Made by a program: the position numbers and the translations under genes
Sequence record: MT446416.1
Origin: Escherichia virus TH47
Length of the DNA stretch: 64,000 nt
Strand: one strand, 5' to 3'
Shown here: positions 1-64,000 of the stretch, one piece after another
Layout: each line of letters starts with the position of its first letter
Position numbering within the stretch: the stretch's first letter is position 1
The notes under the pieces: generated by a model
What the model saw: the letters and a program-made list of their open reading frames with translations, nothing else
Databases searched by the model: none
Told to the model about the DNA's origin: nothing

Positions 1-224
1 TCGATTTCAGCATTTAGACCTGCGTCGGGTTGAACATCAAAATCTTCGTCAAGTTTTTCTTCGTCTTTGACTTCACATTCTTCTTCGTCCATGCTTTCTT
101 CTAGTTCTTTATTGATTTCTTGAGCTTGCTCAACAAAGTACTTACGCATTTTTTTATCAGCAACATCTTGTTCGCCGTTTGCAAACGCTTCAATTGCTTC
201 TTGTAGTAGTTTTAAATTCGCCAT
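1..224 (-). CDS. Partial (N-terminal part only; continues beyond window start) acidic prohead core/scaffold-like protein
   Basis: ATG at 224..222 preceded by GGAGGA RBS; translation MANLKLLQEAIEAFANGEQDV...EESMDEEECEVKDEEKLDEDFD is helical then strongly acidic, recalled as resembling T4 gp67/gp68-type prohead core proteins; lies downstream of portal gene as in T4 head cluster. Not in ORF track because no stop in window. Confidence 0.4.
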   Translation of the reverse strand, partial: MANLKLLQEAIEAFANGEQDVADKKMRKYFVEQAQEINKELEESMDEEECEVKDEEKLDEDFDVQPDAGLNAEI

Positions 225-324
225 TATATCCTCCATAGATATATTACATTCATATAAAGTATGATATTATTTAGTACTGAAAAATTTCGCCATTTTTAAA
301 AGCTTTAAAAAGTGCGATTTTTGT

Positions 325-555
325 TTACATTAATCCTGAACCATCACCGGATGGTGCTGCTGCTGCATAAACAACAGCGACAACATTTTTGCGTCGTTGT
401 TCTTCATTAGCTTTAAATTCACGGTACTTTCTTAAATTATTAAGTACTTGTAATGTTAGTTTTGGTTTTCTGGAATCAGTAATTTTATATACGTTCTGAT
501 CATCTTCAGGGTCGTATAAAGAATCACTGCTAGATTCAAAGATGTCCTTTAACAT
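325..555 (-). CDS. Small hypothetical protein in head-assembly cluster
   Basis: 76-aa ORF between portal and prohead-core-like gene, same strand, compact spacing; no recognisable motif. Confidence 0.4.
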   Translation of the reverse strand: MLKDIFESSSDSLYDPEDDQNVYKITDSRKPKLTLQVLNNLRKYREFKANEEQRRKNVVAVVYAAAAPSGDGSGLM

Positions 556-628
556 TTCATCTCCTTTGAATATGCATTATAATGAGGGCAACTAATGTAC
601 CCTCATTCTTATACATTGTTATTTATGA

Positions 629-2365
629 TTAAAAAGAATCGCCTAAATTATTCGGGTTAAAACCTGCACTTCCTTGTTGTTCTTGGTATTCAGCATCGGC
701 ACTTTCTAAGTTACCGTCACCATCAATACCCAAATCCATACCAGGATCGTTAGGAGCATCTATACCAACAGATTGCAACCCAGCAGCATCTTCTTCACCA
801 CTTGACGGAGCGGAACCATCTTGTGGATTTTCTTGGAGCCACATTTGCTCATTCTTAACAATATCAGCTTTAGAGAAGCCCATTTTTTCAAGAATAGTTT
901 GTTTTGCCATATATGGCAGATCGTTAAGTGGGAGATAGGTGTTAATTAGTTTAGCATCTAGTTCCGCTTTACGATAAGAAGCCAAGTTAATAGGTGGATT
1001 CATAATTACTTCAAAAGATGAAGTACTAATGTTATATCCATTTTTAACCATAAAACGTTTAAATTCTGCATCAAATAGTTTTGCAACCAAACGTTGATAA
1101 CGCATACATTGGTTATTAAAACGTAATTCACTTGCCATTGCTTGTGTTGCACCATCACCAAATAGTGATACACCACCATCATCTGGACCTTGCGGTAGAT
1201 ATGAAGCTGGGATTTGCAATCCACGAATCAATTTATTGTTGAAGTAACGCAAGTCATCAATCTGACCTAAGTTATCACCACCAGGAAGTGTTTGTACATC
1301 TGAACCACGACCTTCAGAAGTTTGTGGGAAGAAGTAATCTTCTAGAATACTTAATGGATTATATGCTGCATCCATTAGAGAAGTACTGCCACCTTTATTT
1401 GAAGGAATACGTCTTTGGTGAATTTCATTTTTGAATCGTTCTACGTATGCCATTGCTTGGTGAGTTTGCATATCACCAACGTCAATTTTAAATACACGAC
1501 GCTCTGGAGCACGTTGAACACGATAGATAATAATACTATCTTCAAGTAATTCTTTTTGTTTATAGACTTTGAAAACATCTTCAAGTATACTAGTACCGAA
1601 AGGCCAAACTCCATCTTGTCCTGTATTTAGGGTTAGATGAATTACGTGTTCTGCACCAACTGGAATAACATCAAGACGACCGTTAGTACTGAATGGGTCA
1701 GCAGAGTTTCCTTGGTTAGTAAAGCCAGATGCACCACCTGCTGCCACTGAACCACCGCCACCTAATGTGGTAGGGATTGCACCAGGGTATGCAGTTTTAT
1801 CAAATCCAACTTGTAAGTTACTAAACACTTTATCTTTAAGATTCAAAGATACGTCACGAATATAATAAATTACAGGGGTTTTTCCGGTTGCTTCGTTAAC
1901 GAATACTTGTTCAACGTTTTTTGGGCTTACCCAGTACCAGTCAAATGTTTCTGGGTCACGAATGAAGAATTGGTCACCGTATTTTAATAGGCCACGTACA
2001 ATTTCATACATTCGGGTTTTAAAATCATTTTGTTCAGTCCATGCATCCAAACGGTCTTCAATAGTAGAAACTTCGGTATCACCAATATCATCTTTGTATT
2101 TGATTTTATATGGAAGACCGAAATCTTCAGTACTTTGTGTACAGAAGTCAGCAATGATATTAAGTGCTGTTCTAATTTCAGGGTCTTGGTCCATCTGGTC
2201 ATACTGACTATAACGTTCAGTACGGTTAGCTAAACCATTGTATACTACTGGAAGATAGGAAGCGAAATTTGATTTCGTTCCTATTGATTTGTTGCTATTA
2301 CTGGACTGATTTGGGACGACCGATAATTTCGATCTCCCCATTGTCATATGTCGTTTCCAACTCAT
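629..2365 (-). CDS. Portal vertex protein (T4 gp20-like)
   Basis: 578-aa ORF; segment SIIIYRVQRAPERRVFKIDVGDM...TLPGGDNLGQIDDLRYF matches the remembered T4 gp20 core ([22 protein letters not shown]...TLPGADNTGNMEDIRWF); AAGGA RBS upstream of ATG at 2365. Confidence 0.85.
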   Translation of the reverse strand: MSWKRHMTMGRSKLSVVPNQSSNSNKSIGTKSNFASYLPVVYNGLANRTERYSQYDQMDQDPEIRTALNIIADFCTQSTEDFGLPYKIKYKDDIGDTEVSTIEDRLDAWTEQNDFKTRMYEIVRGLLKYGDQFFIRDPETFDWYWVSPKNVEQVFVNEATGKTPVIYYIRDVSLNLKDKVFSNLQVGFDKTAYPGAIPTTLGGGGSVAAGGASGFTNQGNSADPFSTNGRLDVIPVGAEHVIHLTLNTGQDGVWPFGTSILEDVFKVYKQKELLEDSIIIYRVQRAPERRVFKIDVGDMQTHQAMAYVERFKNEIHQRRIPSNKGGSTSLMDAAYNPLSILEDYFFPQTSEGRGSDVQTLPGGDNLGQIDDLRYFNNKLIRGLQIPASYLPQGPDDGGVSLFGDGATQAMASELRFNNQCMRYQRLVAKLFDAEFKRFMVKNGYNISTSSFEVIMNPPINLASYRKAELDAKLINTYLPLNDLPYMAKQTILEKMGFSKADIVKNEQMWLQENPQDGSAPSSGEEDAAGLQSVGIDAPNDPGMDLGIDGDGNLESADAEYQEQQGSAGFNPNNLGDSF

Positions 2366-2377
2366 TATTGTTCGTCC

Positions 2378-4579
2378 TTAACTGTTTCTCTCACCTTGGG
2401 TGTTTTCAGAGATAGTTCTTAGATAATTATTTGTCTGTTGTACAGCAGATAGTGATTGTTCATTAACATCGGCAAGCTTTTTGAGTATTTCTTTCATTTC
2501 ATCAGAAATCGGTGCTGGTGGACCAGTTCTCGATGTCACTGCACTACCATTATTTATCATCTTCTTAATTGCCTCTGTATCGTCAGGTTTTGGTGGAACT
2601 GGTGGTTCACCTGGTGCCCATGCAGTTTTATCAAAATCTTTACGAGATACAGTTATTTCTGGAGCAACGTTATTTGTTTTTTCAATAACAGGGCGAATGC
2701 GTTCTACACCTGGACGGTTGAATAAACTGTCAGCATAGTCAGATGGTAGTGGTGCTGGTTCTTTGTAGTTACGTGCGGTGTTCCATTTATTGAACTTATC
2801 CCACATTCCTGCAAAATAATCACTAACACTATTTACTCCATTGTCAATGATGCTGTTTACGCTTTCTGCTGGGGTTTCAGTACTGTTATTGAGTTTTATC
2901 TCATTATCAGAACCACCACCGAACCAACTTTTAACAGAATTCCATAGGTTACCAGGTAAATCCATTAAGTTATTCATAAAGGTATCAAATGCTTCTGACA
3001 CTTTAGTGTAACCTGAACCGAATATATCTGCACCCAATCCATCCAACCAAGCTGTAAATTCAGCACCAATACGATCAAGGTAAGCAATTGCATCTTTAGC
3101 AATAGGTACTAACCCAAATCCATCAAGAGCCAATTCCCCAATAAACTCCCATGCACCATCAGTTCTGTCTGCAATGTCAGAAAGATAATCCACAATTGAA
3201 TTTTGTGTATTAGCATACATTATATTAAATGGTTCAGTGAATTCTTTACTAATCCACATATTGAAGCGGTTGGTAAATTGAGTTAATTTATCAGCCGGAT
3301 TATTTTGTGCAGCATTGAATCTGGATTCTGCGGCTAGAAGTTCTTTAATTGCAGCAGCAGAAGCAGCCCCTTCAGAACCACGTTGTTGTTGATAATACAA
3401 CTCCATTTCCAATTCACTTTTATTCTTCTTGGTATATTCCATTATTTTGCGTTGTAAATCAACGGAACTGGTCCCAGATCTAACAAGTTCAGAAACGTAA
3501 TTACTAAGATCGAACAATTCAGGAGCTAATATATCATCAGGAAGTGCTCCAGTTGTGATTTTGGAGTTTACTATGCTTAGAAGTTTTGGTCCAAAGTCAC
3601 CCATTGCTGCGGAAGCTTCAACTATATTCTTTGCCGCAGTTGCTGCTGCATCAGAAGTTAGTCCACCTACATGTTCAAGTGATATTGCAATTGATTTTGC
3701 GTCAAGTGAATCATCAAGAGAACTAGTTTTATTCAACAGTGAATCTACCGACTCACCCATTGCTTTACTGAAAGTGGTTATTGTTTTTATAAATTGTTCA
3801 GTACTGCGTTCTTGGTTAGAACGCTGTAGTAATTCTTTACCACCCAATATTTTTTGAACTTTAATATTCCTAGCAGTGAGATCAATTAGTGTTTTTTGAG
3901 ATATGCCATATAAACCAAGTTCTTTCTGTGCAAGTTGGACATTACCAACTAAGTTTGCGAATGCCATTGTTCCATCGCCATACAACGCACCCAACTGGTT
4001 TACTGCTTGGGCATGAACTGACACTGCCTCAGAAAACTGATCAACACTCATCATCGCTGCACCAGCACCTTTCAGTACTGAACCATAACCTTCAGCCAAT
4101 GCAACACCAGCACTGTTAATTCTGGTGTATACTTCCAATTGTGCATTAAGGGCATTGTATACAGCAAGACCAGCACCAGTAACGAGTTTAAATGCTGCTG
4201 CCGCTGCACCAATTGGACCTGGCATCATTGCTAATGAACCAGCAAATGAGGATGCACTAACGCCTAATGAGTTTACTACAGTACTTACGTTGTTACTGGA
4301 GTTCATCATTGTTTTGCTTACATTAGAAACTTCAGAAGATAGTGATTTGAACAATTTACCAAATGCTTTCCCGTCATCGGCTTGTGCACTTCCACGAGTT
4401 CCACGATTACTGGAAGAACTGGAACTGGAACCATTCTTTTTACTATTTGAACCTGATTTTTTCTTATCATTCTTTATATTTTCAGCTAATAACTCACGGA
4501 TAGCAGTCAAACTATCATTGTTATCTTTAGTTTGATTAACCAACTGCTGTAGTAGGTAATCACTTGTATTGACAGCCAT
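2378..4579 (-). CDS. Large Ala/Gly/Ser-rich virion protein, tape-measure-like (function uncertain)
   Basis: ORF track start (4777) trimmed to ATG at 4579 with AAGGGA RBS; 733 aa, poly-Ser tract, long Ala/Gly-rich helical low-complexity segments typical of tape-measure/ejection proteins; immediately upstream of portal. Confidence 0.4.
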   Translation of the reverse strand: MAVNTSDYLLQQLVNQTKDNNDSLTAIRELLAENIKNDKKKSGSNSKKNGSSSSSSSNRGTRGSAQADDGKAFGKLFKSLSSEVSNVSKTMMNSSNNVSTVVNSLGVSASSFAGSLAMMPGPIGAAAAAFKLVTGAGLAVYNALNAQLEVYTRINSAGVALAEGYGSVLKGAGAAMMSVDQFSEAVSVHAQAVNQLGALYGDGTMAFANLVGNVQLAQKELGLYGISQKTLIDLTARNIKVQKILGGKELLQRSNQERSTEQFIKTITTFSKAMGESVDSLLNKTSSLDDSLDAKSIAISLEHVGGLTSDAAATAAKNIVEASAAMGDFGPKLLSIVNSKITTGALPDDILAPELFDLSNYVSELVRSGTSSVDLQRKIMEYTKKNKSELEMELYYQQQRGSEGAASAAAIKELLAAESRFNAAQNNPADKLTQFTNRFNMWISKEFTEPFNIMYANTQNSIVDYLSDIADRTDGAWEFIGELALDGFGLVPIAKDAIAYLDRIGAEFTAWLDGLGADIFGSGYTKVSEAFDTFMNNLMDLPGNLWNSVKSWFGGGSDNEIKLNNSTETPAESVNSIIDNGVNSVSDYFAGMWDKFNKWNTARNYKEPAPLPSDYADSLFNRPGVERIRPVIEKTNNVAPEITVSRKDFDKTAWAPGEPPVPPKPDDTEAIKKMINNGSAVTSRTGPPAPISDEMKEILKKLADVNEQSLSAVQQTNNYLRTISENTQGERNS

Positions 4580-4611
4580 AACATTCCCTTTTAATAGATG
4601 TATTATAGAAA

Positions 4612-4619
4612 TATTTATG
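4612..4619 (-). promoter_or_regulatory. Candidate late-promoter -10 box (cATAAATA) for gene 2378..4579
   Basis: Minus-strand CATAAATA about 33 nt upstream of ATG 4579; same ATAAATA core recurs upstream of many structural genes; phage encodes gp55-like sigma. Confidence 0.35.
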
Positions 4620-4672
4620 AATCTATAACGAATAAAAAAGACCCATCTATAACATTTGTCCCATTTTTTGGT

Positions 4673-4680
4673 AATAAATA
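4673..4680 (+). promoter_or_regulatory. Candidate late-promoter -10 box (AATAAATA) for gene 4716..5552
   Basis: AATAAATA 36 nt upstream of ATG 4716 in divergent intergenic region. Confidence 0.3.
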
Positions 4681-4715
4681 CTACAGAGACATTTATTACA
4701 TGGAGATTTAATAAA

Positions 4716-5552
4716 ATGGCAATGAACCCACTAGCTAAGTATACTAAAATTGAAGAACTTGGTACAAAATTGGTCACAAATGGCGTGATTCCTTATAAAG
4801 AAGGAGTTCTTGGCTCTAAAGGTATCAAATGTGGCATTTGTGCTCGTAGTGCACGTGATGAAATGACACTCAATACACCAGATATGCTTCTAAATGGTGA
4901 TGCAATTGCTCGTGTTATTGAAAACTGCGTACCTAACGTACTTGATGCAGATGAACTTTATGTAAATGACGTAGAGCTACTACTTATCGCTATTAAAGTA
5001 GCTTCTAAAGAAGAATCATATGATATTAATGTGACATGCCCTGAATGTAACAAAGAAGGCCGTTTTGAGCGTAGCTTATCATATCTACTAGAAACAGCAC
5101 AAACTTTCAGTGAAGTTCCTACTGTGCAATTGGATAATGGACTAAGTTTAGAGTTTAGACCACTTACTTGGAAGGAATATTCTAACTTCGCAGAAAGAAT
5201 GTTTACAGAACAACAAAAAACTAAATTCCTTGAAACTGCCGAAATGGAGCAGGAAGAAAAAGTTAAAGTGTTTGGTGAAGTATTTGAAAGTATGGCACAA
5301 CTCAACTTTGATATGATCGCAGGAGTTATTGCTAAGGTAATTACACCTGAAGGTGATGAAGTAACTGAAAACGAATTCATTTCTGAATGGCTAGGTCAGC
5401 AGTCCAAAGGAACACTTAAAATAATTCGTGAAAAAATGGATGAAGTACTTGAAATTGGTGTTTCCCATACTATGGAAGTTGAATGCAGTGACTGTAATCA
5501 TCAATGGGAAATTAATGGACTGAAATATGACCCAAGTCATTTTTTCGCATAA
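4716..5552 (+). CDS. Hypothetical protein with three CxxC pairs (possible zinc-ribbon protein)
   Basis: ORF-track start 4656 is TTG; first ATG 4716 has GGAGA RBS; contains CGIC, CPEC, CSDC motifs. Confidence 0.45.
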   Translation: MAMNPLAKYTKIEELGTKLVTNGVIPYKEGVLGSKGIKCGICARSARDEMTLNTPDMLLNGDAIARVIENCVPNVLDADELYVNDVELLLIAIKVASKEESYDINVTCPECNKEGRFERSLSYLLETAQTFSEVPTVQLDNGLSLEFRPLTWKEYSNFAERMFTEQQKTKFLETAEMEQEEKVKVFGEVFESMAQLNFDMIAGVIAKVITPEGDEVTENEFISEWLGQQSKGTLKIIREKMDEVLEIGVSHTMEVECSDCNHQWEINGLKYDPSHFFA

Positions 5553-5761
5553 TGCTTCTCCACTCATCTCCTGAAGAAATACAAGAAGTACTTAAGGAAT
5601 TTGAGTTGAATAAGTCAGATATTAAAACTGCATTAATGGAGTGTTCTGTTTATATGGAAAGTGTTGATTACGGAACACTACTTAATATGCCACTAATTGA
5701 TAGAGACTTATTAGTTAAGTCTTTTAATAAGAAAATTAAAAAACAAAACGAGAAGCACTAA
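5552..5761 (+). CDS. Small hypothetical protein
   Basis: 69-aa ORF; ATG overlaps stop of upstream gene (translational coupling). Confidence 0.4.
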   Translation: MLLHSSPEEIQEVLKEFELNKSDIKTALMECSVYMESVDYGTLLNMPLIDRDLLVKSFNKKIKKQNEKH

Positions 5762-5772
5762 CTCACAAGGAG

Positions 5773-5800
5773 CCAGCACATTGTTGCTGGTTTTTTTTTT
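5773..5800 (+). terminator. Rho-independent terminator
   Basis: Hairpin CCAGCA-cattgt-TGCTGG followed by T10 run directly after stop at 5761. Confidence 0.65.
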
Positions 5801-6562
5801 GGTTTTAAACTACAGAATTGATTGAATTGAATTTTGAAAGGAATTAATTATTTTATAGTGAACTCATCTAACTCATTTCATTCGTTAGCTGAAGAATATT
5901 CGTTACTACGTAACTCATATTCATTTCTTATAATTAATTATAAAGAACTTTAAAAGATTTAATACTTGACGGGATTTGTTGAAGACATTTTCATCCCCCC
6001 GCAGGGGAATGAAGACAATAAAAAAGAGACAATTAAGTCTCTTAATTCTTGACGCTGATGGTTTCAGCATTTATTGTATTGCGAATTTCTTAAAATTCAT
6101 TAAGAACGAAAGCGGGTTGCTCTGTTTCTCTCTATCGCAGTCATGTGCAACGGTCGTCAGTCTTAATCATCCTGACACTCACCTGAAAGTCTATACAATC
6201 AAACTTCAGGCTGTTTATTAAATCACTTAATAAACTCCCTTAGCAAATCTGGTAAGGTGCGATCCTTATACATCTATCGAGGAACTCTCTGTATGCTTAT
6301 CGGAGTTCTTTATTGAGCCGTGTCGCCGTGAGGGGTTCAAACTATGCCCACATCTAACGGGTTTCTTCTGCTCATCGCACTGTTGAACTGCTCATCTGCC
6401 ATCTACATTTTCGATAGGATCAGGTTCTAATTTATATGCATTTCTGCATTCAACAGGATTGTCATCACTACAATTAACATTATAGCACCAAATTCAAAAG
6501 TGTCTCACTATTATGGTAAAAAATTTATAAAAAGTACATAATTCTTGTTATCTGAAGTAACG

Positions 6563-6570
6563 CATAAATA
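6563..6570 (+). promoter_or_regulatory. Candidate late-type promoter -10 box (cATAAATA) for gene 6601
   Basis: CATAAATA 30 nt upstream of ATG 6601. Confidence 0.3.
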
Positions 6571-6600
6571 TTTTGATAAGAATTAGTTTAGTGGGGATTT

Positions 6601-7095
6601 ATGAAGAAAAGATTAAAAGATAGTAAAGAAGCTGCAAACTATCGAAATGAATTACTAAAGAAGCAAAAAGGAATTGATCCTATAATTAAGGAACCAATAA
6701 CTAAGCCAGTACTTGATCACTATCACTTCGAGAATCAACACTGTCGCGGGGTACTCCAGAATGAGATAAACGCCTTTGAGGGTAAGGTTTCCAACGCATG
6801 GAACCGATATGGAAAGCATTTAACTGATATGCCATTACATGAAGTACTAAGAAATCTGGCAGATTATCTTGAAAAGAACAATAACATTCCACCTGAAGAG
6901 CAAGTCATACATCACACTGCACTAACTGTGGATGTTAATAAGTTTAAAAGGCTTCCAGCAACACAGCAAAACGCGATTCTGGAAGGGTTAGGAGTTGTCC
7001 CTGGTAGTAACGTCAAGGAGAGAACTAAGCAAGCCAGAAGGCTCATTAAGGACGGTAAATTAAATATGGTAGATGTAAAAAGAGATACAAAATGA
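6601..7095 (+). CDS. Endonuclease VII-like nuclease (gp49-like His-Me finger; Zn-ligand cysteines absent)
   Basis: LDHYHFENQHCRGVLQNEINAFEG aligns by eye to remembered T4 EndoVII HLDHDHELNGPKAGKVRGLLCNLCNAAEG (D/H/H and N/E catalytic positions kept; the four Cys absent). Confidence 0.5.
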   Translation: MKKRLKDSKEAANYRNELLKKQKGIDPIIKEPITKPVLDHYHFENQHCRGVLQNEINAFEGKVSNAWNRYGKHLTDMPLHEVLRNLADYLEKNNNIPPEEQVIHHTALTVDVNKFKRLPATQQNAILEGLGVVPGSNVKERTKQARRLIKDGKLNMVDVKRDTK

Positions 7096-8114
7096 AAATA
7101 TCATTACCAAACGAAATAAACTTAAAACACATAAATTACAATACAAAAATGCCACAAGAATATTTTGATGATTTAAGTAAGAGATTATCAAAATATGACA
7201 TTATTTTTAATGGATTTATAATTGAAGATGAATGGAAAGGTAATAACACGTTAACTTCTATAGAATGTGAAGGAAACCTCTACAACAACTATCGAATTAA
7301 TAAATTATACAGATATATTAAACGTATGGATACAAAAGGATATCAGAAACCTAAAGGTTTTAACTTAACCCCTGAACTATTGGTACAAAACGTCAACGAT
7401 GAATGTATAAAACGTGGTGGTAAGATTGAATTTATTGGTTATAAACAATTTAATGGTGCAAAAACATATTTGGAATTGAAATGTAATGATTTGGAATCAC
7501 ATGATGAACCATATGAGTGGTGTTCAACGATTTATGATAGTTTTGTCGGAAACAATAGACATTTGAATGGTTGTCATAAATGTTCAGGTAGATATCATTA
7601 CACTATAGAAGAACTTAACAATAATATAAATTATTTTTGTGAAACACGTGGATTCGTAAACCCAGTATTGATAACTAATGAAACTATGAATGGTGTTAAT
7701 AGTATTGTTTCATTCACCTGTCATTGTGGTGAGAAAGCAACGATGACATATGATAGTTTATCACGTGCTCGTTTTTGTATATTATGCAGCGAAGGTAGTT
7801 ATAAACAATATATTCCTGGTTCATTGTATGTATTAGAAGTATATAAAAATGATAAACATGTGGCATATAAATTTGGTATATCAAACTATGTCCCAAAACG
7901 CCTCATGGAATATGGAAAATCTCCATGTAATGTTAAGATTATTCATCAATATGATTTTGAAGATGGTTCTATTCCATATAAAATTGAAAATAAAATAAAA
8001 AACTCATTACCAATCAGATATCTTACCAAAAATGAGTTCGGTGTAGGATATACAGAAACGATAGATACAACTTTATACGAAGATTTAATTAATATTATAA
8101 AAAAGGGAGCATAA
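7092..8114 (+). CDS. AT-rich Cys-rich protein with C-terminal GIY-YIG/T5orf172-like motif (putative homing-endonuclease-like gene)
   Basis: ATGA overlap with upstream gene; markedly lower GC than neighbours; several CxxC/HxC pairs in N-terminal half; C-terminal LYVLEVYKNDKHVAYKFGIS...PKRLMEYG resembles GIY-(10)-YIG plus conserved Arg. Confidence 0.4.
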   Translation: MKISLPNEINLKHINYNTKMPQEYFDDLSKRLSKYDIIFNGFIIEDEWKGNNTLTSIECEGNLYNNYRINKLYRYIKRMDTKGYQKPKGFNLTPELLVQNVNDECIKRGGKIEFIGYKQFNGAKTYLELKCNDLESHDEPYEWCSTIYDSFVGNNRHLNGCHKCSGRYHYTIEELNNNINYFCETRGFVNPVLITNETMNGVNSIVSFTCHCGEKATMTYDSLSRARFCILCSEGSYKQYIPGSLYVLEVYKNDKHVAYKFGISNYVPKRLMEYGKSPCNVKIIHQYDFEDGSIPYKIENKIKNSLPIRYLTKNEFGVGYTETIDTTLYEDLINIIKKGA

Positions 8115-8126
8115 GCTCCCTTTTCT
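8105..8126. terminator. Bidirectional rho-independent terminator between convergent genes
   Basis: GGGAGC-ataa-GCTCCC hairpin flanked by A-run upstream and T-run downstream; stop codon of 7092..8114 lies in loop. Confidence 0.6.
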
Positions 8127-8130
8127 GTTA

Positions 8131-10278
8131 TTAATAGATATCATCAATTGTACAGTAACTTATAGTACTAAAACCATCTTCTTTAGTTACTTTAAGTATA
8201 TGTTCAGTCTTAGAAACTAGTTCTTCTCTATGAGAGATGATATATACATTTTTATTTCTGATAGCAGCCATGTCATTGAAGATTGACCACACTTTAACAA
8301 CACCACTTGAATCAAGACCAACATCACAAGCTTCATCTAGTGCTATTAGATTGATACTTTGGTATAATGACTCATATGTATCACGGAAAGCACATGATAA
8401 AGCAATGTTTACCCTTGTACGCTCACCACGACTAAGCTGTTTATAGTCAAAGTACTGACCACTTTTCTCAATTTCTACACTCAAATCATTCAAGAACACA
8501 ACATTATGTTCAGAACCACACATATCAATGTAATATTGAAGACGTGTATTCAGATACGAAATGTTTTGTTCAATAATACGCTTACGGACATAAGAATCCT
8601 TGTTTAACAACAATTTAACCAAGAAATCTTGGTGATTTGCCATCTTATCAAGGTTATTATAGTCACTATAGTCGATTGGTACTAATGAATCGGTAGTAAG
8701 TGTATTAATTTGTCCAATAAATGTGTTAGTAGTTTTCAATTCACGATCTAATTGCTGTGATAATGAAGTTACTGTCATTTCTAACTCTTTTACTTCAGAT
8801 TTATTCAATGTATCTGGTACTTCTTGAAGAACATGTGCGTTCAGTTCTTCATATGATGACATAAGTTCATTAGCATAGATGTTAATTTGCTCTTCTTCAC
8901 TCTTTTTAATAAGTTCTTGAAGCTTATGCTCATGCATTTGTGCTTCAGTTAGTGTAGAATAGAATGTCACAGGCTTAGGTGGCATATCAAAAATCTCAAT
9001 ACTATCAATTTCCTGAAGTATTGTTTCAATTTCAGAAGTGGAACTATCAATTTTCGATTGAAGTTCATTAATAGTATTTTGAATTTTATCTTTAATAGAC
9101 GAAGTATGTTCATTATGTTCTAATTCGGACATACAAAGTGGACATTTACTACTCTCCACTGTTGCTAATTTGTCCACCTCAGCACGTAACGAACTCTCAT
9201 GACCATTTAAAGCCACCTTTAATGCGTTAAGTTTTTGTTCTTTGAAACGTTTTTGGTTATTATTCTCTTTTAGAATACCCTCCAATTGTTTCCATATCTC
9301 CAACTCATTGTGATTTTCTAATTCAGTACTGATATCAATAGTTTTTAGCTTATCAATACTTACATTTAATGCTAATTTTGCTGTTGCTAGTTCACGGTCA
9401 TATGCATCATACTTCAAAGCTAACTCTTGCACACGTCTTTCTATTTGATCACGAGCAGCATTATGAATAAGAGCTTTCTCTTTCACTTCTGCCAAATCAT
9501 AGAGATCGTTGAAGTCTAAAGTTTTGTAGATATTCAATTCTTCAGTCAACTTAGATACTCTATTATTTTTATCAATCTCAAATTGGTTAGCTTGTTCTTG
9601 TAATGATTCAATACTTTTTTGAATACGTTCATTACTTGCAGCCACAGTTTCAATTTTGAACTTTTCTTGTTCAGCTAAACGTTTAGAATCTTTATACATA
9701 TCCTTTAATAGTTCAGCTTTCTCTGTTAATTGTGTGATGCCCAGAAGTTCCTCAATCATATCACGTTGTTTCTGTGATGATAATGCAAGAAACGGCTCTA
9801 CGTTAGCATTAAGTACTACAATATGTTCAAATAGTAGTTGAGAAATCCCAAGAATCTCGTTTAGATCTTCTTGTGTATCTTTCTTCTCCCCTCTTGACTC
9901 ATCTTCGACCTTATTATCTTTACCTAATGTAATAAAGTTGAAATACGTGGGACTTCTCCCACGCTCGACGAGATATTGTACACCATCTTTCTCGAACTCA
10001 ACAGATACTTCACAGTTTTTAGCATTAGTTTTATTAACTAAGTTTGGAATTTTGATATCGTTACCAATACTTTTTCCAAACAAACCAAAAACTAAACCTT
10101 GAATGATGGCACTTTTACCAACACCATTACGGCGACCGGAACTATCACCACCTTCAATAACTGCATCATTGTTTTGACCAAGAACTAACGATATATCAGC
10201 ACCAGACAAATCAATTACTTGTGGTGCATTGCCAAATGAAAAGAAGTTCCTCATTGATATACGTGTAATGTTTAGCAC
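8131..10278 (-). CDS. SbcC/Rad50-like recombination ATPase (T4 gp46-like)
   Basis: 715 aa; N-terminal P-loop GRRNGVGKS, long coiled-coil middle, CPLC zinc-hook motif, C-terminal LIALDEACDVGLD Walker B/D-loop; GTG start with AAGGGA RBS; follows SbcD-like gene. Confidence 0.85.
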   Translation of the reverse strand: MLNITRISMRNFFSFGNAPQVIDLSGADISLVLGQNNDAVIEGGDSSGRRNGVGKSAIIQGLVFGLFGKSIGNDIKIPNLVNKTNAKNCEVSVEFEKDGVQYLVERGRSPTYFNFITLGKDNKVEDESRGEKKDTQEDLNEILGISQLLFEHIVVLNANVEPFLALSSQKQRDMIEELLGITQLTEKAELLKDMYKDSKRLAEQEKFKIETVAASNERIQKSIESLQEQANQFEIDKNNRVSKLTEELNIYKTLDFNDLYDLAEVKEKALIHNAARDQIERRVQELALKYDAYDRELATAKLALNVSIDKLKTIDISTELENHNELEIWKQLEGILKENNNQKRFKEQKLNALKVALNGHESSLRAEVDKLATVESSKCPLCMSELEHNEHTSSIKDKIQNTINELQSKIDSSTSEIETILQEIDSIEIFDMPPKPVTFYSTLTEAQMHEHKLQELIKKSEEEQINIYANELMSSYEELNAHVLQEVPDTLNKSEVKELEMTVTSLSQQLDRELKTTNTFIGQINTLTTDSLVPIDYSDYNNLDKMANHQDFLVKLLLNKDSYVRKRIIEQNISYLNTRLQYYIDMCGSEHNVVFLNDLSVEIEKSGQYFDYKQLSRGERTRVNIALSCAFRDTYESLYQSINLIALDEACDVGLDSSGVVKVWSIFNDMAAIRNKNVYIISHREELVSKTEHILKVTKEDGFSTISYCTIDDIY

Positions 10279-10290
10279 AATAAATTTCCC

Positions 10291-11322
10291 TTATAGTGAT
10301 CTGTAAATTTGGATTAGAAGATTTTTATCGAACATAGGTGAATCAATTTCCATGATTTGTTGTAACACAATCTCATCAACTGACTCAGTACTTTCAAAGC
10401 TTTCACCATCTTCAATAAGTTCTTTGATACTTTGCTTGCTAGTAACAACGTTAAACTCACGAATGTTATAAAGTTTAGTAAAAGTATCACGAATAAAACT
10501 AATCTCATCAGTAGTGATAGCAATATCAACTTGAACCTTTGAAATAGTATTGTCTTGAAGATAGTAACTTGGATCTGTTAATAGTTCTGAAAGTGTAAAT
10601 GTTCTATATTTTGGTGCTTCTGACCAAGAATGGAAAGTTGGTTCTTTACCATGTTCTAAAATCATCACACCTCTTGCATCATCCCATGTATCAGAAAAGT
10701 TATGTGGGAAACAGTTACCTGTGTAAATTACACGAGTTCCTTTAGATGTTGTTTTTGCTTGTCTCTTGTGGAAATGTCCACTAAAAACATACTCACAACC
10801 ACCAAAAGAACCTTCAGTCTCTTTACCATGATCTGGCATCTCAACCATTTTATTGAGCAAGTATCCAGGTAACTCTAAGTGACCAAAAACATACTTACTT
10901 TTAAGTTGAGGTAGAACTTTGTATTCATCTTCAATCATAAATGGAATGAAAGTACAATCATCAAATGTTGTGATTTCATTAATGAACTCGATGTTCTCAT
11001 AAACTTGTGCCATATTAATACTAGTAATGTCACGTTTATTTTTATGATACATGTCATGGTTCCCAACTAAGAAGTAAACCTTATCGAAGTTGTCATTTAG
11101 TAATTGTAGAATTTGTAAACCATAGTTTAATGTTTGAATGTTAATATTACTGCGGTTATGGAAGTAATCTCCCATAAACACGCATACAGTAATACCATTT
11201 TTCTTAGCAAGTTCAATCATAAACTTGATGAAGTTCAAACAATCTTCGTTGTGCTGCTTGCTGTTATTCTTTAATCCTAAATGAATATCAGTAAATGTAA
11301 TTGCTTTATCAAATAGAGCCAT
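10291..11322 (-). CDS. SbcD/Mre11-like nuclease (T4 gp47-like)
   Basis: Calcineurin-like phosphoesterase motifs FTDIHLG, FMGDYFHNR, LVGNHD, SGHFH; ORF-track start 11340 is TTG, ATG at 11322 (MALFDK...) used. Confidence 0.8.
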   Translation of the reverse strand: MALFDKAITFTDIHLGLKNNSKQHNEDCLNFIKFMIELAKKNGITVCVFMGDYFHNRSNINIQTLNYGLQILQLLNDNFDKVYFLVGNHDMYHKNKRDITSINMAQVYENIEFINEITTFDDCTFIPFMIEDEYKVLPQLKSKYVFGHLELPGYLLNKMVEMPDHGKETEGSFGGCEYVFSGHFHKRQAKTTSKGTRVIYTGNCFPHNFSDTWDDARGVMILEHGKEPTFHSWSEAPKYRTFTLSELLTDPSYYLQDNTISKVQVDIAITTDEISFIRDTFTKLYNIREFNVVTSKQSIKELIEDGESFESTESVDEIVLQQIMEIDSPMFDKNLLIQIYRSL

Positions 11323-12148
11323 CTTCGTTTTTCCTTTCAATCATGTTCATTTCAATTTCGATTTGACGAGTGTGTGATGGTGTAAAACCATGCATCTCAA
11401 GTAAATCGTCTCGGATGTTACGAACATTTTTCTCACTATTAAGAATCGAACGGAAACTATTGTTAACGAACGAAGTATAGTAAGAGAAAGGATTCAACTG
11501 TACTGCTGGTTTATCTTTTTTGTAAAGAATACTCTCTTTAAAGAGAAGTGCGTTTTTAACTAATTGTATTCTGGCATCACCCATCATTTCATCCAAATAT
11601 GTATAGTTTCTATAGTTGGATTTGTGTGAGATTTCCTCTGCCAGTTTAATGAACATTTTACCTAGTTCATTAGTGATTTTACCATGAACAGTACTGAATT
11701 CTCCGTCTTCAAGATCACCTTTCCAGTGAGAACGAACAACTTCGTACAGAATACCTTCTTCATCTACAATGTAATGTTTGAATGGTTCAAAATTAACTCT
11801 TGTATCTGCTGGGATATGATCATCGGTAATTACACGAATAACCACCTCATCGATAGGTACATCAGTCAGTACTAAATTGTGCTCATCTGCGTATTCCTTC
11901 GCTTTCTTCGCACTCATACCTTCTTTTTCACGAATTGCATCAAGCATTTCATTGTTGAGACGTTTAATACGTGCTGCTTTAGCTTTATCTAAAAGTTCTG
12001 CTGTAATTTCGGATTCATCAAAAACTATATAATCATACATACTGTAGCACTTATCAAGTAACCAGCAATATGAGATTTTACTTTTTTGTATCTCACGAAG
12101 TAAATCAGCATTGTTAAGATACTTTTTACGCTTCGGCCTATTTGTCAT
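11309..12148 (-). CDS. Late-transcription sigma factor, gp55-like, with an inserted/extended N-terminal region
   Basis: ORF-track start 12250 is TTG; ATG 12148 (MTNRPKRKKYLNNADLL) has GGAGAG RBS and resembles T4 gp55 N-terminus; C-terminal ELGKMFIKLAEEISHK...NPFSYYTSFVNNSFRSIL resembles gp55 GLAIMLIAEGLSKR...NPHAYITQACFNAFVQRI (from memory). Confidence 0.6.
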   Translation of the reverse strand: MTNRPKRKKYLNNADLLREIQKSKISYCWLLDKCYSMYDYIVFDESEITAELLDKAKAARIKRLNNEMLDAIREKEGMSAKKAKEYADEHNLVLTDVPIDEVVIRVITDDHIPADTRVNFEPFKHYIVDEEGILYEVVRSHWKGDLEDGEFSTVHGKITNELGKMFIKLAEEISHKSNYRNYTYLDEMMGDARIQLVKNALLFKESILYKKDKPAVQLNPFSYYTSFVNNSFRSILNSEKNVRNIRDDLLEMHGFTPSHTRQIEIEMNMIERKNEDGSI

Positions 12149-12236
12149 TATTTCAACTCTCCATGTTTTAAATCCAATAGGTACATTCCTTGTACCATCA
12201 ATGTTATTATAGCACCAAAAACGTCTTTGTCCCACG

Positions 12237-12244
12237 TATAAATA
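12237..12244 (+). promoter_or_regulatory. Candidate T4-type late promoter (TATAAATA)
   Basis: Exact TATAAATA 36 nt upstream of ATG 12280, first gene of the plus-strand baseplate block. Confidence 0.45.
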
Positions 12245-12279
12245 CATCAAATGTTCCCTTCTTATGGAGAATCAAAAAG

Positions 12280-13011
12280 ATGATTGATCGTAGAATCCGA
12301 TTAAGACCTAAAACCGCAGGTGCTAACTATGTGTATGGTGATTTTGGCAACAGTTCAGAACCAACATTGCTATCGTTTCTGCGTCCAACAAATGGTTTGG
12401 TTTGGACTGTAACCCCAACTGTAACTGAACAAAGGTCTGTTCAATATGAAACACAGTCCCCTATACATACTAACAGTAACTATAACAACTACAAGAATAC
12501 AACAAACACTGTTTTCACTATCCAAGGTGAGTTTTATGCGAACACTGCTGCTGAAGCAATGTATGCATTGGCTTGTGTTCATTTTATTCGTTCCGTGTCC
12601 TTAATGGACTTTGGTCGTCAAGCAGCATCTGCTAATAATCCCGAACTAGCAATTGCAGGTGCACCACCACCAATTTTACTATTAAGTGGGTATGGTCGTT
12701 ATACATATAATGATATTCCTGTTATTTTGAAAGCATATAATTTTACATATCCAAATGATGTGTCTTACATTCAGGTTCCATTGGATAGTAGTGATAGTAC
12801 TTTTAATTTATCTGATATGGATAGTCGTAAATTCTTCGAACAGCTTAGAAGTACTGGATATATGAATCCACAAGATGAGGTATGGGTTCCACAGAAAATA
12901 TCGGTAACGCTTCAACTTGAAGAACAACCAACATCTGATTACATGACTAAAAAGTTCAACCTAAATGCATTTAAGCGTGGTGAACTATTACGTAATGGAG
13001 GATTTATCTAA
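12280..13011 (+). CDS. Baseplate/tail structural protein (hypothetical)
   Basis: ORF-track start 12190 is TTG; first ATG 12280 with GGAGA RBS; first gene of baseplate operon; no firm family assignment. Confidence 0.4.
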   Translation: MIDRRIRLRPKTAGANYVYGDFGNSSEPTLLSFLRPTNGLVWTVTPTVTEQRSVQYETQSPIHTNSNYNNYKNTTNTVFTIQGEFYANTAAEAMYALACVHFIRSVSLMDFGRQAASANNPELAIAGAPPPILLLSGYGRYTYNDIPVILKAYNFTYPNDVSYIQVPLDSSDSTFNLSDMDSRKFFEQLRSTGYMNPQDEVWVPQKISVTLQLEEQPTSDYMTKKFNLNAFKRGELLRNGGFI

Positions 13012-13325
13012 TGTCCAATTATAGTCAATACTCTCCTTATGCAAAGGTTAAACAAACGTGGTATCTTGGTTACAATTTACCACGTGATATGGTTCCTGCT
13101 GATACTGACGACTTCTATGTAATTCCATTGAAGTATGAGCATCAACCTTGGCGTTTAGCATACGAAATGTATGGTAATGAACGTCTGTATTATGTATTTG
13201 CCCTATTGAATCCTGATATATTAGGAGAAGACCCAATATACAATTTTAATAGTGGTATCACAATTCGTGTTCCCTCAAATCAACGAGTGCAAAACTATTT
13301 GAACGGTACTCGTAACATAGGTTAA
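13011..13325 (+). CDS. Small baseplate protein, possibly LysM-like fold (gp53/protein-X-like?)
   Basis: 104 aa; GGAGG RBS; stop/start overlap with upstream gene; position before hub genes; motif DDFYVIPLKYEHQPWRLAYEMYGNERLYYVFALLNP loosely LysM-like. Confidence 0.3.
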   Translation: MSNYSQYSPYAKVKQTWYLGYNLPRDMVPADTDDFYVIPLKYEHQPWRLAYEMYGNERLYYVFALLNPDILGEDPIYNFNSGITIRVPSNQRVQNYLNGTRNIG

Positions 13326-13336
13326 TGGAGTAAAGT

Positions 13337-15592
13337 ATGGCAGATTTACAAAGTTCTGTTGATAATTTTAAAAATGATATTTCAAACATCACAAGTTCTG
13401 CAAAGGCAGCAAAAGAAACTGCAACAAGTACTATTGAAAGCTTAAAAGCCACTGCTAATACTTTGCAAAATGATCTTGAAAAAGTAAAAAACAATTTTAA
13501 AGCTAAGGTTAGTAACGTACAGTCTTTACCAAAGCAAAGTGCAAGCGTTGACCAAGTGTATGAAGACTTGGATCTAAGTGAGTTTGTTATTCCTTATGAC
13601 AATAAATTGTTAAAGTATGACAATCCAACTTGGCACTTTTCCCTTTTCGCATTAGACAAGGATGATTTCAAAAACTTCTGGCTTTACCCAGATGCTGAAG
13701 TTCAACGTCATGTCATCTCTGAAAGTGGTGTAACTGGAAAGTATAATATCACAAGTGTTCAGATGACGCAAGCTGGTCCTTCAACTCCAGGGATGACAAC
13801 CAACTATTGCTTCAACACAGCAGTACTGAACCTTTCAGAAAACAATAGTATGAGTTTATATGATGAACTAATTTCTTTAAGTAATAAACTAAGGTATCAT
13901 AAGTTCATGGACTTACCTTTAATATTAGAATTGAAATTTATTGGATTCAATACTAATGGTGTACCTGAAACTATACCAGAAACAACTCGTAAATGGTCCG
14001 TGAAGATTAACAGTGTTACCGCTAGTGCATCACAAAGTGGTAGTACTATGATGTATTCTATGAGTCTTGTTCATAACCGTACTGCTCTAGTGGATAACGT
14101 TGAATGGACTCTTAAAGAACCATTTAACTGCACAGCAGAAAACTTTGGTGATTTTTGTTTTGATTTGGAAGATAAATTGAATCAAATGGCAGACCAACAA
14201 TATGGTTATTTGCGTTATAAATTTGGTGAGTTAGCAGAAGGGAAGTTCTTTGAATTTAAAGTTGCACCAGATTTACAGGATTTGTTTATAAACTATGATT
14301 CTAAACAGATGGCAGAAGCTGGAGCTACAAAAAGTGGTGCACAGGGTTCTAAAAACTTTTCATGGAATCCAAGTACTCCAATTTCTCGAATTATCGATGA
14401 CGTAATAGATACCTGTACTGTACAGGCTGATGATAGTACTAGTGTTCGTCAATTTGTTAATATAATCCCACTTAAACAGTATGTTGGATTTGATAATTAC
14501 CGAAACACGTCAGTTTATAAAGTTGTTTTCTATATAGTTCGTTTTAAAATTGGTGATATTGTTCATGAATCCGATTTACAGCCAGAAAACTTTACATTTG
14601 AGTATTTCTTTGAAAATGCCGAGAAATATGTAGACCCAAATGACCAAAAACCAAAGATTAACATGAAAACTTACAATTATCAGTTTAGTGGACTCAATAG
14701 TGAGATTCTAGACCTTGATTTGAAGTTTGACCAGCAATTCTTTGTGGCTACAACTCGTAACCCTGGGCCAATACAGGATGTTGCTAACCACGCTGGTACT
14801 CATACCTCCCAAGAATTGAATATACAAGGGGTTCAGTACAACAGTATACCAGATGCATGGGCAAAAACAAGTGATTTACGCGTTACACGTGATCTTGGTG
14901 GTATGTTAACACAGGCTCAGGAACAACTACTCAATCAAGTTGAAACTTTAGCAAAAGAACAAATGCAAGTTGGTAATGCTGAAGAACAGGATCGTTATAA
15001 TAACTATCAAGTAAACGTTCTACCACAGTATATTGAAGATTATCTAACCACATATGAAGAAAATGACGGTGGAACCGATGGAATTGGTCATCGATATGGT
15101 GAAGTATTCACAATGCCAACTGAAGCAACCAATAATGAAACAACATTATCTGCATCATTGAACGATAACAGTAGTACATATGAAATGGACCGCCGTAAAA
15201 TTCGTGACAACTATTACAATCGTCCATTCTTGTGTAAATTGGATATGCGTGTAGTTGGTGACCCATATTGGTTAGGTTGGAGTGATTATCCATATATCCA
15301 ATATCTTGAACAGGTAATTAATGGAGAAGATATGGAAATTAATCCAGAAGATTACCATGTAGCAAACTACATTACATCTGAAGCATATCTTTTATTGAAA
15401 TTACAACCTGTAGTTTCTATAAATGATAACACTGGTGTTCTTGATATTAATACCCCAACTACATTTAACCAAACTGTTTATCGTGTAAACAAAATTGTTC
15501 ATGATTTTGGTGCAGGTGGTTCATTTACACAACAAATTCAGGCTGCAATTGTAATTCGTGCACTCAAACGTCACGATAGTATAATTGAATAA
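13337..15592 (+). CDS. Large baseplate hub-associated structural protein (gp27-like position)
   Basis: 751 aa; GGAG RBS; directly upstream of gp5-like spike gene; N-terminal coiled-coil low-complexity region. Confidence 0.4.
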   Translation: MADLQSSVDNFKNDISNITSSAKAAKETATSTIESLKATANTLQNDLEKVKNNFKAKVSNVQSLPKQSASVDQVYEDLDLSEFVIPYDNKLLKYDNPTWHFSLFALDKDDFKNFWLYPDAEVQRHVISESGVTGKYNITSVQMTQAGPSTPGMTTNYCFNTAVLNLSENNSMSLYDELISLSNKLRYHKFMDLPLILELKFIGFNTNGVPETIPETTRKWSVKINSVTASASQSGSTMMYSMSLVHNRTALVDNVEWTLKEPFNCTAENFGDFCFDLEDKLNQMADQQYGYLRYKFGELAEGKFFEFKVAPDLQDLFINYDSKQMAEAGATKSGAQGSKNFSWNPSTPISRIIDDVIDTCTVQADDSTSVRQFVNIIPLKQYVGFDNYRNTSVYKVVFYIVRFKIGDIVHESDLQPENFTFEYFFENAEKYVDPNDQKPKINMKTYNYQFSGLNSEILDLDLKFDQQFFVATTRNPGPIQDVANHAGTHTSQELNIQGVQYNSIPDAWAKTSDLRVTRDLGGMLTQAQEQLLNQVETLAKEQMQVGNAEEQDRYNNYQVNVLPQYIEDYLTTYEENDGGTDGIGHRYGEVFTMPTEATNNETTLSASLNDNSSTYEMDRRKIRDNYYNRPFLCKLDMRVVGDPYWLGWSDYPYIQYLEQVINGEDMEINPEDYHVANYITSEAYLLLKLQPVVSINDNTGVLDINTPTTFNQTVYRVNKIVHDFGAGGSFTQQIQAAIVIRALKRHDSIIE

Positions 15593-15605
15593 GGAATAAT
15601 TTAAG

Positions 15606-18272
15606 ATGGCAGATACAAGTAAGAAATATGCCCAACAACAGTTGGGTCGTTTTGACCCTTCGTATCCACAACTAGCAACCGTGATGGATAACCGTGACCC
15701 AACTAAATCCGGTAAGCTAAAAGTGTGGATTCAAGGTTCACAAAGTGATAAAAATTCAAAAGAGTCATGGATTGAAGCATCATACATGTCTCCATTCGCT
15801 GGTAAAACTCCAGGGATACCAAGTGCTGATGCTTATGGTCAATATCCAAAGGGATATGGTTTTTGGGCGGTTCCACCTGATGTCGGATGTACTGTTGTTG
15901 TTATATTTGCACAAGCAAGAACATTCCAAGCGTATTGGATTGGTTGTGTTTATGACCAACGTATGAATACGATGGTTCCTGGAATGGCTACTGAAATAAG
16001 CAACTATGCTGGTACTGATATGCCATTACCCGTAACTGATTATGACCGTAATACAATTTCTACCAGTACACAAGACAAATATGCAAACGTTCCAATTATT
16101 GCAGGTCTGAAAAAACAAAACTTACTTTATGATGAGGAAGCGGGTGTTGCTAACCGTAGCAGTACTCGCCAAACTACCAGTACGGTTTATGGTCTTTCAT
16201 CACCTCGTGGTAACAGTTTTATTATTGATGATGGTTACACAGAAGAAGAATTAACAGCACCTACATGGGATCAAGATCCAGATGGTTATCAGGATACACA
16301 ATTCAATAACCCAGTAAACGATACTCGCGTTGGTTCTCGTAAAAATGAAGGCGTTGTAATTAAAACACGTAGTGGTGCACAGTTGTTGTTATCTGAAGCC
16401 TCTGGTGATGTTCTTTTAATTAACCGTGATGGTACTGCACGTATTAAATTCACTGGTGAAGGTGACATTGAAATGCACTGTGATAAGAATATTAACATTC
16501 GTGCAGGACAAGATATTAACATGGTTGCTGGTCGCTCATATAATATTGAAAGTGGAGCAGACTTCAATGCTCGTGTTGGTGCAAACACTAAACTAGATTT
16601 GGTTGGTGCATTGGATGCTAAAGTTGGTGGTCAGGTTGTTATTAACGCTGGGGCAGATTTACGTTTAGTAACAGCAGCTTCATTACGTATGCAAAGTGGT
16701 AGCAGTACTGATATAACTGCTGGTTCTAATGCGTCAATCTCTGCTGCTACCAGTGCTAATCTTATTGGTTCTTCATCAGCTATTATTAGTGGTGGTGGTC
16801 AAACTCTTACTGTTAACAGTGGTGGTAATAGTGGTACTGCTGAATTTAATGCACCAAACTTCCGCACCCCATCTGCTGGCTTGAATGAACATATACATGA
16901 TATATCGGCTTGGGTTGATGCAGAGAATCACGGCAGTACTGTTGAACCTCCACGTCAAGGTGGTGGTAGTGGGAATAGTGAATCCCCAGTTCAACCTGAA
17001 CCTGCTAATGATGTAGCTCCAACTTTAGCTCCAGTACAGGACACTGAAGCAATTCAATATGTAAATTATACAACAGAAACAGAACAAGTTCAAACACAAG
17101 ATTTAATGACTTCTGATCCTGGCATGGCTGGTTATAGCATTACGTATGAAGGTCTTCATATGTTCATGCCGTGTAGTGGAACCATTCGCCAATACGGTTA
17201 TTGGGGGAAAGGTGTCCCGACTAGTGGTGGTGGTAAAGCTGATAGAAGTGGCTGGGAAATACAGTGCAAGGGTGATGTTGTAGCTCCAGATGGTGGTGTA
17301 GTTGTTATCACGAATGGTGCTTTATTGGTTCAACATAAGTCTGGATATAAATCTGTATTTTATAATATTCAATCAGATTTGCTCAATAAAGACGTTGTTC
17401 AAAAAGGACAAGTACTGGGGAAAGCTAATGGTGTTATTCAATTTGAAATAAGAGTTACCTCTGCCAACGTACTGGGATTTAGTGGTTCAGTTGACCCTGG
17501 ATTATTCTATGCATCGCAGACTGGTACAGGTTCTGAAGCGGGAAATAAAACATTAATTGCAGGACAAGCAACGAACCAAGCAGCACCGAAAGCTGTTGTT
17601 CAACCTTCTGTTGATAGTGATGAATTAGTTGTCTCCACTAAAATTAAAACCATCGGTACTGGATATTCACAACGTGGTTCTAGGCATGTCCCTCGTCGTA
17701 GAAGAACACAACGTTCAGGTGGTAGTACCGCAGCACCAACTGCACAAGAATCATACAATGTTGGTAATGTTGACAAGACGGCAATTGACTGGAAAGTTGT
17801 TCCTGGTGATTCACAATTTATTTCCGAATTGAAAGAATATGAAGGGACAATGGCGTATCAACAAGCTAAAGGATATTACCGAAATGGTAAATTCTGGAGA
17901 TATTTAGACAGTCGTGGGTTCCCAACCATTGGTTACGGACACTTGATTGTTGGTGGAGAAAACTTCTCTGGTGGTATTACCGAACAGGAAGCCAATGATA
18001 TGTTAGTTCGTGATAGTAGTAAAGCTATATATGATGCCAAATCAATCTACGCTTCTTATAAGATGAAAACACCTTACATGGCACAACAAGTCCTATGTCA
18101 AATGGTCTTCCAGATGGGTAAAGGTGGAGTAATGAAATTCAAGTCAATGCTATCTGAAATGGCGAAAGGAAACTATAAGCAAGCTGCTGCTCAAATCCGA
18201 AATTCTGCTTGGTATCGCCAAACAACTCGTCGTGCTGAATTAATGGCACGAAGATTAGAGGCATGTCAATAA
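15606..18272 (+). CDS. Baseplate central spike protein, gp5-like, with C-terminal T4-lysozyme-type (GH24) domain
   Basis: 888 aa; middle Gly/Ser/Ala-rich beta-repeat region; C-terminal EYEGTMAYQ...TIGYGH...MVFQMGKGG matches T4 lysozyme catalytic region (E, D, T positions present). Confidence 0.8.
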   Translation: MADTSKKYAQQQLGRFDPSYPQLATVMDNRDPTKSGKLKVWIQGSQSDKNSKESWIEASYMSPFAGKTPGIPSADAYGQYPKGYGFWAVPPDVGCTVVVIFAQARTFQAYWIGCVYDQRMNTMVPGMATEISNYAGTDMPLPVTDYDRNTISTSTQDKYANVPIIAGLKKQNLLYDEEAGVANRSSTRQTTSTVYGLSSPRGNSFIIDDGYTEEELTAPTWDQDPDGYQDTQFNNPVNDTRVGSRKNEGVVIKTRSGAQLLLSEASGDVLLINRDGTARIKFTGEGDIEMHCDKNINIRAGQDINMVAGRSYNIESGADFNARVGANTKLDLVGALDAKVGGQVVINAGADLRLVTAASLRMQSGSSTDITAGSNASISAATSANLIGSSSAIISGGGQTLTVNSGGNSGTAEFNAPNFRTPSAGLNEHIHDISAWVDAENHGSTVEPPRQGGGSGNSESPVQPEPANDVAPTLAPVQDTEAIQYVNYTTETEQVQTQDLMTSDPGMAGYSITYEGLHMFMPCSGTIRQYGYWGKGVPTSGGGKADRSGWEIQCKGDVVAPDGGVVVITNGALLVQHKSGYKSVFYNIQSDLLNKDVVQKGQVLGKANGVIQFEIRVTSANVLGFSGSVDPGLFYASQTGTGSEAGNKTLIAGQATNQAAPKAVVQPSVDSDELVVSTKIKTIGTGYSQRGSRHVPRRRRTQRSGGSTAAPTAQESYNVGNVDKTAIDWKVVPGDSQFISELKEYEGTMAYQQAKGYYRNGKFWRYLDSRGFPTIGYGHLIVGGENFSGGITEQEANDMLVRDSSKAIYDAKSIYASYKMKTPYMAQQVLCQMVFQMGKGGVMKFKSMLSEMAKGNYKQAAAQIRNSAWYRQTTRRAELMARRLEACQ

Positions 18273-18284
18273 ATATTTCAGTAC

Positions 18285-18292
18285 TATAAATA
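18285..18292 (+). promoter_or_regulatory. Candidate T4-type late promoter (TATAAATA) for lysozyme gene
   Basis: Exact TATAAATA 18 nt upstream of ATG 18310; second AATAAATA at 18268..18275. Confidence 0.4.
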
Positions 18293-18309
18293 ATAATGAG
18301 GAAATCTTT

Positions 18310-18798
18310 ATGAGTAAATGGGAAATCAAAAATACCGACGAACAATTTTTTAAAGAAATTAAAGAATTTGAAGGTACTATTGCGTATCAGAAAAAACTTG
18401 GTTATTTTAAAAATGATAAGTTTTGGGTATATAAAGACAGTCTAGGTCTTGATACCATTGGTTACGGTCACCTTGTACTTAAGGGTGAAAGTTTCAAAAA
18501 TGGACTCACTGAAGCAGAAGCTGATGCTCTCCTTATAAAAGATGCTCAGACCGCTTACAATGACGCAAAATCAATCTATGATCAATTTGGAATGACTGCT
18601 CCAGTACAGGTTCAGCGTGTATTGTGGTTTATGGTGTTCCAAATGGGTAAATCAAAAGTTTTAAATTTCAAAAAAGCGATGGCTGCTCTTGGTCGTGGTG
18701 ATTATAAAACTGCTGGTAAAGAAATGCGTGATAGTACGTGGTACAAACAAACCACATCCAGAGCGGAGAAGATGGCTCGAATCGTCGAATCCGTATAA
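18310..18798 (+). CDS. e: T4-type lysozyme (endolysin, GH24)
   Basis: 162 aa; EFEGTIAYQ...DTIGYGH...MVFQMGKS match T4 lysozyme hallmark motifs (TIGIGH, MVFQMG) with catalytic Glu/Asp/Thr positions conserved. Confidence 0.9.
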   Translation: MSKWEIKNTDEQFFKEIKEFEGTIAYQKKLGYFKNDKFWVYKDSLGLDTIGYGHLVLKGESFKNGLTEAEADALLIKDAQTAYNDAKSIYDQFGMTAPVQVQRVLWFMVFQMGKSKVLNFKKAMAALGRGDYKTAGKEMRDSTWYKQTTSRAEKMARIVESV

Positions 18799-18813
18799 TA
18801 AAGGAAACACATA

Positions 18814-19209
18814 ATGGCAATTGTTTTTAAAGGTTTTTCAACTCCAGTAGTTGGAAGAACTGAAACATTGTATGACAGTGAATTGGTTCGTCAGGATTTA
18901 ATGAATCATTTCAATACAAAAAAAGGTGAACGTGCATTTGATGCTGATTATGGGTTCATTGCGTGGGATTTGCTATTTGAATTGGATGGTTATAATACAA
19001 TCAACCTTTTGGAAGCAGATGCCCGTAGAATTATTAGCTTGGACCCACGTTTAAGCTTAAAGAAACTTCAAATATCAAGAATTGAGTACGGTTATCAGAT
19101 GGATATAGTACTTGAATATGTTGTTCTCAATACTCTTGAAGAATTAACTATAGTTTTTGATGCAAGAAGTAACAACAGAATGGCTACCTATTCTGTATCA
19201 TCTTTGTAA
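18814..19209 (+). CDS. Baseplate wedge protein gp25-like (GPW/gp25 family)
   Basis: 131 aa; KGERAFDADYGFIAWDLLFE aligns with T4 gp25 KGSRPFDPEFGCDLSDQLFE; size matches. Confidence 0.8.
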   Translation: MAIVFKGFSTPVVGRTETLYDSELVRQDLMNHFNTKKGERAFDADYGFIAWDLLFELDGYNTINLLEADARRIISLDPRLSLKKLQISRIEYGYQMDIVLEYVVLNTLEELTIVFDARSNNRMATYSVSSL

Positions 19210-19216
19210 ATTATAA

Positions 19217-19246
19217 AAGCACTCTTCGGGGTGCTTTTCTTTTTGG
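19217..19246 (+). terminator. Rho-independent terminator (likely partial, within operon)
   Basis: GC hairpin (AGCAC-tcttcgg-GGTGCT) followed by TTTTCTTTTT. Confidence 0.45.
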
Positions 19247-19279
19247 ATAAATATTTCTATATAATTCATGGAGTGATGT

Positions 19280-19987
19280 ATGAAAAGTTATTATGGTTTC
19301 ATTTATCAATGGGAAGATAGCACCAATGGTATAAAATACATAGGTTCTCATTATGGAGCAACAGATGACAATTATGTGTCATCTAATGTTATAGTTAATA
19401 GAATTTATAAGGGAAGACCACAGGATTTATCAAGAACAGTTTTAGAATATATTATAGTTGATGATAAGAAATTTTTATTGGAGAGAGAACAAAAATACTT
19501 AGATTTGATATTACCCTCTGAATTGTACACGAGTTTAAACAGAAAAAATAAAACCGTGAAATATTACAACATGAAAAGGAATGCATGTGGTGGTAACGGT
19601 GGTGTAGGAAGTAATGGTATGTTGAAAAATAAAATAAAATATTTTAACAAACATACATTTGAACAAAAATTCTTTAGTAGTACTGACATTATACCAGATG
19701 ATTGGGTTAAAGGTGTACCATCCTCAAAGGTTAGCTGTACTGGAAGCACTTGGTATCTGAATATCAAAACTGGGGAAAATAAAAGATTTAAGAATAATCC
19801 AGGTATTGAATGGATTGAAGGTAAACGTAATATTTCAACAACACCAAAAAAAGTAAACACTCCGTATGGAATTTTTGAAAGTGCATCTGAATGTGGTAGA
19901 CAGACTGGGATAAAACAAGCAACTGTAACGTTTAGGTGTCGTTCAAAATCATCTAATATGGCAAATTGGTTTTATATAGAGGAATAA
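19280..19987 (+). CDS. GIY-YIG homing endonuclease (Seg-like)
   Basis: N-terminal YGFIYQWEDSTNGIKYIGS is a canonical GIY-X10-YIG motif with downstream conserved Arg and Glu; low GC; inserted between conserved baseplate genes. Confidence 0.8.
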   Translation: MKSYYGFIYQWEDSTNGIKYIGSHYGATDDNYVSSNVIVNRIYKGRPQDLSRTVLEYIIVDDKKFLLEREQKYLDLILPSELYTSLNRKNKTVKYYNMKRNACGGNGGVGSNGMLKNKIKYFNKHTFEQKFFSSTDIIPDDWVKGVPSSKVSCTGSTWYLNIKTGENKRFKNNPGIEWIEGKRNISTTPKKVNTPYGIFESASECGRQTGIKQATVTFRCRSKSSNMANWFYIEE

Positions 19988-19990
19988 ATT

Positions 19991-22900
19991 ATGTCACAAC
20001 AAAAAAGACAATCCAATTTATACGCGGGGGAAGATTGGACCCAGGTATATGAAAGCTTTTACAAAATCAATCTCACGGCATTTGATTACGATACCATTCG
20101 TCAAAGTATGATAGACTATCTCCGAACTACATATCCAGATTCGTTTAACGACTGGATTGAGAACGACCAGTTTATTTTTATTCTAGATACAATATCTATG
20201 CTGGGGCAGAACTTAGCGTTTCGTATGGATCTTAATACACGCGAAAACTTTTTAGATACTGCAACTCGTCGTGCATCCGTACTGAAACTCGCAAAAATGA
20301 TTTCTTACTTTCCACGCCGTTCATATCCAGGTCGTGCAGTTGCTAAATTAACAGAAATAAAAACCAACCAAGACGTTCGTAATAGTTTTAACGAATCACT
20401 TAAGGATAAAATCATTCGTTGGAATGACCCAATGGACACAAACTGGTATGAGAACTTCATTCTAGTTATGAACAGTTCATTTGTCAGTACTAACCAATTT
20501 GGTAATCCGGTTAAACGTATCGATATCAATGGTGTTTCTCGTCATCTATATCGCATGAATACAATTCCAATGTCAGCCCCAAGTCTCCCATTCACTGCTA
20601 CAGTTAATGGTGAATCGATGACATTTGAAGTTGTCAACCCTGATATTACGGCAGTTGGTGTTGAAGAGCGTCACCCCGAACCACAAGAGCAAAAATATAT
20701 AGTTTATCAGAATGATGGTAATGGATTTAGTTCACCAAATACTGGTTTCTTTGTTTATTTTGTTCAAGGGACATTGACATACCAAGATTTCCAATATAAT
20801 ATTCGAGAAGAAAACCGAATTCAAGATATCAATGTTGATAATATCAACGAAACTGATGTTTGGGTTCAGGAAATCAACGAAGATGGTATTGTTCGTACTA
20901 AATGGACCAAAGTTCCATCTATGGAAAGTATCGCATACAATACTGTTAACCGTCAACTAAAAACAATCTTTGCTGTCACAACTCGTGATAAAGACCAGAT
21001 TACTATTAAGTATCCTGATTCTCGTAGTGGTGTTGTTCCTCGTGGGACGTATCGTGTATGGTATCGTGTTAGTAATGGTGAAACATACAACATTAAAACC
21101 TCTGAAATCCAGAACAAAAGTGTAAAATACACCTATAGAACCAAAACACAATCAAGCTACGAATCCAGTACTTTGGATATTCGTTTCACATTGCAATATG
21201 AGTCAGATCGTGCACAAAGTGCAGAAACAATTGAACAAATTAAGGCTCGTGCTCCACAAATGTATTATACTCAAAACCGTTTTGTTAACGGAGAAGACTA
21301 TAACATTGCTCCGTTGAGTTTGGGTAACACAGTTCTTAAATCTAAAGCAATTAACCGTTTATATAGTGGTCAGTCACGATTTATTGATATTAATGACCCA
21401 ACTGGTAAGTATCAAAACACTGATGTGTTTAGTGATGATGGTTCAATGTATCAAGAAAAAACACAATTTAATAAATCATTACAATTACCAACTACCAAAA
21501 CAAATGCTAGTATTGCAATTGATAATATTCAGCCATTGATTGGTGAGAATGCTGTAATACAACGTTATCAAGCATATCCACCGAATACAATTGGTATTGA
21601 AATTCAACAAAAATGGACACCTGAATACAATTCTAATTACGCAACTAATACGTATGGTCGTATTATGGGGGCAACAGGTAACGTATTCGTAAATTATCAA
21701 GTTGGTACGTTGATTAAGTTTTCAAATGCTGGAACTACTGTGTGGGCTAGTATTGTTAGTGTTCTTGATAATGGATATTACGTTCTAAGTACTTCAGTTT
21801 CATCAAATATGCAAGCACAAGAGTACATTTTACAATACAGAACACGTTTTAATAGTGTCGAAGTACAAGCAATCTCTGCAATGCTTGATAAAAAGACAGA
21901 TTTTGTTATTATTCATGATAAAGAAACAACTTCTTGGCTTCCATTAGAAATCAGTACTGATGAAGATACTATTTCTTATAATGGAAATGAAGTTCTTGTT
22001 ATGATTAACATCAAATATACTGCTGAAACATGGGAATTTTATGCGAATGGCGTTGAATATGTGTTCGTTGGTGGTGATAAAGTTCGTTTTTACTTCGTTT
22101 CTTCTAAAAAGATAACTGATATTAGTACTGGTAGTGTTCAGAGTGACAAAATTGAAATTTTATCATCAAATACCACAAGTAATAGTAATGCTGGGTTGAC
22201 AAGTAACATAGATTTCCAAATTTATGACACAATTCAACAAGAAAACGGGTATCTTGATGGTTCTCGTGTGGTTATCACCTCTGAAAACGTTGATAGTAAT
22301 GGAATCCCACTAGAACCTAATCAATTCAGAGAAATTGTACCAAATTGGACTGGTGAAGATTCAGTTAAATATGGTGGTATATTGGTTTTCCAAGAAAATG
22401 ATGATTTCACTATATCAGTACTGTCATTACCGAACGATACTTTCACTATTCTTGATTCTTCATGGGCTTATACAATGGAACAGGCACTTGCAGAAACTAA
22501 TGCGTATAAGAGAAGTGAATTTGTTCGCAACAATGCTATTCGCTCAACAACATTGAGTGGTATCTATAGTAAAGGTTCAGGCTTTATGGTTGGCTTTAAA
22601 TACGATGGTAAATATTACTTTATAGAACAAACTGTTGGTAATAATAATGATCGTTTAAACCAATTAATTGAGAACTTGACCTATTCTGATGACACAACTG
22701 CTGCAACTCCTGAACTTGCGTTTTATCGTGCTATTGTTAATATCGGAACTAATGCTGATGCTAACCAAAAGTTAGATTATTATGGTTATAAAGATGTAAC
22801 TTCACAATATACAGTAAAAACGAATGCAAGAACTGGTATTGATTTCCACTGGAAACATTATGCACCAGATGATAATCGCATTGACCCAAGTAGAACAAAC

Positions 22901-23452
22901 TTGATTGACATGTATGTATTAACCAATTCATACAAAACTGAAGTTGATGTATGGTTGAAGAATGGAACACAAGGTAATATGCCTAAGCCTCCAACATCTG
23001 TTGAATTGAAAGACATTTTTAAAGAAGTTGAACAAAAAATAGTCATCAGTGACAGTATTATTTGGCATAGTGCAGAATATCTACCATTATTTGGTGCGAG
23101 TGCTGATGAAGATTATAAAGCAGATTTCAAAGTCGTCAAATTGCCTAACAGTACAATGAGTGATGATGAAATTCGTCAAAATGTCGTAGCACTAACTAAC
23201 GAGTATTTTAATGTTGACAACTGGGATTTTGGTGAAAGTTTCTATTACACAGACTTGTGTACATACATTCACTCCCAATTAGGACGACATATTAGTACTA
23301 TTGTTATCGTAGCTCAAAACCCTAACTCTAAATTTGGCTCACTATTTGAAATCCCTTCACGTTCTGACCAGATTTTCTTAAGTACTGCATCAGTTGATAA
23401 CGTACAGATAGTCAATTCCTTGGCTAAGAGTAACATTAACATTGGTTCATAA
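19991..23452 (+). CDS. Baseplate wedge protein, gp6-like (baseplate J family), enlarged
   Basis: 1153 aa; N-terminal region (FDYDTIRQSMIDYL...LDTISMLGQNLAFRMDLNTRENFLDTATRRASVLKLAKMISYFP) follows gp6/baseplate-J N-terminal pattern; GAGGA RBS located inside the upstream endonuclease gene. Confidence 0.6.
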   Translation: MSQQKRQSNLYAGEDWTQVYESFYKINLTAFDYDTIRQSMIDYLRTTYPDSFNDWIENDQFIFILDTISMLGQNLAFRMDLNTRENFLDTATRRASVLKLAKMISYFPRRSYPGRAVAKLTEIKTNQDVRNSFNESLKDKIIRWNDPMDTNWYENFILVMNSSFVSTNQFGNPVKRIDINGVSRHLYRMNTIPMSAPSLPFTATVNGESMTFEVVNPDITAVGVEERHPEPQEQKYIVYQNDGNGFSSPNTGFFVYFVQGTLTYQDFQYNIREENRIQDINVDNINETDVWVQEINEDGIVRTKWTKVPSMESIAYNTVNRQLKTIFAVTTRDKDQITIKYPDSRSGVVPRGTYRVWYRVSNGETYNIKTSEIQNKSVKYTYRTKTQSSYESSTLDIRFTLQYESDRAQSAETIEQIKARAPQMYYTQNRFVNGEDYNIAPLSLGNTVLKSKAINRLYSGQSRFIDINDPTGKYQNTDVFSDDGSMYQEKTQFNKSLQLPTTKTNASIAIDNIQPLIGENAVIQRYQAYPPNTIGIEIQQKWTPEYNSNYATNTYGRIMGATGNVFVNYQVGTLIKFSNAGTTVWASIVSVLDNGYYVLSTSVSSNMQAQEYILQYRTRFNSVEVQAISAMLDKKTDFVIIHDKETTSWLPLEISTDEDTISYNGNEVLVMINIKYTAETWEFYANGVEYVFVGGDKVRFYFVSSKKITDISTGSVQSDKIEILSSNTTSNSNAGLTSNIDFQIYDTIQQENGYLDGSRVVITSENVDSNGIPLEPNQFREIVPNWTGEDSVKYGGILVFQENDDFTISVLSLPNDTFTILDSSWAYTMEQALAETNAYKRSEFVRNNAIRSTTLSGIYSKGSGFMVGFKYDGKYYFIEQTVGNNNDRLNQLIENLTYSDDTTAATPELAFYRAIVNIGTNADANQKLDYYGYKDVTSQYTVKTNARTGIDFHWKHYAPDDNRIDPSRTNLIDMYVLTNSYKTEVDVWLKNGTQGNMPKPPTSVELKDIFKEVEQKIVISDSIIWHSAEYLPLFGASADEDYKADFKVVKLPNSTMSDDEIRQNVVALTNEYFNVDNWDFGESFYYTDLCTYIHSQLGRHISTIVIVAQNPNSKFGSLFEIPSRSDQIFLSTASVDNVQIVNSLAKSNINIGS

Positions 23453-23460
23453 CACATTAA

Positions 23461-23486
23461 GGCGTTCTTCGGAACGTCTTTTTTAT
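23461..23486 (+). terminator. Rho-independent terminator
   Basis: Short GC hairpin (CGTTC-ttcg-GAACG) followed by TCTTTTTT after stop at 23452. Confidence 0.45.
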
Positions 23487-23488
23487 AT

Positions 23489-23496
23489 CATAAATA
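23489..23496 (+). promoter_or_regulatory. Candidate late promoter -10 box (cATAAATA) for giant gene
   Basis: CATAAATA 37 nt upstream of ATG 23533. Confidence 0.35.
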
Positions 23497-23532
23497 AATC
23501 AAATGAATGAACGAATTATATGGAGTCCAAAA

Positions 23533-26500
23533 ATGACTAATAATTTTAAGTTTCAACCTACACAGATGGCTGAAGCAGTACAGAAGAAGCTTTTCATAAA
23601 AAGATTGCCTGAGTGGATGCAAGGCTTAGAAGATATTCAGAAAGTCAGTGATGATGTTATCCAACAATGGTTTAATCCGGCTGAAAACGAATTAGTTGAC
23701 GGCTACATTGGTGACATGGGTTCTCCGGCAGCAGCAGGGAACATCTTCTTACACGAGTCAACAGTCGCACGTCAACTATATCAGTTGTCCACTGCGTATG
23801 TCTCAAGAAATAATGACTCCAGCATTCGTTCAATTCAATTTTATGATGATCTAGTTGGCTATATGAATCATTACGGTGCACTAACCGAAAATGAAAGCCG
23901 TTTGTTTAATGGTAAGTTCTATTCATGGACCCCACCAATTAACCCAAATAAAATGAACAACTACAGTTCATACCTATGGGATTCCAAGAATAGCTATAAT
24001 ATCACAACTCCAGATTATATTGTTATGGAACGTGGTGCAGAAAATGGTAACACTTGGTCACTACAAAACTTCTGGTACACATTAGGTGAAACTTTAGAAG
24101 ATGGTACTATCCTAACTGAAGAACTAATGCAAGATTCCCGTTTTGTTCGTGCTCGTGCACCAATTATCGAATACAATAAAAATATCGAACTAATGAACTA
24201 CGGTACTAAATTCCGTGGAACAGTTGATTTGTTCTCTGATATTATTAAACCAGAAGATATCGTACAAAAAGATATTAACAGCGGTATACGTATCGATGGT
24301 ATTATTCCACAAGATGGTATGCGTATACTTTTCACCAGTATTGGTAACAATGGTGAAAACAACAGAATTTATAAAGTATATGTTAAACGTATGCAAGATG
24401 GAACACGTGTGTATGGTCTAGCATTAGATCCAGACGAAGAATCTGAAAGCCGTCCGAGTGGTGAACCACAAGATGGTGACGTAGTTCTTATTATCAAAGG
24501 TAATGAATTTGGTAACAGTTCCATGTATTGGAACGGTTCTCATTGGATTCAAGCACAGTCTAAAACTTCTGTGAACGTATTTCCACAATTCCAATTGTAT
24601 GACCGTAATGGTGTTAAACTAAACAACACTACTACCTATCCATCAAGTACTTTTACTGGTTCTTCACTATTTGGTTTTAAAATTAACTATAATTATGCAA
24701 CTGATAGCGTTTATGGTTATAACATTGAACTAGGTGATTACAATTATTACACATATGAGAATTTCCTACAATCAACTCGTTATACTTACGAGCATTTGGG
24801 TGTGGAAGTTGAAATTGATGGACTATATTACTATAACGTAATTGGTGAAGGTAATACAATGAACCTAGAAACTGATTGGGTTCGTAGTACTGAATACTCC
24901 AAACAATATGTTAAACAAACTCCACAGGTTGAACGTACAGTAATGTTTCGCGTGTTCAGTACTGTTTATGACATGGAAAGTTTCAAAGATCCAGTTGAAG
25001 GAATGTATGCTTATGTAATTGAAGTTGATAGAACATATCAATATTACAAAGCAGAACGTGAAACATATCTTGATTGGCATGTTATCGTTGGTGATGGTGT
25101 ACAAAGCGTTAAGTACAATCACACATTTGAATTGGCACAAAAAGTACTAGATAATTCTGATGATATTATTGAACTAGTTGTTGATGGTGTGGAAATAAAA
25201 GAATACACCAAAACTGTAGTTAATAATCAAGTACAAAGTATTACAATTGATAGCTCTGTTGATTTGGATGAAGATTCTGTTGTACAAATCAGAACTTATA
25301 GTAGCACTATCACTCCAAATAAAGAATTGGGTGCATATGAAGTTCCAATTAACCTACAAAATAACCCATATAATTCAAACATTGAATACATCAACCAAGG
25401 TGATTACACCCAGCACTTCCAAGATATTATTCAAAAGAATATTACATCTGGTTCTGCTGATGACTTTAACAATTACGAAGAACGTTTGGCTTCTGGTTTG
25501 GTTAATAATGGTGTAGGCACTAAAATTATTCAAAACGAAGCGTCCATGTTACCACTAATGGCACATACCGCTAATGAAGATATTGATTTGTTTGAATCAA
25601 TCATGTTTATGCAAGCAGAATACTTCCGCTTCATTAACAAGTTCAACACTCAAATGCTTCGTTTGTATGAAGAAGATCCAAGTGCTTTTCTTGGTAATAG
25701 TGCATCAAACATCGTAGATGCGATTCTAACAGCTATTAATATGGGACGTGATAGTACATTCCCATTCTACTATGACAACGTTGCAAGCACTGCTGGGTTT
25801 ATTCGTGCATTTGTCCCACCAACTCCACAGTTCTTGGGTATTTTGCAAGCTTATACACCACAAAAAGCAACATTCTTAACTGCTGGTAGTAAATCTAGCT
25901 GGTATAATATCAGTCATACTGGTATTATTTCAAAAGCATACCGTGTTATCAATGGTGTTGATAAAATGGATGACGTTGTTTTCGAATTGGAGAATCGTAT
26001 CTTTAATAGTATCGATCTTACTTTCAAGGATATTGATTATAAACCAGTACTAAACAGTGAAGATCTATTCCCAACTCCATATTTCACTGGTACTGATTAT
26101 AGTGCAGAAGAAAAGAAAACTCTATTGCTACGTGGTTACATTAACTTCACAGCAACCAATGGTATTAGTAACAGTACTCATGATTATGATGCAAATAACT
26201 GGAGAACTTGGAACTATACTGGTAGTTATTATGTTGTTGATGGTCAACGTACTGAAATTCCTGCTCGTGGTTCATGGCGTGCAATCTATACTGACCAATA
26301 CGGCACATATCGTCCAGCAACCCATCCGTGGGAAATGATGGGCTTCTCTCAACGTCCTACTTGGTGGAACCAAGAATACGAACCAACCGCAGTTCAAGTT
26401 GGTGAACGTGAAGGTGATGTTGTTTATGTGTATGAAGCACTAGTAATGAATGAAAGTGGTGATTTGGTCCCAAGTGGTTTGTGGGATATTGATGGTACTA

Positions 26501-29500
26501 TCGGTGACAGCAGTACTGGTACTATTTTGTCAGGTGAACGCCGTGGTCAATATGACAAATACAAGCGTTTCGGTGTACAGCCATTTAAAATCACTAAGAC
26601 TGGCGAGAAAACCAGCACTGGTATTGATATTTGTGAAGTTGAGTATATTGCACCTGAAGTTTTAGGTCTTGTTAGTGGTAATTTGGATCATCGTGCAGAA
26701 CCGTGGGCTTATGGTGACATGGGTGACATGGAATTCACTTACATGAACACTGCGATGTTTGCTTATGACCAAATGCTTCTTCTATACAAAGCAAAACCAG
26801 CACAGTTTGCAAACTATTACTGGGATACCCGTAATGATAACCTTAAACCAGTTTATACTGATGGTTCACAGTTCCTTTATGGTGAAACCCGTAAGCGTCT
26901 AAACTTTGACAGTACTACATTAGTACATGGTGAGAAAAATACCCGTACTATCGGTTATCAAATGTTTGTTAGTGACTATTTGATGTATCAGAACAAGAAC
27001 ATTACCACCAAATACGGTGACGTTGTTCGTTCTTCTTATGTCAATGTCGCTCACAAAATTGGTGGCTTTACTAAAGCAGACCAATTGACATTCACTGCTA
27101 AATCTTTCGGTTTGATTTCACAAGAAAACCAAACTATCGGTCTAGTTCGTTCCAATAACATTCTCGATGAGCAAATGAGTGCAGTAAAAATTACTTGGAA
27201 TGGTAGTGCATATCAAATTGATGGTTATGATTTAGTTGGTGCTAAATTTAAATATAAAATTCCAGTTAAAAATGGAAGAAAAGTAACTCTTAAATTGGAA
27301 GACAGAACTGTTGTTCATTACAATGAATGGAAATCTGAAGGTACATTAGAATATGGTAAAATATTCAATACATACCAAGAAGTTTATACTTTCATTTGTG
27401 GATATGGTGAATATCTAAAAGAACATGGCTGGATTTTTGAAGATGTAAATGATAGTGGTGCTCAACAAGACTGGACAACTATTGCTAAAGACTTTGTTAT
27501 TTGGAGTCAGAATAGTTTAAGTACTGGCGAGTTCATCTCCTGTACTCCAAGTGCAGCTAATGCTAAATTTGGTGCAGATTTTGGTTCAGTTCAATCTGTT
27601 ACACAGAACAGTGGTGGTGTTTGGTCATTACTTGATGATGAAAACCAAGGTATCCGTCAATATGAAATCGAAACTTCGCGTATCGGTAACGTATTCACAG
27701 TGAGAACTACATCCGAATCACAAAAACGTATGGCGTTGATTCGTTTGAGCCTAAGTTCATATGAACACGCAGTTGTTTTTGATGATAAAACTATCTTTGG
27801 TGATTTCATTTACCAACCAACTTATGGTGCTATTCAAGAATTGATTAAAATGTATGGTTACATTACTGGGTCATGGACTGGTCGCCTACAAGCACCTGGT
27901 TTCATTATCCTAGAAGCAGGAACTTTACCATCATTTGAAAAATTAGTAACTGATTTTGATTTATATTATAATAGTGAAACTCCTGTGAGTGATGTTCAGC
28001 TTCAAGAGTTATCAAATCACTTGATTGGCTATCAAACTCGTGATTATCTACAACGTATGATTAGTAGTGATGTTAGTCGTGTTGATTTCTATAAAGGATT
28101 CATTCATGACAAAGGTACTAACCAAGTAATGGAAAAAGTACTACGTGTTTCTAAATCTTACGACACTGATGAATATAAAGCACTTCAGGAATGGGCATTT
28201 AAGATTGGTACTTATGGTAATATCAATGGTAAGAAAAATCTACAATTTAAACTAATCAATGACCAATTTAAACAACAACCACAGATGGTTTCGTTTGATG
28301 TTAATGCTACATCAAATGGTACTGGTAATGGTATTGTTTATTACGGTGAACAAGGGGTTGACCCACGCTGGATTACTCGCCCAAATGGTAAGTTTTCATT
28401 CCCAATGCGTAGTGGAAGAAGTGAGAACATTCAACTTCCAGACATTGGCCCTGTAACACTAGATGAAATTTCATATGTTACTAAAGATTTCAGTACTGCA
28501 TATAATGATCGTATCAATTATATGAATAACAGTGGTGAAATCCCAGATTCTGTATGGATGTTTAAAGATGGTAATGATTTGTGGAATATTTTCGAACTAG
28601 TAGACACTGAAGTTGAGATGCTCTCTATCGTTCCAATTGAAAATACCGATGTATATGCAGAACAATTCTGTAAAGTAACTCTAAGTGATGATATCCCACT
28701 AAATGATGGTGATTATTATTACTTTGTTGATGAAACTAACTTTATGCCAGATACATTGACTATAGAAAGTCAATATTATACTGCGGGTAATGACCCTAGA
28801 GTTATGGTAGTTCCGTTTGACACTTCAATCACTATTGACTTCACTGATCCTGATACTCGCCCACGCTTGTATCGTTATGTTTCACGATTCAGTACTGAAG
28901 AGATGCGTCAGGAATACATTGACAGAAAATATAGTTTTAAAGCTCCACAAAGTACTTTGTTTGACCGCCCAACCACATATGATGAGCGTACTAACATTAC
29001 TGCGTTGTACCTAAACGTGTTTGACCCAATCAACGGTGTTATTCCTGGTGCAGCGATGCAGAACGTTACCTACACATCTCCAGTTGACCCAGCACAATAC
29101 AACAGCAATGGTGAATTGATTCAAGCATGGGGTGCTGATAAAGTTGGTCAGGTTTGGTGGAACACCAGCACTGCTTTCTACTTAGATTACACTCGTGCAA
29201 TCTATGATGCTGATGGTAATGTGGATGTTGATGCAACAAATGAATATAAACGTTATAACTGGGGCAGATTGCTACCGCACAGTACTGTTGATGTTCTTGA
29301 ATGGGTATGTTCGCCAGTTGAACCATATAACTGGGACAAATACTGCAAAGACGTTGCTAACAAAAATAAAAACAACACTATGTACCTACCAAGCGGAACC
29401 GCATTGGAAGATAATTATAGTACGTTCTTAGAATATGATAGCACAACTGATACTTATGTTACAAAATACTATTTCTGGGTGCGTGATACAATCTATGTGC

Positions 29501-32500
29501 CACCATTGCATTCCAGAACTAAATCTTGTACTGATATTGCTCGTATTATTAAAGAACCAGCACAGCTTAACATTCCTTGGTTTGCACCAATCAATGAAAG
29601 CTCGTTCATTCTAAGTAATATGCAATTTGAAGTCAACGATGACACAAGTATTTTAACTGTTTCTTATTACATGGATAATACTGAAGTTATTAAACATGAC
29701 CAGTATCAATTATGTAAAGAAGGTGATAGCTATAACTTCAATCCATCAATCTGGACTTCTATGTGGAATTCTATGATTGGTCAAGAAACTACTGAATCAG
29801 GAACTGTTATTGATTTACTATATCCTTTAGTACCAAACGGTTTAGGTTCTAATAAGACTTGGTTCCAAGATGTAATTGAAGCTCGTAGAAACTTTGTAGA
29901 AAGTGCAAATAACTATTATCGCTCACAGAATATAACAACTAACACTGTTCTAATGGACGAAGTGTTTAATGTTAAAACTACTGAAGTTAACCCGAATGAA
30001 GTATCATATCGTGTACTAACTTACAATAGTGAATTAGTCATTGCACCTGAAAGTGACAAGTTCAAAGAAAACGACGCAGTACTAGTAAGTACTAGTGGTG
30101 TATTACCTAACCCACTATCAACTAGCTCTGTATATTTTGTGCATATTGATGCTAATGGTTATATTCATCTAATGAATAGCCCATCAAGTGCTGGTAGTGT
30201 GGTTACCATTACATTGGAAAACCGTGGTGAAGGTCAACAGAAAATGATTAAACAATCAGACTATGTTGAAGCACTAGGAACTTCATTGGACATGACCCAG
30301 TACTGGTCACTAGCAGATTGGTATGATATTGGCTACGATAAAAATACTGCATATACACAAGAATCCAGCCTAGAAGATGCAAACACTAAGAACTATCAAG
30401 TTGGTGACATTATCAGAATTACAGATGTTGATGGCATCTGGACATTGTACATTAAAGCACAATCACGTGATTCAGTTTACTGGAAAGCAATTGGTCGTGA
30501 AAATAGTACAGTTGAATTGAATGATATGTTATACGCTGACTATACAGTTCGTGATGCTAATGGTTCGTTGAGTAATCGTGAGATTAACGTTCGTAAAGCA
30601 CTAGCTTTATTGAAGAACTCATTCGATTTACATCAGAGTGAAATTGTGTTTGATATGGTTAAGTATGTTCACGTAGAACAAAGCGTTGTTGATTGGGTAT
30701 TCAAAACATCTTACATTTATATTGTAGGTTTAGAACAATCATTAGTACAGAACTATTCCAACGACAACTTGATTAATCAAATCGTTGAGTACTTTGAAGA
30801 AGTTAAACCATATAGAACTAAGATTCGTTCCCAGATTGAACAGAAAACTTCAGATGATGATTTAATTAAAGGTTTGTGTAATGATTTAGATCCTAATGGC
30901 TATATATTTGCAGATGGGACTTGGGTTAAAACGGAAAAAGACATTTGGGATTATGAATATGCTCAATTCAATGAGGTAACTCAACGTTGGGAGCAAGTTG
31001 GTGAATTGCCAAGTGATTTCGTAACACCTAATCGCCGTTTCCAAGAAATTGATGTTATCATGCACTACGACAACACTCAATGTAAACCAAATGATAATTT
31101 GGCAAGTGTTGATGTATTGGAAGAAGTGAATAAAAAATATCAATCTAATGCACAAGATGTTGTTAGTGATTTTGAATTACAACGTTACAAATATACATTC
31201 CCAGAATACAGTGATGAAGATTTCGACCTATTGGTTGCTTATCAGATGCAATTGTATTACCCAGAATTGAACGTAACTCTAGGGATTGCTTATGGTGTTA
31301 ACCAATGGTATGCAGAACATGCAGATGATTTGGTAGCAACCGCAGAATTCACAGAAACGTTGAATCGTGTATATAAAGAATCAACACAGAATGAAATGTT
31401 TAATGACGTAAATCATTATGTTCAGTATAACACACTCTCTAACCGTTTGAAATTGTACACAGGTGCAGATGATGAAGTAATTCATGATGAGGTTGGATGT
31501 GGATTTAGTGGGTTAACTTACGATGATAATCCAAGCACCAGACTACCGTTTGGTTACGCATCCAGTACTGATTATAACTTTGGTTACTTTGAAGTTAGTA
31601 GTGAGTTGTATAATAAGTATGTTTCTTTAATTAAAGAAAACAATACTACTGCAACTGATGATGAAGTTAGAATTATACTTGAAGTTGAATATGGTGTTTA
31701 TTCATATCGCCATGTAGATGAAGATGGAAATCAACGATTCTACAATGACGCAATTCATGTATTGTCCGGTATGCGTGGTTTGTATGACAAAGATGCTACC
31801 GACCATTATGAAAAGGCTGAAGAAATACTAAGTAGAATGCCTATTGATATTCATGCATTTACTATGATGCCACGAAAATATGTTTATGTTAATGTTAATG
31901 GTGTATACGAGAGTATCCCAGATGACCAAAGCATTGATGATTTCATGGAAGACAAATTCATAACTGACGGTCAACTAGTTCAATTGGCAGAAATAAATCT
32001 TGATGACTTACCTCTTGATAGAAATAACCCAATGTACAGTGATTATCAGCACATCCTAGATAGCATCACCAATGCTAAGTACTACGATGATATGAATGCA
32101 TTTGATAACCTAGCACTTGAATCACAAACTTCCGAGTTAAAATGGGAAGTTGAAGGTGACGAAGTAGATCCGTACATAATCGACATTTCTGATATTAACC
32201 CATCAGGAAGAAAGATTGGTCAGATTCGCTTCACAGTTGATGGTTATGGATTCAATAGTGTTTCACGAGTTCAATTGAGAGACAATAGTAGATATAAAAC
32301 TGAAGGTATGGTTATTATCAACCCTTATAAAACAACAGAAGCAATTGTTAGTATTCCTTCTTACGCTAAGATTGAAAATGATATTAGTAAATCATACAGT
32401 AAGTATGATGAAAAATACTTCTATAAAATTAAATCAATTGTTAGTGATACAGAAGCTGAAGTAATTGACAATACCCTATCTGATGGTGATAAGGTTATGA

Positions 32501-33501
32501 TATTCACAACTGATGGTGAAGATTATGTGAGATACCAAAACAATGCATGGGAAACCATCTTGAGTGTATCAAAAATCAAAACTGACACCACACCAACCTT
32601 GTACACAGTAAGAAACACTGCGAACGGAACTGTAGAACTACTAGATAGTACTGGAGTTGTACTTCGTTATGATAACATCACTAAACAACAGAATGAACCA
32701 GCAATACCTCTAGCATTGAACATCGTTCGTATTAGAACCTTTGCTGATCCAGAATTCTTGGTTGATGGTGTTAAGTTGTATGAAACAAATAGAAATTATG
32801 CTATCGACGCAATGAACTATGAAGTATTCTACGACACAACACTATACGGTGGTTCTTATAATGATGGAATTACACCAGATGACGTTGATGTTTGGGTAGT
32901 GTCTAACGAGATATTTGAAGTTGATGGTGTTACCATTGATAACGGATATAACTTACCAATTACTGGTGCAGGTGTTCTTAGTGAGTTAGTGAGAACAAAA
33001 ATGACTGATAGTGTGGAAATTAACGTGTTCGAGTATGATGTTGGTATTATTCAACCTGTACTGAATGCTGAAGGGGTATGGGAATATGCATATCCACTAG
33101 TTAGTGATACATATATTGGTGTAGTTGGTGGAACAGTAACTAACATTACTGCTATCAGTGAAGAAAATGCTACTTATGTTTCACAACCAGATTCAGTTAG
33201 TCCATATAGTGTTACTAATAATGTTCTATCTGGTGCTGGTGCAAGTATGAATGATATTATTTCTCTTGGTTTTGAAAAAGTTGAAGTACGATTTGCAAAT
33301 AACTTACTCCGTGGGGTAATGTATAGTGCAGAACACGACTTTAAAGAGAATGTGACATATTCATTTAATGGATTGAACTTAGGTAAAGTTAATTTACTAA
33401 AACGTTATAGTGTTAACAGTTATCCAATCGAACTATCGGTTTACTCCGATAGTTTGCAAATAAGTGGTAATGACATTAAAAATCTATTAGAAGTTAAATA
33501 A
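23533..33501 (+). CDS. Giant (3322-aa) virion structural protein in baseplate position (gp7-like position; function unknown)
   Basis: Uninterrupted ORF of about 10 kb; start placed at ATG 23533 (GGAG RBS) rather than 23503; follows gp6-like gene; typical phage structural-protein composition. Confidence 0.5.
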   Translation: MTNNFKFQPTQMAEAVQKKLFIKRLPEWMQGLEDIQKVSDDVIQQWFNPAENELVDGYIGDMGSPAAAGNIFLHESTVARQLYQLSTAYVSRNNDSSIRSIQFYDDLVGYMNHYGALTENESRLFNGKFYSWTPPINPNKMNNYSSYLWDSKNSYNITTPDYIVMERGAENGNTWSLQNFWYTLGETLEDGTILTEELMQDSRFVRARAPIIEYNKNIELMNYGTKFRGTVDLFSDIIKPEDIVQKDINSGIRIDGIIPQDGMRILFTSIGNNGENNRIYKVYVKRMQDGTRVYGLALDPDEESESRPSGEPQDGDVVLIIKGNEFGNSSMYWNGSHWIQAQSKTSVNVFPQFQLYDRNGVKLNNTTTYPSSTFTGSSLFGFKINYNYATDSVYGYNIELGDYNYYTYENFLQSTRYTYEHLGVEVEIDGLYYYNVIGEGNTMNLETDWVRSTEYSKQYVKQTPQVERTVMFRVFSTVYDMESFKDPVEGMYAYVIEVDRTYQYYKAERETYLDWHVIVGDGVQSVKYNHTFELAQKVLDNSDDIIELVVDGVEIKEYTKTVVNNQVQSITIDSSVDLDEDSVVQIRTYSSTITPNKELGAYEVPINLQNNPYNSNIEYINQGDYTQHFQDIIQKNITSGSADDFNNYEERLASGLVNNGVGTKIIQNEASMLPLMAHTANEDIDLFESIMFMQAEYFRFINKFNTQMLRLYEEDPSAFLGNSASNIVDAILTAINMGRDSTFPFYYDNVASTAGFIRAFVPPTPQFLGILQAYTPQKATFLTAGSKSSWYNISHTGIISKAYRVINGVDKMDDVVFELENRIFNSIDLTFKDIDYKPVLNSEDLFPTPYFTGTDYSAEEKKTLLLRGYINFTATNGISNSTHDYDANNWRTWNYTGSYYVVDGQRTEIPARGSWRAIYTDQYGTYRPATHPWEMMGFSQRPTWWNQEYEPTAVQVGEREGDVVYVYEALVMNESGDLVPSGLWDIDGTIGDSSTGTILSGERRGQYDKYKRFGVQPFKITKTGEKTSTGIDICEVEYIAPEVLGLVSGNLDHRAEPWAYGDMGDMEFTYMNTAMFAYDQMLLLYKAKPAQFANYYWDTRNDNLKPVYTDGSQFLYGETRKRLNFDSTTLVHGEKNTRTIGYQMFVSDYLMYQNKNITTKYGDVVRSSYVNVAHKIGGFTKADQLTFTAKSFGLISQENQTIGLVRSNNILDEQMSAVKITWNGSAYQIDGYDLVGAKFKYKIPVKNGRKVTLKLEDRTVVHYNEWKSEGTLEYGKIFNTYQEVYTFICGYGEYLKEHGWIFEDVNDSGAQQDWTTIAKDFVIWSQNSLSTGEFISCTPSAANAKFGADFGSVQSVTQNSGGVWSLLDDENQGIRQYEIETSRIGNVFTVRTTSESQKRMALIRLSLSSYEHAVVFDDKTIFGDFIYQPTYGAIQELIKMYGYITGSWTGRLQAPGFIILEAGTLPSFEKLVTDFDLYYNSETPVSDVQLQELSNHLIGYQTRDYLQRMISSDVSRVDFYKGFIHDKGTNQVMEKVLRVSKSYDTDEYKALQEWAFKIGTYGNINGKKNLQFKLINDQFKQQPQMVSFDVNATSNGTGNGIVYYGEQGVDPRWITRPNGKFSFPMRSGRSENIQLPDIGPVTLDEISYVTKDFSTAYNDRINYMNNSGEIPDSVWMFKDGNDLWNIFELVDTEVEMLSIVPIENTDVYAEQFCKVTLSDDIPLNDGDYYYFVDETNFMPDTLTIESQYYTAGNDPRVMVVPFDTSITIDFTDPDTRPRLYRYVSRFSTEEMRQEYIDRKYSFKAPQSTLFDRPTTYDERTNITALYLNVFDPINGVIPGAAMQNVTYTSPVDPAQYNSNGELIQAWGADKVGQVWWNTSTAFYLDYTRAIYDADGNVDVDATNEYKRYNWGRLLPHSTVDVLEWVCSPVEPYNWDKYCKDVANKNKNNTMYLPSGTALEDNYSTFLEYDSTTDTYVTKYYFWVRDTIYVPPLHSRTKSCTDIARIIKEPAQLNIPWFAPINESSFILSNMQFEVNDDTSILTVSYYMDNTEVIKHDQYQLCKEGDSYNFNPSIWTSMWNSMIGQETTESGTVIDLLYPLVPNGLGSNKTWFQDVIEARRNFVESANNYYRSQNITTNTVLMDEVFNVKTTEVNPNEVSYRVLTYNSELVIAPESDKFKENDAVLVSTSGVLPNPLSTSSVYFVHIDANGYIHLMNSPSSAGSVVTITLENRGEGQQKMIKQSDYVEALGTSLDMTQYWSLADWYDIGYDKNTAYTQESSLEDANTKNYQVGDIIRITDVDGIWTLYIKAQSRDSVYWKAIGRENSTVELNDMLYADYTVRDANGSLSNREINVRKALALLKNSFDLHQSEIVFDMVKYVHVEQSVVDWVFKTSYIYIVGLEQSLVQNYSNDNLINQIVEYFEEVKPYRTKIRSQIEQKTSDDDLIKGLCNDLDPNGYIFADGTWVKTEKDIWDYEYAQFNEVTQRWEQVGELPSDFVTPNRRFQEIDVIMHYDNTQCKPNDNLASVDVLEEVNKKYQSNAQDVVSDFELQRYKYTFPEYSDEDFDLLVAYQMQLYYPELNVTLGIAYGVNQWYAEHADDLVATAEFTETLNRVYKESTQNEMFNDVNHYVQYNTLSNRLKLYTGADDEVIHDEVGCGFSGLTYDDNPSTRLPFGYASSTDYNFGYFEVSSELYNKYVSLIKENNTTATDDEVRIILEVEYGVYSYRHVDEDGNQRFYNDAIHVLSGMRGLYDKDATDHYEKAEEILSRMPIDIHAFTMMPRKYVYVNVNGVYESIPDDQSIDDFMEDKFITDGQLVQLAEINLDDLPLDRNNPMYSDYQHILDSITNAKYYDDMNAFDNLALESQTSELKWEVEGDEVDPYIIDISDINPSGRKIGQIRFTVDGYGFNSVSRVQLRDNSRYKTEGMVIINPYKTTEAIVSIPSYAKIENDISKSYSKYDEKYFYKIKSIVSDTEAEVIDNTLSDGDKVMIFTTDGEDYVRYQNNAWETILSVSKIKTDTTPTLYTVRNTANGTVELLDSTGVVLRYDNITKQQNEPAIPLALNIVRIRTFADPEFLVDGVKLYETNRNYAIDAMNYEVFYDTTLYGGSYNDGITPDDVDVWVVSNEIFEVDGVTIDNGYNLPITGAGVLSELVRTKMTDSVEINVFEYDVGIIQPVLNAEGVWEYAYPLVSDTYIGVVGGTVTNITAISEENATYVSQPDSVSPYSVTNNVLSGAGASMNDIISLGFEKVEVRFANNLLRGVMYSAEHDFKENVTYSFNGLNLGKVNLLKRYSVNSYPIELSVYSDSLQISGNDIKNLLEVK

Positions 33502-33507
33502 CAAAAA

Positions 33508-33536
33508 GGAGAGCAAATGCTCTCCTTTTCTTTTTT
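33508..33536. terminator. Bidirectional rho-independent terminator between convergent genes
   Basis: GGAGAGC-aaat-GCTCTCC hairpin with A-run upstream and T-run downstream. Confidence 0.65.
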
Positions 33537-35823
33537 ACGCAATAACTTTTTCTACTGCTTTAGTTCGTTTAGGTTTGATTGCCAATTTACCATCAATCAC
33601 ATCAAACGTTACGTTACCACCATTAACCAGAGAACCACACAACATCTCTTTAGCTAGTGGGACACGGATGTTTTGCTCAATAGTGCGTTTCATTGGACGT
33701 GCACCCATTCCAACTTTAACACCATTTGTTGCCAACCACTCACGAGCCGCTTTGGTCAGTGAAACTTTAACTTTGCGGTCTTTGATTTGTTCATTCAAAC
33801 TTCCCATGAACTTATCAATGATGCTGTCAATCGCTTCGCTGCTTAGGTCTTTGAATGTCACAATACTATCGATACGGTTGATGAATTCAGGTGGCAAGAA
33901 TGCTTTAATCGCTTTATCTTGTGCTGTATCACTACCGCTCATCCCAATACTACGCTTGGTTGAATCTGCTGCACCAAGGTTAGTCGTCATAATAACAGTT
34001 ACGTTATTGAAGTAAACAGTTTTACCTTGTGAACCAGTCAAACGTCCTTCGTCCAGAACCTGTAGGAAGGTTAGTAGTACTTTACGATCAGCTTTTTCGA
34101 TTTCATCGAGCAACAGTACTGCATTCGGGAACTGCTCAATCTTGTCGAGTAGCAGACCGTTACCAGAATCGTGACCAACATAGCCTGGAGGTGAACCAAT
34201 CAGTTTAGCAACAGTATGTTCCTGTGAAAACTCGGACATATCGAAACGAATCAGTTCAGAACCAGTTGCATCAGCCAGTGCTTTGGTAATTTCAGTTTTA
34301 CCAGTACCAGATGGCCCAACAAACATGAATGCACCTTGAACACTTGATTTATCACGCAGACCAGCACGAGCTACCATCACGTTATCAACCAGTTTCTGTA
34401 CTGCTTCTTCTTGACCGTATACACGAGAACGGAGTGCATCTGGTAGATTACGCATACGTTCACTTTCAGTGCAAGCAACCACGTTAATATCTAGGTTTGC
34501 GATACCTGCAACAACTTCTTGAATCAGTGCAACAGTGATGATGTTATCATCAGTTTCACGAGAACGTACTTTCGCTGCCGCCGCATCCATTAGGTCGATT
34601 GCTTTGTCAGGGAAGTGTTTGTTCTTCAGGAACTTATCACTTAGTGTAATAACTGCATCCATTGCTTCAGTACTGAACTCTACGTTATGGAAAGTTTCAT
34701 AAGTAGATTTCAAACCATTCACAATCGCACGGGTTTCATCAATTGATGGCTCAACTACATCAATTTTCATGAAACGACGAGTTAGTGCACTATCTTTTTC
34801 GATGTTTTTACGATATTCATCGTAAGTTGTTGCACCGATTACACGAATCTCACCACGAGATAGTGCAGGTTTGAGCATGTTGCTCATATCCATAGAACCG
34901 TTGCTTGCTGAACCAGCACCAACCATAATATGGATTTCATCGATGAACACAATAGTGTTTTCACGTTTCTTCAGTTCTTTTAGTAGGTTATCGATACGTT
35001 CTTCGAACTCACCACGGTACTTAGTACCAGCAGTCAGTGCACCTACGTTCAGAGACAGAATTTCAACATCTTTAAGATGCTCTGGTACTTCACCATCAGC
35101 GATTGCCTGTGCTAGACCATCAATGATTTGAGTTTTACCAACACCAGCTTCACCAGTCAGGATGGCATTCTTCTTAGTCTTACGGGCCAGAGTTTCAATC
35201 AGTGCAGAAAGCTCTTTCTGGCGACCAATCATTGGGTCAAGTTTACCTTCTTTTGCAAGTGCTGTTAGGTTAGTGGTGTAATCTTCTAAACCTTTTTGTT
35301 TGGACGATGGTTGCTGTTGTGCCACTTTTTTCTCCCCAGTTGGCTCATCACTAATGCTTTGAAGGTTGATTCCGTTGTCGATTGCTTCTACGTGCTTCTG
35401 TAGAGTTCGTGCTGCTTCAGTACAAGTGATACCCTCTTCACGCAATGCTGCTTCTAGTGCAGTATTTGGGAAGGACAAACACTCAAACAGTACAAAATAA
35501 GCATCAATTGAGAAATCATCACGTTTAAGTTGCTCAATTACTGATTTCTTAGAAAGTTCCTGAACTACACGGTTCACGAGAAGTGATGTGCGGTTCGCTT
35601 CATCACCATCAGCACTTTTAGGTGCATGTGGGAATGTTGTATTCTTCAGATATGCAATCAAACGACCGTGTAGGTTGTCTGCATCGATGTTCATATCTTC
35701 AAATACTGCTTTGATGCTATCGATTGTCAGTACTGTAGCACTTAGATGGTCAATAGTCAAGAAGGTATGACCCAGAGAAGTTGCCAGTTCGTCGCTTTTT
35801 TTGAATAATTGGGTAAGATTCAT
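33535..35823 (-). CDS. ClpA-like double-AAA+ unfoldase (Clp ATPase family)
   Basis: 762 aa from ATG 35823 (AGGAGA RBS; ORF-track start is GTG); N-domain begins like ClpA; two Walker A motifs GEAGVGKT and GPSGTGKT, Walker B FIDEIH and LLDEIEKA, GARPMKR sensor; no long ClpB M-domain; KRSIGM at the position of the ClpA IGL ClpP-docking loop. Confidence 0.85.
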   Translation of the reverse strand: MNLTQLFKKSDELATSLGHTFLTIDHLSATVLTIDSIKAVFEDMNIDADNLHGRLIAYLKNTTFPHAPKSADGDEANRTSLLVNRVVQELSKKSVIEQLKRDDFSIDAYFVLFECLSFPNTALEAALREEGITCTEAARTLQKHVEAIDNGINLQSISDEPTGEKKVAQQQPSSKQKGLEDYTTNLTALAKEGKLDPMIGRQKELSALIETLARKTKKNAILTGEAGVGKTQIIDGLAQAIADGEVPEHLKDVEILSLNVGALTAGTKYRGEFEERIDNLLKELKKRENTIVFIDEIHIMVGAGSASNGSMDMSNMLKPALSRGEIRVIGATTYDEYRKNIEKDSALTRRFMKIDVVEPSIDETRAIVNGLKSTYETFHNVEFSTEAMDAVITLSDKFLKNKHFPDKAIDLMDAAAAKVRSRETDDNIITVALIQEVVAGIANLDINVVACTESERMRNLPDALRSRVYGQEEAVQKLVDNVMVARAGLRDKSSVQGAFMFVGPSGTGKTEITKALADATGSELIRFDMSEFSQEHTVAKLIGSPPGYVGHDSGNGLLLDKIEQFPNAVLLLDEIEKADRKVLLTFLQVLDEGRLTGSQGKTVYFNNVTVIMTTNLGAADSTKRSIGMSGSDTAQDKAIKAFLPPEFINRIDSIVTFKDLSSEAIDSIIDKFMGSLNEQIKDRKVKVSLTKAAREWLATNGVKVGMGARPMKRTIEQNIRVPLAKEMLCGSLVNGGNVTFDVIDGKLAIKPKRTKAVEKVIA

Positions 35824-35861
35824 GTATTCTCCTAAATGAGTAGTCACTCTAATTAATAAAC

Positions 35862-35889
35862 ATTATATCACATTCTTTGCGTTTGTCAA
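35862..35889 (-). promoter_or_regulatory. Near-consensus sigma70-type promoter (TTGACA-N16-TGaTATAAT) for ClpA-like gene
   Basis: Minus strand reads gTTGACAaacgcaaagaatgtgaTATAATg; about 30 nt upstream of ATG 35823; same motif recurs twice at 59336-59457. Confidence 0.5.
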
Positions 35890-35931
35890 CAAGGTAAATA
35901 AAGATATACCCGATTTATTTTGGAGACAAAC

Positions 35932-37428
35932 ATGACATACAGAATGTGGAAAAAAGGTAGAACCAATGATTACAAGTTCATTGACTCTGCCATAGCAGAA
36001 CAATACAACATCGGTGGTGTTGACATGTGGCTTTATGCCTATGTCGGACCAAAACAAGTCGCTGATAACACTGATTTATCATATGGCGGTGATTATTATG
36101 GTTCAGATAGTACCGTTGTGTCAAGCATTGGTGATTTAATTTTTGGTGACACTCCAAGTCGTAACTATAATCTCGAAGCTATCACCTTAAGTTGCGTCTA
36201 CCAAGTCCAAGAAGCAACTCCTGACTTGAAAATCCCAGGATTGTTCTTCAACTTTAACACTATGGACATCACAATTCATTATAACACAATGATTCAGCGT
36301 TTGGGAAGAAAAATTATGCCAGGTGACGTAATCGAACTCCCTAACTTACGTGATTTTGATGTACTTGGTAAAGATTCTGGTTTAAATCGCTTCTATGTAG
36401 TACAAGATGGGTTTAGAACATCAGAAGGTTACTCAGTTACATGGCAACATCACATTTACAAACTCCGTGTTAAACCTCTTACTGATTCACCAGAGTATTC
36501 AGACCTTCTAGGTAACAATAACTACCCTGATGACCCAGATGAACCAAACAACGGCAATGGTAATACTGATGATGGCTCTTCAGAGAACAGCAGCTATGGT
36601 AATGAAATGGACATTATGAACCGTATCATTATGCAAGCTGATGATGAAGTACCATACATTCATTTTACTAACGAACACTTGTTCGATGACAGACCAGATA
36701 CCGTTGATTTGTCTAAGTATATGCTAAATGGATACGAATTACCAGAGGAACCAGCAAATAAAATGTATTTCCTCAAGAAAACTTACCCAGTACTGAAAGA
36801 ACTATCTAATGATACATGGATTTCTGTAGAAGTCAAGCGTGGAACAATCTTTCCTCGCAAACCGATGGATGGTGACTTCTTCTTTAAAGAAAACGAGGCT
36901 GATGTCACTGGCTTCTCATTGTATCAATACGATAAATCTGCCAAAAAGTGGCTAAATTGTGATGTTGAGTATACTACAGAAAGCACACCACCACAAGGGG
37001 TTGATGATTTTTATATTGAATACAAAGAACCACACATTTATCAGTACTTAAATGGTAAATGGGGAGAACCAGAAGTAACTTACGTTAATGACCCATTCAC
37101 TTCTAATAGTGTTTATGGAAATATCGATTCACAACAAGATTATCGTCCTAAGATTCCTCCAGCACGAGGTACAGTTCCTGAAGGTAATATGTTCCCAAGT
37201 GATGCAGTTGATGGTGATTACTACTATCGTACCGATTATACACCAGTAACCCTATGGGAATACAGTGCATCCAAGAATTCTTGGGTGATTTTCGATTACG
37301 GTGGTAGAAAACCGTGGGAAGGTGCAGATCTTGCTCTAACAGAATTTGTTAATAGCCCGAACCGTGTACCATTACATGATGCAGTTAAACCTAATACAGC
37401 GTATCGTATACATAAGGATTCAGAATGA
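35932..37428 (+). CDS. Putative neck/virion protein (gp13/gp14-like position)
   Basis: ORF-track start 35920 is TTG; ATG 35932 with GGAGA RBS; directly upstream of and overlapping gp15-like gene. Confidence 0.35.
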   Translation: MTYRMWKKGRTNDYKFIDSAIAEQYNIGGVDMWLYAYVGPKQVADNTDLSYGGDYYGSDSTVVSSIGDLIFGDTPSRNYNLEAITLSCVYQVQEATPDLKIPGLFFNFNTMDITIHYNTMIQRLGRKIMPGDVIELPNLRDFDVLGKDSGLNRFYVVQDGFRTSEGYSVTWQHHIYKLRVKPLTDSPEYSDLLGNNNYPDDPDEPNNGNGNTDDGSSENSSYGNEMDIMNRIIMQADDEVPYIHFTNEHLFDDRPDTVDLSKYMLNGYELPEEPANKMYFLKKTYPVLKELSNDTWISVEVKRGTIFPRKPMDGDFFFKENEADVTGFSLYQYDKSAKKWLNCDVEYTTESTPPQGVDDFYIEYKEPHIYQYLNGKWGEPEVTYVNDPFTSNSVYGNIDSQQDYRPKIPPARGTVPEGNMFPSDAVDGDYYYRTDYTPVTLWEYSASKNSWVIFDYGGRKPWEGADLALTEFVNSPNRVPLHDAVKPNTAYRIHKDSE

Positions 37429-38768
37429 AAATAGATTATTATTATGATGGTCAATTTCGTCGAGTACTGAAACATCTTATCAGAGTGTTTGGTGAATTTC
37501 AAGTACAAAATGGTGTTGATGCTGACGGAAAACCAAAATATAAGAAAGTTCCTTGCCGCTATGCAGATATTTCACGTATGGCAGCAGCAATTATTAATGG
37601 TAACAGTGAGAACGTGCTTCCAACAGCACCAATCATGACCATTAGTGTAAACCAACTTAAACTAGATCGCAAGTCAGTTCGTTCAAACGCAAATGAAACA
37701 TTAGTTATGGGGACTAACAAGTCCCCTGGAATTAACGAATATACTAAAGACTTAGATAAACAGTATAAAGTAACTCGTCATAACCCAGTACCTTGGACAT
37801 TTACGTTTGATGTTAATATTTGGGTTACACAAACACAAACTAAAATGGAACTATTTGAGCAAATTTCAACATTGTTTGCTCCTAGTATTCAATTACAACT
37901 CTCCGAGAACCCACTGGATTGGACATCATTGAGTGATGTGGAGTTGATTGACTGTCAATTTACTACTCGTGGTTTCCCACAAGGAACCGATAGTGATTTG
38001 GATATAATGGTATTGACATTTGAAACCACAATTTGGTTCTCTTTGCCAGCTATTGTTGAGAAACCAAAACTTATCCAACAAATCACCACCAATATTAAAG
38101 GTGCTCGTGATGAACTTGATTTTGAAATTGGTAATTACTCGGATATCATTACTGATGTATTCACACCAAAGAACTTATGTATTAAAGTTGATGAAATAAC
38201 AAACTCTGAACTTAATATCCCAGATACTTACCAACTCACTCTTGTTAGTCAATCACTATCAGAAACATCACCAAATGGTGGGATTTATTCATGGGAAAAA
38301 TACCTTAAGTACTTGGACCCAGAATATGAAGACAAGACTGTAGGTATTAAATTCCAACAAGCTATAGAAGAGGATAACCCACTAAAAGGACATATCTCTT
38401 CATTTGGGGAAGGGGCTGATTCTAACAAGATTGTAGTTCAGCTTGATAATAGTAATTATACTGTTGATTATACAATACATGGATTCATTAGTAAAGACTC
38501 TTTGTTATATAACGCACTACCTGAACAATATTATGTAAATAATAGCATACATAACATCATTTACAAAGAGACTGAAATCCCAGCGAACTATTTGTTTAAA
38601 ATTACCAATGATGGAGCAGAACTTATTGAGCCATCGCGAGTACACCACTATGTTTATAATATGGAAGATAGTGGATATTATAGATATAATGACAAATTCA
38701 AATGGCATAAGAGTATTATGTCAGTATATCGTCAGGGATATTGGAAAATAACTTTCACTGACAAATAA
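37425..38768 (+). CDS. Tail sheath stabiliser/tail terminator, gp15-like, with long C-terminal extension
   Basis: N-terminus MKIDYYYDGQFRRVLKHL resembles T4 gp15 MFGYFYNSSFRRYATLMG; PWTFTFDVNIWV resembles gp15 EWSLTFEVNGWM; 447 aa versus about 270 in T4. Confidence 0.65.
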   Translation: MKIDYYYDGQFRRVLKHLIRVFGEFQVQNGVDADGKPKYKKVPCRYADISRMAAAIINGNSENVLPTAPIMTISVNQLKLDRKSVRSNANETLVMGTNKSPGINEYTKDLDKQYKVTRHNPVPWTFTFDVNIWVTQTQTKMELFEQISTLFAPSIQLQLSENPLDWTSLSDVELIDCQFTTRGFPQGTDSDLDIMVLTFETTIWFSLPAIVEKPKLIQQITTNIKGARDELDFEIGNYSDIITDVFTPKNLCIKVDEITNSELNIPDTYQLTLVSQSLSETSPNGGIYSWEKYLKYLDPEYEDKTVGIKFQQAIEEDNPLKGHISSFGEGADSNKIVVQLDNSNYTVDYTIHGFISKDSLLYNALPEQYYVNNSIHNIIYKETEIPANYLFKITNDGAELIEPSRVHHYVYNMEDSGYYRYNDKFKWHKSIMSVYRQGYWKITFTDK

Positions 38769-38780
38769 GGAGGTGTTGTT

Positions 38781-39245
38781 ATGAATGAAGCAGTAGGTGC
38801 TATATTTTTATCTAAAAGTACTGGACACATGATGTTAAACTTGAGATCAGAAAGAAGTACGTATTCTAACAACTGGGCATTTGTTGGTGGGAAGCTTGAG
38901 TATAATGAAACTCCGTTACAGGGTCTTATGCGTGAGATTAAAGAAGAGCTAGGTGATTCTATTCCAACGATAATAGATATTATACCATTTGATGTATTTT
39001 GTACGAAGAATGGTAAATTTAAATATTATTCATTTGTCATTGTAGTTGAAAATGAATTCGTACCTACTTTAAATCATGAGAGTTCTGGTTATGCATGGGT
39101 TAAGATTGGCTCATGGCCCAAACCATTACATCCTGGTGCAAAAAACACATTACTTAACACAAATTTAATGAAGGATTTCTATTCATTGTGGGAAAGTATA
39201 CGACAAGGTACACAGTTTGTCAACAGCTTACCATATCGATATTAA
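38781..39245 (+). CDS. NUDIX hydrolase
   Basis: Canonical Nudix box GGKLEYNETPLQGLMREIKEELG (G-x5-E-x7-REUxEExGU). Confidence 0.85.
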   Translation: MNEAVGAIFLSKSTGHMMLNLRSERSTYSNNWAFVGGKLEYNETPLQGLMREIKEELGDSIPTIIDIIPFDVFCTKNGKFKYYSFVIVVENEFVPTLNHESSGYAWVKIGSWPKPLHPGAKNTLLNTNLMKDFYSLWESIRQGTQFVNSLPYRY

Positions 39246-39253
39246 TAAAAAAA

Positions 39254-39280
39254 GGAGCCAATGGCTCCTTTTTTCTTTTT
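39254..39280. terminator. Bidirectional rho-independent terminator between convergent genes
   Basis: GGAGCC-a-a-TGGCTCC palindrome flanked by A8 and T-rich runs. Confidence 0.6.
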
Positions 39281-40379
39281 ATACCCCAATTAGTGGGATA
39301 CCTGTTATATTAAGTAGAACAGATACTTGAAGCTTAACTGACTCACCTGCCGAAAGGTTGTTTACTATACCATCTACGCGGAACCCTAAGTTTTTATTAG
39401 AGTTAAGAGAGTTAATCACCCAGTTTTCGTAATCCGCTTTTGTAATACCATTCGGATTTGGGAGAGTTGGGTCAACACCATTAATTACCATAGATACATC
39501 CCAATTAGGGCGACTACTTGTAATTACATCCTTGATTGATTCTAGTTGTGTAATGCGACGTGGGTCTGGAATCTGACTTGCACCAATTGAACCAGGAACA
39601 AATTTACCTTGGTTATCAACATAGAACTGACCTTTAATGAAAAATGTTTTTGAATTATACGGAAGAGAAACAATTTCACCTGATGAATCACTAACTTCAC
39701 GAATCATAATTTTCAATTCATAAAAATAGTTACTACCAAATTCAAACACACCAGTACCATTTGTGAATGTTGTCCAGTTATTTGAATCAACCTGTGAAGT
39801 ACCACCCATATTGAAGTAAGCTAATGGCTTAGTACTGTTACTTTGTGTAAATTCAATATATTTCTTACCTGTATCATAGTTGATATCAAGTAGTGTGGAG
39901 TACTCTTTATTTTCTGGACGAGATGTTTGAATTTCACGCCATTCTTTATTTTTCATTAGGACACGAAGGGAATCACCATTACTGGTAAGAACCATACGAC
40001 CCATAATACTATTTTCACCATCTGGTACGGTGTTGAAAATTGAAATCATTGGGATAGATGCCCAGTCAGCTTCAGATGCAGTATCTACTGGCTGACGAGC
40101 ATTATCAACTAATGCAAGAAGTAGTTCGCCAGTGTTGCCAGTATTTCTGTACCAAATCTGACCATTAACGTTACCACGAGGTGCAGTTGCTCCACTGAAG
40201 TTCTCAACCAAGTGGAGGAAGTTTTCGTTCCATGCTTGACCGTAACCAACTTTATTTCGACCTGCAAAGTTTAACGGTACTGGGTTACTACCAGGTTGGT
40301 TTGGTCCTAATATTACGTTATTTGGAATGGTAGCATAAACGCTACCATTACTTCTATAAATTGTATAACTTACACTCAT
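39279..40379 (-). CDS. Hypothetical virion (baseplate/fibre-associated?) protein
   Basis: 366-aa ORF in minus-strand three-gene operon divergent from tail-fibre locus. Confidence 0.4.
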   Translation of the reverse strand: MSVSYTIYRSNGSVYATIPNNVILGPNQPGSNPVPLNFAGRNKVGYGQAWNENFLHLVENFSGATAPRGNVNGQIWYRNTGNTGELLLALVDNARQPVDTASEADWASIPMISIFNTVPDGENSIMGRMVLTSNGDSLRVLMKNKEWREIQTSRPENKEYSTLLDINYDTGKKYIEFTQSNSTKPLAYFNMGGTSQVDSNNWTTFTNGTGVFEFGSNYFYELKIMIREVSDSSGEIVSLPYNSKTFFIKGQFYVDNQGKFVPGSIGASQIPDPRRITQLESIKDVITSSRPNWDVSMVINGVDPTLPNPNGITKADYENWVINSLNSNKNLGFRVDGIVNNLSAGESVKLQVSVLLNITGIPLIGV

Positions 40380-40391
40380 ATCATCACCTTA

Positions 40392-41000
40392 TTATTGTAG
40401 TTGGACACGAACTGTGTATTTGATTTGCAAAACACGGTTAGCACTTTTCTCAACTGGGTGAAAAATAATATGGGTAAGTGGAATACCGCTATCACCATTT
40501 GTATATAAACCCAATTCGTCAAATACATATGTCCCATCCATGCTAGTACCAGAGCTAACACCTTGGTCAGATGGCTCACCTAAACCTAATGTACAAATAC
40601 AGACGATATCAGTGTAAGCTTGGCCTGGAATGTGAACAGTTGTAATGTTGTTATATTGTGAATCAATACCAGCAGAGATACGTGGGTTGATTTTTTTCAG
40701 ATAAGTCTGAGAATATAGACCACCGAAAGAAGTAACGCGTGGTTTCTTGTATGTGATACGACCAGTACTCAAAACTACTGTTCCACCATTACCAAAACGC
40801 ATCTCACTAATAGATCCAATAGGAATACCAGTACTATCTTGATTATAAGCCAACGCATTAGCAATAGCAGTACTCATATTTTCAGGGTGAATTGCGTTTG
40901 ATTTATCCAAAACGATTTTTTGGTTAGATGGATCAGTAACGTCAGTAATTAGTACATGACCCTTAACAAATAGTTTTGGTTGTTCTGTTTCTAATTTCAT
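40392..41000 (-). CDS. Hypothetical structural protein
   Basis: 202-aa ORF, tight spacing with neighbours. Confidence 0.4.
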   Translation of the reverse strand: MKLETEQPKLFVKGHVLITDVTDPSNQKIVLDKSNAIHPENMSTAIANALAYNQDSTGIPIGSISEMRFGNGGTVVLSTGRITYKKPRVTSFGGLYSQTYLKKINPRISAGIDSQYNNITTVHIPGQAYTDIVCICTLGLGEPSDQGVSSGTSMDGTYVFDELGLYTNGDSGIPLTHIIFHPVEKSANRVLQIKYTVRVQLQ

Positions 41001-41009
41001 TTCTAATCC

Positions 41010-41507
41010 TTAGTAGTTAATTAAAATTTGTTCTAACTTACCAGCTAAACTTTTTTGTACATCAGATGGATACTTGCTAATGTAATCACGGTCAATACCA
41101 ACTTTCAGATAGGTAAAGTTTCCGGTTAAGGTTTCAGCGAATGTACCAGTTGTACCTTGTTCTCTAATAAGGTCACCACCATTTGGGTTAAGAATGACAT
41201 TATCAGTAAATTCAAGATAGAAGTTGCAGCTTTCGGTAAATTTAATTGGGAACCAATCATCGTCCGATGGATTACTTGCCAGTGTAGCGAGTACGTAAAT
41301 TCTACCAATGAAGTTACGTAGGGTAAAGGATATTGTATGTAATCCTGTAGTACTACCATAATAGCCGCCACTAGCTAATGATAATGTTTGTTCGTTCCAA
41401 TGATAATCTAAGTTAGCAGGATACCAGCTATCTGATTCAGGAAATTCTTGCCATGAACCATCTTTAGTTTTTCTTTTGAAGAGGAAGTCTTTTGATCTTA
41501 ATGCCAT
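41010..41507 (-). CDS. Hypothetical structural protein
   Basis: 165-aa ORF, first gene of minus-strand operon. Confidence 0.4.
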   Translation of the reverse strand: MALRSKDFLFKRKTKDGSWQEFPESDSWYPANLDYHWNEQTLSLASGGYYGSTTGLHTISFTLRNFIGRIYVLATLASNPSDDDWFPIKFTESCNFYLEFTDNVILNPNGGDLIREQGTTGTFAETLTGNFTYLKVGIDRDYISKYPSDVQKSLAGKLEQILINY

Positions 41508-41573
41508 TGTTAAGCCCTTTTAGTAGTGAACTTTCATTTATTTATTAATGGCAACGAAATGTATTTTGTACTG

Positions 41574-41580
41574 ATAAATA
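41574..41580 (+). promoter_or_regulatory. Candidate late promoter -10 box (gATAAATA) for tail-fibre locus
   Basis: ATAAATA 37 nt upstream of ATG 41617. Confidence 0.35.
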
Positions 41581-41616
41581 TTGGTATATGACATTAACTC
41601 ATACAAGGGAAATATT

Positions 41617-42744
41617 ATGACAATTTCATTCAACAATGGGTCAGGTGGTTCATGTAATAATTCTGGCATCAAAAGTTTAGTTATTAACGCTGCTGGACAT
41701 TTAATTGTAACCTATTCCGACAATACAATCCAAGACCTAGGTCTAGTGGTTGGACAAAATGGTGCTAACGGTAGAAACTTTTATCCAAATGAGATAGGTT
41801 TTGAAGTTCCTAATGAACTCTTCCGTGTTGGTGAAGAACTAGGGTGGTGTTATCTTAGTCTTGCAAATGGCACTAGTACTTTATATTTTAAATCAAACGA
41901 TGCACAAGAAGAAATTAGTACTTGGAACCGTGTAGAGTTTGGTAAAGGTGATACTGGCGAAACTGGTAAACCATTCCACATTGACAGTTCTGGTACGGTG
42001 TTTCCAACAACTGGTCTTTTCAATAATTACACATTCTATAATACTGAAGATGGTAAATTATATTTCTATCAAAGCGTAACTGCAACATGGAGTGATGGTA
42101 TTCCTTTCCGTGGTGAACAAGGTCTACGTGGTCGTTTCCATATTGATAGTACTGGTAGTCAATTCCCAAGTATTGATAATCTACCACAAGATTATTGCTT
42201 CTATAACACTACTGATGGTAATTTGTATTATGTTGATATCGTAACTACATCATCAACCCCAACTAAAGAGTGGAGTGCTGGAATCTTATTCCGTGGTAAA
42301 GACGGTGAAGAAGGTAAGCAAGGTGAGCAAGGTGTTCAGGGTGAACCTGGTAAAGACACAGTTGTTATCATCAACACTATTGATCATTCATGGACTAACG
42401 CATTGTTAGTTATTGGTACATGCCCTGCTGGATACCTAGTAACTAATATCGAAGTTGACATTAATCAAGCATATGATGAACCAGTAAATGAAATGTTTGT
42501 ACGTTTCGGTGGTGAAGCACAAGAAGATATTGGTGGTACTGTAATTGCACCTGTTGATTATTTCGATATCAACCGCAAAATGCGTTACATTGTTAACGAA
42601 ACCAACCACGAAGTATCAAGTAAAGATGAAATCATTTCTTGTGTATTCAATGATTCCGTAAACAACAGTTCATTTGGTGAAATGAAGATCGTTTGTACTT
42701 TATCATGGCAAGCACCTATTCAGCCTATTCAAGATAACATTTAA
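41617..42744 (+). CDS. Tail-fibre-like protein with collagen-like G-X-Y stretch and internal module duplication
   Basis: ORF-track start 41581 is TTG; ATG 41617 with AAGGGA RBS; GKDGEEGKQGEQGVQGEPGKD collagen-like run; two homologous modules (FHIDSSGTVFP...FYNTEDGKLYFY and FHIDSTGSQFP...FYNTTDGNLYYV). Confidence 0.5.
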   Translation: MTISFNNGSGGSCNNSGIKSLVINAAGHLIVTYSDNTIQDLGLVVGQNGANGRNFYPNEIGFEVPNELFRVGEELGWCYLSLANGTSTLYFKSNDAQEEISTWNRVEFGKGDTGETGKPFHIDSSGTVFPTTGLFNNYTFYNTEDGKLYFYQSVTATWSDGIPFRGEQGLRGRFHIDSTGSQFPSIDNLPQDYCFYNTTDGNLYYVDIVTTSSTPTKEWSAGILFRGKDGEEGKQGEQGVQGEPGKDTVVIINTIDHSWTNALLVIGTCPAGYLVTNIEVDINQAYDEPVNEMFVRFGGEAQEDIGGTVIAPVDYFDINRKMRYIVNETNHEVSSKDEIISCVFNDSVNNSSFGEMKIVCTLSWQAPIQPIQDNI

Positions 42745-42758
42745 AAGAGGGTTGATAC

Positions 42759-44900
42759 ATGGCAGTTTTTTCCAATTTAGAAGGGACCATGATGCCAACA
42801 TTCAAGTTGGGTAAACGTGGTGCTTCTATTAATTTTGTAAACGATTCTGTCGCAATCAAAGACTTTTTAGGTGAAACGTTCCTACCTGTTAAGGTGGGAA
42901 CTCCTAATGACGATGATTCCGCAGTAAACGTTATGTATCTTGAAGATAACCCAAATGCTTTATTTGGCGTACTTCCACCAACAAATGACATTGGTAAAAA
43001 TAACAACACTTATTTTCAAGTTGATTCTGAGGGTATTGTTGATATCTTTGCAAAAACAAATGATGTTTGGGTAAAATCATTATACATTAATAAAAATGTC
43101 CTTTCCAGTGTTAACGGTGCTGATTATATCGGACTTATTACTGGAGGAACACTCCAACAGGCACAGTTTTACATAACTCCAGAAGAGTTTGGTGCAAAAG
43201 GTGATGGCATCACTGATGACACGGCAGCGGTTAACGCATGTGCAGTTTATGCAAAAGAACACCAAATCCAAATTCAAGCTGGTGGTAATTATCGTATCAG
43301 AACTGCTGTTTATTTGAATGATATTCAATGGTTTGGTGGAACAATCACTGGCAACGGTGGCACAATGGTATCAGTACTGAATAGTACAATCCAACAAGCA
43401 ACATTAACAGGATGTTATTTAAAATTCTTTGGTGGTGATGGTAAATTTTATTTTAATAAATTTATTAATATTACAAGTACTGCTACATTTCTAATGCAAG
43501 GTATGACTGAATCAGGTACTATCGACTTTTGCTTTAATGAAATGACACAATGTAAGTACGGTGTTCTTCAGCAAGGCACTGGTGAGAAAATGACAGTTGG
43601 GCGTTATTCATACAACCACATCCATGATATATATGGTGATGCAATTGAATTGAACGTAGTCAACTCACATTACCCAGACGGTTTTGTAATAGAAGGTAAC
43701 TTGATTGAAAACGTAGATGGTACAGATGCACCAATTCCTCTTTCAAACTGGGGTATTGGTATCGGCGTTGCTGGTTCTGGTCCTTATGATGTGAATGCTG
43801 ATGATTCACAATATGTAAAAAAATTCGTTATAAAAAATAACCGCTTGTACAATGTCCGTCAATGTATTCACGTTGAGTTGGGTAAAGACTTTAAAATTCT
43901 CAATAATGAAGTTTATCCATCAACGTTGGTATCAATTGGTACTGGTTTGACAACCGCTGGTGTAATTACTTATGGTTCTGTTGATTTTATTATTGATGGC
44001 CTATCTGGGCATCTATTAAATGATCCATCAGTAACTAACCGTATGGTTTCTATTAACTGGGGTGTAACATCTGGTAAATTTGCTGGTCCTCCACGTAACT
44101 TTAAATTATGTAATCTCCACATTCCTGAGTCGTCTATTATTGTGTATACTTCAGGCTCTGATAATTGGCTAAATACTACTGAACTTTCTAATATTACATG
44201 TAGTAGAATTCAATGGCGTGGATTGCCGTCATCTTCCAAGTTTAATAATATCAGTACTAAAGAACTTGATGTTATTGGACAACACCTTGCAACTGAAGGT
44301 GAAGGAGGGGGCTTATATACTCGCTCTAAATATACATATACCAACTGGACTAATTGTGTTGTTCAAGATGATTGTAACATATCAAAATATAGTTTCTCAA
44401 GAATGTATGTTGACCGTATTGACCAATCATCTAATAACTTTAAAGTAACCACTGCAATTGATGGAACTGGACATCGTGGACCTGTAGTAATACCTGTAGT
44501 TGAACAGTATTACGTGCCTTATGATGTTTTTCCTGGTGGGAGATATTTCCCAGAAGGAACAATTATCCATAAACAATCAGGTGGAAAATTTATTGTTACA
44601 GTAGGTGGTTCTTTCTTTGGTCGATATGACACAATTAGACAAACAGTTGCAGGACAAACTTATATCGAAGCATTGGGTGTATCATGGGGTGATAATCAAT
44701 ATGCTAAAGCTGCTGGAACCGAAATCCTAATCACAGGAGCAGGGGAAAACGGCGAAGATTTAAAAACATATATCACTAGAGCAGTTTATGTTGTTAATAA
44801 TGCGTATCGTATCGATATTGCCGATCCGATTGTTACTGCTACCGCAGCAGGGGCATTATTGAAAGCTGCTCAACCAATAACATATATCACCCTATCTTAA
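42759..44900 (+). CDS. Tailspike/depolymerase-like protein with pectate-lyase-type beta-helix domain
   Basis: 713 aa; EEFGAKGDGITDDTAAVNA hallmark of right-handed beta-helix polysaccharide lyase/hydrolase tailspikes; N-terminal MAVFSNLEGTM module shared with next gene. Confidence 0.65.
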   Translation: MAVFSNLEGTMMPTFKLGKRGASINFVNDSVAIKDFLGETFLPVKVGTPNDDDSAVNVMYLEDNPNALFGVLPPTNDIGKNNNTYFQVDSEGIVDIFAKTNDVWVKSLYINKNVLSSVNGADYIGLITGGTLQQAQFYITPEEFGAKGDGITDDTAAVNACAVYAKEHQIQIQAGGNYRIRTAVYLNDIQWFGGTITGNGGTMVSVLNSTIQQATLTGCYLKFFGGDGKFYFNKFINITSTATFLMQGMTESGTIDFCFNEMTQCKYGVLQQGTGEKMTVGRYSYNHIHDIYGDAIELNVVNSHYPDGFVIEGNLIENVDGTDAPIPLSNWGIGIGVAGSGPYDVNADDSQYVKKFVIKNNRLYNVRQCIHVELGKDFKILNNEVYPSTLVSIGTGLTTAGVITYGSVDFIIDGLSGHLLNDPSVTNRMVSINWGVTSGKFAGPPRNFKLCNLHIPESSIIVYTSGSDNWLNTTELSNITCSRIQWRGLPSSSKFNNISTKELDVIGQHLATEGEGGGLYTRSKYTYTNWTNCVVQDDCNISKYSFSRMYVDRIDQSSNNFKVTTAIDGTGHRGPVVIPVVEQYYVPYDVFPGGRYFPEGTIIHKQSGGKFIVTVGGSFFGRYDTIRQTVAGQTYIEALGVSWGDNQYAKAAGTEILITGAGENGEDLKTYITRAVYVVNNAYRIDIADPIVTATAAGALLKAAQPITYITLS

Positions 44901-44914
44901 AGGAGATTATAAAA

Positions 44915-45814
44915 ATGGCAGTTTTTTCTAATTTAGAAGGAACCATGAAGAAGACCTTCATACTTGGTAAAAATGGTGCACAAATTGCCACTAATGGTAA
45001 TGTTGTTCAAATCCAGAACTACACGGGTACACAACTTCTTCCTGTTTCAGCAGGTGACCCAACCGCAAATACACACTTGGTTACATTGGGTTATTTGAAT
45101 ACACATAGCGGTGGTGGTGGCGGTTCCGGTATTTTACGTGGAACTATTGCACCATCTGAATCAATTGGTGTAGATGGTGACGCTTACTTCTTAGTTGACA
45201 GTACTAATATTATTCAGATCTATATTAAAGACCTTGGTGTTTGGAAACCTCTCCAAAGCACAACTCCAGGTACTGATAGTTCTTACGTTACTACTGAAAT
45301 CGTTCCTGTATCGGCATTTACATTAGTTCCTGGAACAACAGATCAATATACTTATTCTTTACCTGAATCAGTACATGGTCGTGGTCCAGATATTATGGTT
45401 CAGCTACAGGGTGACCCTGGTAACATCCCACTTGACACTGTATTCCAAACTAACGTCACTGTGAGTGGTATTGGTGACATTACGATTGATGTTATTGGTC
45501 AAATCACTGATTATACAAGTGTCAAAGTCAACATCATAGGAGCAACAACAATGACAGTACCTTATAGTAAATTAATTAACCAAGCGGATTGGGTAGTATC
45601 TAGTGATGAATACACCATTACTATCCCAGCGTCTGAACATAACCAAACACCTGATAATTTGTATATTTCAATTTATTCAAATAAAACTCCAGGTAGCACA
45701 GCAGCATCACCATTTGAACTGGTAATAACCGAAACTCAAATTGATGCAAGTGGTAATGTTACATTCACTTCTGACGAAGCGTTTAGTGGTAAAATAGTAA
45801 TTTCTGGTAAATAA
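44915..45814 (+). CDS. Tail fibre/spike protein paralog sharing N-terminal anchor domain
   Basis: Same N-terminal MAVFSNLEGTM...LGK.GA...LPV motif (first 33 nt nearly identical to 42759) with unrelated C-terminal region; AAGGAG RBS. Confidence 0.55.
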   Translation: MAVFSNLEGTMKKTFILGKNGAQIATNGNVVQIQNYTGTQLLPVSAGDPTANTHLVTLGYLNTHSGGGGGSGILRGTIAPSESIGVDGDAYFLVDSTNIIQIYIKDLGVWKPLQSTTPGTDSSYVTTEIVPVSAFTLVPGTTDQYTYSLPESVHGRGPDIMVQLQGDPGNIPLDTVFQTNVTVSGIGDITIDVIGQITDYTSVKVNIIGATTMTVPYSKLINQADWVVSSDEYTITIPASEHNQTPDNLYISIYSNKTPGSTAASPFELVITETQIDASGNVTFTSDEAFSGKIVISGK

Positions 45815-45822
45815 AAAAAATA

Positions 45823-45857
45823 GTCCAGACTACGATTCATCGAGTCTGGATTTTTTA
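45823..45857 (+). terminator. Rho-independent terminator
   Basis: TCCAGACT-acgattcatcg-AGTCTGGA hairpin followed by T6. Confidence 0.6.
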
Positions 45858-45932
45858 TATCAATAACTAAATATATGTATATTAACAAGGTCAAATGTAT
45901 TTTATGCTTTTTGCCTATTTGGAGGGAACTAA

Positions 45933-48900
45933 ATGTACTCGATTAAAACAGATCTCGATATAACTGGTGGTGCAACGGTTGGTAAAGATCTTCTTGTGAA
46001 AGGCGATGCAGTATTCAATAAAAATCTAACAGTTAATGGAACCGTAACTTTTGCTGACGCTGTATTCACTGCGATTGAAGCAGGAACTGTAGACATTTCA
46101 TCTACACTAGATGTTGCTGGTAAAGCATCATTGAATGGTGGGATTGAAGTTCATGGTAATTCCGTAATTGGTAATTTACCAGTTGGCTCTGATACTGCAA
46201 CGATTAATTCTAATGCACAATTCCAAAGCCCAGTATCAATGGCAGGTAACCTAACACAAACGGCTGGCACTGCTGTACTAAAAGATACCCAAGTGGCATC
46301 AATGGATGTTCTTGGAACTTCTTCATTTAAAGGTAATATTACTGCTGAAACTGGCACTACCGCAGCATTTGACAAAATAACTGCAACTGATGCAACATTC
46401 ACAAACACTGCAACTACTGATATCACATCAACTGGAACTGCAAACTTTAAAGATGTGAATATTTCCGGTACACTAGGTGGAACATTTAGTCTATCTGATG
46501 TTAATGCAACAACTCTAACTGTTTCTGGTTTAACCAGTCTACAAGGTGGTGTTACATTAGGTTCCAACATTACTGGTGTGAATAGTAGTGCAAACTTCCG
46601 TGATATTAAAATTGGTTCCAATGCTGCAAACACTAACTACCGTTTGAGCTTTAACTATTCTGCTCCAAGTCTTCGTCCAACTGTAATTCTACAGAACGAA
46701 ATCCAATCAGAATTGATGTCTCCAGCTACCCTAAGTGTATTGAAAACTGCATCTTTTGGTGATTCGTCATTATCCACTTTTGGTATTACTGGTAATGGTC
46801 TAAACAAACTAGATTACCTAACAGTATCTGGTAACTCTGTTCAAGATCCAACAACTCCACTATTACAAGTAACTTCAGGTAAAACTAAAGTTCATGATTT
46901 CGAAGTAACAGGAACTGCAACTATTCCTAACATTGAAAGTACTGGAACTGCTAATTTTAATAACATCAACGTATCTGGTACACTCGGCGGTACTTTCAGT
47001 CTTGATGATATTGAAGCAAACACTCTAACTGTTTCTGGATTAACTAGCCTTGTTGGTGGTGTAACTTTGGGTGCTGATATTTCCGGTGCTAATAGTACTG
47101 CTAATTTTAAAGCAGTAAGTTTAGGACAAAACGCAGCCGATGCTAACGTTAAGTATGGTTTTGCTTATTCTGCCCCTGGTGCACGTCCAACTGTAATTCT
47201 ACAAAATGAAATTCAGTCTGAACTAGTATCTCCAGCAGTACTAAATGTACAAAAAACTGCTACCTTCGGTGATGCATCTCTTGCAACCTATGGTATCACA
47301 GGTAACGGTCTAAACAAACTAGATTATCTATCTATTACTGGTAATGGTACACAAAGTCCAGCAACGCCACAACTACAAGTAGCTGGTAAATCAGTACTAA
47401 ATGATGTTGAATTCACTGGTACTGTAACTGGCCTAACAGTTGATGTAAGTGGTCAAGACCTAACTCCTAAATCTGTTGTTGCTGCTGAAGCAATCAAAGG
47501 ACAAACCCTTGAATCTGTTGGTCAAACCACCGTAGGAACTAACCTACAAGTTGGTGGAACAGCTAATGTTGTTGGTGCACTAACTGGTACTGCTGCAACC
47601 TTTACTGGTGACGTAAGTGCTGCTAAAGGTACTTTCAGTGGTGATGTTAGCGTTACTGGGCAAACTGTAACTGTACGTGATTTAGTAGTAACTGGCACAA
47701 CTACTGGTGTAACTGCCCAAGCTGACGTTGATGGTCTTGATATCGCCCCAAATAAAGTTGATGTTACAACAACACTATCTGTTGCTGGGGACACTACTTT
47801 AGCTGGTCTAACTGCTAGTTCAGTAACAAGTACTGGTGATGTTACTGGTGCGTCTGTATCTGGTAATACAGTAACTGCGGCTGGTGCACTATCTGGTGGT
47901 TCTCTTGCAGTAACTGGTGCTGGTTCTATGGCTTCACTAACTGTTCCAAGTATTACTGGGGACACTACTTTTGCTAATAACGTAACTATTACTGGAACAC
48001 TAACTCCGAGTAGTATAGATTTAAGCACTACTGATGTAAGTGCTGCTTCTTTAACAACTACTGGTAACGTAACTGTTGGTGGTTCTCTTGCAGTAACTGG
48101 TGCTATTGATTTGTCTGCTGCTGATGTAGTAACAAAATCAGTTAGTGCAACTAACCCAAGTACATTTGGTGTAATTAATGCATCTTCTGTTGCCGCAACT
48201 GGTGACGTTTCAGGTGGCACTCTAACTACTACTGGTGCAGCGAAAGTAGGAACACTAACTAGTACTGGTGTAGTATCTGGTTCGCGTTTGTCTTCTGGTA
48301 CTGCAACAATCTCAACTTCTGTAACAGTTCCAACTTTACAAGCTGAAGCTGCTGGTGCTGGTACACTAAATCTAGCAAGTAATGTTGTCGCGGCAAAAGA
48401 TCTAACTGTCACTGGTGTATTCAAACCTGAAGGTGGTCTTGACCTAACAACTGTTGATATTACTGCAAACTCACTAACTACTACTGCTGATGTTAATGTT
48501 GGTGGAAACTTAGTAGTTGATGGTACTTTTGACCTAAGTGCTGCTGATGTATCAGTTAAATCTCTTGTAAGTGCAGAGGCAATTACTAGTGGTGGTGTGA
48601 TTACCGTTACCGATTCAACCAATACTAGTTCGTTCCCTAAAATTACTTCAACTGATGCAACACTCTTTACAGTAAATGCAGGTACTATTAATGCAACTGG
48701 CAACAGTGTACTACAAAGTGTATCAGCTACTCAAGTAACTGCTACTAGTGCTGAATTTTCTGGTAGTGGCCTTGGTCTTCAAGTTGATAATGATGCAAAC
48801 GTTGGTGGTGCATTATCTGTTGGTGGCATTGCAACTGTTGGTTCTTTAACAACAACTGCTGCTTCTCTTAATATTGCAAAAAATACTGCAATCAATGGTG

Positions 48901-50891
48901 ATTTAGCTGTATCTGGTACACTAACTGCTGGTTCAATCGACCTAAGCAATACTGATGTAACCGTTAAATCTCTTGATTCACTAGGTAACGCACACATTGC
49001 TGGTAACCTAACTGTTGATGGTGCATTCGACTTAAGTGCAACTAACCTTGTAGCTGCAAGTCTAGCAAGTACTGGTTCTACTACTGTTGGAACTGATCTA
49101 GTACTAACAACTGGTGTTGTGACTGGTAGCCCAGCTATCTCTGGTAATACAACAATCGGTGGAACTCTTGGTGTAACTGGTGCTGTTAACCTAACTGATA
49201 TTGTTAATATCGGTAAGAAAGTAACAGTGAGTACTGGTGGTATTCAGGTAGTTGATGGTGGTATCAATACTAACACAATTAACGTTTCTGGTGCTACTAC
49301 TCTAGCAGGAACTTCCATTACTGGAACTTTAGGTGTAACTGGTGCTTCTACTCTAGCAGGTGTATCTGCAACATCACTAACAGTTTCTGGTGACAGTACT
49401 GTTCAGAAACTAACTGTCCAAGGTGAATTGATCCCACAAGGTGGTCTTGACCTAAGCGGTGCAGACATTACTGCTAATAGTCTAACTACTGCAACAACTA
49501 TCAATGCAACTGGCCTAAGTACTCTAAGTGGTGGTGTTAGTACTTCTACTGTGACTGCATCTGGTCTAGCAACTGTTGGAAGTTTAACTTCTACTGCAAA
49601 CGCATCAGTTGGTGGTAATTTGGGTGTAACTGGAACTCTAGGTGTTACTGGTGCAACTACTGTATCTTCACTAACAGCTACTGGTGCAGTGAAAACTGGT
49701 ACAACCCTAACTGTTGGTACTCCAGTTGGTGAACAACCTGAAACTGTACAGATCATTCCAGATACTTATATTGCTGGTAAATTGCGTGTAATCGGCGGTA
49801 TTAACGCTGATATTGATGTTAGTGGTCAAACACTAGAACCATATGCAATTGAAGCTGCTGCAACACTATCTGCTGTTGGTAACATTACTTCTGGTGCAAC
49901 CATCGTTTCTAAAGCTGCAACAATTGGTGATGTTGGTTCACAAAACAACAACCTAACTGTTAATGGTAACGTAGTAACTAATGGTGACTTCACAGTTACT
50001 GGGGTACTAAATGCACAATTGAACCAAGCAGATTCCGATGTAGCTGTTAAATCTTTAACTGCAACTAATAACGTTGCGGCTGGTACTTCAATCACTGCTG
50101 GTACTTCCATCACTGCAACTGGATTACTTAAAGGTAATACTTTAGAAGTTACTACTACTGGTTCATTTGGTGGTGCAGTAACTATGTCAAGTGGTGCAAA
50201 CATCACTGGTACAGTGGGTATTACTGCTGGTGACCTAACAGTAGGTGGTAATATCTCTGCAACTGGCACTGCTGGATTCGGTGCAACAACCGTTTCTACA
50301 ATTACAACATCAGGTTTGGCTACACTTGCAAGTACATCCGTTACTGGTAACGCAACAGTAGGTGGAACACTAGCAGTAACAGGAGCACTAACTGCGAATG
50401 GTAACGTAACATTAGGTGACGCAGCGGCTGACGTTCTAACCGTTAATGCAACTTCATCATTTAAAGAAAATGCTGTGTTTGATAAGGCAGTAACAGTAAC
50501 TGGTGAACTAACCACTACTAATGCTAACTTAACTACTACAACAGTAACTACCAAAAAGTATGATGTAATCCCAACTCAAGTTACATCATCAGTAATTGCT
50601 CCAACCGGAACATGGACTCCAGATGGTACAAGTAACGTGTACTTCATCACTCTAGACCAAGATACCACGTTGGCTCCAATTACTGGCCTAATTGGTGGCG
50701 GTAAAGCTGCATCAGTATACATCTATGTTAAACAAGATACAACTGGTAACAGAAACTTTACAACTGATGGTACTTATGCTGTTGTTGATGGTGAACTAAA
50801 CAAAACTGCTGGTAGCGTGACCATTTACCAAGTAATTTATGATGGTGTAAGTCCAGTTACTGATTTGTTCATTGCACAACGTACTGCTTAA
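45933..50891 (+). CDS. Giant repetitive fibrous protein (1652 aa), long tail fibre or whisker-like
   Basis: GGAGGG RBS; extremely Thr/Gly/Ala/Val/Ser/Asn-rich beta-type low complexity with repeated about 35-aa modules and a 170-aa tandem duplication; followed by chaperone-like gene. Confidence 0.6.
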   Translation: MYSIKTDLDITGGATVGKDLLVKGDAVFNKNLTVNGTVTFADAVFTAIEAGTVDISSTLDVAGKASLNGGIEVHGNSVIGNLPVGSDTATINSNAQFQSPVSMAGNLTQTAGTAVLKDTQVASMDVLGTSSFKGNITAETGTTAAFDKITATDATFTNTATTDITSTGTANFKDVNISGTLGGTFSLSDVNATTLTVSGLTSLQGGVTLGSNITGVNSSANFRDIKIGSNAANTNYRLSFNYSAPSLRPTVILQNEIQSELMSPATLSVLKTASFGDSSLSTFGITGNGLNKLDYLTVSGNSVQDPTTPLLQVTSGKTKVHDFEVTGTATIPNIESTGTANFNNINVSGTLGGTFSLDDIEANTLTVSGLTSLVGGVTLGADISGANSTANFKAVSLGQNAADANVKYGFAYSAPGARPTVILQNEIQSELVSPAVLNVQKTATFGDASLATYGITGNGLNKLDYLSITGNGTQSPATPQLQVAGKSVLNDVEFTGTVTGLTVDVSGQDLTPKSVVAAEAIKGQTLESVGQTTVGTNLQVGGTANVVGALTGTAATFTGDVSAAKGTFSGDVSVTGQTVTVRDLVVTGTTTGVTAQADVDGLDIAPNKVDVTTTLSVAGDTTLAGLTASSVTSTGDVTGASVSGNTVTAAGALSGGSLAVTGAGSMASLTVPSITGDTTFANNVTITGTLTPSSIDLSTTDVSAASLTTTGNVTVGGSLAVTGAIDLSAADVVTKSVSATNPSTFGVINASSVAATGDVSGGTLTTTGAAKVGTLTSTGVVSGSRLSSGTATISTSVTVPTLQAEAAGAGTLNLASNVVAAKDLTVTGVFKPEGGLDLTTVDITANSLTTTADVNVGGNLVVDGTFDLSAADVSVKSLVSAEAITSGGVITVTDSTNTSSFPKITSTDATLFTVNAGTINATGNSVLQSVSATQVTATSAEFSGSGLGLQVDNDANVGGALSVGGIATVGSLTTTAASLNIAKNTAINGDLAVSGTLTAGSIDLSNTDVTVKSLDSLGNAHIAGNLTVDGAFDLSATNLVAASLASTGSTTVGTDLVLTTGVVTGSPAISGNTTIGGTLGVTGAVNLTDIVNIGKKVTVSTGGIQVVDGGINTNTINVSGATTLAGTSITGTLGVTGASTLAGVSATSLTVSGDSTVQKLTVQGELIPQGGLDLSGADITANSLTTATTINATGLSTLSGGVSTSTVTASGLATVGSLTSTANASVGGNLGVTGTLGVTGATTVSSLTATGAVKTGTTLTVGTPVGEQPETVQIIPDTYIAGKLRVIGGINADIDVSGQTLEPYAIEAAATLSAVGNITSGATIVSKAATIGDVGSQNNNLTVNGNVVTNGDFTVTGVLNAQLNQADSDVAVKSLTATNNVAAGTSITAGTSITATGLLKGNTLEVTTTGSFGGAVTMSSGANITGTVGITAGDLTVGGNISATGTAGFGATTVSTITTSGLATLASTSVTGNATVGGTLAVTGALTANGNVTLGDAAADVLTVNATSSFKENAVFDKAVTVTGELTTTNANLTTTTVTTKKYDVIPTQVTSSVIAPTGTWTPDGTSNVYFITLDQDTTLAPITGLIGGGKAASVYIYVKQDTTGNRNFTTDGTYAVVDGELNKTAGSVTIYQVIYDGVSPVTDLFIAQRTA
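46431..47450 (+). repeat. Tandem direct duplication (2 x about 510 bp) inside fibre gene
   Basis: Units begin at 46431 and 46941 with the same ACTGGAACTGC...TTTAA...ACACT.GG.GG.AC.TT.AGTCT...GAAGCAAACACTCTAACTGTTTCTGG pattern; protein repeats TGTANFKDVNISGTLGGTFSL... / TGTANFNNINVSGTLGGTFSL... Confidence 0.6.
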
Positions 50892-50911
50892 TAATTATAA
50901 TAAAAAAAACG

Positions 50912-50935
50912 GTGTCATCAATTATGGTGACACCA
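50912..50935 (+). terminator. Possible terminator hairpin (weak U tract)
   Basis: GGTGTCA-tcaattatgg-TGACACC stem-loop after stop at 50891; T-run weak. Confidence 0.3.
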
Positions 50936-50957
50936 TCTTAACAAGTGAGGTAGTTAT

Positions 50958-51737
50958 ATGTTTACATATGTAAAAGGTAGTTCTAAAGAAAATTATGAAT
51001 TGGGTAACATCATCTCCAACCCAGTTGGTGTTAAGGGTTTAAAAGAACGCCCTGGGGCAACTCCAGATGATGAACAAACATATCGTTATTTGTACAGTGA
51101 TATTCGTGCACTTTATGGTATTTCAAGTAAAGATGGTTCTGAAATTGAACCTAATAACGCTGTTCGCAAAGAAGAGGGTTTCTGGTGGTTGGAATATAAG
51201 AATGTTGGTAATGTGAACGCAATTAATGAGAATTTGGAATATATTAAACTACAAGATAGTAATCAACCAGTCATCACATTCTTAGAAGAAGCAGAAGGTG
51301 AATATAAAGAGTTAACAGTACTGAAAACTTATAATTATGTTGATATGGACATTGCAGCAGTTAAATCTGATCTGAAAGCACGCACAGTATCATCTCGTAG
51401 TGATCGTATTAATGCTGGTTATATGTTTAACGGTCATCGTTATAGTACTGATCTAGCTGGTCGTCAAATGCTTCTTAATTATTATACACAAGTAACTTCC
51501 GGTTCTGATAGCGTTTCGATTTTCCTTGATGACGCAATTGTAAAACTATCTGCTGCTGAAATGACTCAACTATACACTGAAGCATTTGCTATGGTTGAAT
51601 CCCTATTTGCAGAGTGTAATAAGCAATGTGCTGACATTGATGCAGTTCCTGATGCTGATGAAGATGCAATTTATAAAGCACAACAGGCGGCTGTATGGGT
51701 ATATGAAGGTATTGATATTCCTGAGCGTACTCGTTAA
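50958..51737 (+). CDS. Putative tail-fibre assembly/chaperone-like protein
   Basis: 259 aa immediately downstream of giant fibre gene; C-terminal region reminiscent of tail-fibre-assembly-like proteins; weak assignment. Confidence 0.35.
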   Translation: MFTYVKGSSKENYELGNIISNPVGVKGLKERPGATPDDEQTYRYLYSDIRALYGISSKDGSEIEPNNAVRKEEGFWWLEYKNVGNVNAINENLEYIKLQDSNQPVITFLEEAEGEYKELTVLKTYNYVDMDIAAVKSDLKARTVSSRSDRINAGYMFNGHRYSTDLAGRQMLLNYYTQVTSGSDSVSIFLDDAIVKLSAAEMTQLYTEAFAMVESLFAECNKQCADIDAVPDADEDAIYKAQQAAVWVYEGIDIPERTR

Positions 51738-51753
51738 TTTATATTTTTTTTAA

Positions 51754-51781
51754 AGGTCAACTATGGTTGGCCTTTTCTTTT
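51754..51781 (+). terminator. Rho-independent terminator
   Basis: AGGTCAAC-tatg-GTTGGCCT hairpin (one G-U pair) followed by TTTTCTTTT. Confidence 0.5.
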
Positions 51782-51788
51782 ATCTAAA

Positions 51789-51795
51789 ATAAATA
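51789..51795 (+). promoter_or_regulatory. Candidate late promoter -10 box (aATAAATA)
   Basis: ATAAATA 35 nt upstream of ATG 51830. Confidence 0.3.
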
Positions 51796-51829
51796 CTTAA
51801 TATATAATCTATTCTGAGGAAATATTTAA

Positions 51830-53794
51830 ATGAGTATAAATCGAATTAGAGGTGATGGTGGTGTAATTATAGATAGTCAGGCATTTCTAGAATTACCTAA
51901 AGCACCGACTAAAGAAACCGCTGATGTGGTTAGATCAGGGATGATTAGATACAATAAAGGATGGAAAGCATTTGAAGGTGTACTAGACTTTGAAGATGGT
52001 TCAATGGCATATCGACGTTTTGCAAACCTAGATGCGAACGGTAAACTTCTTACTTCCCAATTACCAGATTCAGTAACTAGTGGTTTACAATTTGTTGGTA
52101 CATATAATCCCATCCCAGATGATATCGATCCACCTTTAGCACAAACTCCACTACCAGCACCATCACCATCGCTTAATGGTGATTATTATGTCGTTCGTGG
52201 TATAATGGATGCCGCACAAGCACATTATGAAGCAAATAATCCACAAACAAGTCCTGTTACATTTACACCTACAAATCCAACTGGACAAGGTAATTGGATT
52301 GAAATTTTATATTATGTTGACTCTAATCCAAATATATCTGGTGCTAAACTAGTAACATACGCTTTTGCTAGAATTATTACTGCATCTATTCCCAGTACTG
52401 GACATGATGGCCTTGAAAATTTAGCAACAGATACTGACTTGACCAAACCATTTGCATCTGGTGTTCCAATGAACCAAACTGCACTTTCAGATGGCGATTG
52501 GATTATTATAACTGAAGATAAGAATATACGTCTTCGTCAGTCAAGAACAAGCATTTCCGCTGCTTCAGTATTATATGACAATACTGTAATGATTGCAAAT
52601 CATCGTCAATTTAGAACAAACGCAGGGACCGTTCAAACATCCATAGATAACGTTGTGATTGAGTGTTTACGTAGAACTGGCGATTCCATGTATAATGATG
52701 GAACAGACGGCTCTGGGCGTTTTGGGGTGGTGTATGGCAGTGCAGCAGCACCAGCATTGACATTTAATAATAATCCGTTTGACCCAACGAATAACCCAGG
52801 TAATGACCCAACTAAGTGGTCCGATGCTAATACTGGTATATTTCATCCATCCGATGACGCAATTGGGTTCAGCACTGCTGGCACAGAACGTGTTCGAATT
52901 AATAATGGAACACTAACATTATTCCAAACTACCGCTACACCAGCAGCTACGCCAGTAATACGTTTTGATAATGCATCAAACACAAACGTAGGGATAAGTG
53001 CAAGTAGTAATATTATTTCTTTAAGTTCAATGAATAAAGTTCAAGTTGAATTTAAAAATGGTGAATCACATTTTCATGGAAATATTATTGTAGATGGTTC
53101 AACATCACTAACTGGTGATTTAGACGCAGGTAACATCAATGCCAGCGGGAATTTAGTTGTTAAAGGTAATACAACACTAGGTGACACTACTGGTGACACT
53201 ATTACAGTTAATGGTGTTAGTACTTATAATGCAAATACTAATTTCAATGGAACTAATAACAAATTCAAAAACATAAACTTACTAGAGAATGGTGTATTCA
53301 CATTAGAAAGTACTACAAACCAAAGTGATATAAAACTACTTGGTGCAGACTTACGTTTCACTATGGGAAGTTATGCTGATGTAAGTATATATGATAACGG
53401 TGTTATTCGTACTCGTTTCAACCGATATGGTATTCAATTACCAGTACTGGCTACAATTGATAACTCGGTTGGTGTTGATGGTATGATTGCATACTCAAAT
53501 ACCGAACGTACATCGATGCAGAAGGTTCAAGGACAATGGGTTCCAATTGGTTCTGGTTCTGTTCGTACTGACCCGTTTGTTGCGTCAGCGTGGGTTTTAA
53601 ACGGCTCATATTACACATTAACAGTAACTGCTAGTAACATAGTAACTGCTGAAATTCAAGAACTCGTAAGTACTGGTGTTTACACTCGTGTTGAAGTTGA
53701 TAGTGTTACATTCAATGGAACAAGCGTAGTGTTCAGTATCCCTGCAACTCCTGATGTGAGATTTGCCGGACGTACACTGGTTACATTAAGATAA
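51830..53794 (+). CDS. Tail fibre protein
   Basis: 654 aa; N-terminal LELPKAPTKETADVVRSGMIRYNKGWKAFEG resembles conserved phage tail-fibre N-terminal motif; Gly/Asn/Thr-rich C-terminal region; GAGGA RBS. Confidence 0.5.
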   Translation: MSINRIRGDGGVIIDSQAFLELPKAPTKETADVVRSGMIRYNKGWKAFEGVLDFEDGSMAYRRFANLDANGKLLTSQLPDSVTSGLQFVGTYNPIPDDIDPPLAQTPLPAPSPSLNGDYYVVRGIMDAAQAHYEANNPQTSPVTFTPTNPTGQGNWIEILYYVDSNPNISGAKLVTYAFARIITASIPSTGHDGLENLATDTDLTKPFASGVPMNQTALSDGDWIIITEDKNIRLRQSRTSISAASVLYDNTVMIANHRQFRTNAGTVQTSIDNVVIECLRRTGDSMYNDGTDGSGRFGVVYGSAAAPALTFNNNPFDPTNNPGNDPTKWSDANTGIFHPSDDAIGFSTAGTERVRINNGTLTLFQTTATPAATPVIRFDNASNTNVGISASSNIISLSSMNKVQVEFKNGESHFHGNIIVDGSTSLTGDLDAGNINASGNLVVKGNTTLGDTTGDTITVNGVSTYNANTNFNGTNNKFKNINLLENGVFTLESTTNQSDIKLLGADLRFTMGSYADVSIYDNGVIRTRFNRYGIQLPVLATIDNSVGVDGMIAYSNTERTSMQKVQGQWVPIGSGSVRTDPFVASAWVLNGSYYTLTVTASNIVTAEIQELVSTGVYTRVEVDSVTFNGTSVVFSIPATPDVRFAGRTLVTLR

Positions 53795-53801
53795 TAAAAA
53801 A

Positions 53802-53826
53802 GGGAGACATAAGTCTCCCTTTTCTT
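53802..53826. terminator. Bidirectional rho-independent terminator between convergent genes
   Basis: GGGAGAC-ataa-GTCTCCC hairpin flanked by A-run and T-run. Confidence 0.65.
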
Positions 53827-54756
53827 TTATACAGCCATTGGTGCTTTGATTGTTGGCATTGGATCGTAATTAACTAATTTGAAAGAATCCATAGTGAAAT
53901 CTTCAATATCAGTAATAGTAGGATCTAACCATAATTCTGGTAATGTACGTGGTTCACGTTGGAGTTGCTCTTTTACTTGTTCAATATGGTTTTGATAGAT
54001 ATGGCAGTCGCCACCATTCCAAATAAATTCACCAACATCTAACCCAGTAATTTGTGCAATCATATGAGTTAGTAGTGAGTAACTACTAATGTTAAATGGT
54101 ACACCAAGGAATAAATCAGCACTGCGTTGATGAAGAATACAACTTAGTTTACCCTGTACAACACAAAACTGCACAAAGCTATGACAGGGTGGCAAAGTCA
54201 TAGCATCAAGCTCACCAACGTTCCATGCACTTAGAATGTGACGACGACCGTATGGATCAGTATTGATACCTTCAATAACTTGTTTTAGCTGGTCAGTTAC
54301 ACGACGCATAATAACACCATGTGAACCAGTATAATCAATAACTTTATACCCTTTATCTTTTAGTTCTTGAATTTCTTCAGTACTGGAACTGAATTTATAA
54401 TCTTCCCATTCACGCCATTGTTTACCATAAACTGGGCCAAGCTCACCATCAGAATACCCAAGGCTTACACCTTGATTAAGGTAGTTGTCTGTCCAAATTG
54501 TTTTCTTTTCTACATCACGTGTCCCGTGTAAAATTTCACACAGACGACGCTCATCGTGAGAACCTTCAATAAACCATAACAATTCTGAAGTCATTGCTTT
54601 CCAAGCCAAACGTTTAGTAGTTACTGCTGGGAAACCTTCTTTTAGGTCAAAACGCATTTGTTGTCCGATTAGCTTGATAGTGCCAACACCAGTACGATCA
54701 ACGCTTTCGACACCTTGATCCAGAATTCTTTGATATAGTTCTTGTAGTTGTTTCAT
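53827..54756 (-). CDS. thyA: Thymidylate synthase (ThyA/Td family)
   Basis: Near-collinear similarity to E. coli ThyA: DRTGVGT, GPVYGKQWR, RRHILSAWNVGELDAMTLPPCH (catalytic Cys), QFCVVQGKLSC, HQRSADLFLGVPFNISSYSLLTHMIA, KAPMAV C-terminus; one about 25-aa insertion. Confidence 0.9.
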   Translation of the reverse strand: MKQLQELYQRILDQGVESVDRTGVGTIKLIGQQMRFDLKEGFPAVTTKRLAWKAMTSELLWFIEGSHDERRLCEILHGTRDVEKKTIWTDNYLNQGVSLGYSDGELGPVYGKQWREWEDYKFSSSTEEIQELKDKGYKVIDYTGSHGVIMRRVTDQLKQVIEGINTDPYGRRHILSAWNVGELDAMTLPPCHSFVQFCVVQGKLSCILHQRSADLFLGVPFNISSYSLLTHMIAQITGLDVGEFIWNGGDCHIYQNHIEQVKEQLQREPRTLPELWLDPTITDIEDFTMDSFKLVNYDPMPTIKAPMAV

Positions 54757-55349
54757 TTTACGTCCTTGAAAAATGTAATAAAGTGTTCCATGTGTTTTTG
54801 TGTAGCATTACGTGAACCAATCCCAGTCCAGTTACCGTGTGGTGCTGGTATTGAGAATGTTTCAGTAAACTCTTTCAGTACTGTATCATAATAAAATACA
54901 GAGCGAGTGTTCATATCATAACAATATATTTCTGGATTATCAACTGAATCCATATACATCTGTACTGCCCATGCAGTTCCACCTGAAACTTGCGTAGGTG
55001 ATGTAATATTTGCAATACAATATACTCTTTTAGTATTAAGTATCTGATAACTATTTCTTGCAAGTAATTTATATACATACGAACCGGGCTTCGGAACTGT
55101 TCGGCGTAAAGAGTAACATGCAATGTTTAATTGTTTTAATATTGAACTATCACAAAGGATATTGGATGGAATTTCTAATATAGTATTTTCATCTACGCTG
55201 CTTTGGTGACCCTTGAATGAAAAATTTATTACTTCAAATCCATTGTCTTTTGCATAGATAGAAAAAAGGCGGTCAGCACCTGCTGCCCCGCCACTGAAAC
55301 ATACATTAGATAAACCATTGATTGCTTCATCTAATTCTATTTTATTCAT
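54753..55349 (-). CDS. Hypothetical Rossmann-like protein (GGAAGAD motif; SLOG/DprA-like?) co-transcribed with thyA
   Basis: 198 aa; ATGA overlap with thyA start; N-terminal VCFSGGAAGADRLF nucleotide-binding-like motif; no DHFR similarity. Confidence 0.35.
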   Translation of the reverse strand: MNKIELDEAINGLSNVCFSGGAAGADRLFSIYAKDNGFEVINFSFKGHQSSVDENTILEIPSNILCDSSILKQLNIACYSLRRTVPKPGSYVYKLLARNSYQILNTKRVYCIANITSPTQVSGGTAWAVQMYMDSVDNPEIYCYDMNTRSVFYYDTVLKEFTETFSIPAPHGNWTGIGSRNATQKHMEHFITFFKDVK

Positions 55350-55354
55350 TTATA

Positions 55355-56008
55355 TTATTTTGCTTTACGTTCTGCAAATGCCTGTTTAACTTTCTCAATT
55401 GCTTTGGTTTGTGAAATTCCTTCTGGGATTTCAATATAGAAAGTTTTGCTATCAGGTGCTACAGGTGTTGCTTGAACTTGTGGACGTAGAGATGGTTCTA
55501 AGTTGTAAGCACGTTCAAAGTGCTCTTTAGCCAACTGCTCATAACGTTGTGCATCTTTAAGTAGTTGCTCAACAATGGTAGCTTCTTCAACAGAAGTATC
55601 AACTTCTTGTGGCTTGAATGGGTTGTATTCTTTAACTTTACCATCTTCATGTTTTTTAGTATCATTATCATTGATTGCGTTGTTTAGAACATCAAGAGAA
55701 ATCTTACTGTTTCCGCCAACATGCATATCAATATCACAAGTACGTGCACGACGCAAATGTTGTAGATTATGAAGAACATCTAGCATTTTGCGACCGTCTA
55801 GATGACCAATCTTATGCATAACTTCCCACAAATCTACATTCGATTGACCTTGATTCATTACTAAATCTGCAACAGATTGAGCATATGCTTCAGGAAGTGA
55901 GTCGCGATAAACAATGAGACAATGTTCTGGATCATCAGGGAGTGAACGCCATACCACAAATACTCGTGAACCCGTATTACGTACTACACCAACGTGACGA
56001 ATAGCCAT
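55355..56008 (-). CDS. Hypothetical protein
   Basis: 217-aa ORF with strong AAGGAG RBS; no recognisable motif. Confidence 0.4.
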   Translation of the reverse strand: MAIRHVGVVRNTGSRVFVVWRSLPDDPEHCLIVYRDSLPEAYAQSVADLVMNQGQSNVDLWEVMHKIGHLDGRKMLDVLHNLQHLRRARTCDIDMHVGGNSKISLDVLNNAINDNDTKKHEDGKVKEYNPFKPQEVDTSVEEATIVEQLLKDAQRYEQLAKEHFERAYNLEPSLRPQVQATPVAPDSKTFYIEIPEGISQTKAIEKVKQAFAERKAK

Positions 56009-56010
56009 TA

Positions 56011-56241
56011 TTATTCTCCTTTATTTTGTTCAGCAGCAGCTTGTGCAGCATCAGCTTCTTCTTGTGCTTTGATATCTTCGAGTGCAGAGTTAGCAAACTC
56101 AACAAACTTAGATACGACTGGAGCAACATCAACAAGTTCTTCGACTTTAAATGAATTACGAGCAACAGCAGCTTCCATGATTTTAGCAGCGTTGATTAGG
56201 TCGATTAGGGTTAGTTGAATTTTTTCTGGTTCTTGTTCCAT
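56011..56241 (-). CDS. Small acidic hypothetical protein
   Basis: ATG 56241 with GGAGAG RBS (ORF-track N-terminal extension rejected); 76 aa, acidic C-terminus (EDIKAQEEADAAQAAAEQ). Confidence 0.4.
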   Translation of the reverse strand: MEQEPEKIQLTLIDLINAAKIMEAAVARNSFKVEELVDVAPVVSKFVEFANSALEDIKAQEEADAAQAAAEQNKGE

Positions 56242-56273
56242 TTTAATACTCTCCATGTATGTTGTTACAAATA

Positions 56274-56302
56274 TAATTATATCACCTTTTTCCAAGCTGT
56301 CC
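56274..56302 (-). promoter_or_regulatory. Candidate promoter (GGGACA-N16-TGaTATAAT) for small acidic gene
   Basis: Minus strand reads GGGACAgcttggaaaaaggtgaTATAAT about 30 nt upstream of ATG 56241; a similar GGGACA-spacer-TGcTATAAT arrangement is upstream of the sigma-factor gene (about 12190-12220). Confidence 0.3.
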
Positions 56303-56304
56303 CG

Positions 56305-56338
56305 CTGAAAAAAGTAGAGAACGGAATTTTCCGTTCTC
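56305..56338 (-). terminator. Rho-independent terminator after vWA gene
   Basis: GAGAACGG-aatttt-CCGTTCTC hairpin followed on the minus strand by TACTTTTTT. Confidence 0.6.
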
Positions 56339-56350
56339 ATTATTTAGTAC

Positions 56351-57760
56351 TTAGCTACGTTGACGCTTTTTGTCAGCTTCATATTCGTAGTGTACAGTTT
56401 CGCCAAATGGTGCTTGTTTGTTAGGATTACTGTGGATAACAAACAGTGTCTTACAGTAATCAGGATCACCCCATGACTGCCACGGCTCACCATCGGTAAA
56501 CATAATAAGCTGTTTAGGCTTATAGTTGTCATGCTTCATATGAACCCATACTGCTTCAAAGTCAGTACCACCACCACCTTTCACTGGATATTCGAGAATC
56601 TTACTCTCTTCACCAGTTTTGTAATCTTTAACAGTATAAACTTCAGTATCGAACGTCATGATACGGATTTTAAATTGTTTAAACTGCTTAGTGATACCCA
56701 GTACTTCACTGATGAAATCACGGAGCATATCTTCAGAGATAGAACCGGATGCATCTAGTGCAATTGCAATATCAATATCATCATCTGGTTTCATGCCTGG
56801 GAAGATTGGATTCCCGTAGAATGAACCAGTACTACCAAAACCAGCACCCCATGAACGACGATTAGGACTTTGATAAGTTGCGTCAGACTTCAACCAGCTA
56901 CGCAGTGTGCGGTGAAGTTTGGAACGCCAGTCAATCTTAGGTTCTTTGAAGTTGTTAATCATACGTGCGATTTCAGCAGGAGTACCACCTGCACGAGCAG
57001 CATTCATCATTGCTGTTTTGAAATCATCCATATAATCACGTTTTTGTTTATCACTTGAACCACCTTCTTGACCTTCTTGTGGAACGTCATGCTGGTCGAT
57101 TGTTGTACCTTTGCCTTTACCATCTTTGATATCACCAAAAGTACCGCGTGATTTACCTTCACCCTCACCACTACCAGCCTGTGGATTTCCTTCACCTTCC
57201 CCGTCTTGATCCTGTTTATCTTCTTCTTCGAGAATGTTATAAATCTCTTCAGCAGTCATACCATCGTACTTTTTATCGTACAGCCATTGGCTTTGGATTT
57301 TACCAATTTTATCACGAACAAGAATCTGGTTAATTGCATAGTCAGCAGCACGGTTATAACGCTGCGGGTCACGCATACCACGACGCAAGAAGTGGTCATA
57401 TGCACAGTGAAGAATCTCATGACAGATAACTGCAATCAGGTTTTCATCAGTCAAACCTTCTGTCATTTCTTTAAGTTGTTCTTCAGTTACTTCAGGATGT
57501 TTCTCACGAATTGCTTCTTCGTATGCGGACTTTTTGGATTGGTCCTGAATACCCATGATGAATTCTACGTTGTAGAATAAATGCTTACCATCTACTGCCA
57601 AAGTACGACACCATGTATTGTTTGCAACTGGACGCAGACGAGAAGCCAGTACACCAAAGAATGGGAATGTTAGCATTAAAGATGTGCGAGCTAAGATCAG
57701 ACGATCTTGACATTCTTTCTGGAGAGCCGGAGTAACATCACTGAAACGTTTATCTGACAT
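56351..57760 (-). CDS. HExxH metallopeptidase-like / von Willebrand factor A (vWA) domain protein, partner of MoxR-like ATPase
   Basis: 469 aa; N-terminal AVICHEILHCAYDH (HExxH); C-terminal vWA with MIDAS DASGS and MFTDGEP; immediately downstream of AAA+ ATPase on same strand. Confidence 0.8.
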   Translation of the reverse strand: MSDKRFSDVTPALQKECQDRLILARTSLMLTFPFFGVLASRLRPVANNTWCRTLAVDGKHLFYNVEFIMGIQDQSKKSAYEEAIREKHPEVTEEQLKEMTEGLTDENLIAVICHEILHCAYDHFLRRGMRDPQRYNRAADYAINQILVRDKIGKIQSQWLYDKKYDGMTAEEIYNILEEEDKQDQDGEGEGNPQAGSGEGEGKSRGTFGDIKDGKGKGTTIDQHDVPQEGQEGGSSDKQKRDYMDDFKTAMMNAARAGGTPAEIARMINNFKEPKIDWRSKLHRTLRSWLKSDATYQSPNRRSWGAGFGSTGSFYGNPIFPGMKPDDDIDIAIALDASGSISEDMLRDFISEVLGITKQFKQFKIRIMTFDTEVYTVKDYKTGEESKILEYPVKGGGGTDFEAVWVHMKHDNYKPKQLIMFTDGEPWQSWGDPDYCKTLFVIHSNPNKQAPFGETVHYEYEADKKRQRS

Positions 57761-57792
57761 TTGTATTTCCTCGTTTAGTTAAGATAAAAGAA

Positions 57793-57810
57793 GGATACCA
57801 TGTGGTATCC
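57793..57810 (-). other. Intercistronic stem-loop between ATPase and vWA genes
   Basis: GGATACCA-tg-TGGTATCC palindrome in the 75-nt gap, followed on minus strand by a T-rich stretch; possible attenuator or processing site. Confidence 0.4.
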
Positions 57811-57835
57811 TCCTTGTCAACACTCTTTTTAATTA

Positions 57836-59164
57836 TTAACCAAGAGAGCGTGCTTTACGTACTAGGTCAGAGTACTTCATAACGAAGTCTTTAAACGCTG
57901 GTACATCTTTAATCGTAATCGCTACTTTATGAAGCGTGATGGTACGAATCGCCAGTACTGCCAGTTCTGCTTGAGTTGCAGAGAAGTTATGGTCTAGGAA
58001 GGTGATGAAGTTGTTGCACAGCTTACCCCAATCTTCCACTGGTAGACGTTGTTCTTGCTTCTCATTGTAGAGGTCGATAATTTTGTAAACCAGATTCAGA
58101 GTGATGAAGTAGTTCGCGGAAATATCAAGCGAAGCATCAATCTCTTTAATCTCACCCTGTAGGATGGACATGGTATCTGGTAGTTTAGCTACGTTATCAA
58201 CATACTCGATGTATTCAGTTGCTACGCCTTCACCAACACGACCTGCAATCATCGCACGGAACACTTCTTTATCAATGTTCTTAACTTTCTTCAGATCTTC
58301 GTAGCGTGCTACTGCTTCCCATGAACGTGGAGAAGTACCACCACAGTGAGAAGGATCTTGTGGGCTAAGGGTGTTGAAGTGTTTAGCACCAGTGTTGTTG
58401 ATGAACGCAACAGTTGCTGGGTTCAAACGCTTGCCAATCGCATAATCGTTAATCCAATCTTGATGATAAGGAATCATTTCGATGTGGGTCATACGGTCAC
58501 GCAGTGGTGTAGCTAGAGAGAACGTTACACCGCCATCAGTTTCACGGTTACCTGCTGCGAGAATCAGTGCAGTCTTAGGTAGCTTCATCTCACCAACACA
58601 ACGGTCGAGGATTAGCTGGTAAGACGCTGCCTGTACAATCGGCATTGCAGAGTTGATTTCGTCAAACAGGATAACACCTTTCCAATCATCGGGCAATTTC
58701 AGTACTTTTGGTGCTGCCCACACAACTGCTGTTTCAGCGATGTAATCTTGTGCACTAGCCAGTTCAGATTCAATCAGTTGCTTACCATCCATATCAAGGA
58801 ACACTTTCTCTGGAACTGGAATACCACGAAGGTCACTTGGTTCAATCTGAGACAAACGGAAATCGATAAAGTTAGTGTCTTGGTCGATTAGTTTGGCTTC
58901 AAACGCTGCCAGTTCACGGCGAAGTTGATCGGCATTTTCAGTATCAGCTTCGATTTGTTGTTTCATGAACTCAATTTTTGCCACGTTATCTTTACGCAGT
59001 GGGTAGTTCTCATCAGCGTATTGACGTGCGATAGCAGATTTACCGATACCAGGGCTACCCCAAATCATCAGGCTATCTTGAATCATGTCAGCCAGTGCCA
59101 TTGCTTCTTTAGCTTTCTTAGGAGTCAGTTTTACGTTCAGGATATCGTTGTTTTGAGTAGACAT
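57836..59164 (-). CDS. MoxR-like AAA+ ATPase
   Basis: 442 aa; Walker A GSPGIGKS, Walker B ILFDEIN, AAGNRE sensor, RDR motif; IDFRLSQIEPSDLRG resembles the MoxR post-Walker-A signature; about 45-aa coiled-coil insertion. Confidence 0.85.
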   Translation of the reverse strand: MSTQNNDILNVKLTPKKAKEAMALADMIQDSLMIWGSPGIGKSAIARQYADENYPLRKDNVAKIEFMKQQIEADTENADQLRRELAAFEAKLIDQDTNFIDFRLSQIEPSDLRGIPVPEKVFLDMDGKQLIESELASAQDYIAETAVVWAAPKVLKLPDDWKGVILFDEINSAMPIVQAASYQLILDRCVGEMKLPKTALILAAGNRETDGGVTFSLATPLRDRMTHIEMIPYHQDWINDYAIGKRLNPATVAFINNTGAKHFNTLSPQDPSHCGGTSPRSWEAVARYEDLKKVKNIDKEVFRAMIAGRVGEGVATEYIEYVDNVAKLPDTMSILQGEIKEIDASLDISANYFITLNLVYKIIDLYNEKQEQRLPVEDWGKLCNNFITFLDHNFSATQAELAVLAIRTITLHKVAITIKDVPAFKDFVMKYSDLVRKARSLG

Positions 59165-59335
59165 GTATATTTTCCTTTTGTTGGATAAAATCGTTTAGGT
59201 TTCTATTATAGCCAATCCGTGGGCAAAAGTAAAGGAACTGTGTTAAAAGAATTTTTAACTTATCAGTTCCTTTGTTACTTCATGAATCATCCGTGTATTT
59301 AAAAAGGCATTTCTCTTTGCCGTCTTGATGTGGTC

Positions 59336-59363
59336 ATTATATCACATCGTTCAGGCTTGTCAA
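59336..59363 (-). promoter_or_regulatory. Near-consensus sigma70-type promoter, copy 1 (TTGACA-N16-TGaTATAAT with upstream A-tract)
   Basis: Minus strand reads aaaaaaaagttgTTGACAagcctgaacgatgtgaTATAATgacc; directs transcription toward MoxR gene (start 59164). Confidence 0.5.
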
Positions 59364-59429
59364 CAACTTTTTTTTATTTCTTTTTCAATCTCACATCTTG
59401 TGATTTTGAAAACTTGCTTCGTGGTGGTC

Positions 59430-59457
59430 ATTATATCACATCATTCGGCGTTGTCAA
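59430..59457 (-). promoter_or_regulatory. Near-consensus sigma70-type promoter, copy 2 (tandem duplicate)
   Basis: Minus strand reads aaaaaaaaagatgTTGACAacgccgaatgatgtgaTATAATgacc; about 94 bp upstream of copy 1. Confidence 0.5.
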
Positions 59458-59484
59458 CATCTTTTTTTTTCTTTATTTTCGAAG

Positions 59485-59862
59485 CTACATGTGCATCGAA
59501 ATTAACATTCTAAAATCATCACCACACAATGTTAACTCTGTAACTATCATTGCGTCAGAGAGGTATATGTACTGCCCTTCAACATAGTAGGGTGAAGTAC
59601 ATATCCTATCAAGCGATGTAAAGATTATAGAACTTTTGAACTCTCTTTGCAAGGGGATTTTTGTAAATTCGTAAAGAATGTTTTCTTTACAAATTGTATA
59701 TCCAAACTTGCTAAGTCTTAAACCACCGCCAGTTCTGAAATTTTCAAAAATTGACATCAGAAGCATACGGTCTGTTAATTCAGCGTCTGATCCATGTACT
59801 TCTCTAACTTTTAAAAGTACATCGTTTTGAAATTCAGTACTGTTGTGTGGTTCAGGGATCAT
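59485..59862 (-). CDS. Hypothetical protein
   Basis: 125-aa ORF ending just upstream of the tandem promoters; no motif recognised. Confidence 0.4.
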   Translation of the reverse strand: MIPEPHNSTEFQNDVLLKVREVHGSDAELTDRMLLMSIFENFRTGGGLRLSKFGYTICKENILYEFTKIPLQREFKSSIIFTSLDRICTSPYYVEGQYIYLSDAMIVTELTLCGDDFRMLISMHM

Positions 59863-59865
59863 ATA

Positions 59866-60258
59866 TTACATCCCCACAAAACCCTGTCTTGCTGCATATG
59901 AAGGAGCATCTTTAACTTTATAGTCTTGGACACCATCTTTACCAATTTTCGGACCCATATCTTTGGTTCCGAAGCAGCAATCAGTGGATTCATCAACTTC
60001 TTCAGTACTTTCATCATTATATCGAACATCCGATAAAATGTCACACGCTTTTTGAAGCTTTTCTACGATTTCTTTTTGATCTTCACCTGATTTAACCTTA
60101 TCCACAATGTGGATAAGGCATTCGGTGATATCTTTAAGTAAATCGGTGGCTACAGCATCAGAAGGAGTCTCAACTGCAAAACTTTCTTCTTCAGTAGATT
60201 CTTCACTAGAAGTGATTTCATCTAATGCTTCAACCAATTCACGATAATTATATCCCAT
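59866..60258 (-). CDS. Acidic hypothetical protein
   Basis: 130 aa, Glu/Asp-rich (SSEESTEEESF..., DESTEEVDESTD); GGGGA RBS. Confidence 0.4.
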   Translation of the reverse strand: MGYNYRELVEALDEITSSEESTEEESFAVETPSDAVATDLLKDITECLIHIVDKVKSGEDQKEIVEKLQKACDILSDVRYNDESTEEVDESTDCCFGTKDMGPKIGKDGVQDYKVKDAPSYAARQGFVGM

Positions 60259-60259
60259 C

Positions 60260-61249
60260 TTATTTGTCCCCTAGAAATTGTTGATATTTCTTCTGGAGAC
60301 TTTCGAAAATGTCTTCGACTTCTTCATCGCTTTCATCTTCTAGTTCTTCGTTACCTTCCACGGACTCATCACTCTCATTAACATTGAGTGGGTTGTCACC
60401 TAGAGCAGTACCTGGAAACTTAGGTTCAAATTTGTGAACACGGTTCTCGTTACCGTCATTGTCATAGTACTCTGGTTCAGGACGATTGTCAACATCTTCA
60501 TCAACGACACGTCTCCAGTAGAACTTGTTACCCTTGGTAATAACAACAAAGTGGTCACCTTCTACACCATTAGTTTTAGCTTGACCGTCACGAACGGCAT
60601 CAGCTTCAGTGTTGTAAGGTCCAAAATCAGTACTGTCACCTTGTTCTTCATCTTCAGAGATGGTTAGGTCTGGTAGGAAAGTGTTTTCTTCAACTTTAAC
60701 TTCAGTATCTGGGTTACCTTCTACTGAATATTCATCTTCTGGTTCGTCTTGAAGACCAGCTAGAGATAGCATACGACTGAAATCGAATTCTTCTTCGATG
60801 ATTTCTTCTTCTTCCTCTTCTTCAACTGATTCTAGTTGAGGTTGACCGGAAAGATCTAAAGAAAACTCTTCTTCATCTGCAACCCCAGGCTCTTCGAACT
60901 CTGCATCCATACTTACTTCTTCAGAATCACCACCAAAATCACCAGCTTCAGCAGATAGTGAGTCAGCAGCTACTTCCAATGGGTCTTCAACTGGTGCATC
61001 AATCGCACCATCCATTGCACCACCAACTTCTTCTTCAGCACCAGCACCAATGGAATCCATGTCGAGTGGAGCGATTGGTGGTAGAGAAGGGGTCATAGAC
61101 CCCATAGAAGGAACTGGAGCAGCAACAGGAGAAGCTTGACGCTCTGCTTGACCAGCTAATGCAAGCATACGAGATAGTGTTTCTAGATCTTCAGATTCTA
61201 GACCTGCGATATCGATTTTAACTTGTGCTTCATTAATTTTTTTAGCCAT
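60260..61249 (-). CDS. Highly acidic hypothetical protein with duplicated SRML(A/S)LAG motif
   Basis: 329 aa, long poly-Glu/Asp tracts (EEEEEEEIIEEEFDF), repeated LSRMLALAGQAE / FSRMLSLAGLQDE motif. Confidence 0.45.
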   Translation of the reverse strand: MAKKINEAQVKIDIAGLESEDLETLSRMLALAGQAERQASPVAAPVPSMGSMTPSLPPIAPLDMDSIGAGAEEEVGGAMDGAIDAPVEDPLEVAADSLSAEAGDFGGDSEEVSMDAEFEEPGVADEEEFSLDLSGQPQLESVEEEEEEEIIEEEFDFSRMLSLAGLQDEPEDEYSVEGNPDTEVKVEENTFLPDLTISEDEEQGDSTDFGPYNTEADAVRDGQAKTNGVEGDHFVVITKGNKFYWRRVVDEDVDNRPEPEYYDNDGNENRVHKFEPKFPGTALGDNPLNVNESDESVEGNEELEDESDEEVEDIFESLQKKYQQFLGDK

Positions 61250-61271
61250 TTTAAATAAATCCTTTTAGTTA

Positions 61272-62774
61272 TCAATCATTCTTATTTAATGATTTTAAAA
61301 TTTGCACTGTTTCATCCTTTTTACCAGATAGTAAAATGTCAGCAGCAATTAGAGAAACCTCATCACCACGCGTTAATAGTACTGTAATTTTCTTAGCGTA
61401 AGGTGATTCTTTAATTCGTGAAGCTAATGATTGAACTTCATCCCCAGCAGCAGGAACTTCAGGTTCTGGCTCTGCAACAGGTTCTGGTTCTTTAGTAGGC
61501 TCAGCTTTTGGCTCAACTACATCAGTACTTGATACTTCAGCATCTACTTTCTCTTCAGGTTCTTCTTCTTTCTTATCAGCACGTTCTGCATCATAACGAG
61601 CAAGAATGTTATCAGCAGTTGATTTTGGAATCAATTTACCATCAGCACTAATAAAGCGGTTACCACCGATATAAGAATACTCTGTGCCTTTCTTAGATTT
61701 TACTTTAGTTCCGATTTTCATTGCACCAGAACTGTTATGGCGAATTATATCACGTTGTGCAGCACGTTCAACACTTTTTGCAGCACTAACATTTAGTTGT
61801 TTTTTAGTTTCTACATCAAACCATGCATCTTTTTGTTTAATGTATGTTTTACCTTTATTTGAAGTAATGCGGTAACCATTTGGAACCACAACAGATTCAG
61901 TTTCTTCAATCTCTTCATCTGCTTCATTAATGGATTCTTTTGTTGCGAATACTGGCTGTTTTACTGGTTGTTTAGGTTTTTCACCTGAACCAAAACGTTG
62001 TTCACCTGATTCATGATCACCAGTTAGTGAAGGGAAATCACCAGGGTTAGCCTTAACAAATTTCTGATATGCATTAAAGATTGCATGTGCATTTTGTTCT
62101 GGAATTACAACATTACCATCATTATCACAAAATTCTTTACCATTCCATTCGGAACGAGTATTACCTTGTACTAAAGTAGATTTAATTGGAATTAGTTTGT
62201 TTTTTGGTGCTAATTGGCGAGCAATACGCATACCTTCATCGGAAAGTTTACGAGTCATTGCTGGGTCAACTGGACGTCCAGATTTTGCATCAACAAAACG
62301 GTGATTTTTAGGGATGAATTTAAATCCACTAACTTCCATACCTGCTGGAATAGAAATATCATCAGCATATGGTGGAAGGATATAGAATTTTAGTGAGTTC
62401 CATTCTTTTTGTAGAGTTTCTTTTGAAACATTATATACACGGTGGTCATCTGCCATTAGTTCAGTGATAATTTCACTTTCAGTTAGTAGAATTCCATCTT
62501 TAGAATTGAAACGATTTTCACCAAGAAATGTACACTCTTTACCTTCAAGAATATATTTGTTACCAATTTTATATTCACTAGAAGATAGATTGTGCTCAAC
62601 AATCTGTTGTCGAGCACTTGCGTACATGGATGGGTATTTTTTAGGGTCTACCATTAACATATTATTGTCGTTAAACCAGAAACCTTCTAGAAATACATAT
62701 TTGCCACCAGTGTGAGAAGTATATACATATCCATTAGGTACTGTGGTAGTTTCAGTACTGAAAAAATTATCCAT
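61272..62774 (-). CDS. Hypothetical protein with internal duplicated modules
   Basis: ORF-track start 62816 is GTG; ATG 62774 with AAGGAG RBS; two copies each of VPNGY.(Y/R)TS..G..Y and KIG.K...(E/K)G.E.(T/S)..G.NRF.S.DG.L modules; Pro/Glu-rich linker near C-terminus. Confidence 0.45.
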   Translation of the reverse strand: MDNFFSTETTTVPNGYVYTSHTGGKYVFLEGFWFNDNNMLMVDPKKYPSMYASARQQIVEHNLSSSEYKIGNKYILEGKECTFLGENRFNSKDGILLTESEIITELMADDHRVYNVSKETLQKEWNSLKFYILPPYADDISIPAGMEVSGFKFIPKNHRFVDAKSGRPVDPAMTRKLSDEGMRIARQLAPKNKLIPIKSTLVQGNTRSEWNGKEFCDNDGNVVIPEQNAHAIFNAYQKFVKANPGDFPSLTGDHESGEQRFGSGEKPKQPVKQPVFATKESINEADEEIEETESVVVPNGYRITSNKGKTYIKQKDAWFDVETKKQLNVSAAKSVERAAQRDIIRHNSSGAMKIGTKVKSKKGTEYSYIGGNRFISADGKLIPKSTADNILARYDAERADKKEEEPEEKVDAEVSSTDVVEPKAEPTKEPEPVAEPEPEVPAAGDEVQSLASRIKESPYAKKITVLLTRGDEVSLIAADILLSGKKDETVQILKSLNKND

Positions 62775-62787
62775 GTGTTGATTCTCC

Positions 62788-63333
62788 TTAAGAAAGCATA
62801 CGCAAAAGTTGTTCACGCTGTTCTGGACTTAATTTTTGTAGAACATCAGGGATACTAGAACCTTGTGCTTTTGGCTGTTCCTGTGGTGCTGGTTGTGGAG
62901 CATTGTCAGGTTGAGCTTGTGGTGCAGGACGTTGTTGTTCTTCACCTTTATCATCTTCACGATAATCATTCATCAAGTCACGGGATGCTGCCAATAGAGC
63001 AGAACCAACATCTTTAGGAGTAAAAGTACGACGACTGTTATTACCCAAGTGTTTTATATCAAGGTTATTTCCTTTGAAGAATTGTGCAACATCAGCATAT
63101 GGTACTGATGGCTGTGCTTTACCGTATTTGCGGCCAACATAGCGTTTAAATTCAGCCCAAAGACGGTTTGCTTCTGCACCAACTTCTTGTGCACCTTGTT
63201 CTACTTGACCACTACCGAAAAAGCCTTTTACTTTTCCTTTTGCACTATCTACTGCACTTTGTGAACGACTATATGGACGAGCTTCATTTAGCTCTTCATC
63301 ATTATAGTCTAACATTTCATTAAGTATACTCAT
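62788..63333 (-). CDS. Hypothetical protein
   Basis: 181-aa ORF; Gln/Pro-rich low-complexity tail. Confidence 0.4.
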   Translation of the reverse strand: MSILNEMLDYNDEELNEARPYSRSQSAVDSAKGKVKGFFGSGQVEQGAQEVGAEANRLWAEFKRYVGRKYGKAQPSVPYADVAQFFKGNNLDIKHLGNNSRRTFTPKDVGSALLAASRDLMNDYREDDKGEEQQRPAPQAQPDNAPQPAPQEQPKAQGSSIPDVLQKLSPEQREQLLRMLS

Positions 63334-63336
63334 GTC

Positions 63337-63870
63337 TCAATCCTTTTTACCAAAACCAGCACTCATATATTGAGAGTATTTATTGTCACTTTTAACTGCT
63401 TCAATCGCATCTTTAACTGCGGTTACAGCACGTTCTTCACCAGCTAAATCATGGCTGTCTTCTGGTTTGCCAAAATCAACACCAATTACTGGTTCGTAAT
63501 CGTCAAAGTCAATATCATCTTCGAGTTCGGTCATTTCTTGTTGACGTGGTTCATCTTTACTACGTACACGGATTAGAGCTTCAGTCATACTTAGTAGGTT
63601 ACCAATTTCATACATTAGTACGTTTGATTGAACACCACGGTGGCATTTGAAATCAAACATCCAAATTTCACCACAATCTAATTCATAAAAATCTAGTGGT
63701 TTTTCCATGAAAATAGTTTTCTTGAGTGCCCCAATATCAAATGCATCATAACGATCCATTAGGCGTTGTGATACTTTACTAAGTTGTTCGTTAGTAGGTT
63801 CAACTGCAAACTTGACTCGGTATTCAAAAACTGGTTTTTTATCTGTTAGGATTTGTTGTAATCTATTCAT
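63337..63870 (-). CDS. Hypothetical protein
   Basis: 177-aa ORF with GGAG RBS. Confidence 0.4.
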   Translation of the reverse strand: MNRLQQILTDKKPVFEYRVKFAVEPTNEQLSKVSQRLMDRYDAFDIGALKKTIFMEKPLDFYELDCGEIWMFDFKCHRGVQSNVLMYEIGNLLSMTEALIRVRSKDEPRQQEMTELEDDIDFDDYEPVIGVDFGKPEDSHDLAGEERAVTAVKDAIEAVKSDNKYSQYMSAGFGKKD

Positions 63871-63897
63871 TTTAATAACTCCATAAGGTCGTTTAAG

Positions 63898-64000
63898 TTA
63901 TTTATTTCTGTTCATTGCTGCAAGCATTTCATTGCGGGTTTTATGTGCTACCGCCTGTCCTTCGATGGCTGTTGGGTCACCAACTGGTTCAACTTTCTTA
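63898..64000 (-). CDS. Partial CDS (C-terminal end; gene starts beyond window)
   Basis: Open minus-strand frame from window edge to TAA at 63900..63898 (...AIEGQAVAHKTRNEMLAAMNRNK*). Confidence 0.3.
   Translation of the reverse strand, partial: KKVEPVGDPTAIEGQAVAHKTRNEMLAAMNRNK

Follow-up and report, generated by a model that had tools for sequence, protein, structure and literature searches.

Several classes of phage, plasmid and island elements depend on non-coding RNA or on short recognition sequences. GOLLD and ROOL are large phage- or prophage-associated RNAs of unknown function that assemble into RNA-only complexes (PMC12286853); they are several hundred nucleotides long, fold into many helices with pseudoknots supported by covariation, are encoded as stand-alone genes and have no known protein partner. 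The primer RNA II of ColE1-type plasmids is a transcript of roughly 0.5 kb, made from a constitutive sigma-70-type promoter, whose fold matters. T4-type phages start replication from promoter-driven R-loops, as at oriF (uvsY) and oriG (gene 34), and plasmids carrying such origins are replicated and packaged by T4. Phage satellites such as PICI, P4 and PICMI carry copies of pac/cos sites or origins as cis-acting hijack signals, and in 2025 integrase-only islands were shown experimentally to be satellites of a Pseudomonas jumbo phage, as with satellite I55, by an unknown recognition mechanism (PMC12595487). In jumbo phage PA5oct, a distant relative of the Rak2-like phages, RNA-seq defined four ORF-less transcribed regions of 236-619 nt as lncRNAs, two of them highly expressed (PMC7318152).

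Here we examined positions 5762-6600 of a 64,000-nt stretch of Escherichia virus TH47 (MT446416.1; hereafter, the window). The results reveal a self-contained gene for a large, knotted non-coding RNA of a family that matches no Rfam family and that we found in no paper searched. Related copies are present in every Rak2-like jumbo phage examined and next to integrases in small bacterial genomic islands, making the RNA a candidate for the signal that links jumbo phages to the islands that may ride on them.

A gene-free region encoding a structured non-coding RNA on the minus strand

The initial annotation described an unusually long, hairpin-rich and locally GC-rich non-coding region, and this observation is confirmed in both coordinates and content. 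Between the 69-aa ORF ending at 5761 and the endonuclease VII gene starting at 6601 there are 839 bp, the longest gene-free stretch in the window, without any ORF conserved in relatives. A greedy ORF map of the window yielded a median inter-ORF gap of 14 bp; the two largest gaps both lie inside this region, separated only by a spurious 81-aa TTG ORF, and the next largest gap elsewhere is 180 bp. GC content is 0.385-0.44 at 6000-6500, against 0.26-0.30 in the flanks. All five hairpins named in the initial annotation (5988-6011, 6027-6042, 6151-6171, 6183-6209 and 6282-6310) are covarying helices of the consensus structure. What had not been seen is that the RNA strand is the minus strand, that the element is one of a family of several copies per genome, and that it also occurs in bacteria. 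The features of the locus are as follows.

5767-5806, plus strand: intrinsic terminator of the converging operon (baseplate hub and the 69-aa ORF), which bounds the element on its 3' side and is also annotated in the UE-S1 record.
5830-5965, minus strand: AT-rich downstream module, conserved in phage and bacterial copies, with a UAUUAAAU tract, a hairpin GUUAC-GUA-GUAAC (5914-5902; the loop is AACGAAGUGA in most copies) and a hairpin CUAAC...GUUAG (5888-5868) that corresponds to TTGAC plus a covarying hairpin in other copies. Stem changes such as CAGUAC/GUACUG, AUAAC/GUUAU, CAUUC/GAAUG, CAUAC/GUAUG and CUUGC/GCAAG were seen by eye and were not included in the covariation counts.
5966-5985, minus strand: conserved 3' tract CAACAAAUCCCGUCAA, of unknown function, the second copy of the CGUCAR motif; the first copy is at 6050-6055, inside the hairpin region GCUGAAACCAUCAGCGUCAAG (6050-6070).
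5966-6472, minus strand: core of the structured RNA, about 450-500 nt; nhmmer model positions 2-558 match full length in every homologue.
5988-6011, minus strand: universal CCCC-UGCG-GGGG hairpin CAUUCCCC-UGCG-GGGGGAUG, with a UNCG-type loop and a G5-6 run, lying after the terminator-like hairpin and present in all 60 sequences aligned; a U.G/C-G alternation (CG:30/UG:29) is seen only in the minus-strand sense.
6018-6043, minus strand: terminator-like hairpin GAGAC-UUAAUU-GUCUC followed by U6, present in about two thirds of the phage copies, with a covarying stem and a conserved U-run.
6073-6199, minus strand: pseudoknot PK2, in which the loop of H8 (AUUGUAU, 6199-6193) pairs with AUACAAU (6079-6073), which stacks directly on helix H11 (UGCGA 6139-6135 / UCGCA 6084-6080); 99.5% paired, with all 7 pairs covarying (for example UA:31/CG:29, GC:40/AU:20 and AU:28/UA:23/GC:7). 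The RaK2 copy adds a further variant, UUGAAU/AUUCAA.
6108-6151, minus strand: pseudoknot PK3, in which GUUGC (6151-6147) pairs with GCAAC (6120-6116) in the loop of hairpin H12 (GAGAG 6132-6128 / CUUUC 6112-6108); 100% paired, with 3 of 5 pairs covarying. H12 pair 649-671 reads GU:36/AU:24, a strand-diagnostic alternation, and the region holds the invariant GACCGUU and ACCCGCUU.
6155-6177, minus strand: hairpin H9 (GTCAG...CTGAC in the initial annotation), reading UA:34, AU:14, CG:6, GC:6 at one pair.
6181-6212, minus strand: hairpin H8 (CCTGAA...TTCAGG), with the conserved loop UUUGAUUGUAUAGAC and all 9 pairs covarying.
6253-6268, minus strand: hairpin H7 (UAAG...CUUA), followed by the invariant single-stranded UACCA and CUAAGGGAG (about 6240-6232).
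6282-6308, minus strand: hairpin H6 (AGGAACTC...GAGTTC), with all pairs covarying, for example GC:28, AU:16, CG:8, UA:6 at one pair.
6314-6374, minus strand: long-range helices H5a (UGAGC 6374-6370 / GCUCA 6318-6314) and H5b (CCGU 6360-6357 / ACGG 6329-6326), 100% and 99.6% paired, with double changes in 4 of 5 H5a pairs, enclosing the invariant segments AAACCCGU and CGGCAAU.
6380-6456, minus strand: 5' domain, in which pseudoknot PK1 pairs CUGUUGAA (6456-6449) with the loop UCAACAG (6386-6380) of the 3-bp hairpin H4 (6391-6389 / 6379-6377); PK1 is 87-92% paired, with 7 of 8 pairs covarying, and H4 pair 183-196 reads UA:30, AU:18, CG:12. The domain also holds the variable hairpin H1 (6448-6436) and hairpin H3 with the conserved loop GAAAAUGUA (6417-6399).
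6479-6506, minus strand: promoter of the RNA gene, with a -35-like GAGACA (6506-6501), a 16-nt spacer and an extended -10 TGcTATAAT (6487-6479); the predicted start is about 6472.
6601-7095, plus strand: endonuclease VII gene, transcribed divergently from the RNA gene and not part of the element.

To assess whether selection acts on an RNA fold, as the initial annotation had proposed to check through folding and through covariation against homologous phages, we compared the consensus structure with slid controls. On 35 sequences, the 93 pairs are 94.8% paired, against 34-42% when slid, with 537 compensatory cells against 60-86. The same structure holds on 60 distinct homologues, including 25 not used to derive it, with 93.2% of cells paired against 36-43% and 1031 compensatory cells against 132-185; R-scape significance was not computed, and full-length covariance models were not built or used to scan all of IMG/VR, GTDB and metatranscriptomes. 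Compensatory changes are found in 74 of the 93 pairs, and G.U outnumbers A.C by 202 to 41, which fixes the strand. RNAalifold also scores the minus strand better than the plus strand (-49.5 against -39.6 kcal/mol, and 74 against 53 pairs). Folding energy is beyond chance on both strands (z = -3.4 for minus and -2.9 for plus), with 0 of 100 shuffles folding as well.

The promoter motif tGRRAC(a/g)-N16/17-TGnTATAAT lies upstream of nearly all of the 35 phage copies and, with TATACT in place of TATAAT, of all 8 bacterial copies, and it belongs to a common promoter class on the coding strand of phage 121Q. Plus-strand promoter-like sites of the TTGACG-N17 type were rejected, because their putative -10 hexamers covary as helix strands and are not conserved. 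An inserted motif, UACAAUAUAGAUCCGUCCAAAAUU, was likewise rejected as a general phage promoter or binding site, because it occurs only inside the elements.

Database scans named in advance as tests of the region gave no match to a described RNA. ARAGORN returned no tRNA or tmRNA gene in the window, and a scan of the whole window against Rfam 15 (4227 models) returned no gathering-level hit. At E<10, positions 5700-6700 gave only noise hits of 15-29 bits against cut-offs of 40-120, lying on terminators, and a bacterial copy gave the same result. PGAP leaves the E. coli copy unannotated. The genome papers on fEgEco12 and UE-S1, and a survey of more than 10,000 candidate phage RNAs (29-151 nt), do not mention the element.

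A conserved protein-coding frame, stated beforehand as an outcome that would overturn the non-coding reading, was not found. Several GenBank records place small hypothetical ORFs here (fEgEco12 g340/g341, RaK2 ORF245, fHe-Yen9-04 g347/g348). The longest stop-free stretches in 35 homologues, however, have a median of 79 aa, within the expectation from shuffled sequence (median 66, 95th percentile 101), and fall on different strands and positions in different copies. Phage 121Q, which is 92% identical, keeps only 50 aa open, and substitutions are compensatory in helices rather than showing a codon pattern. A decayed or mis-sequenced protein-coding gene, or short real genes as annotated, is therefore a most improbable explanation.

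Distribution in jumbo phages and bacterial islands

No repeats of the element were detected within the 64-kb window, its other copies lying outside it. Phage 121Q has four diverged copies, all co-oriented and each in its own 0.6-0.85-kb gene-free gap, and BLAST counts 4-5 matching places in most related jumbo-phage records. The copies lie about 57, 112, 191 and 304 kb from the mapped left end, and all are transcribed left to right, whatever the orientation of the neighboring genes. Paralogues are only 65-76% identical, and paralogue groups are orthologous across genera. The window copy (type A, upstream of endonuclease VII) is syntenic across genera, and the RaK2 copy lies downstream of a sigma-factor gene, as does 121Q copy D. 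Each copy is an independent transcription unit, sometimes preceded by its own upstream terminator. No protein partner is shared among the neighbors, which comprise a sigma factor, Dam/N6 methylases, an ADP-ribosylglycohydrolase, endonuclease VII and unknowns, so that the proximity to endonuclease genes pointed out in the initial annotation is incidental.

Homology searches also revealed bacterial and metagenomic copies, with full-length homologues directly downstream of integrases in small Enterobacterales islands of Serratia, Enterobacter, Buttiauxella, Silvania and E. coli. The E. coli LR-29-1 island lies beside ffs, and the Serratia fonticola GTA-SR07 island beside rof/tilS; the complete islands were not delimited by their att sites. 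The sequenced stretches of these islands, about 8 kb around the RNA, show int, cI-like, Ner-like and two small ORFs, and no recognizable replication or packaging gene. The adjacent integrase is interchangeable between tyrosine and serine types, and phage copies have no recombinase nearby. Islands acquired the type-A copy more than once: the E. coli island is 80.6% identical to the type-A copy of phage BF, whereas another island clade groups with type-A copies of a different phage lineage. A PADLOC search of the island proteins next to the RNA returned only a marginal HTH match of the cI-like protein, and no known defense system. The element is absent from the 72,556 plasmids of PLSDB.

Candidate functions of the RNA

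The initial annotation suggested a structured ncRNA, a replication origin, a packaging site or an intron/mobile-element remnant, and this interpretation is supported only in part: the structured ncRNA is strongly supported, the replication origin is neither shown nor excluded, the packaging site is unlikely and the intron or mobile-element remnant is not supported.

We hold as demonstrated, with high confidence, that the gap is a self-contained gene for a minus-strand non-coding RNA, which host-type RNA polymerase would start at about 6472. Its transcript folds into a compact core of at least 17 helices, three of which are loop-to-distant-strand pseudoknots, held together around invariant unpaired tracts (GAUGAG, AAACCCGU, CGGCAAU, AUAAAG, GAUAGA, CUAAGGGAG, GACCGUU, ACCCGCUU). 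The terminator-like hairpin, the universal G-run hairpin and the AT-rich module follow. Selection acts on the RNA fold, not on a protein, and the unit is a portable module. What the RNA does, by contrast, is inferred and unproven.

We slightly favor, with a probability of only about 0.4, a model in which the RNA works at its own locus as the recognition and priming part of a phage replication origin, analogous to T4 R-loop origins and resembling ColE1 RNA II in size and in its need for a folded transcript. In this model, the folded 5' core would be the handle for a phage factor or for correct processing, the G-run and the AT-rich downstream block would be where the transcript stays hybridized to the template, and the downstream hairpins would act on the displaced strand. 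Integrase-only islands would carry a copy of the type-A unit so that the infecting jumbo phage replicates them and therefore carries them along.

The model is suggested by the single genome-wide orientation of the copies, the lack of a shared protein partner, the strong conservation that continues past the terminator-like hairpin into an AT-rich block of GC 0.27, the islands without visible replication or packaging genes that repeatedly acquired the type-A copy, and the precedent of the jumbo-phage satellites (PMC12595487). Phage 121Q also encodes a UvsW-like helicase and RNase H. Other observations weigh against it. T4 R-loop origins need no elaborate RNA fold, and three pseudoknots with many invariant unpaired bases are more typical of ribozymes, riboswitch-like RNAs or ribonucleoproteins acting in trans. 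No expression, 5'/3'-end, R-loop or replication-initiation data exist for any member, and that the islands are satellites of Rak2-like phages is an untested inference by analogy. The terminator-like hairpin would stop many transcripts before they reach the G-run and the AT-rich block, there is no conserved antisense promoter of the ColE1 RNA I kind, and the absence from plasmids argues against an origin that host factors alone can fire. GC skew shows no origin signature, simply following gene orientation, and is uninformative on this point.

Only slightly less likely is a trans-acting "ornate" large RNA, which would leave its template and act as a ribonucleoprotein scaffold, a ribozyme, a ligand or protein sponge, or a self-assembling RNA particle. 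Four or five strongly promoted gene copies would supply the dose, and islands would carry a copy either for the same benefit or as a decoy that poisons the phage's use of its own RNA. The size and complexity of the fold, kept across diverged paralogues, the independence of each transcription unit, the convergence of the type-A copy on neighboring genes, which means that it is not a leader for them, the precedent of GOLLD and ROOL, and the defense cargo that islands commonly carry (PMC12595487) are in keeping with this view. However, no conserved protein partner gene lies nearby, and a trans role does not by itself explain the conservation beyond the terminator-like hairpin, the single orientation of all copies even against the local gene direction, or the repeated acquisition of this particular unit by islands with no visible replication or packaging genes.

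A cis-regulatory leader, controlling read-through into downstream genes by attenuation or by processive antitermination in the manner of put, EAR or nut/boxA, appears unlikely. In most paralogue groups the RNA is co-directional with the next gene, which starts 120-190 nt after the core, an internal terminator-like hairpin is present, and group-2 copies end in a bona fide TTGACT-N17-TAnnAT promoter. The tract CUCAACAAAUCUCGUCAG, which follows a stable hairpin, faintly resembles the rrn boxA region, a resemblance (of CUCAACAAAU...UCAG to boxA) that was not tested and is not relied on. The type-A copy, however, runs head-on into the baseplate-hub operon and its terminator in every genus, and thus has nothing to regulate, and in bacterial islands the RNA converges on the 3' end of the cI-like gene; the position at the head of a controlled operon expected of antitermination RNAs is therefore lacking. 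Moreover, one third of copies lack the terminator-like hairpin, and known antitermination RNAs are 70-120 nt long, not 500.

A remnant or ORF-less copy of a mobile RNA element, such as a group I or II intron, a retroelement RNA or the guide RNA of a transposon-type nuclease or recombinase, is very unlikely. The multiple dispersed copies, the integrases adjacent to the bacterial copies and the homing-endonuclease-like genes nearby in the window and in 121Q could suggest such an origin. Nevertheless, no intron, retron or omega/bridge-RNA model matches even at E<10, there is no exon context, the flanks being complete genes or terminators rather than split genes, the copies are anciently syntenic rather than recently mobile, and the element carries its own promoter inside the conserved unit. 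A packaging site is unlikely, given 4-5 dispersed copies per genome, none of them in the first 26 kb from the experimentally mapped left terminus of fEgEco12, a stretch that holds the 21-kb terminal repeat, and a terminase gene that is far away.

These results describe a new class of large structured RNA, about 0.5 kb long with three well-supported pseudoknots; large, complex, highly conserved bacterial or phage RNAs are rare, and the known ones have repeatedly turned out to have unusual biochemistry. They also identify a conserved core feature of the Rak2-like jumbo phages that genome papers have missed, leaving it blank or filling it with spurious small ORFs, and thereby correct annotation in dozens of records. 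More speculatively, and doubtful on present evidence, the 0.7-0.85-kb unit could be an RNA-based recognition module through which a jumbo phage identifies DNA to replicate or to carry, acting as an origin whose specificity lies in a folded transcript, which integrase-only islands of Enterobacterales have repeatedly copied so as to ride Rak2-like jumbo phages. If so, this would be the first sequence-level hijack signal proposed for satellites of jumbo phages, and a new kind of RNA-defined origin. The element gives the question of how jumbo phages recognize such islands a concrete, directly testable candidate, and suggests where to look for the so far unmapped replication origins of these 350-kb genomes.

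Comparison with described systems

The RNA-seq-defined lncRNAs of PA5oct are not homologous to the element: a covariance model of its 3' domain gives no hit in any of the four regions, while it finds RaK2 at 105 bits. GOLLD and ROOL resemble it in kind, as large, multi-pseudoknot RNAs supported by covariation and encoded on phages or integrated elements, but this is not membership, since neither sequence nor structure matches the Rfam models (RF01998 and RF03087) even at E<10. The element further differs from them in its host range (Enterobacterales and their jumbo phages), in its 4-5 diverged paralogues per genome at conserved positions and in its conserved post-terminator DNA/RNA module; homo-oligomeric self-assembly was not assayed here.

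As in known phage satellites, the islands carry an integrase, a cI-like repressor and little else, and share with a lytic phage infecting the same bacterial order a non-coding unit that was acquired more than once. The shared unit is here an RNA gene, not a short terminase site; no mobilization experiment exists for these islands, and the published jumbo-phage system is in Pseudomonas, with an unrelated phage.

With ColE1 RNA II and its origin, the element shares a roughly 0.5-kb folded transcript from its own sigma-70-type promoter, a G-run near the 3' part, conserved hairpins further downstream and, in this view, no need for an element-encoded initiator protein. There is no homology, however, and a terminator-like hairpin lies ahead of the G-run. 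As neither the 3' end of the transcript nor any persistent hybrid is known, the promoter and fold alone leave the primer function, which is wholly untested, undecided.

Similarly, the observed features neither establish nor dismiss a T4-type R-loop origin. Like T4, these phages, which are relatives of T4, have a T4-like replisome, and 121Q carries several dispersed units, each a promoter followed by an AT-rich stretch; replication initiation at these sites was not measured. T4 origins, on the other hand, use MotA-dependent middle promoters, of which none is present here, and a short unwinding element directly downstream, and their transcripts have no conserved fold, whereas in the present element about 500 nt of conserved, knotted RNA lies in between.

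A gene-free region conserved as a multi-copy family

The window derives from an Asteriusvirus-like (121Q / PBECO4 / fEgEco12) jumbo coliphage, and its 5500-6900 stretch is 96.7% identical to fEgEco12 and 89% identical to 121Q. The region singled out in the initial annotation as an unusually long, hairpin-rich non-coding stretch lies between a 69-aa ORF ending at 5761 and the endonuclease VII gene starting at 6601. At 839 bp, it contrasts with a median inter-ORF gap of 14 bp in the window, where the next largest gap elsewhere spans 180 bp. GC content rises to 0.39-0.44 at 6000-6500, against 0.26-0.30 in the flanks. These results confirm the observation. As suggested at the outset, the stretch was also folded and screened for known RNAs. 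It folds better than shuffled sequence on either strand (z = -3.4 and -2.9), but it contains no tRNA and no Rfam family, either at gathering thresholds over the whole window or at E<10 over 5700-6700, where only 15-29-bit noise hits on terminators were obtained.

To determine whether the region is conserved, we performed a blastn search with the gap alone, which identified 70 phage records, all of them Rak2-like jumbo phages. A core at window positions of about 5948-6442 is kept at 68-76% identity in different genera (GAP32, CBB, BF, fHe-Yen9-04, XbC2, Munch and, more weakly, RaK2 and K64-1), and most records present 4-5 separate matching places. Analysis of the complete 121Q genome revealed four copies, at 90.3-90.7, 192.8-193.3, 247.5-248.1 and 326.5-327.3 kb, all in the same orientation and each within its own 0.6-0.85-kb gene-free gap. 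Pattern scans of IMG/VR, followed by an nhmmer profile search, yielded 35 distinct copies, every one of which matches the profile end to end (positions 2-558), and the element therefore has defined boundaries.

A conserved protein-coding frame had been named in advance as a finding that would overturn a non-coding interpretation, and none was found. Stop-free stretches have a median of 79 aa, no longer than in shuffled sequence, and they change strand and position between copies. The small hypothetical ORFs that GenBank records place inside the RNA gene (fEgEco12 g340/g341, fHe-Yen9-04 g347/g348, of 23 aa each, and RaK2 ORF245; positions 1835-2222, 1305-1457 and 1488-1694 of the retrieved stretches L002, L006 and L061) are not conserved among copies and are probably annotation artefacts. 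A coding gene is hence not supported, and we consider it extremely unlikely.

A structured RNA read from the minus strand

Alignment of the copies revealed invariant blocks separated by helices whose sequences change in a compensatory way. To assess covariation against homologous phages, a test that had been proposed beforehand, we derived a structure from RNAalifold and a covariation scan of all column pairs. The structure comprises 93 pairs in 17 named helices, which the counting procedure splits into 18, and three of the helices are pseudoknots. On the 35-sequence alignment, 94.8% of cells are paired, against 34-42% when partners are slid by 1-3 columns, 69 pairs show changes on both sides and 537 cells are compensatory, against 60-86 in the slid controls; none of 500 shuffles reached the observed values. 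We then added 25 further sequences from metagenomes and bacteria that had played no part in deriving the structure, for a total of 60 sequences at under 97% identity. On this set, the same structure gives 93.2% paired cells, against 36-43%, and 1031 compensatory cells, against 132-185. Pseudoknot PK2, which pairs the loop (6199-6193) of the CCTGAA...TTCAGG hairpin with 6079-6073, is 99.5% paired and all seven of its pairs covary, whereas PK3 is 100% paired. All five hairpins listed in the initial annotation are helices of this structure, and its interpretation, which offered a structured non-coding RNA as one of several possibilities, is thus supported in part.

Three independent lines of evidence fix the strand. 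First, G.U cells outnumber A.C cells 202 to 41, and several pairs alternate G.U with A-U or G-C only in the minus-strand sense (for example GU:36/AU:24 and CG:30/UG:29), although this ratio is somewhat favoured because the helices were chosen with G.U allowed on this strand. Second, a promoter, tGRRAC-N16/17-TGnTATAAT, lies immediately upstream on the minus strand in nearly all phage copies and, with TATACT as the -10, upstream of all bacterial copies. Third, a hairpin followed by a T-run, whose stem covaries, lies at 6043-6018 on the minus strand, and the universal hairpin after it has a C(UNCG)G-type loop only in that sense. RNAalifold also prefers the minus strand (-49.5 against -39.6 kcal/mol).

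In 121Q, the extended -10 motif TGnTATAAT occurs 101 times (for example at 5208, 15313, 21703, 101459, 258205 and 321919), 85 of them on the coding strand and 16 on the other, and 19 of these sites carry the same -35 motif, an unusual tGGGACA/tGAGACA/tGGAACA located 16-17 nt upstream. This appears to be a regular, phage-specific promoter class that the RNA genes use. A near-identical terminator-promoter cassette, AGGGTTGACTTCGGTCAGCCCTTTTTGCTATAAT, in which the -35 TTGAC is part of the stem of a terminator hairpin, is also repeated at least four times in 121Q (98719, 109300, 110582 and 112750).

From 5' to 3' on the minus strand, the element comprises the following features.

Features of the RNA element (minus strand, 5' to 3')
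6506-6479: promoter, with the start predicted near 6472
a variable leader hairpin
5' domain: PK1, a hairpin with loop GAAAAUGUA, and long-range helices around AAACCCGU and CGGCAAU
hairpins H6 and H7, followed by invariant CUAAGGGAG
a variable insertion site, carrying in many copies a 40-nt module, UACAAUAUAGAUCCGUCCAAAAUU
3' domain: H8/PK2, H9, PK3/H12, H11 and H13
a hairpin ending in CGUCAR
6043-6018: the terminator-like hairpin, present in about two thirds of the phage copies
the universal CCCC-UGCG-GGGGGG hairpin
CAACAAAUCYCGUCAR
about 140 nt of AT-rich sequence with two further hairpins

The stems of the last two hairpins change between copies, as judged by eye and without counting. In one paralogue group this last part is a clear TTGACT-N17-TAnnAT promoter for the next gene, whereas in the window copy it ends at the terminator of the converging baseplate-hub operon. 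The ~40-nt module, (U)GUACAAUAUAG(A/U)U(C/G)CGUCCAAAAUUU, sits at one or both of two insertion points in different copies (columns ~340-385 and ~515-552 of alignment A1; for example, 47457-48041 of stretch L012 and 1965-2505 of stretch L001). UE-S1 has gained one relative to 121Q and the window, and a regular-expression scan found the module nowhere else in the 121Q genome. Its role is unknown, but it could be a protein-binding or tertiary-contact module.

Distribution in jumbo phages and bacterial islands

In the Mimasvirus/Eneladusvirus-type genomes the copies cluster by locus, not by genome, so the duplications predate the genera. The window copy, designated type A, is flanked by SbcC and a divergent endonuclease VII gene on one side, and by the converging 69-aa ORF and baseplate hub on the other, and the same synteny holds in Asteriusvirus, Mimasvirus (GAP32, CBB), BF-like phages and uncultured lineages. 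In the window, a 340-aa ORF at 7092-8114 (plus strand) with a weak GIY-YIG-type (T5orf172 / MUG113) domain overlaps the stop codon of endonuclease VII. At this position fEgEco12 and 121Q go straight from endonuclease VII to the SbcC-like gene, and similarity to them ends inside the 3' part of the endonuclease VII gene, at about 6872; this looks like a window-specific insertion of a homing-endonuclease-like gene. Other groups of copies follow a sigma-factor gene or a 600-aa protein, or precede a Dam methylase, an N6 methylase, an ADP-ribosylglycohydrolase or unknown genes. A covariance model, which covers only the 3' domain, finds the RaK2 copy at 105 bits, again just downstream of a sigma-factor gene as in 121Q copy D, but finds nothing in the four RNA-seq-defined 'lncRNAs' of PA5oct (PMC7318152).

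The mapped left terminus of fEgEco12 corresponds to 121Q position 135,458. On that map, the four copies lie about 57, 112, 191 and 304 kb from the left end, and none is in the first 26 kb, which includes the 21-kb terminal repeat. All are transcribed left to right, including type A, whose immediate neighbours point the other way. The physical left end itself (positions 1-1688 of the fEgEco12 terminus stretch L142, equivalent to 121Q 135,458-137,160) lies in a separate gene-free region of about 1.7-2 kb that has no copy of the RNA element and is a candidate for terminus or packaging signals.

To investigate whether the element occurs outside phages, we searched with a 22-base pattern from the 3' domain, which hit 8 stretches in the GTDB species genomes and 68 in metagenomes. 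All 8 genome hits, and nearly all the metagenome hits, are real homologues, most of them full length. The genome hits are in Serratia fonticola (a complete chromosome), Serratia sp., Silvania, Buttiauxella, Enterobacter chinensis and other Enterobacteriaceae. In each, the RNA lies directly downstream of, and co-directional with, an integrase gene, which encodes a tyrosine recombinase in some islands and a large serine recombinase in others. The usual downstream genes encode a cI-like repressor (HTH plus S24 peptidase) on the opposite strand, a Ner-like HTH_35 protein, a 286-aa membrane ORF and an LprI-like protein, whereas another island type carries two ParB/RepB-like genes instead. Eighteen of the 76 new loci are of this island kind. 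Island boundaries were not determined, since only about 8 kb per locus was available, but the sequenced parts show no recognisable replication or packaging genes and no PADLOC defence system. In S. fonticola (NZ_CP183218.1), the rof (Rho-inhibitor) gene is present as two near-identical tandem copies at the edge of the island, next to tilS (2511-3226 on the RNA-sense strand of stretch L070; plus-strand 4775-5490), suggesting a target-site duplication made when the serine-recombinase island inserted.

Bacterial copies keep the whole unit, from promoter to downstream hairpins. The type-A copy and the bacterial copies converge on their neighbours, and a cis-regulatory leader, which fails for both, is therefore considered unlikely. 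The element is absent from 72,556 plasmids and present in 2 of 5,426 complete E. coli genomes. In E. coli strain LR-29-1 it lies in an island beside ffs, unannotated in a 1.4-kb gap, and is full length (409 bits). This island also carries DUF4326, DUF488 and a dual-OB-domain protein in one operon, plus a small recombinase (positions 11997-13728 of stretch L141), which may be uncharacterised defence cargo. The LR-29-1 copy is 80.6% identical to the type-A copy of Serratia phage BF, whereas the other island copies cluster with type-A copies of a different jumbo-phage lineage. Phages and islands have therefore exchanged the type-A unit more than once.

Possible functions and relation to known RNAs

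Together, these results show that the element is a stand-alone gene whose selected product is a folded RNA, while what this RNA does is inferred; expression, transcript ends, partners and phenotype have not been shown. Two models fit best. In the first, to which we tentatively assign a probability of about 0.4, the element is a composite replication origin in which the transcript acts at its own locus. T4-type phages begin replication from promoter-driven R-loops at several dispersed sites and later dissolve these with UvsW, and plasmids that carry such a site are replicated and packaged by T4. 121Q encodes UvsW-like helicase and RNase H. The presence of 4-5 dispersed units, their single genome-wide orientation, kept even against the local gene direction, their strict synteny, the conservation that runs past the terminator-like hairpin into a G-run and an AT-rich block with further hairpins, and the absence of a common protein neighbour all fit this model, and ColE1 RNA II is a precedent for a roughly 0.5-kb primer whose fold is essential. 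The model would also explain why islands with no visible replication or packaging genes repeatedly acquired this unit. A 2025 study showed that integrase-only islands can be satellites of a jumbo phage and are preferentially packaged about 1000-fold, by an unknown recognition mechanism (PMC12595487); that the islands reported here are satellites of Rak2-like phages is an analogy, not a result. Against this model, R-loop origins need no knotted RNA, the terminator-like hairpin precedes the G-run, there is no RNA I-like antisense promoter, the element was not found on any of the plasmids searched and GC skew is uninformative.

In the second model, which we regard as possible and only slightly less likely, the element encodes a trans-acting ornate RNA. 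Its size, its pseudoknots and its invariant unpaired bases are what one sees in ribozymes, ribonucleoproteins and the phage-associated GOLLD and ROOL RNAs. Multiple strongly promoted copies would supply the dose, and islands could use a copy as a decoy. This model does not by itself explain the post-terminator conservation, the global orientation or the island captures. A remnant of a mobile RNA is not supported and appears very unlikely.

No Rfam 15 family matches the element, PGAP leaves it unannotated and the genome papers for close relatives do not mention it. A survey of more than 10,000 candidate phage RNAs covered only motifs of 29-151 nt, and our literature searches, which did not extend to subscription-only publications, found no description. 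Although the element resembles 'ornate' phage RNAs in kind, it failed every test of homology to known RNA families that we were able to apply, and with this qualification on the literature we consider it a new family.

Follow-up and report, generated by a model that had tools for sequence, protein, structure and literature searches.

A free-standing gene in an Asteriusvirus-like Escherichia coli jumbo phage, here called ORF2, is best read as a T5orf172-type homing endonuclease gene tied to one site and imported, together with its flanks, into the 3' end of a resident gene (ORF1) for a zinc-less relative of endonuclease VII (EndoVII). We put the probability of this reading, which is drawn from comparison of sequences, at roughly 80%. 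The import appears to be recent. The window referred to below is the whole 64-kb stretch of phage DNA that was analysed.

Both open reading frames are real genes on the plus strand, as the earlier note had them: ORF1 (6601..7095, 164 aa) and ORF2 (7092..8114, 340 aa, ending in ...IIKKGA*), where an ATGA overlap sets the start codon of the second on the stop codon of the first. Because of this overlap ORF2 is probably translationally coupled to EndoVII, and probably cotranscribed with it. Nuclease folds are predicted for both products, as that note had claimed, and the location it gave, between structural and recombination modules, is borne out for ORF2, which lies between baseplate/tail genes and the SbcCD recombination genes. 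The next gene, convergent with ORF2, encodes an SbcC/gp46-like recombination nuclease subunit (8131..10278, minus strand; phrog_77 at 8e-107, AAA_23); it is a resident gene whose 3' end is chimeric. No paralogue of ORF1 or ORF2 was found elsewhere in the window, and no tRNA or tmRNA occurs in its 64 kb. A canonical Seg-like gene lies elsewhere in the window, at 19280-19987.

The nuclease domain of ORF2 sits at its C-terminus (aa 240-340; 7809..8111, plus strand) and is of the T5orf172/MUG113 kind, within the GIY-YIG superfamily. The GIY-YIG-like motif that had been noticed at this end consists of Y246, Y259-K-F-G262, R270 and the predicted catalytic Glu, E299, all invariant across the ORF2 subfamily, and the subfamily alignment adds Y274, G319 and T321-E322-T323 to the invariant positions. 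The C-terminal 100 aa score 24.0 bits against MUG113, just above its cutoff of 22.3, and 17.4 bits against T5orf172, below the curated cutoff of 20 (both models belong to the Pfam GIY-YIG clan). T5orf172 is found in six of six subfamily members, with a best E of 2.6e-7, and the same 100 aa match phrog_681, "endonuclease," at 3e-41; a GIY-YIG fold can be assigned to ORF2. Ahead of the nuclease, at about aa 105-235 (7404..7796, plus strand), invariant alignment columns outline two putative DNA-binding zinc-finger modules of the CapR/DUF4379 type (C131, H137, C161, C164; C210, C212, C229, C232). DUF4379 matches five of the six subfamily members and CapR four, and the ORF2 protein of the window itself stays below E=1. 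The protein is Cys-rich, as described earlier, with 12 Cys among its 340 aa. The N-terminal half of the full-length model is of low quality (pLDDT 31-57); Foldseek with this model returned no significant match, a search of the ORF2 sequence against PDB chains gave nothing meaningful, and NCBIfam matched neither ORF1 nor ORF2.

Base composition marks ORF2 as foreign. It had been singled out as one of the most AT-rich segments, and its GC content of 28.0% is the lowest of all: the window averages 36.8% (sd 2.9%, calculated over 1023-bp windows), no other part of the 64 kb falls to 30% or less, and 0.05% of the 1023-bp windows are as low. GC3 is 18.8%. This part of the composition check came out as expected for acquired DNA, but ORF1, at 37.8% GC, is at the genome background.

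The borders of the acquired DNA can be read from two relatives: fEgEco12, whose backbone is near-identical to that of the window (99.4% on both flanks of the foreign tract), and ph0011, which outside the tract is 86-89% identical to it. On the left, a co-conversion tract (6747..7084) covers the 3' two thirds of EndoVII and begins with the first cluster of mismatches to fEgEco12, identity to that phage falling from 99.4% over 5500-6740 to 73.5% over 6741-7084. Within the left tract the match to ph0011 is no better than 87.5%, so that the actual donor must lie outside the sampled genomes. On the right, a second tract (8099..8349) takes in the terminator and the 3'-terminal ~73 codons of the SbcC-like gene; here the window is 71.4% identical to fEgEco12 inside and 99.4% beyond, and 98.3% identical to ph0011 inside and 86.0% beyond. 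The proteins are divided likewise. ORF1 is 100% identical to fEgEco12 over aa 1-48, and over aa 49-158 it is 77% identical to fEgEco12 and 94% to ph0011; the SbcC-like protein matches ph0011 at 100% and fEgEco12 at 71% over its C-terminal 75 aa, and fEgEco12 at 100% over the rest. The flanks were co-converted with the gene, in sharply bounded tracts of ph0011-like origin. These shifts of identity show that a fEgEco12-like backbone received ORF2, ~340 bp to its left and ~250 bp to its right from a donor of the ph0011 lineage.

The same alignments bear on the reverse history, in which ORF2 is ancestral and vertically inherited in the window phage, its relatives lost it, and the tract records their replacement by an ORF2-less allele. 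Loss does occur (in ph0011, see below), and the gene occupies the same junction in the RaK2 group (Alcyoneusvirus), which is distant, and in four metagenomic lineages, as would fit vertical inheritance with losses. However, the window is 99.4% identical to fEgEco12 up to the sharp tract borders, and inside them it resembles the ph0011 clade. Identity between fEgEco12 and 121Q does not rise inside the tract, which excludes fEgEco12 as the recombinant. ORF2 is missing in fEgEco12, 121Q and EC22.5-2, in all nine genomes of the fEgEco12 group (~92% identity with the window, measured over the query), which form the backbone clade, and in all other listed E. coli relatives. An exact loss that restored the ending ...KKGS* would itself need recombination with an ORF2-less allele. 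We consider ancestry with losses unlikely, and import of ORF2 into an ORF2-less backbone remains the preferred history.

How much was imported is a separate matter. The earlier note had taken EndoVII, ORF2 and the adjacent non-coding region for one horizontally acquired nuclease cassette, and the two genes are indeed co-oriented and overlapping, with the 3' 70% of EndoVII foreign. The acquisition stands for ORF2, which the comparison of synteny finds absent in the nearest relatives, but EndoVII is a core gene of which only the 3' ~340 bp arrived with ORF2. It occupies the same position in every relative examined, with or without ORF2, and is syntenic across genera; its GC content is that of the genome; and its codons 1-48, like all sequence upstream of them, agree at 99-100% with the backbone that lacks ORF2, codons 49-164 representing the donor allele. 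The non-coding region does not belong to any cassette: it is backbone DNA (100% identity with fEgEco12 over 5900-6500), is conserved across the clade and has a candidate structured-RNA gene of its own on the opposite strand. The tract pattern and the synteny of EndoVII together limit the acquisition to ORF2 with its co-converted flanks and leave no two-gene cassette, a reading that we hold to be very improbable.

The non-coding region is itself likely to be a self-contained gene, on the minus strand, for an undescribed large structured RNA of ~455 nt, and the locus a hotspot for accessory elements. The candidate gene (6017..6506, minus strand), which lies outside the acquired DNA, has its own promoter and intrinsic terminator. 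The promoter is near-consensus for sigma-70, with a -35 box GAGACA (6506-6501) and an extended -10 box TGnTATAAT (6487-6479); the predicted RNA would span ~6472 to 6017, with the stem of the terminator at 6043-6024 and a U-run behind it. Covariation in the comparative alignment is strong. The folding energy of the single sequence is not distinctive (z = -1.4), so the evidence for structure is comparative. An RNA on the plus strand, first suggested by invariant G-U pairs and TTGACG boxes, was rejected because the minus strand is the one that agrees with the promoter and terminator and because the ratio of G-U to A-C at covarying pairs is 37:5 on the minus strand versus 8:16 on the plus. The candidate RNA is conserved across the phage clade, with at least two copies per genome in 121Q-like jumbo phages, and also occurs in a Citrobacter prophage, between a serine integrase and a CI-like repressor. 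Rfam contained no family for it when searched with the window and six other loci, nor does it resemble ncRNA001 or ncRNA002, which RNA-seq has defined in PA5oct, a related jumbo phage. As a matter of speculation, its "moron-like" distribution may reflect a role in phage-host or phage-phage conflict. EC22.5-2 carries a homing-type gene, DUF723/DUF2726, at the EndoVII locus. If the proposal for the RNA is true, independent accessory elements gather round the zinc-less EndoVII (the RNA gene, the T5orf172 homing gene and the gene in EC22.5-2), and the structured RNA is a candidate for a new RNA class.

Homologues of ORF2 are few and keep to one place. Among 5.8 billion proteins only six clusters are found at 48% identity or more, the other five all at the same EndoVII|SbcC junction, and the next relatives of the subfamily are at most 28% identical. 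A profile search of this set with the subfamily alignment gained one distant relative and nothing more; an exhaustive HMMER scan gave 3022 representatives at E<=0.001, which shows the superfamily to be large, and only 10 at E<=1e-30. The anatomy of the junction is alike in the window and in five other ORF2-carrying loci that were examined (RaK2 and four metagenomic contigs). The insertion point is the last three codons of EndoVII, just ahead of the terminator that also serves the convergent SbcC-like gene. ORF2 re-uses the original EndoVII end codons, KKG(S/A)*, and the terminator, and the insert supplies ORF1 with a new C-terminal tail, KRDTK*; no host gene is broken. The bidirectional intrinsic terminator between ORF2 and the SbcC-like gene (8101..8124) has the ORF2 stop codon in its loop, and in relatives that lack ORF2 the loop of the hairpin contains the EndoVII stop codon instead, 18 nt from the SbcC-like gene. 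ORF2 is, in other words, polymorphic for presence or absence at one precise site among close relatives.

A degenerate copy in ph0011 supplies the other end of an invasion-decay cycle. There ORF2 is reduced to a 120-bp remnant by a 903-bp deletion between two copies of a 10-nt direct repeat, TCATTACCAA, which in the window lie inside ORF2 at 7101..7110 and 8004..8013, both on the plus strand. Sequence is retained only up to and after the repeat, and the start codon is changed from ATG to ATA. The comparison shows ph0011 as an evident later stage, with a decayed ORF2.

The preferred reading of ORF2 as a homing gene implies a simple course of events. During co-infection the ORF2 enzyme would cut an ORF2-less allele near the EndoVII/SbcC junction, the break would be repaired by recombination from the ORF2-carrying genome, and the repair would copy ORF2 plus flanking donor DNA into the recipient. 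The putative recognition site falls in the stretch of a few hundred bases over which the alleles with and without ORF2 diverge. In T4-like phages the Seg (GIY-YIG) and Mob (HNH) genes are free-standing, intergenic, selfish nuclease genes of low GC, polymorphic for presence or absence between close relatives and accompanied by co-conversion of flanking markers, and ORF2 is like them in its selfish intergenic character, its polymorphic presence, its co-conversion and its low GC. The layout differs: in Seg proteins a canonical GIY-YIG domain comes first, at the N-terminus, and the DNA-binding modules are of another kind; in ORF2 the nuclease, which belongs to the T5orf172 branch, forms the C-terminus. 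The ORF2 arrangement is found in the T5orf172 genes of ICP1, T5-like and Aeromonas phages, which are putative homing endonuclease genes and coincide with boundaries of recombination (Barth, Dunham & Seed 2023, PMC10448857): the T5orf172 domain follows zinc fingers of the CapR/DUF723/DUF4379 type, and the genes are free-standing beside essential genes at the boundary of exchange between related phages. The ORF2 subfamily differs from these in being distinct and very small, with a subfamily-specific N-terminus of ~100 aa, in its confinement to one site in RaK2/121Q-like jumbo phages, and in its fusion to the last codons of its host gene.

The same study offers precedents for a quite different use, since in PLE the CapR-type zinc fingers serve as repressor domains and ICP1 has co-opted a T5orf172 nuclease, Odn (PMC10448857). 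ORF2 might on these grounds be a domesticated protein, for example a sequence-specific nuclease or a repressor directed against competing phages or satellites, and not mobile, and purifying selection acts on its catalytic residues among homologues of 48-62% identity. Sporadic distribution, a fixed insertion site, co-conversion tracts and decay in one lineage are instead the life cycle of a selfish element, and domestication in place of mobility seems improbable to us. The homing and domesticated roles are compatible, because cutting of ORF2-less competitors is also marker exclusion.

ORF1 is the phage's own EndoVII-type enzyme and presumably resolves junctions. It matches phrog_423, "endonuclease VII," at 1e-35, and its 17.7 bits against Pfam PF02945 are short of the 23.6 cutoff. 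Its AF2 model (pLDDT 94.5) has the overall fold of T4 EndoVII over the full length: Foldseek aligns it with 1e7l_A at E 6.7e-7, probability 1.00 and TM 0.65-0.67 over 157 columns, and all further matches have E>1. The His-Me finger is kept, as first reported (LDHYH at aa 38-42, NAFEG at aa 57-61). Residues D40, H41, H43, R54, N62 and E65 of T4 are all retained, as D39, H40, H42, R49, N57 and E60, and the six positions are invariant or nearly so across 119 clusters of ORF1 homologues. The four zinc ligands are gone, again as reported: in the alignment to T4 EndoVII, C23/C26/C58/C61 are replaced by D26/I29/Q53/I56, and the sole cysteine, C48, matches no zinc-ligand column.

In T4 EndoVII the mutants C23S and C61S are inactive and fail to bind DNA (PMC6083498), which, with the Pfam score under threshold, could make the cysteine-less gene a decaying or catalytically dead relic. 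That account we find hardly credible, given the active-site positions kept in essentially all 119 clusters, the confident model with full-length EndoVII topology and the synteny of the gene across genera. The zinc cysteines are absent in ~115 of the 119 clusters (P0118 has all four), so their replacement is a trait of the clade and not decay, and the substitutes are themselves conserved (D26 in >90%; Q, D, E or N at position 53). Loss of the zinc cysteines is by all appearances a clade-wide, selected state and no peculiarity of ORF1, whose fold is predicted to hold together without the Cys4 site and which may be independent of zinc. Because that site is absent, ORF1 is filed as a zinc-less branch homologous to EndoVII and not as a typical member. 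With T4 EndoVII (gp49; PDB 1en7, 1e7l, 2qnc) it has in common the His-Me-finger active-site equivalents and, in the model, the full-length fold including the helical C-terminal part, and the context is T4-like as well, the window phage also having homologues of gp46/47 and gp55; apart from the missing ligands and the Pfam score it differs in sequence, with ~20-28% identity. Catalytic domains of the EndoVII type can also be recruited for homing, as in F-CphI, a homing endonuclease of cyanophage S-PM2 that works with the EndoVII catalytic motif (PMC6083498). Unlike F-CphI, ORF1 is universally present and syntenic, with full-length EndoVII architecture and no presence/absence polymorphism; the mobile gene is ORF2.

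The ORF2 locus represents no new kind of system but a known process, clearly displayed in nature. The case for T5orf172 genes as homing endonucleases has come largely from patterns in genomes, and this example is unusually clean, combining a 99.4%-identical recipient backbone, a donor-type tract with borders at base-pair level, an intact gene and a decayed sister copy. The event also illustrates how elements of this kind reshuffle the ends of essential recombination genes (EndoVII and SbcC), leaving chimeric repair enzymes, and the zinc-less EndoVII clade is a natural experiment in which a His-Me-finger resolvase would do without the structural zinc that is essential in T4.

The EndoVII-like gene (ORF1, 6601-7095 (+), 164 aa) and the AT-rich T5orf172/GIY-YIG-type gene that follows it (ORF2, 7092-8114 (+), 340 aa) are both intact and overlap at ATGA, as an earlier note had read them. 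That note's placing of the pair between structural and recombination modules is also correct: upstream lie tail and baseplate genes (a pb2/tape-measure-like gene, a gp26-like baseplate hub and a small conserved ORF), and downstream lie convergent SbcC/gp46-like and SbcD/gp47-like genes. In nucleotide comparison the 3.1 kb around the two genes has its matches in the 121Q/PBECO4 (Asteriusvirus) group of E. coli jumbo phages; the best of them, which include fEgEco12, BF17 and Turkey3, are ~92% identical overall.

The GIY-YIG-like C-terminus claimed for ORF2 is borne out by its last 100 residues, which match MUG113 and T5orf172 (GIY-YIG clan) as well as phrog_681 "endonuclease" at 3e-41; the AF2 model of the protein is confident solely at residues ~240-340 (pLDDT 85-92). 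Domain matches in the ORF2 subfamily are to T5orf172 (6/6), MUG113 (5/6), the DUF4379 treble-clef zinc finger (5/6) and CapR (4/6). Invariant in the subfamily are Y246, Y259-K-F-G262, R270, Y274, E299 and G319/T321-E322-T323 of the nuclease domain, as well as two Cys/His clusters (C131, H137, C161, C164; C210, C212, C229, C232). This is the architecture of putative T5orf172 homing endonucleases, which are found at boundaries of genetic exchange (Barth et al., PMC10448857).

ORF2 is as AT-rich and Cys-rich as had been noticed (12 cysteines; GC 28.0%, where the window mean is 36.8% and stretches of ORF2 length have an sd of 2.9%), and is the only stretch at or below 30% GC in the whole 64 kb. 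In fEgEco12, 121Q and EC22.5-2, none of which has ORF2 here, EndoVII ends in ...NMVDIKKGS; a terminator hairpin (GGGAGC/GCTCCC) has the EndoVII stop in its loop, and the SbcC-like gene ends 18 nt from that stop. The window's EndoVII instead has ...VKRDTK as its C-terminus, ORF2 begins at the overlapping ATG, and ORF2 itself ends in ...IIKKGA with its stop within the same hairpin. These junctions therefore place the ORF2 element inside the last three EndoVII codons. ORF2 is an insertion at the EndoVII end that supplies replacement codons to EndoVII and takes over the original codons and terminator.

The flanks of the insertion are mosaic. The window is 99.4% identical to fEgEco12 over both 5500-6740 (1233/1241) and 8351-9490 (1133/1140), but falls to 73.5% over 6741-7084 and 71.4% over 8099-8350, with sharp borders at ~6747 and ~8349. 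Within this tract (6747-7084 and 8099-8349) it is 87.5% (left) and 98.3% (right) identical to ph0011, which is otherwise more distantly related (88.7% and 86.0% identity beyond the tract). Similarity between fEgEco12 and 121Q is not raised within the tract, which rules out fEgEco12 as the recombinant. In the encoded proteins, EndoVII is 100% fEgEco12-like at residues 1-48 and 94% ph0011-like at 49-158, while the last 75 residues of the SbcC-like protein are 100% ph0011-like (71% fEgEco12-like) and the rest is 100% fEgEco12-like. This mosaic is the hallmark of homing, or of gene conversion, accompanied by co-conversion tracts. Of the single acquired nuclease cassette proposed earlier, horizontally acquired nuclease DNA stands, as ORF2 plus ~590 bp of co-converted flanks; EndoVII does not belong to it, being resident and in the same place in relatives.

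ORF2 is sporadic, and in ph0011 it has decayed. The ph0011 EndoVII tail is of the ORF2 type (KRDTK), yet only ~120 bp of ORF2 remain, with ATA as start codon and the body deleted between two copies of TCATTACCAA (in the window at 7101-7110 and 8004-8013). Among 5.8 billion proteins the homologues form only five other clusters (62, 61, 55, 55 and 48% identity), all on contigs of RaK2-like jumbo phages, where they lie between EndoVII and SbcC homologues and share the window's junction anatomy. The 48% relatives in the phage collection come without exception from Klebsiella RaK2-group phages, and the next matches (28% identity or less) are at other loci of T4-like phages; of the wider superfamily's 3022 representatives at E<=0.001, only 10 reach <=1e-30. 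Sporadic distribution, fixed site, co-conversion and decay together mark ORF2 as a probable homing endonuclease gene.

The insertion is precise, foreign in composition, bordered by donor-type flanks, faithful to its site and decayed in a sister lineage, and its product has conserved catalytic residues and a GIY-YIG fold. The enzyme would cut co-infecting relatives at their ORF2-less junction, with recombinational repair then copying ORF2 in. Alleles that have ORF2 may themselves be shielded from the enzyme by changes in their strongly diverged flanks. ORF2 would be expressed together with EndoVII, given the ATGA overlap, a conserved upstream Shine-Dalgarno-like AAGAGA box and the CATAAATA box at 6563-6570. 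The latter, ~30 nt ahead of the EndoVII start and conserved in the E. coli relatives, resembles the consensus for T4 late promoters, TATAAATA, and a gp55-like (late) sigma factor is encoded in the phage group.

Other mobile or mosaic segments, and a repeat-rich region, were seen. A second free-standing homing-endonuclease-type gene (19280-19987 (+), 235 aa, MKSYYGFIYQW...KYIGS; local GC ~31%) lies between baseplate wedge genes and is absent from fEgEco12; it is a canonical, Seg-like GIY-YIG gene with a weak match to the I-TevI DNA-binding domain, and 19974-20300 is a one-sided divergent tract (83-86% versus 98-100% beyond). EC22.5-2 (OR845138) carries a different homing-type gene (3101-4072 (-), 323 aa; DUF723/DUF4379 zinc fingers and a DUF2726 nuclease-like C-terminus) just upstream of EndoVII, corresponding to window ~6559-6600, so the EndoVII neighbourhood is a repeated landing site. 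An 800-bp block (3301-4100) within the pb2/tape-measure-like gene (2378-4777 (-)) has 46-75% identity to fEgEco12, against 95-100% in the rest of that gene, and is another mosaic exchange, possibly affecting the tail-tip protein. Dense families of direct repeats (47-50 nt and ~170-220 nt, G-x-x-rich coding) at 46431-53211 are typical for a repetitive tail-fibre/whisker-like protein.

ORF1 has the EndoVII motifs LDHYH and NAFEG and, as the first reading had it, lacks the four zinc cysteines, with D26/I29/Q53/I56 at those positions. It matches phrog_423 "endonuclease VII" at 1e-35 and Pfam PF02945 at 17.7 bits, under the threshold of 23.6. A model built on 64 homologues (mean pLDDT 94.5) has significant, whole-chain PDB matches to three T4 EndoVII structures only (1e7l: E 6.7e-7, TM 0.65, 157 columns). 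D39/H40/H42/R49/N57/E60 align with T4 gp49 D40/H41/H43/R54/N62/E65, and Q53/I56 with zinc ligands C58/C61 (gp49 residues 39-106 confirmed); D26/I29 correspond to C23/C26 in the gp49 N-terminus. The zinc site matters in T4 EndoVII, where the C23S and C61S mutants lose both activity and DNA binding (PMC6083498). Cysteine loss as decay was rejected, since ~115 of 119 homologue clusters lack the cysteines (CCCC is still present in one, P0118), the replacements are conserved (Asp; I/L/T; Q/D/E/N; V/I/C/S) and essentially all 119 retain the catalytic set. We read ORF1 as belonging to an EndoVII branch that would stabilise the fold without zinc. Because its catalytic set is conserved and the gene keeps its position (in fEgEco12, 121Q, EC22.5-2, ph0011, RaK2 and four metagenomic lineages), it is probably the phage's own nuclease, with a junction-resolving/packaging function suggested by gp49 homology.

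The adjacent non-coding region (5762-6600), also counted earlier as acquired, is not: it is 99-100% identical to fEgEco12, and nucleotide conservation extends even to metagenomic relatives with SbcC-like proteins only ~53-56% identical to that of the window. It holds a well-supported candidate for a new structured RNA of ~455 nt (gene at 6017-6506 (-)), with its own promoter (6506-6479 (-); conserved -35 GAGACA and extended -10 TGnTATAAT) and covarying intrinsic terminator (6043-6024 plus U-run (-); U-G pairs on the minus strand only); a second conserved hairpin lies at 5990-6013. In a 17-sequence alignment the minus strand outscores the plus strand in folding energy (-70.2 versus -53.6 kcal/mol) and compensatory changes (45/86 versus 33/86 pairs), with G-U:A-C ratios in covarying pairs of 37:5 versus 8:16. 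Paired cells reach 98.0% (83.6% in shuffles, 41-45% with slid partners) and double-change cells 210 (58.5±6.1), values reached in 0/500 shuffles. Genomes of 121Q-like jumbo phages have at least two copies each (the second in 121Q within an unannotated 612-bp gap), several jumbo-phage contigs in IMG/VR have the 21-mer 6110-6130 twice per genome, and one copy in a Citrobacter amalonaticus prophage is flanked by a serine integrase and a CI-like repressor. Rfam has no family matching this RNA; the unnamed candidates of PMC10690425 may include it. Two 57-nt tandem repeats (59330-59386 and 59424-59480), read on the minus strand, resemble near-consensus sigma-70 promoters (TTGACA, 16 nt, TGnTATAAT) in the style of the RNA gene's promoter.

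This RNA is the most novel item; the ORF2 locus illustrates known biology well and cleanly, accompanied in EndoVII by a clade-level enzyme variant.

Follow-up and report, generated by a model that had tools for sequence, protein, structure and literature searches.

What switches on the virion genes of a jumbo phage that infects Escherichia coli? The question is raised by a stretch of 64,000 nucleotides from Escherichia virus TH47 (sequence record MT446416.1), the whole of which we call the window. A sequence-only reading had noted there a gene for a gp55-like late sigma factor with an inserted region, together with a recurring ATAAATA motif, and took them as signs of T4-type late transcription. 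The window is 99.6-99.7% identical to Asteriusvirus coliphages (121Q/RaK2-like; ~350-380 kb), and in these near-identical phages the gene is annotated as "sigma factor for late transcription." The homology of the protein to gp55, the placement of the motif, and its conservation support the proposal. Hence, it is very probable that a gp55-type sigma factor and ATAAATA promoters together form the T4-type late-transcription switch of this 121Q/RaK2-like jumbo coliphage.

The limits of the gene must be settled before its product can be compared with T4 gp55. The open reading frame runs from 11309 to 12250 on the minus strand, with a TTG start and 313 aa. The true coding sequence is most likely shorter, starting at the ATG at 12148 and encoding a protein of 279 aa that begins MTNRPKRKKYLNN. 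This start is favored because homologs are 275-290 aa long, because the annotation of the relative vB_Ec-M-J also has 279 aa, and because a sigma70-type promoter (Table 1) sits downstream of the longer annotated start. Position 12244, previously given as the end of the gene, is the end of the TATAAATA motif and no gene boundary. The protein had been estimated to be about 90 aa longer than T4 gp55, which agrees with the difference of 94 aa that we obtain (279 versus 185 aa). The last 14 nt of the coding sequence overlap the start of a gp47/SbcD-like gene, and the gene order 55-47-46 is that of T4, where the gp55 gene also lies upstream of the gp47/gp46 nuclease genes. The -10 hexamer of the gene's own promoter is kept in four other genera. 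On promoters in general, the RNA-seq paper on PA5oct reported sigma70-like promoters only.

Profile comparisons confirm the protein as a homolog of T4 gp55 in two separate blocks, one N-terminal and one forming the core. It matches PHROG 12791, the long-form "sigma factor for late transcription," with E = 3.9e-152 (residues 3-277 cover positions 2-284 of the 286 in the profile), and the T4-type phrog_234 with E = 1e-16. The profile of its family reaches T4 gp55 in the PDB (7d7c_F) in two pieces (E = 6e-14), and the profile-profile comparison by hhalign gives a probability of 99.1% (E = 8e-19). T4 gp55 was reached in the PDB only by the family profile, since the single-sequence phmmer search returned chance-level matches to PTS enzyme I only. 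No sigma70 region model of Pfam (Sigma70_r2 or others, including regions 3/4) matched even at E <= 1, and the sole sub-threshold match was irrelevant. The AlphaFold2 model of the 279-aa protein has a mean pLDDT of 96.6 and a pTM of 0.88. In Foldseek searches, the whole chain had no significant match in the PDB (the best relevant one was SigA of M. smegmatis, probability 0.6), while in BFVD it matched gp55-type sigmas of T4-like phages, through the gp55-type core only. The identification as a gp55-like late sigma factor, made initially from the letters of this DNA, is thus borne out by PHROG, the PDB profile match, hhalign, and Foldseek.

The residues conserved in the two blocks include functional residues of T4 gp55. 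An HMM restricted to residues 1-30 of short T4-like gp55s matches the first ~20 residues of 115 of the 126 long-form members, and its top match among all 1923 ORFs of one relative's genome is the gp55-like ORF. In the alignment, Y10, N12, N13, L16, L17, I20, and K24 are identical to T4 gp55 at the same residue numbers. In T4, the -10 pocket is made by N13, L54, R57, F86, H95, Y97, and T99, and N13 lines the pocket of the flipped base A-9 (PMC7892883). Four of these seven residues are identical here and conserved in the family (N13, F86, Y97, and T99 are N13, F203, Y223, and T225), and three are changed (R57 to K, H95 to F, and L54 to I). Helices H1-H4 of T4 gp55 resemble sigma region 2, and its acidic residues E70, D74, and E77 contact the beta-prime clamp helices (PMC7892883). 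The equivalents of E70 and D74 are kept (DEM..GD), and the position of E77 is occupied by I. The core helices of the model span residues 160-174, 185-198, 205-209, 220-252, and 259-276, of which the last two (pLDDT > 90) match the helix-loop-helix of T4, i.e., the long H4 and H5.

The second component of the switch is the DNA motif. There are 15 ATAAATA sites in the window, and 14 of them lie at most 100 nt upstream of a gene start on the same strand, in oriented zones that make up 3.7% of the two strands. This placement (binomial p = 1.2e-19) ranks first among all 16,384 7-mers. Twelve of the 14 upstream sites are 17-43 nt from the start codon, mostly 26-36 nt, and of the remaining two, one is 64 nt away and the other 6 nt, before a doubtful start codon. 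The motif is not over-represented in total. It is rarer than 7-mers of the same composition, and no more than 2 of its sites are entirely within coding DNA, whereas the 20 other 7-mers with five A and two T have 22.8 such sites on average in the window. One of the sites in coding DNA, at 2551-2557, is doubtful as a promoter. Many sites follow immediately on what looks like the terminator of the transcription unit before them. At the 14 sites, the base that precedes the motif (A6 C4 G2 T2) shows no conservation. The conserved element is therefore ATAAATA, with 7 bp as in cyanophages, instead of the 8-mer of T4. The free first base is consistent with the flipped bases -12, -9, and -8 all lying inside ATAAATA.

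Table 1. Features of the putative late-transcription system in the 64,000-nucleotide window; distances run from the motif to the start codon of the downstream gene.
Feature	Position	Strand	Context
gp55-like late sigma factor CDS	11309..12148	-	279 aa; stop codon 11309-11311 included
Sigma-region-2-like core and helix-loop-helix, aa 142-279	11312..11725	-	aligns to T4 gp55 residues 21-122
Inserted alpha/beta module, aa 26-141 (~115 residues)	11726..12073	-	between N-terminal block and core
N-terminal block, aa 9-25 (KYLNNADLLREIQKSKI)	12074..12124	-	predicted helix 13-25; homologous to T4 gp55 residues 8-24
Sigma70-type promoter of the gp55-like gene	12206..12233	-	GGGACA-16-TATAAT, TG upstream of -10
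ATAAATA	620..626	-	64 nt before small gene (start codon 555), downstream of portal gene
ATAAATA	2551..2557	-	in coding DNA; 185 nt before portal gene start; kept in vB_Ec-M-J
ATAAATA	4612..4618	-	32 nt before start codon 4579 (annotated as tape measure or virion protein); divergent partner of 4674
ATAAATA	4674..4680	+	35 nt before gene 4716 (baseplate hub by a relative's annotation)
ATAAATA	6564..6570	+	30 nt before endonuclease VII (gp49-like) gene 6601
ATAAATA core	12238..12244	+	35 nt before ATG 12280, virion/baseplate operon
Two ATAAATA cores, 18269-18275 and 18286-18292	18269..18292	+	34 and 17 nt before baseplate hub gene 18310
ATAAATA	19247..19253	+	right after terminator-like hairpin; 26 nt before ORF 19280
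ATAAATA	23490..23496	+	after terminator-like hairpin; before gene of 3332-aa virion protein
ATAAATA	41539..41545	-	31 nt before virion protein gene, start codon 41507
ATAAATA	41574..41580	+	36 nt before tail protein gene 41617
ATAAATA	51789..51795	+	after terminator-like hairpin; 34 nt before gene 51830
ATAAATA	63377..63383	-	within coding sequence of upstream gene; 43 nt before start codon 63333
ATAAATA	63899..63905	-	28 nt before virion protein gene, start codon 63870

This pattern extends beyond the window. We scanned 350 kb of vB_Ec-M-J (OQ718158, up to the last 28 kb, which are largely terminal repeat) and found 50 ATAAATA sites, versus 131-239 for composition-matched words. About 36 of the 50 precede a gene start, mostly of virion genes, including those of the major capsid, tail sheath, and tail tube proteins, and only 3 fall in the first 100 kb, which hold early genes. 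The motif is kept across four genera while the flanking sequence diverges. For example, the site at 12238 is kept in EJP2, pEa_SNUABM_12, and KP13-7 between diverged flanks, and in relatives the site at 19247 lies directly before the baseplate wedge gene. The enrichment upstream of genes on which the sequence-only reading had staked its proposal is thus present in the window, in the 350 kb of the relative, and in the conservation across genera. The exact TATAAATA occurs at 12237 and 18285 and nowhere else in the window, as that reading stated, and its variants all contain ATAAATA, 4612 being the low coordinate of a minus-strand site. Its list lacked six sites (18269 on the plus strand; 41545, 63905, 63383, 626, and 2557 on the minus strand), and its spacing of 18-40 nt becomes 17-43 nt, with the two exceptions given above.

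How could such a system work? With transcription from the gene's own sigma70-type promoter, the 279-aa protein would appear earlier in infection, and it would displace the host sigma on the E. coli core RNA polymerase, contacting the beta-prime clamp helices via its sigma-region-2-like core. The minimal promoter that it reads would be a single 7-bp ATAAATA at about -12 to -6, without a -35 element, and recognition would involve the non-template-strand adenines -12, -9, and -8, flipped into pockets of the protein as in T4 gp55. Transcription would start ~6 nt downstream of the motif, leaving leaders of ~10-40 nt that are predicted to precede the operons for virion, baseplate, tail, and head. 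Because such a promoter would have only 7 bp, ATAAATA may have been purged from coding DNA and from early regions. Selective avoidance of this kind is expected of a self-sufficient promoter, not of a composition effect.

One could argue instead that ATAAATA is read by another sigma factor, either the host sigma70 or a phage RpoD-like protein, and that the gp55-like protein does something else or plays an accessory part. After all, the genome of a relative has a gene for an RpoD-like sigma factor (EcMJ_505), and the motif is AT-rich and resembles a -10 box. However, ATAAATA is a poor fit to TATAAT in every register, no -35-like positions are conserved among the 14 sites, and the clear two-hexamer sigma70-type promoters found elsewhere in the window, before non-structural genes, look different. 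The motif is also the core of the gp55 promoters of T4 and cyanophages, and this protein keeps the residues with which T4 gp55 holds the flipped adenines. We therefore regard a reading by another sigma factor as improbable. It is even less likely that ATAAATA is no promoter at all, being another intergenic signal (for termination, processing, or translation) or a by-product of AT-rich composition. Several sites do come right after terminator-like hairpins and T-runs, in intergenic DNA that is AT-rich. Still, A/T-only 7-mers have 9.6% of all their occurrences in upstream zones, versus 14 of 15 for ATAAATA, and no other 7-mer comes near. The strand of the motif matches that of the downstream gene, including in the back-to-back divergent pairs 4612/4674 and 41545/41574, the narrow spacing to the ATG places it upstream of the ribosome-binding site, and the word is avoided in coding DNA and early regions.

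The gp55-type switch that we favor leaves the extra length of the protein to be accounted for. The N-terminal HMM match and the core alignment flank the extra sequence, in keeping with its earlier placement between N- and C-terminal conserved blocks. The net gain of 94 aa combines a gain of ~115 aa in the insert with a loss at the C-terminal tail, which is shorter than in T4 and lacks the T4 clamp-binding motif. In the AlphaFold2 model, the inserted module has strands at residues 40-42, 104-107, 123-128, and 134-139 and helices at 50-76 and 80-89. F120 and S140 are invariant across the family, and R105, H111, P113, P122, F123, H125, V137, and H141, all at least 90% conserved, are among its most conserved residues. 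Metagenomes contain more than 1000 clusters of long-form gp55s at 50% identity, all with the conserved alpha/beta module. By the model and the family alignment, the module is folded and strongly conserved. Foldseek found no structural match for it outside the family in the PDB or BFVD, and in the literature we found no description of a gp55 insert or of a missing clamp-binding tail in these phages.

Could the module have nothing to do with transcription and be a mobile or accessory insertion, such as the remnant of an intein or homing element, or a fused gp33-like co-activator? True inteins do occur in this gene in relatives, and the helical part of the module (aa ~43-95) varies in length and is missing from short members. 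Yet an identity as an intein or mobile insert is rejected in view of the conserved residues that the module carries, of its modeling as a single compact body with the core (pLDDT ~97), and of the inteins of the relatives, which sit after Y182 and have other signatures; a fused gp33 is rejected in view of an hhalign probability of 0.1% against T4 gp33 and of the secondary structure, gp33 being all-helical and the module having four strands. Overall, we give such an accessory origin very little chance. The sigma70 of bacteria has a non-conserved region between regions 1.2 and 2.1. The likeness of the module to it seems one of position only, both being lineage-specific insertions that would separate the first two helices of the region-2 domain, and no similarity in sequence or fold was found between them (Pfam; Foldseek against the PDB). 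The module would buttress the -10 pocket and add contacts to RNA polymerase or DNA. These extra contacts may make up for the missing T4-style clamp-binding tail.

The comparison with T4 shows how far the two systems agree. T4 gp55 (7D7C/7D7D, PMC7892883) has a homologous core and helix-loop-helix and a homologous N-terminal Y-x-N-N block, and its promoters likewise consist of one -10-like element, with ATAAATA as its core and without a -35 element, and are placed before virion genes. The first T of the T4 octamer TATAAATA is not conserved here. T4 gp55 lacks the ~115-residue module and has a tail that is ~30 residues longer and includes the clamp-binding motif SLDFLY. In contrast, our protein ends at ...IERKNEDGSI, ~30 residues short of the T4 C terminus, and the alignment shows no motif of the SLDFLY type in the protein or in the family consensus. 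T4 also uses the co-activator gp33 and the sliding clamp gp45, neither of which is detectable by sequence in a relative's genome. Searches with phmmer --max matched no homolog of either among all ORFs in the 350 kb of vB_Ec-M-J, its annotation names neither, and ten candidate ORFs near its polymerase and clamp-loader genes had no clamp match in PHROGs or Pfam. PMC5259590 and PMC3622015 likewise report no gp33 or gp45, whereas gp33 orthologs and PCNA-type clamps are stated to be present in group 2 jumbo phages (PMC7824862). Given the missing tail and the lack of sequence-detectable gp33 and gp45, the activation mechanism of T4 is not simply transferable. We can thus imagine, as a speculation that we hold to be unlikely, that long-form gp55s are a separate mechanistic class, in which the module itself makes the contacts to RNA polymerase or DNA for which T4 relies on gp33 and the clamp, and late transcription is clamp-independent and not coupled to replication in the manner of T4. 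If the module did replace clamp-dependent activation, this would change the textbook view of gp55-type late transcription as coupled to replication via the sliding clamp.

Parts of this system have precedents in other phages. For vB_PcaM_CBB and GAP32, RaK2-like members of the same phage group, both the motif and a gp55-like gene have already been published, as has the failure to detect gp33 and gp45. PMC5259590 describes for them the ATAAATA consensus upstream of structural genes (35 sites in CBB) and a gp55-like gene beside gp47/gp46 homologs, both as found here, and proposes the same role for the motif from a MEME prediction; the accessible part of the article gives no statistics on placement or avoidance, does not analyze how the protein is built, and does not mention the insert, the pocket residues, or the missing clamp tail. 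The late promoter of cyanomyoviruses is NATAAATA (PMC2984593), so that their g55 system shares the 7-bp core and likewise leaves the first position free. Their sigma core is detectably similar to ours (tblastn matches over aa ~124-260). The cyanophage genes are similar only to the C-terminal half of our protein (aa ~116-260), and these phages have recognizable g33 and g45 (PMC2984593). T4, cyanophages, and 350-kb jumbo phages would thus all use the gp55 type of sigma factor, for which 7 bp of promoter suffice, with the same DNA word. For the annotation of therapy-relevant giant coliphages, the motif provides a reliable map of putative late units, with ~14 in the window and ~36 in the genome.

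The gp55-like gene and the ATAAATA motif are best explained by a late transcriptional switch of the T4 type. The gp55-like sigma would be made from a sigma70-type promoter, bind core RNA polymerase through its region-2-like core and open promoters consisting of ATAAATA alone, placed at about -12 to -6, with transcription beginning about 6 nt downstream of the motif. The pairing of sigma and motif is a rediscovery, since the system was already known for this phage clade. For the RaK2-like phage CBB, Buttimer et al. 2017 (PMC5259590) describe 35 locations at which a MEME consensus, ATAAATA, precedes structural genes; they report the motif in GAP32, point out its resemblance to the T4 late promoter, and place a gp55-like sigma next to gp47/gp46 homologues. 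A related late promoter, NATAAATA, was published for cyanomyoviruses (PMC2984593).

The phage itself is closely related to known ones. The window has 33-41% G+C. Several Escherichia phages of 350-385 kb in the genus Asteriusvirus (Ecwhy_1, EC.P1, WPEC3, fEgEco12 and vB_Ec-M-J), which are 121Q/PBECO4/RaK2-like jumbo myoviruses, share 99.6-99.7% identity with it across the 5 kb tested. Their records label the ORF "sigma factor for late transcription" or "RNA polymerase sigma factor." PHROG, profile, profile-profile and Foldseek matches all point to the gp55 type, so that the observation made in the sequence-only reading is confirmed and its interpretation supported. Along its whole length the protein fits PHROG 12791 (E = 4e-152), and residues 128-262 fit the T4-type family phrog_234 (E = 1e-16). 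Pfam has no model for the protein, and a PDB search with the single sequence gave no match. A family profile built from 126 long-form members, i.e., gp55-like proteins carrying the insert (alignment A1), matched T4 gp55 in the cryo-EM structure 7D7C (E = 6e-14). Profile-profile comparison with 34 short T4-like gp55s aligned residues 140-248 with T4 residues 21-122 (probability 99.1%). The AlphaFold2 model (pLDDT 96.6, pTM 0.88) matched, among viral models in Foldseek, the gp55-type late sigma factors of T4-like phages (Delftia PhiW-14, Klebsiella KPV15, Stenotrophomonas Moby and Campylobacter CP20) over ~95-130 columns.

The motif is strongly tied to gene starts. ATAAATA occurs 15 times, counting the two strands of the window together; among the other 7-mers composed of five A and two T (range 15-36), only TAAATAA is as rare (also 15). 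Fourteen of the ATAAATA sites are followed within 100 nt by a same-strand gene start. Such upstream zones make up 3.7% of the two-strand sequence; this is the best placement among all 16,384 7-mers (binomial p 1.2e-19), and A/T-only 7-mers as a class have 9.6% of their copies there. The proposed enrichment upstream of genes thus holds against chance. The exact TATAAATA reported at 12237 and 18285 was found there and nowhere else in the window. The spacing of 18-40 nt to gene starts stood for most sites (17-43 nt to the ATG at 12 of the 14) and failed for the other two. The base just before the motif varies (A6 C4 G2 T2), and these sites show no conserved position further upstream; the element is therefore a 7-mer, without a -35 element. 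Only two copies fall wholly inside coding DNA (mean 22.8, minimum 6, for composition-matched words), and this rarity outside promoters fits an element sufficient by itself. Several sites lie directly 3' of a terminator-like hairpin, and two intergenic regions have back-to-back divergent sites. One-mismatch variants (see the table) may be weaker late promoters.

The same pattern was found in relatives. In the 350 kb of vB_Ec-M-J (OQ718158), ATAAATA occurs 50 times, versus 131-239 for most composition-matched words, with 3 copies in the first 100 kb, where genes are small and of early type, and 32 between 100 and 250 kb. Thirty-four sites are within 100 nt of starts from the ORF caller (~36 when the record's annotation is added), mostly before genes annotated as virion proteins; the genes preceded by the motif include those for major capsid, tail sheath, tail tube, baseplate hub and wedge, tail fibre and endonuclease VII. 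The site at 12238 is kept in EJP2 (Asteriusvirus), pEa_SNUABM_12 (Eneladusvirus) and KP13-7 (Alcyoneusvirus), with diverged flanks. In the tRNA cluster of OQ718158 (291376, 294696), the motif also precedes tRNA-Ser(tga) by 40 nt and tRNA-Thr(tgt) by 67 nt, and some phage tRNAs may therefore be transcribed late.

The gene most likely starts at the ATG at 12148, giving 279 aa, rather than at the TTG of the 313-aa open frame (11309..12250, minus strand). This start agrees with homologues of 275-290 aa that share the opening sequence M-x-x-(K/R)-rich-KYLNN, with the annotation in vB_Ec-M-J (exactly 279 aa), and with the predicted sigma70-type promoter, which falls downstream of the TTG and whose -10 hexamer is unchanged in four other genera. 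The protein would then exceed T4 gp55 (185 aa) by 94 aa, in line with the earlier estimate of about 90. Next on the minus strand come SbcD/gp47-like and SbcC/gp46-like nuclease genes, giving the 55-47-46 order of T4; the gene diverges from the plus-strand baseplate/virion block, an arrangement retained as far as the distant Pseudomonas phage Paride. The last 14 nt of the gene (11309-11322) also form the beginning of the gp47/SbcD-like gene, which suggests that late sigma and recombination nuclease are co-transcribed and translationally coupled.

Features of the window and of the gp55-like protein
Feature	Position	Strand	Detail
Sigma70-type promoter (predicted), gp55-like gene	12233..12206	-	GGGACA, 16 nt, TATAAT, upstream TG
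Divergent regulatory region	~35860-35900, intergenic 35824-35931	both
Near-consensus sigma70 promoter (predicted)	~35860-35900	-	TTGACA, 16 nt, TATAAT, upstream TG; before 762-aa ATP-dependent protease gene
One-mismatch variant GTAAATA	31 nt before virion/tail-sheath operon at 35932	+	typical spacing
One-mismatch variant CTAAATA	before gene with start codon at 236
One-mismatch variant CTAAATA	about 75 nt before 45933
Insert strands (AlphaFold2)	aa 40-42, 104-107, 123-128, 134-139
Insert helices (AlphaFold2)	aa 50-76, 80-89

T4 gp55 flips the non-template adenines -12, -9 and -8 into pockets formed by N13, L54, R57, F86, H95, Y97 and T99; E70, D74 and E77 contact the beta-prime clamp helices, and the long H4 forms a helix-loop-helix with H5 (PMC7892883). 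All three flipped bases fall inside ATAAATA. By alignment, N13, F203, Y223 and T225 of the gp55-like protein are identical to T4 pocket residues, and the family consensus retains these positions (≥90% for F203 and T225), whereas R57 is changed to K, H95 to F and L54 to I. The equivalents of E70 and D74 are retained, but not that of E77, and helices 220-252 and 259-276 of the model are the counterpart of the helix-loop-helix.

The extra sequence between the conserved blocks, also noted earlier, amounts to ~115 residues (roughly aa 26-141). The 126-member profile matches T4 gp55 in two pieces, positions 10-35 to T4 3-28 and 151-242 to T4 24-117. The first is weak alone and was tested separately with an HMM of only the first 30 residues of short T4-like gp55s. 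This HMM matched the first ~20 residues of 115 of the 126 members (best E = 1e-6) and, among all 1923 ORFs of the relative's genome, ranked the gp55-like ORF first (E = 0.002; second, 0.23). Without gaps, Y10, N12, N13, L16, L17, I20 and K24 are identical to T4 gp55 at the same residue numbers. The insert is thus flanked by two gp55-homologous blocks. In the model it packs with the remainder of the protein at pLDDT ~97. The length of its helical part (aa ~43-95) differs between members, and the shortest ones (214-245 aa) lack this part. The strand-rich portion has some of the family's most conserved residues: F120 and S140 are invariant in the 126-member alignment, and R105, H111, P113, P122, F123, H125, V137, H141 and W142 are conserved at ≥90%. 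This conservation argues that the insert is functional, with an inferred role in supporting the N13 pocket and contributing RNA polymerase or DNA contacts. Placed after helix H1 and before the following helix of the region-2-like fold, it would by analogy correspond topologically to the non-conserved region of primary sigma factors. Foldseek against PDB and viral models found no structural relative of the module outside the family, and comparison with gp33 revealed no relationship, ruling out that origin.

The C terminus is ~30 residues shorter than that of T4 gp55 and lacks its clamp-binding motif SLDFLY. This combination of conserved insert and lost tail is the uncharacterised detail; no description of either was found in the CBB, RaK2, PA5oct and jumbo-phage comparative papers or by full-text search. 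The architecture recurs throughout a large family from metagenomes (1122 clusters at E ≤ 1e-3, 185 at E ≤ 1e-30). No sliding clamp or gp33 was seen in the vB_Ec-M-J annotation (1-350 kb) or in PHROGs and Pfam scans of ten candidate ORFs, and phmmer at maximum sensitivity with T4 gp45 and gp33 matched none of its ORFs; clamp-loader homologues are present. The CBB paper reports gp33 and gp45 as not detected (PMC5259590), and gp45 and gp62 were likewise not found in RaK2. Iyer et al. 2021 (PMC7824862) state that gp33 orthologues and PCNA-type clamps are general in "group 2" jumbo phages. That the insert makes late transcription clamp-independent seems to us rather unlikely.

In at least nine metagenomic relatives (P0126, P0141, P0153, P0192, P0222, P0227, P0231, P0235 and P0238), an insertion of 145-311 aa comes immediately after the conserved ..NWRGY. 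The insertion starts C[VF]D..TEALT, ends ..TGN and has T or S as the next residue, a pattern that reads as an intein signature in which the penultimate Gly is non-canonical. The equivalent place in the window is ~11603/11602, between codons Y182 and T183, within the segment bearing the R57-equivalent pocket residue; the gp55-like gene of the window lacks an intein. Pfam intein/LAGLIDADG hints were weak and came from a different long member, P0246.

The phage probably uses two phage-encoded sigma factors in sequence, since a 322-aa RpoD-like factor is encoded in the early/middle region outside the window (OQ718158 306232-307200), and CBB also has an RpoD-like sigma and a second promoter class, TGAAACG plus TATA (PMC5259590). 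Also outside the window, at least 14 paralogous genes of ~370-390 aa, annotated "regulator of chromosome condensation" (RCC1-like), stand in tandem on the minus strand of OQ718158 at 333-350 kb.

Two plus-strand ORFs of the window probably encode mobile endonucleases. The 340-aa ORF at 7092-8114, directly after the endonuclease VII gene and missing from WPEC3 (~1 kb indel), is likely a mobile endonuclease given its match to MUG113/T5orf172 (GIY-YIG-related). The 235-aa ORF at 19280-19987, missing from WPEC3 and vB_Ec-M-J (~680-bp indel), lies between the ATAAATA site at 19247 and a baseplate wedge gene; its weak match to the I-TevI DNA-binding domain points to a probable free-standing homing endonuclease, whose gene now comes first after the motif.
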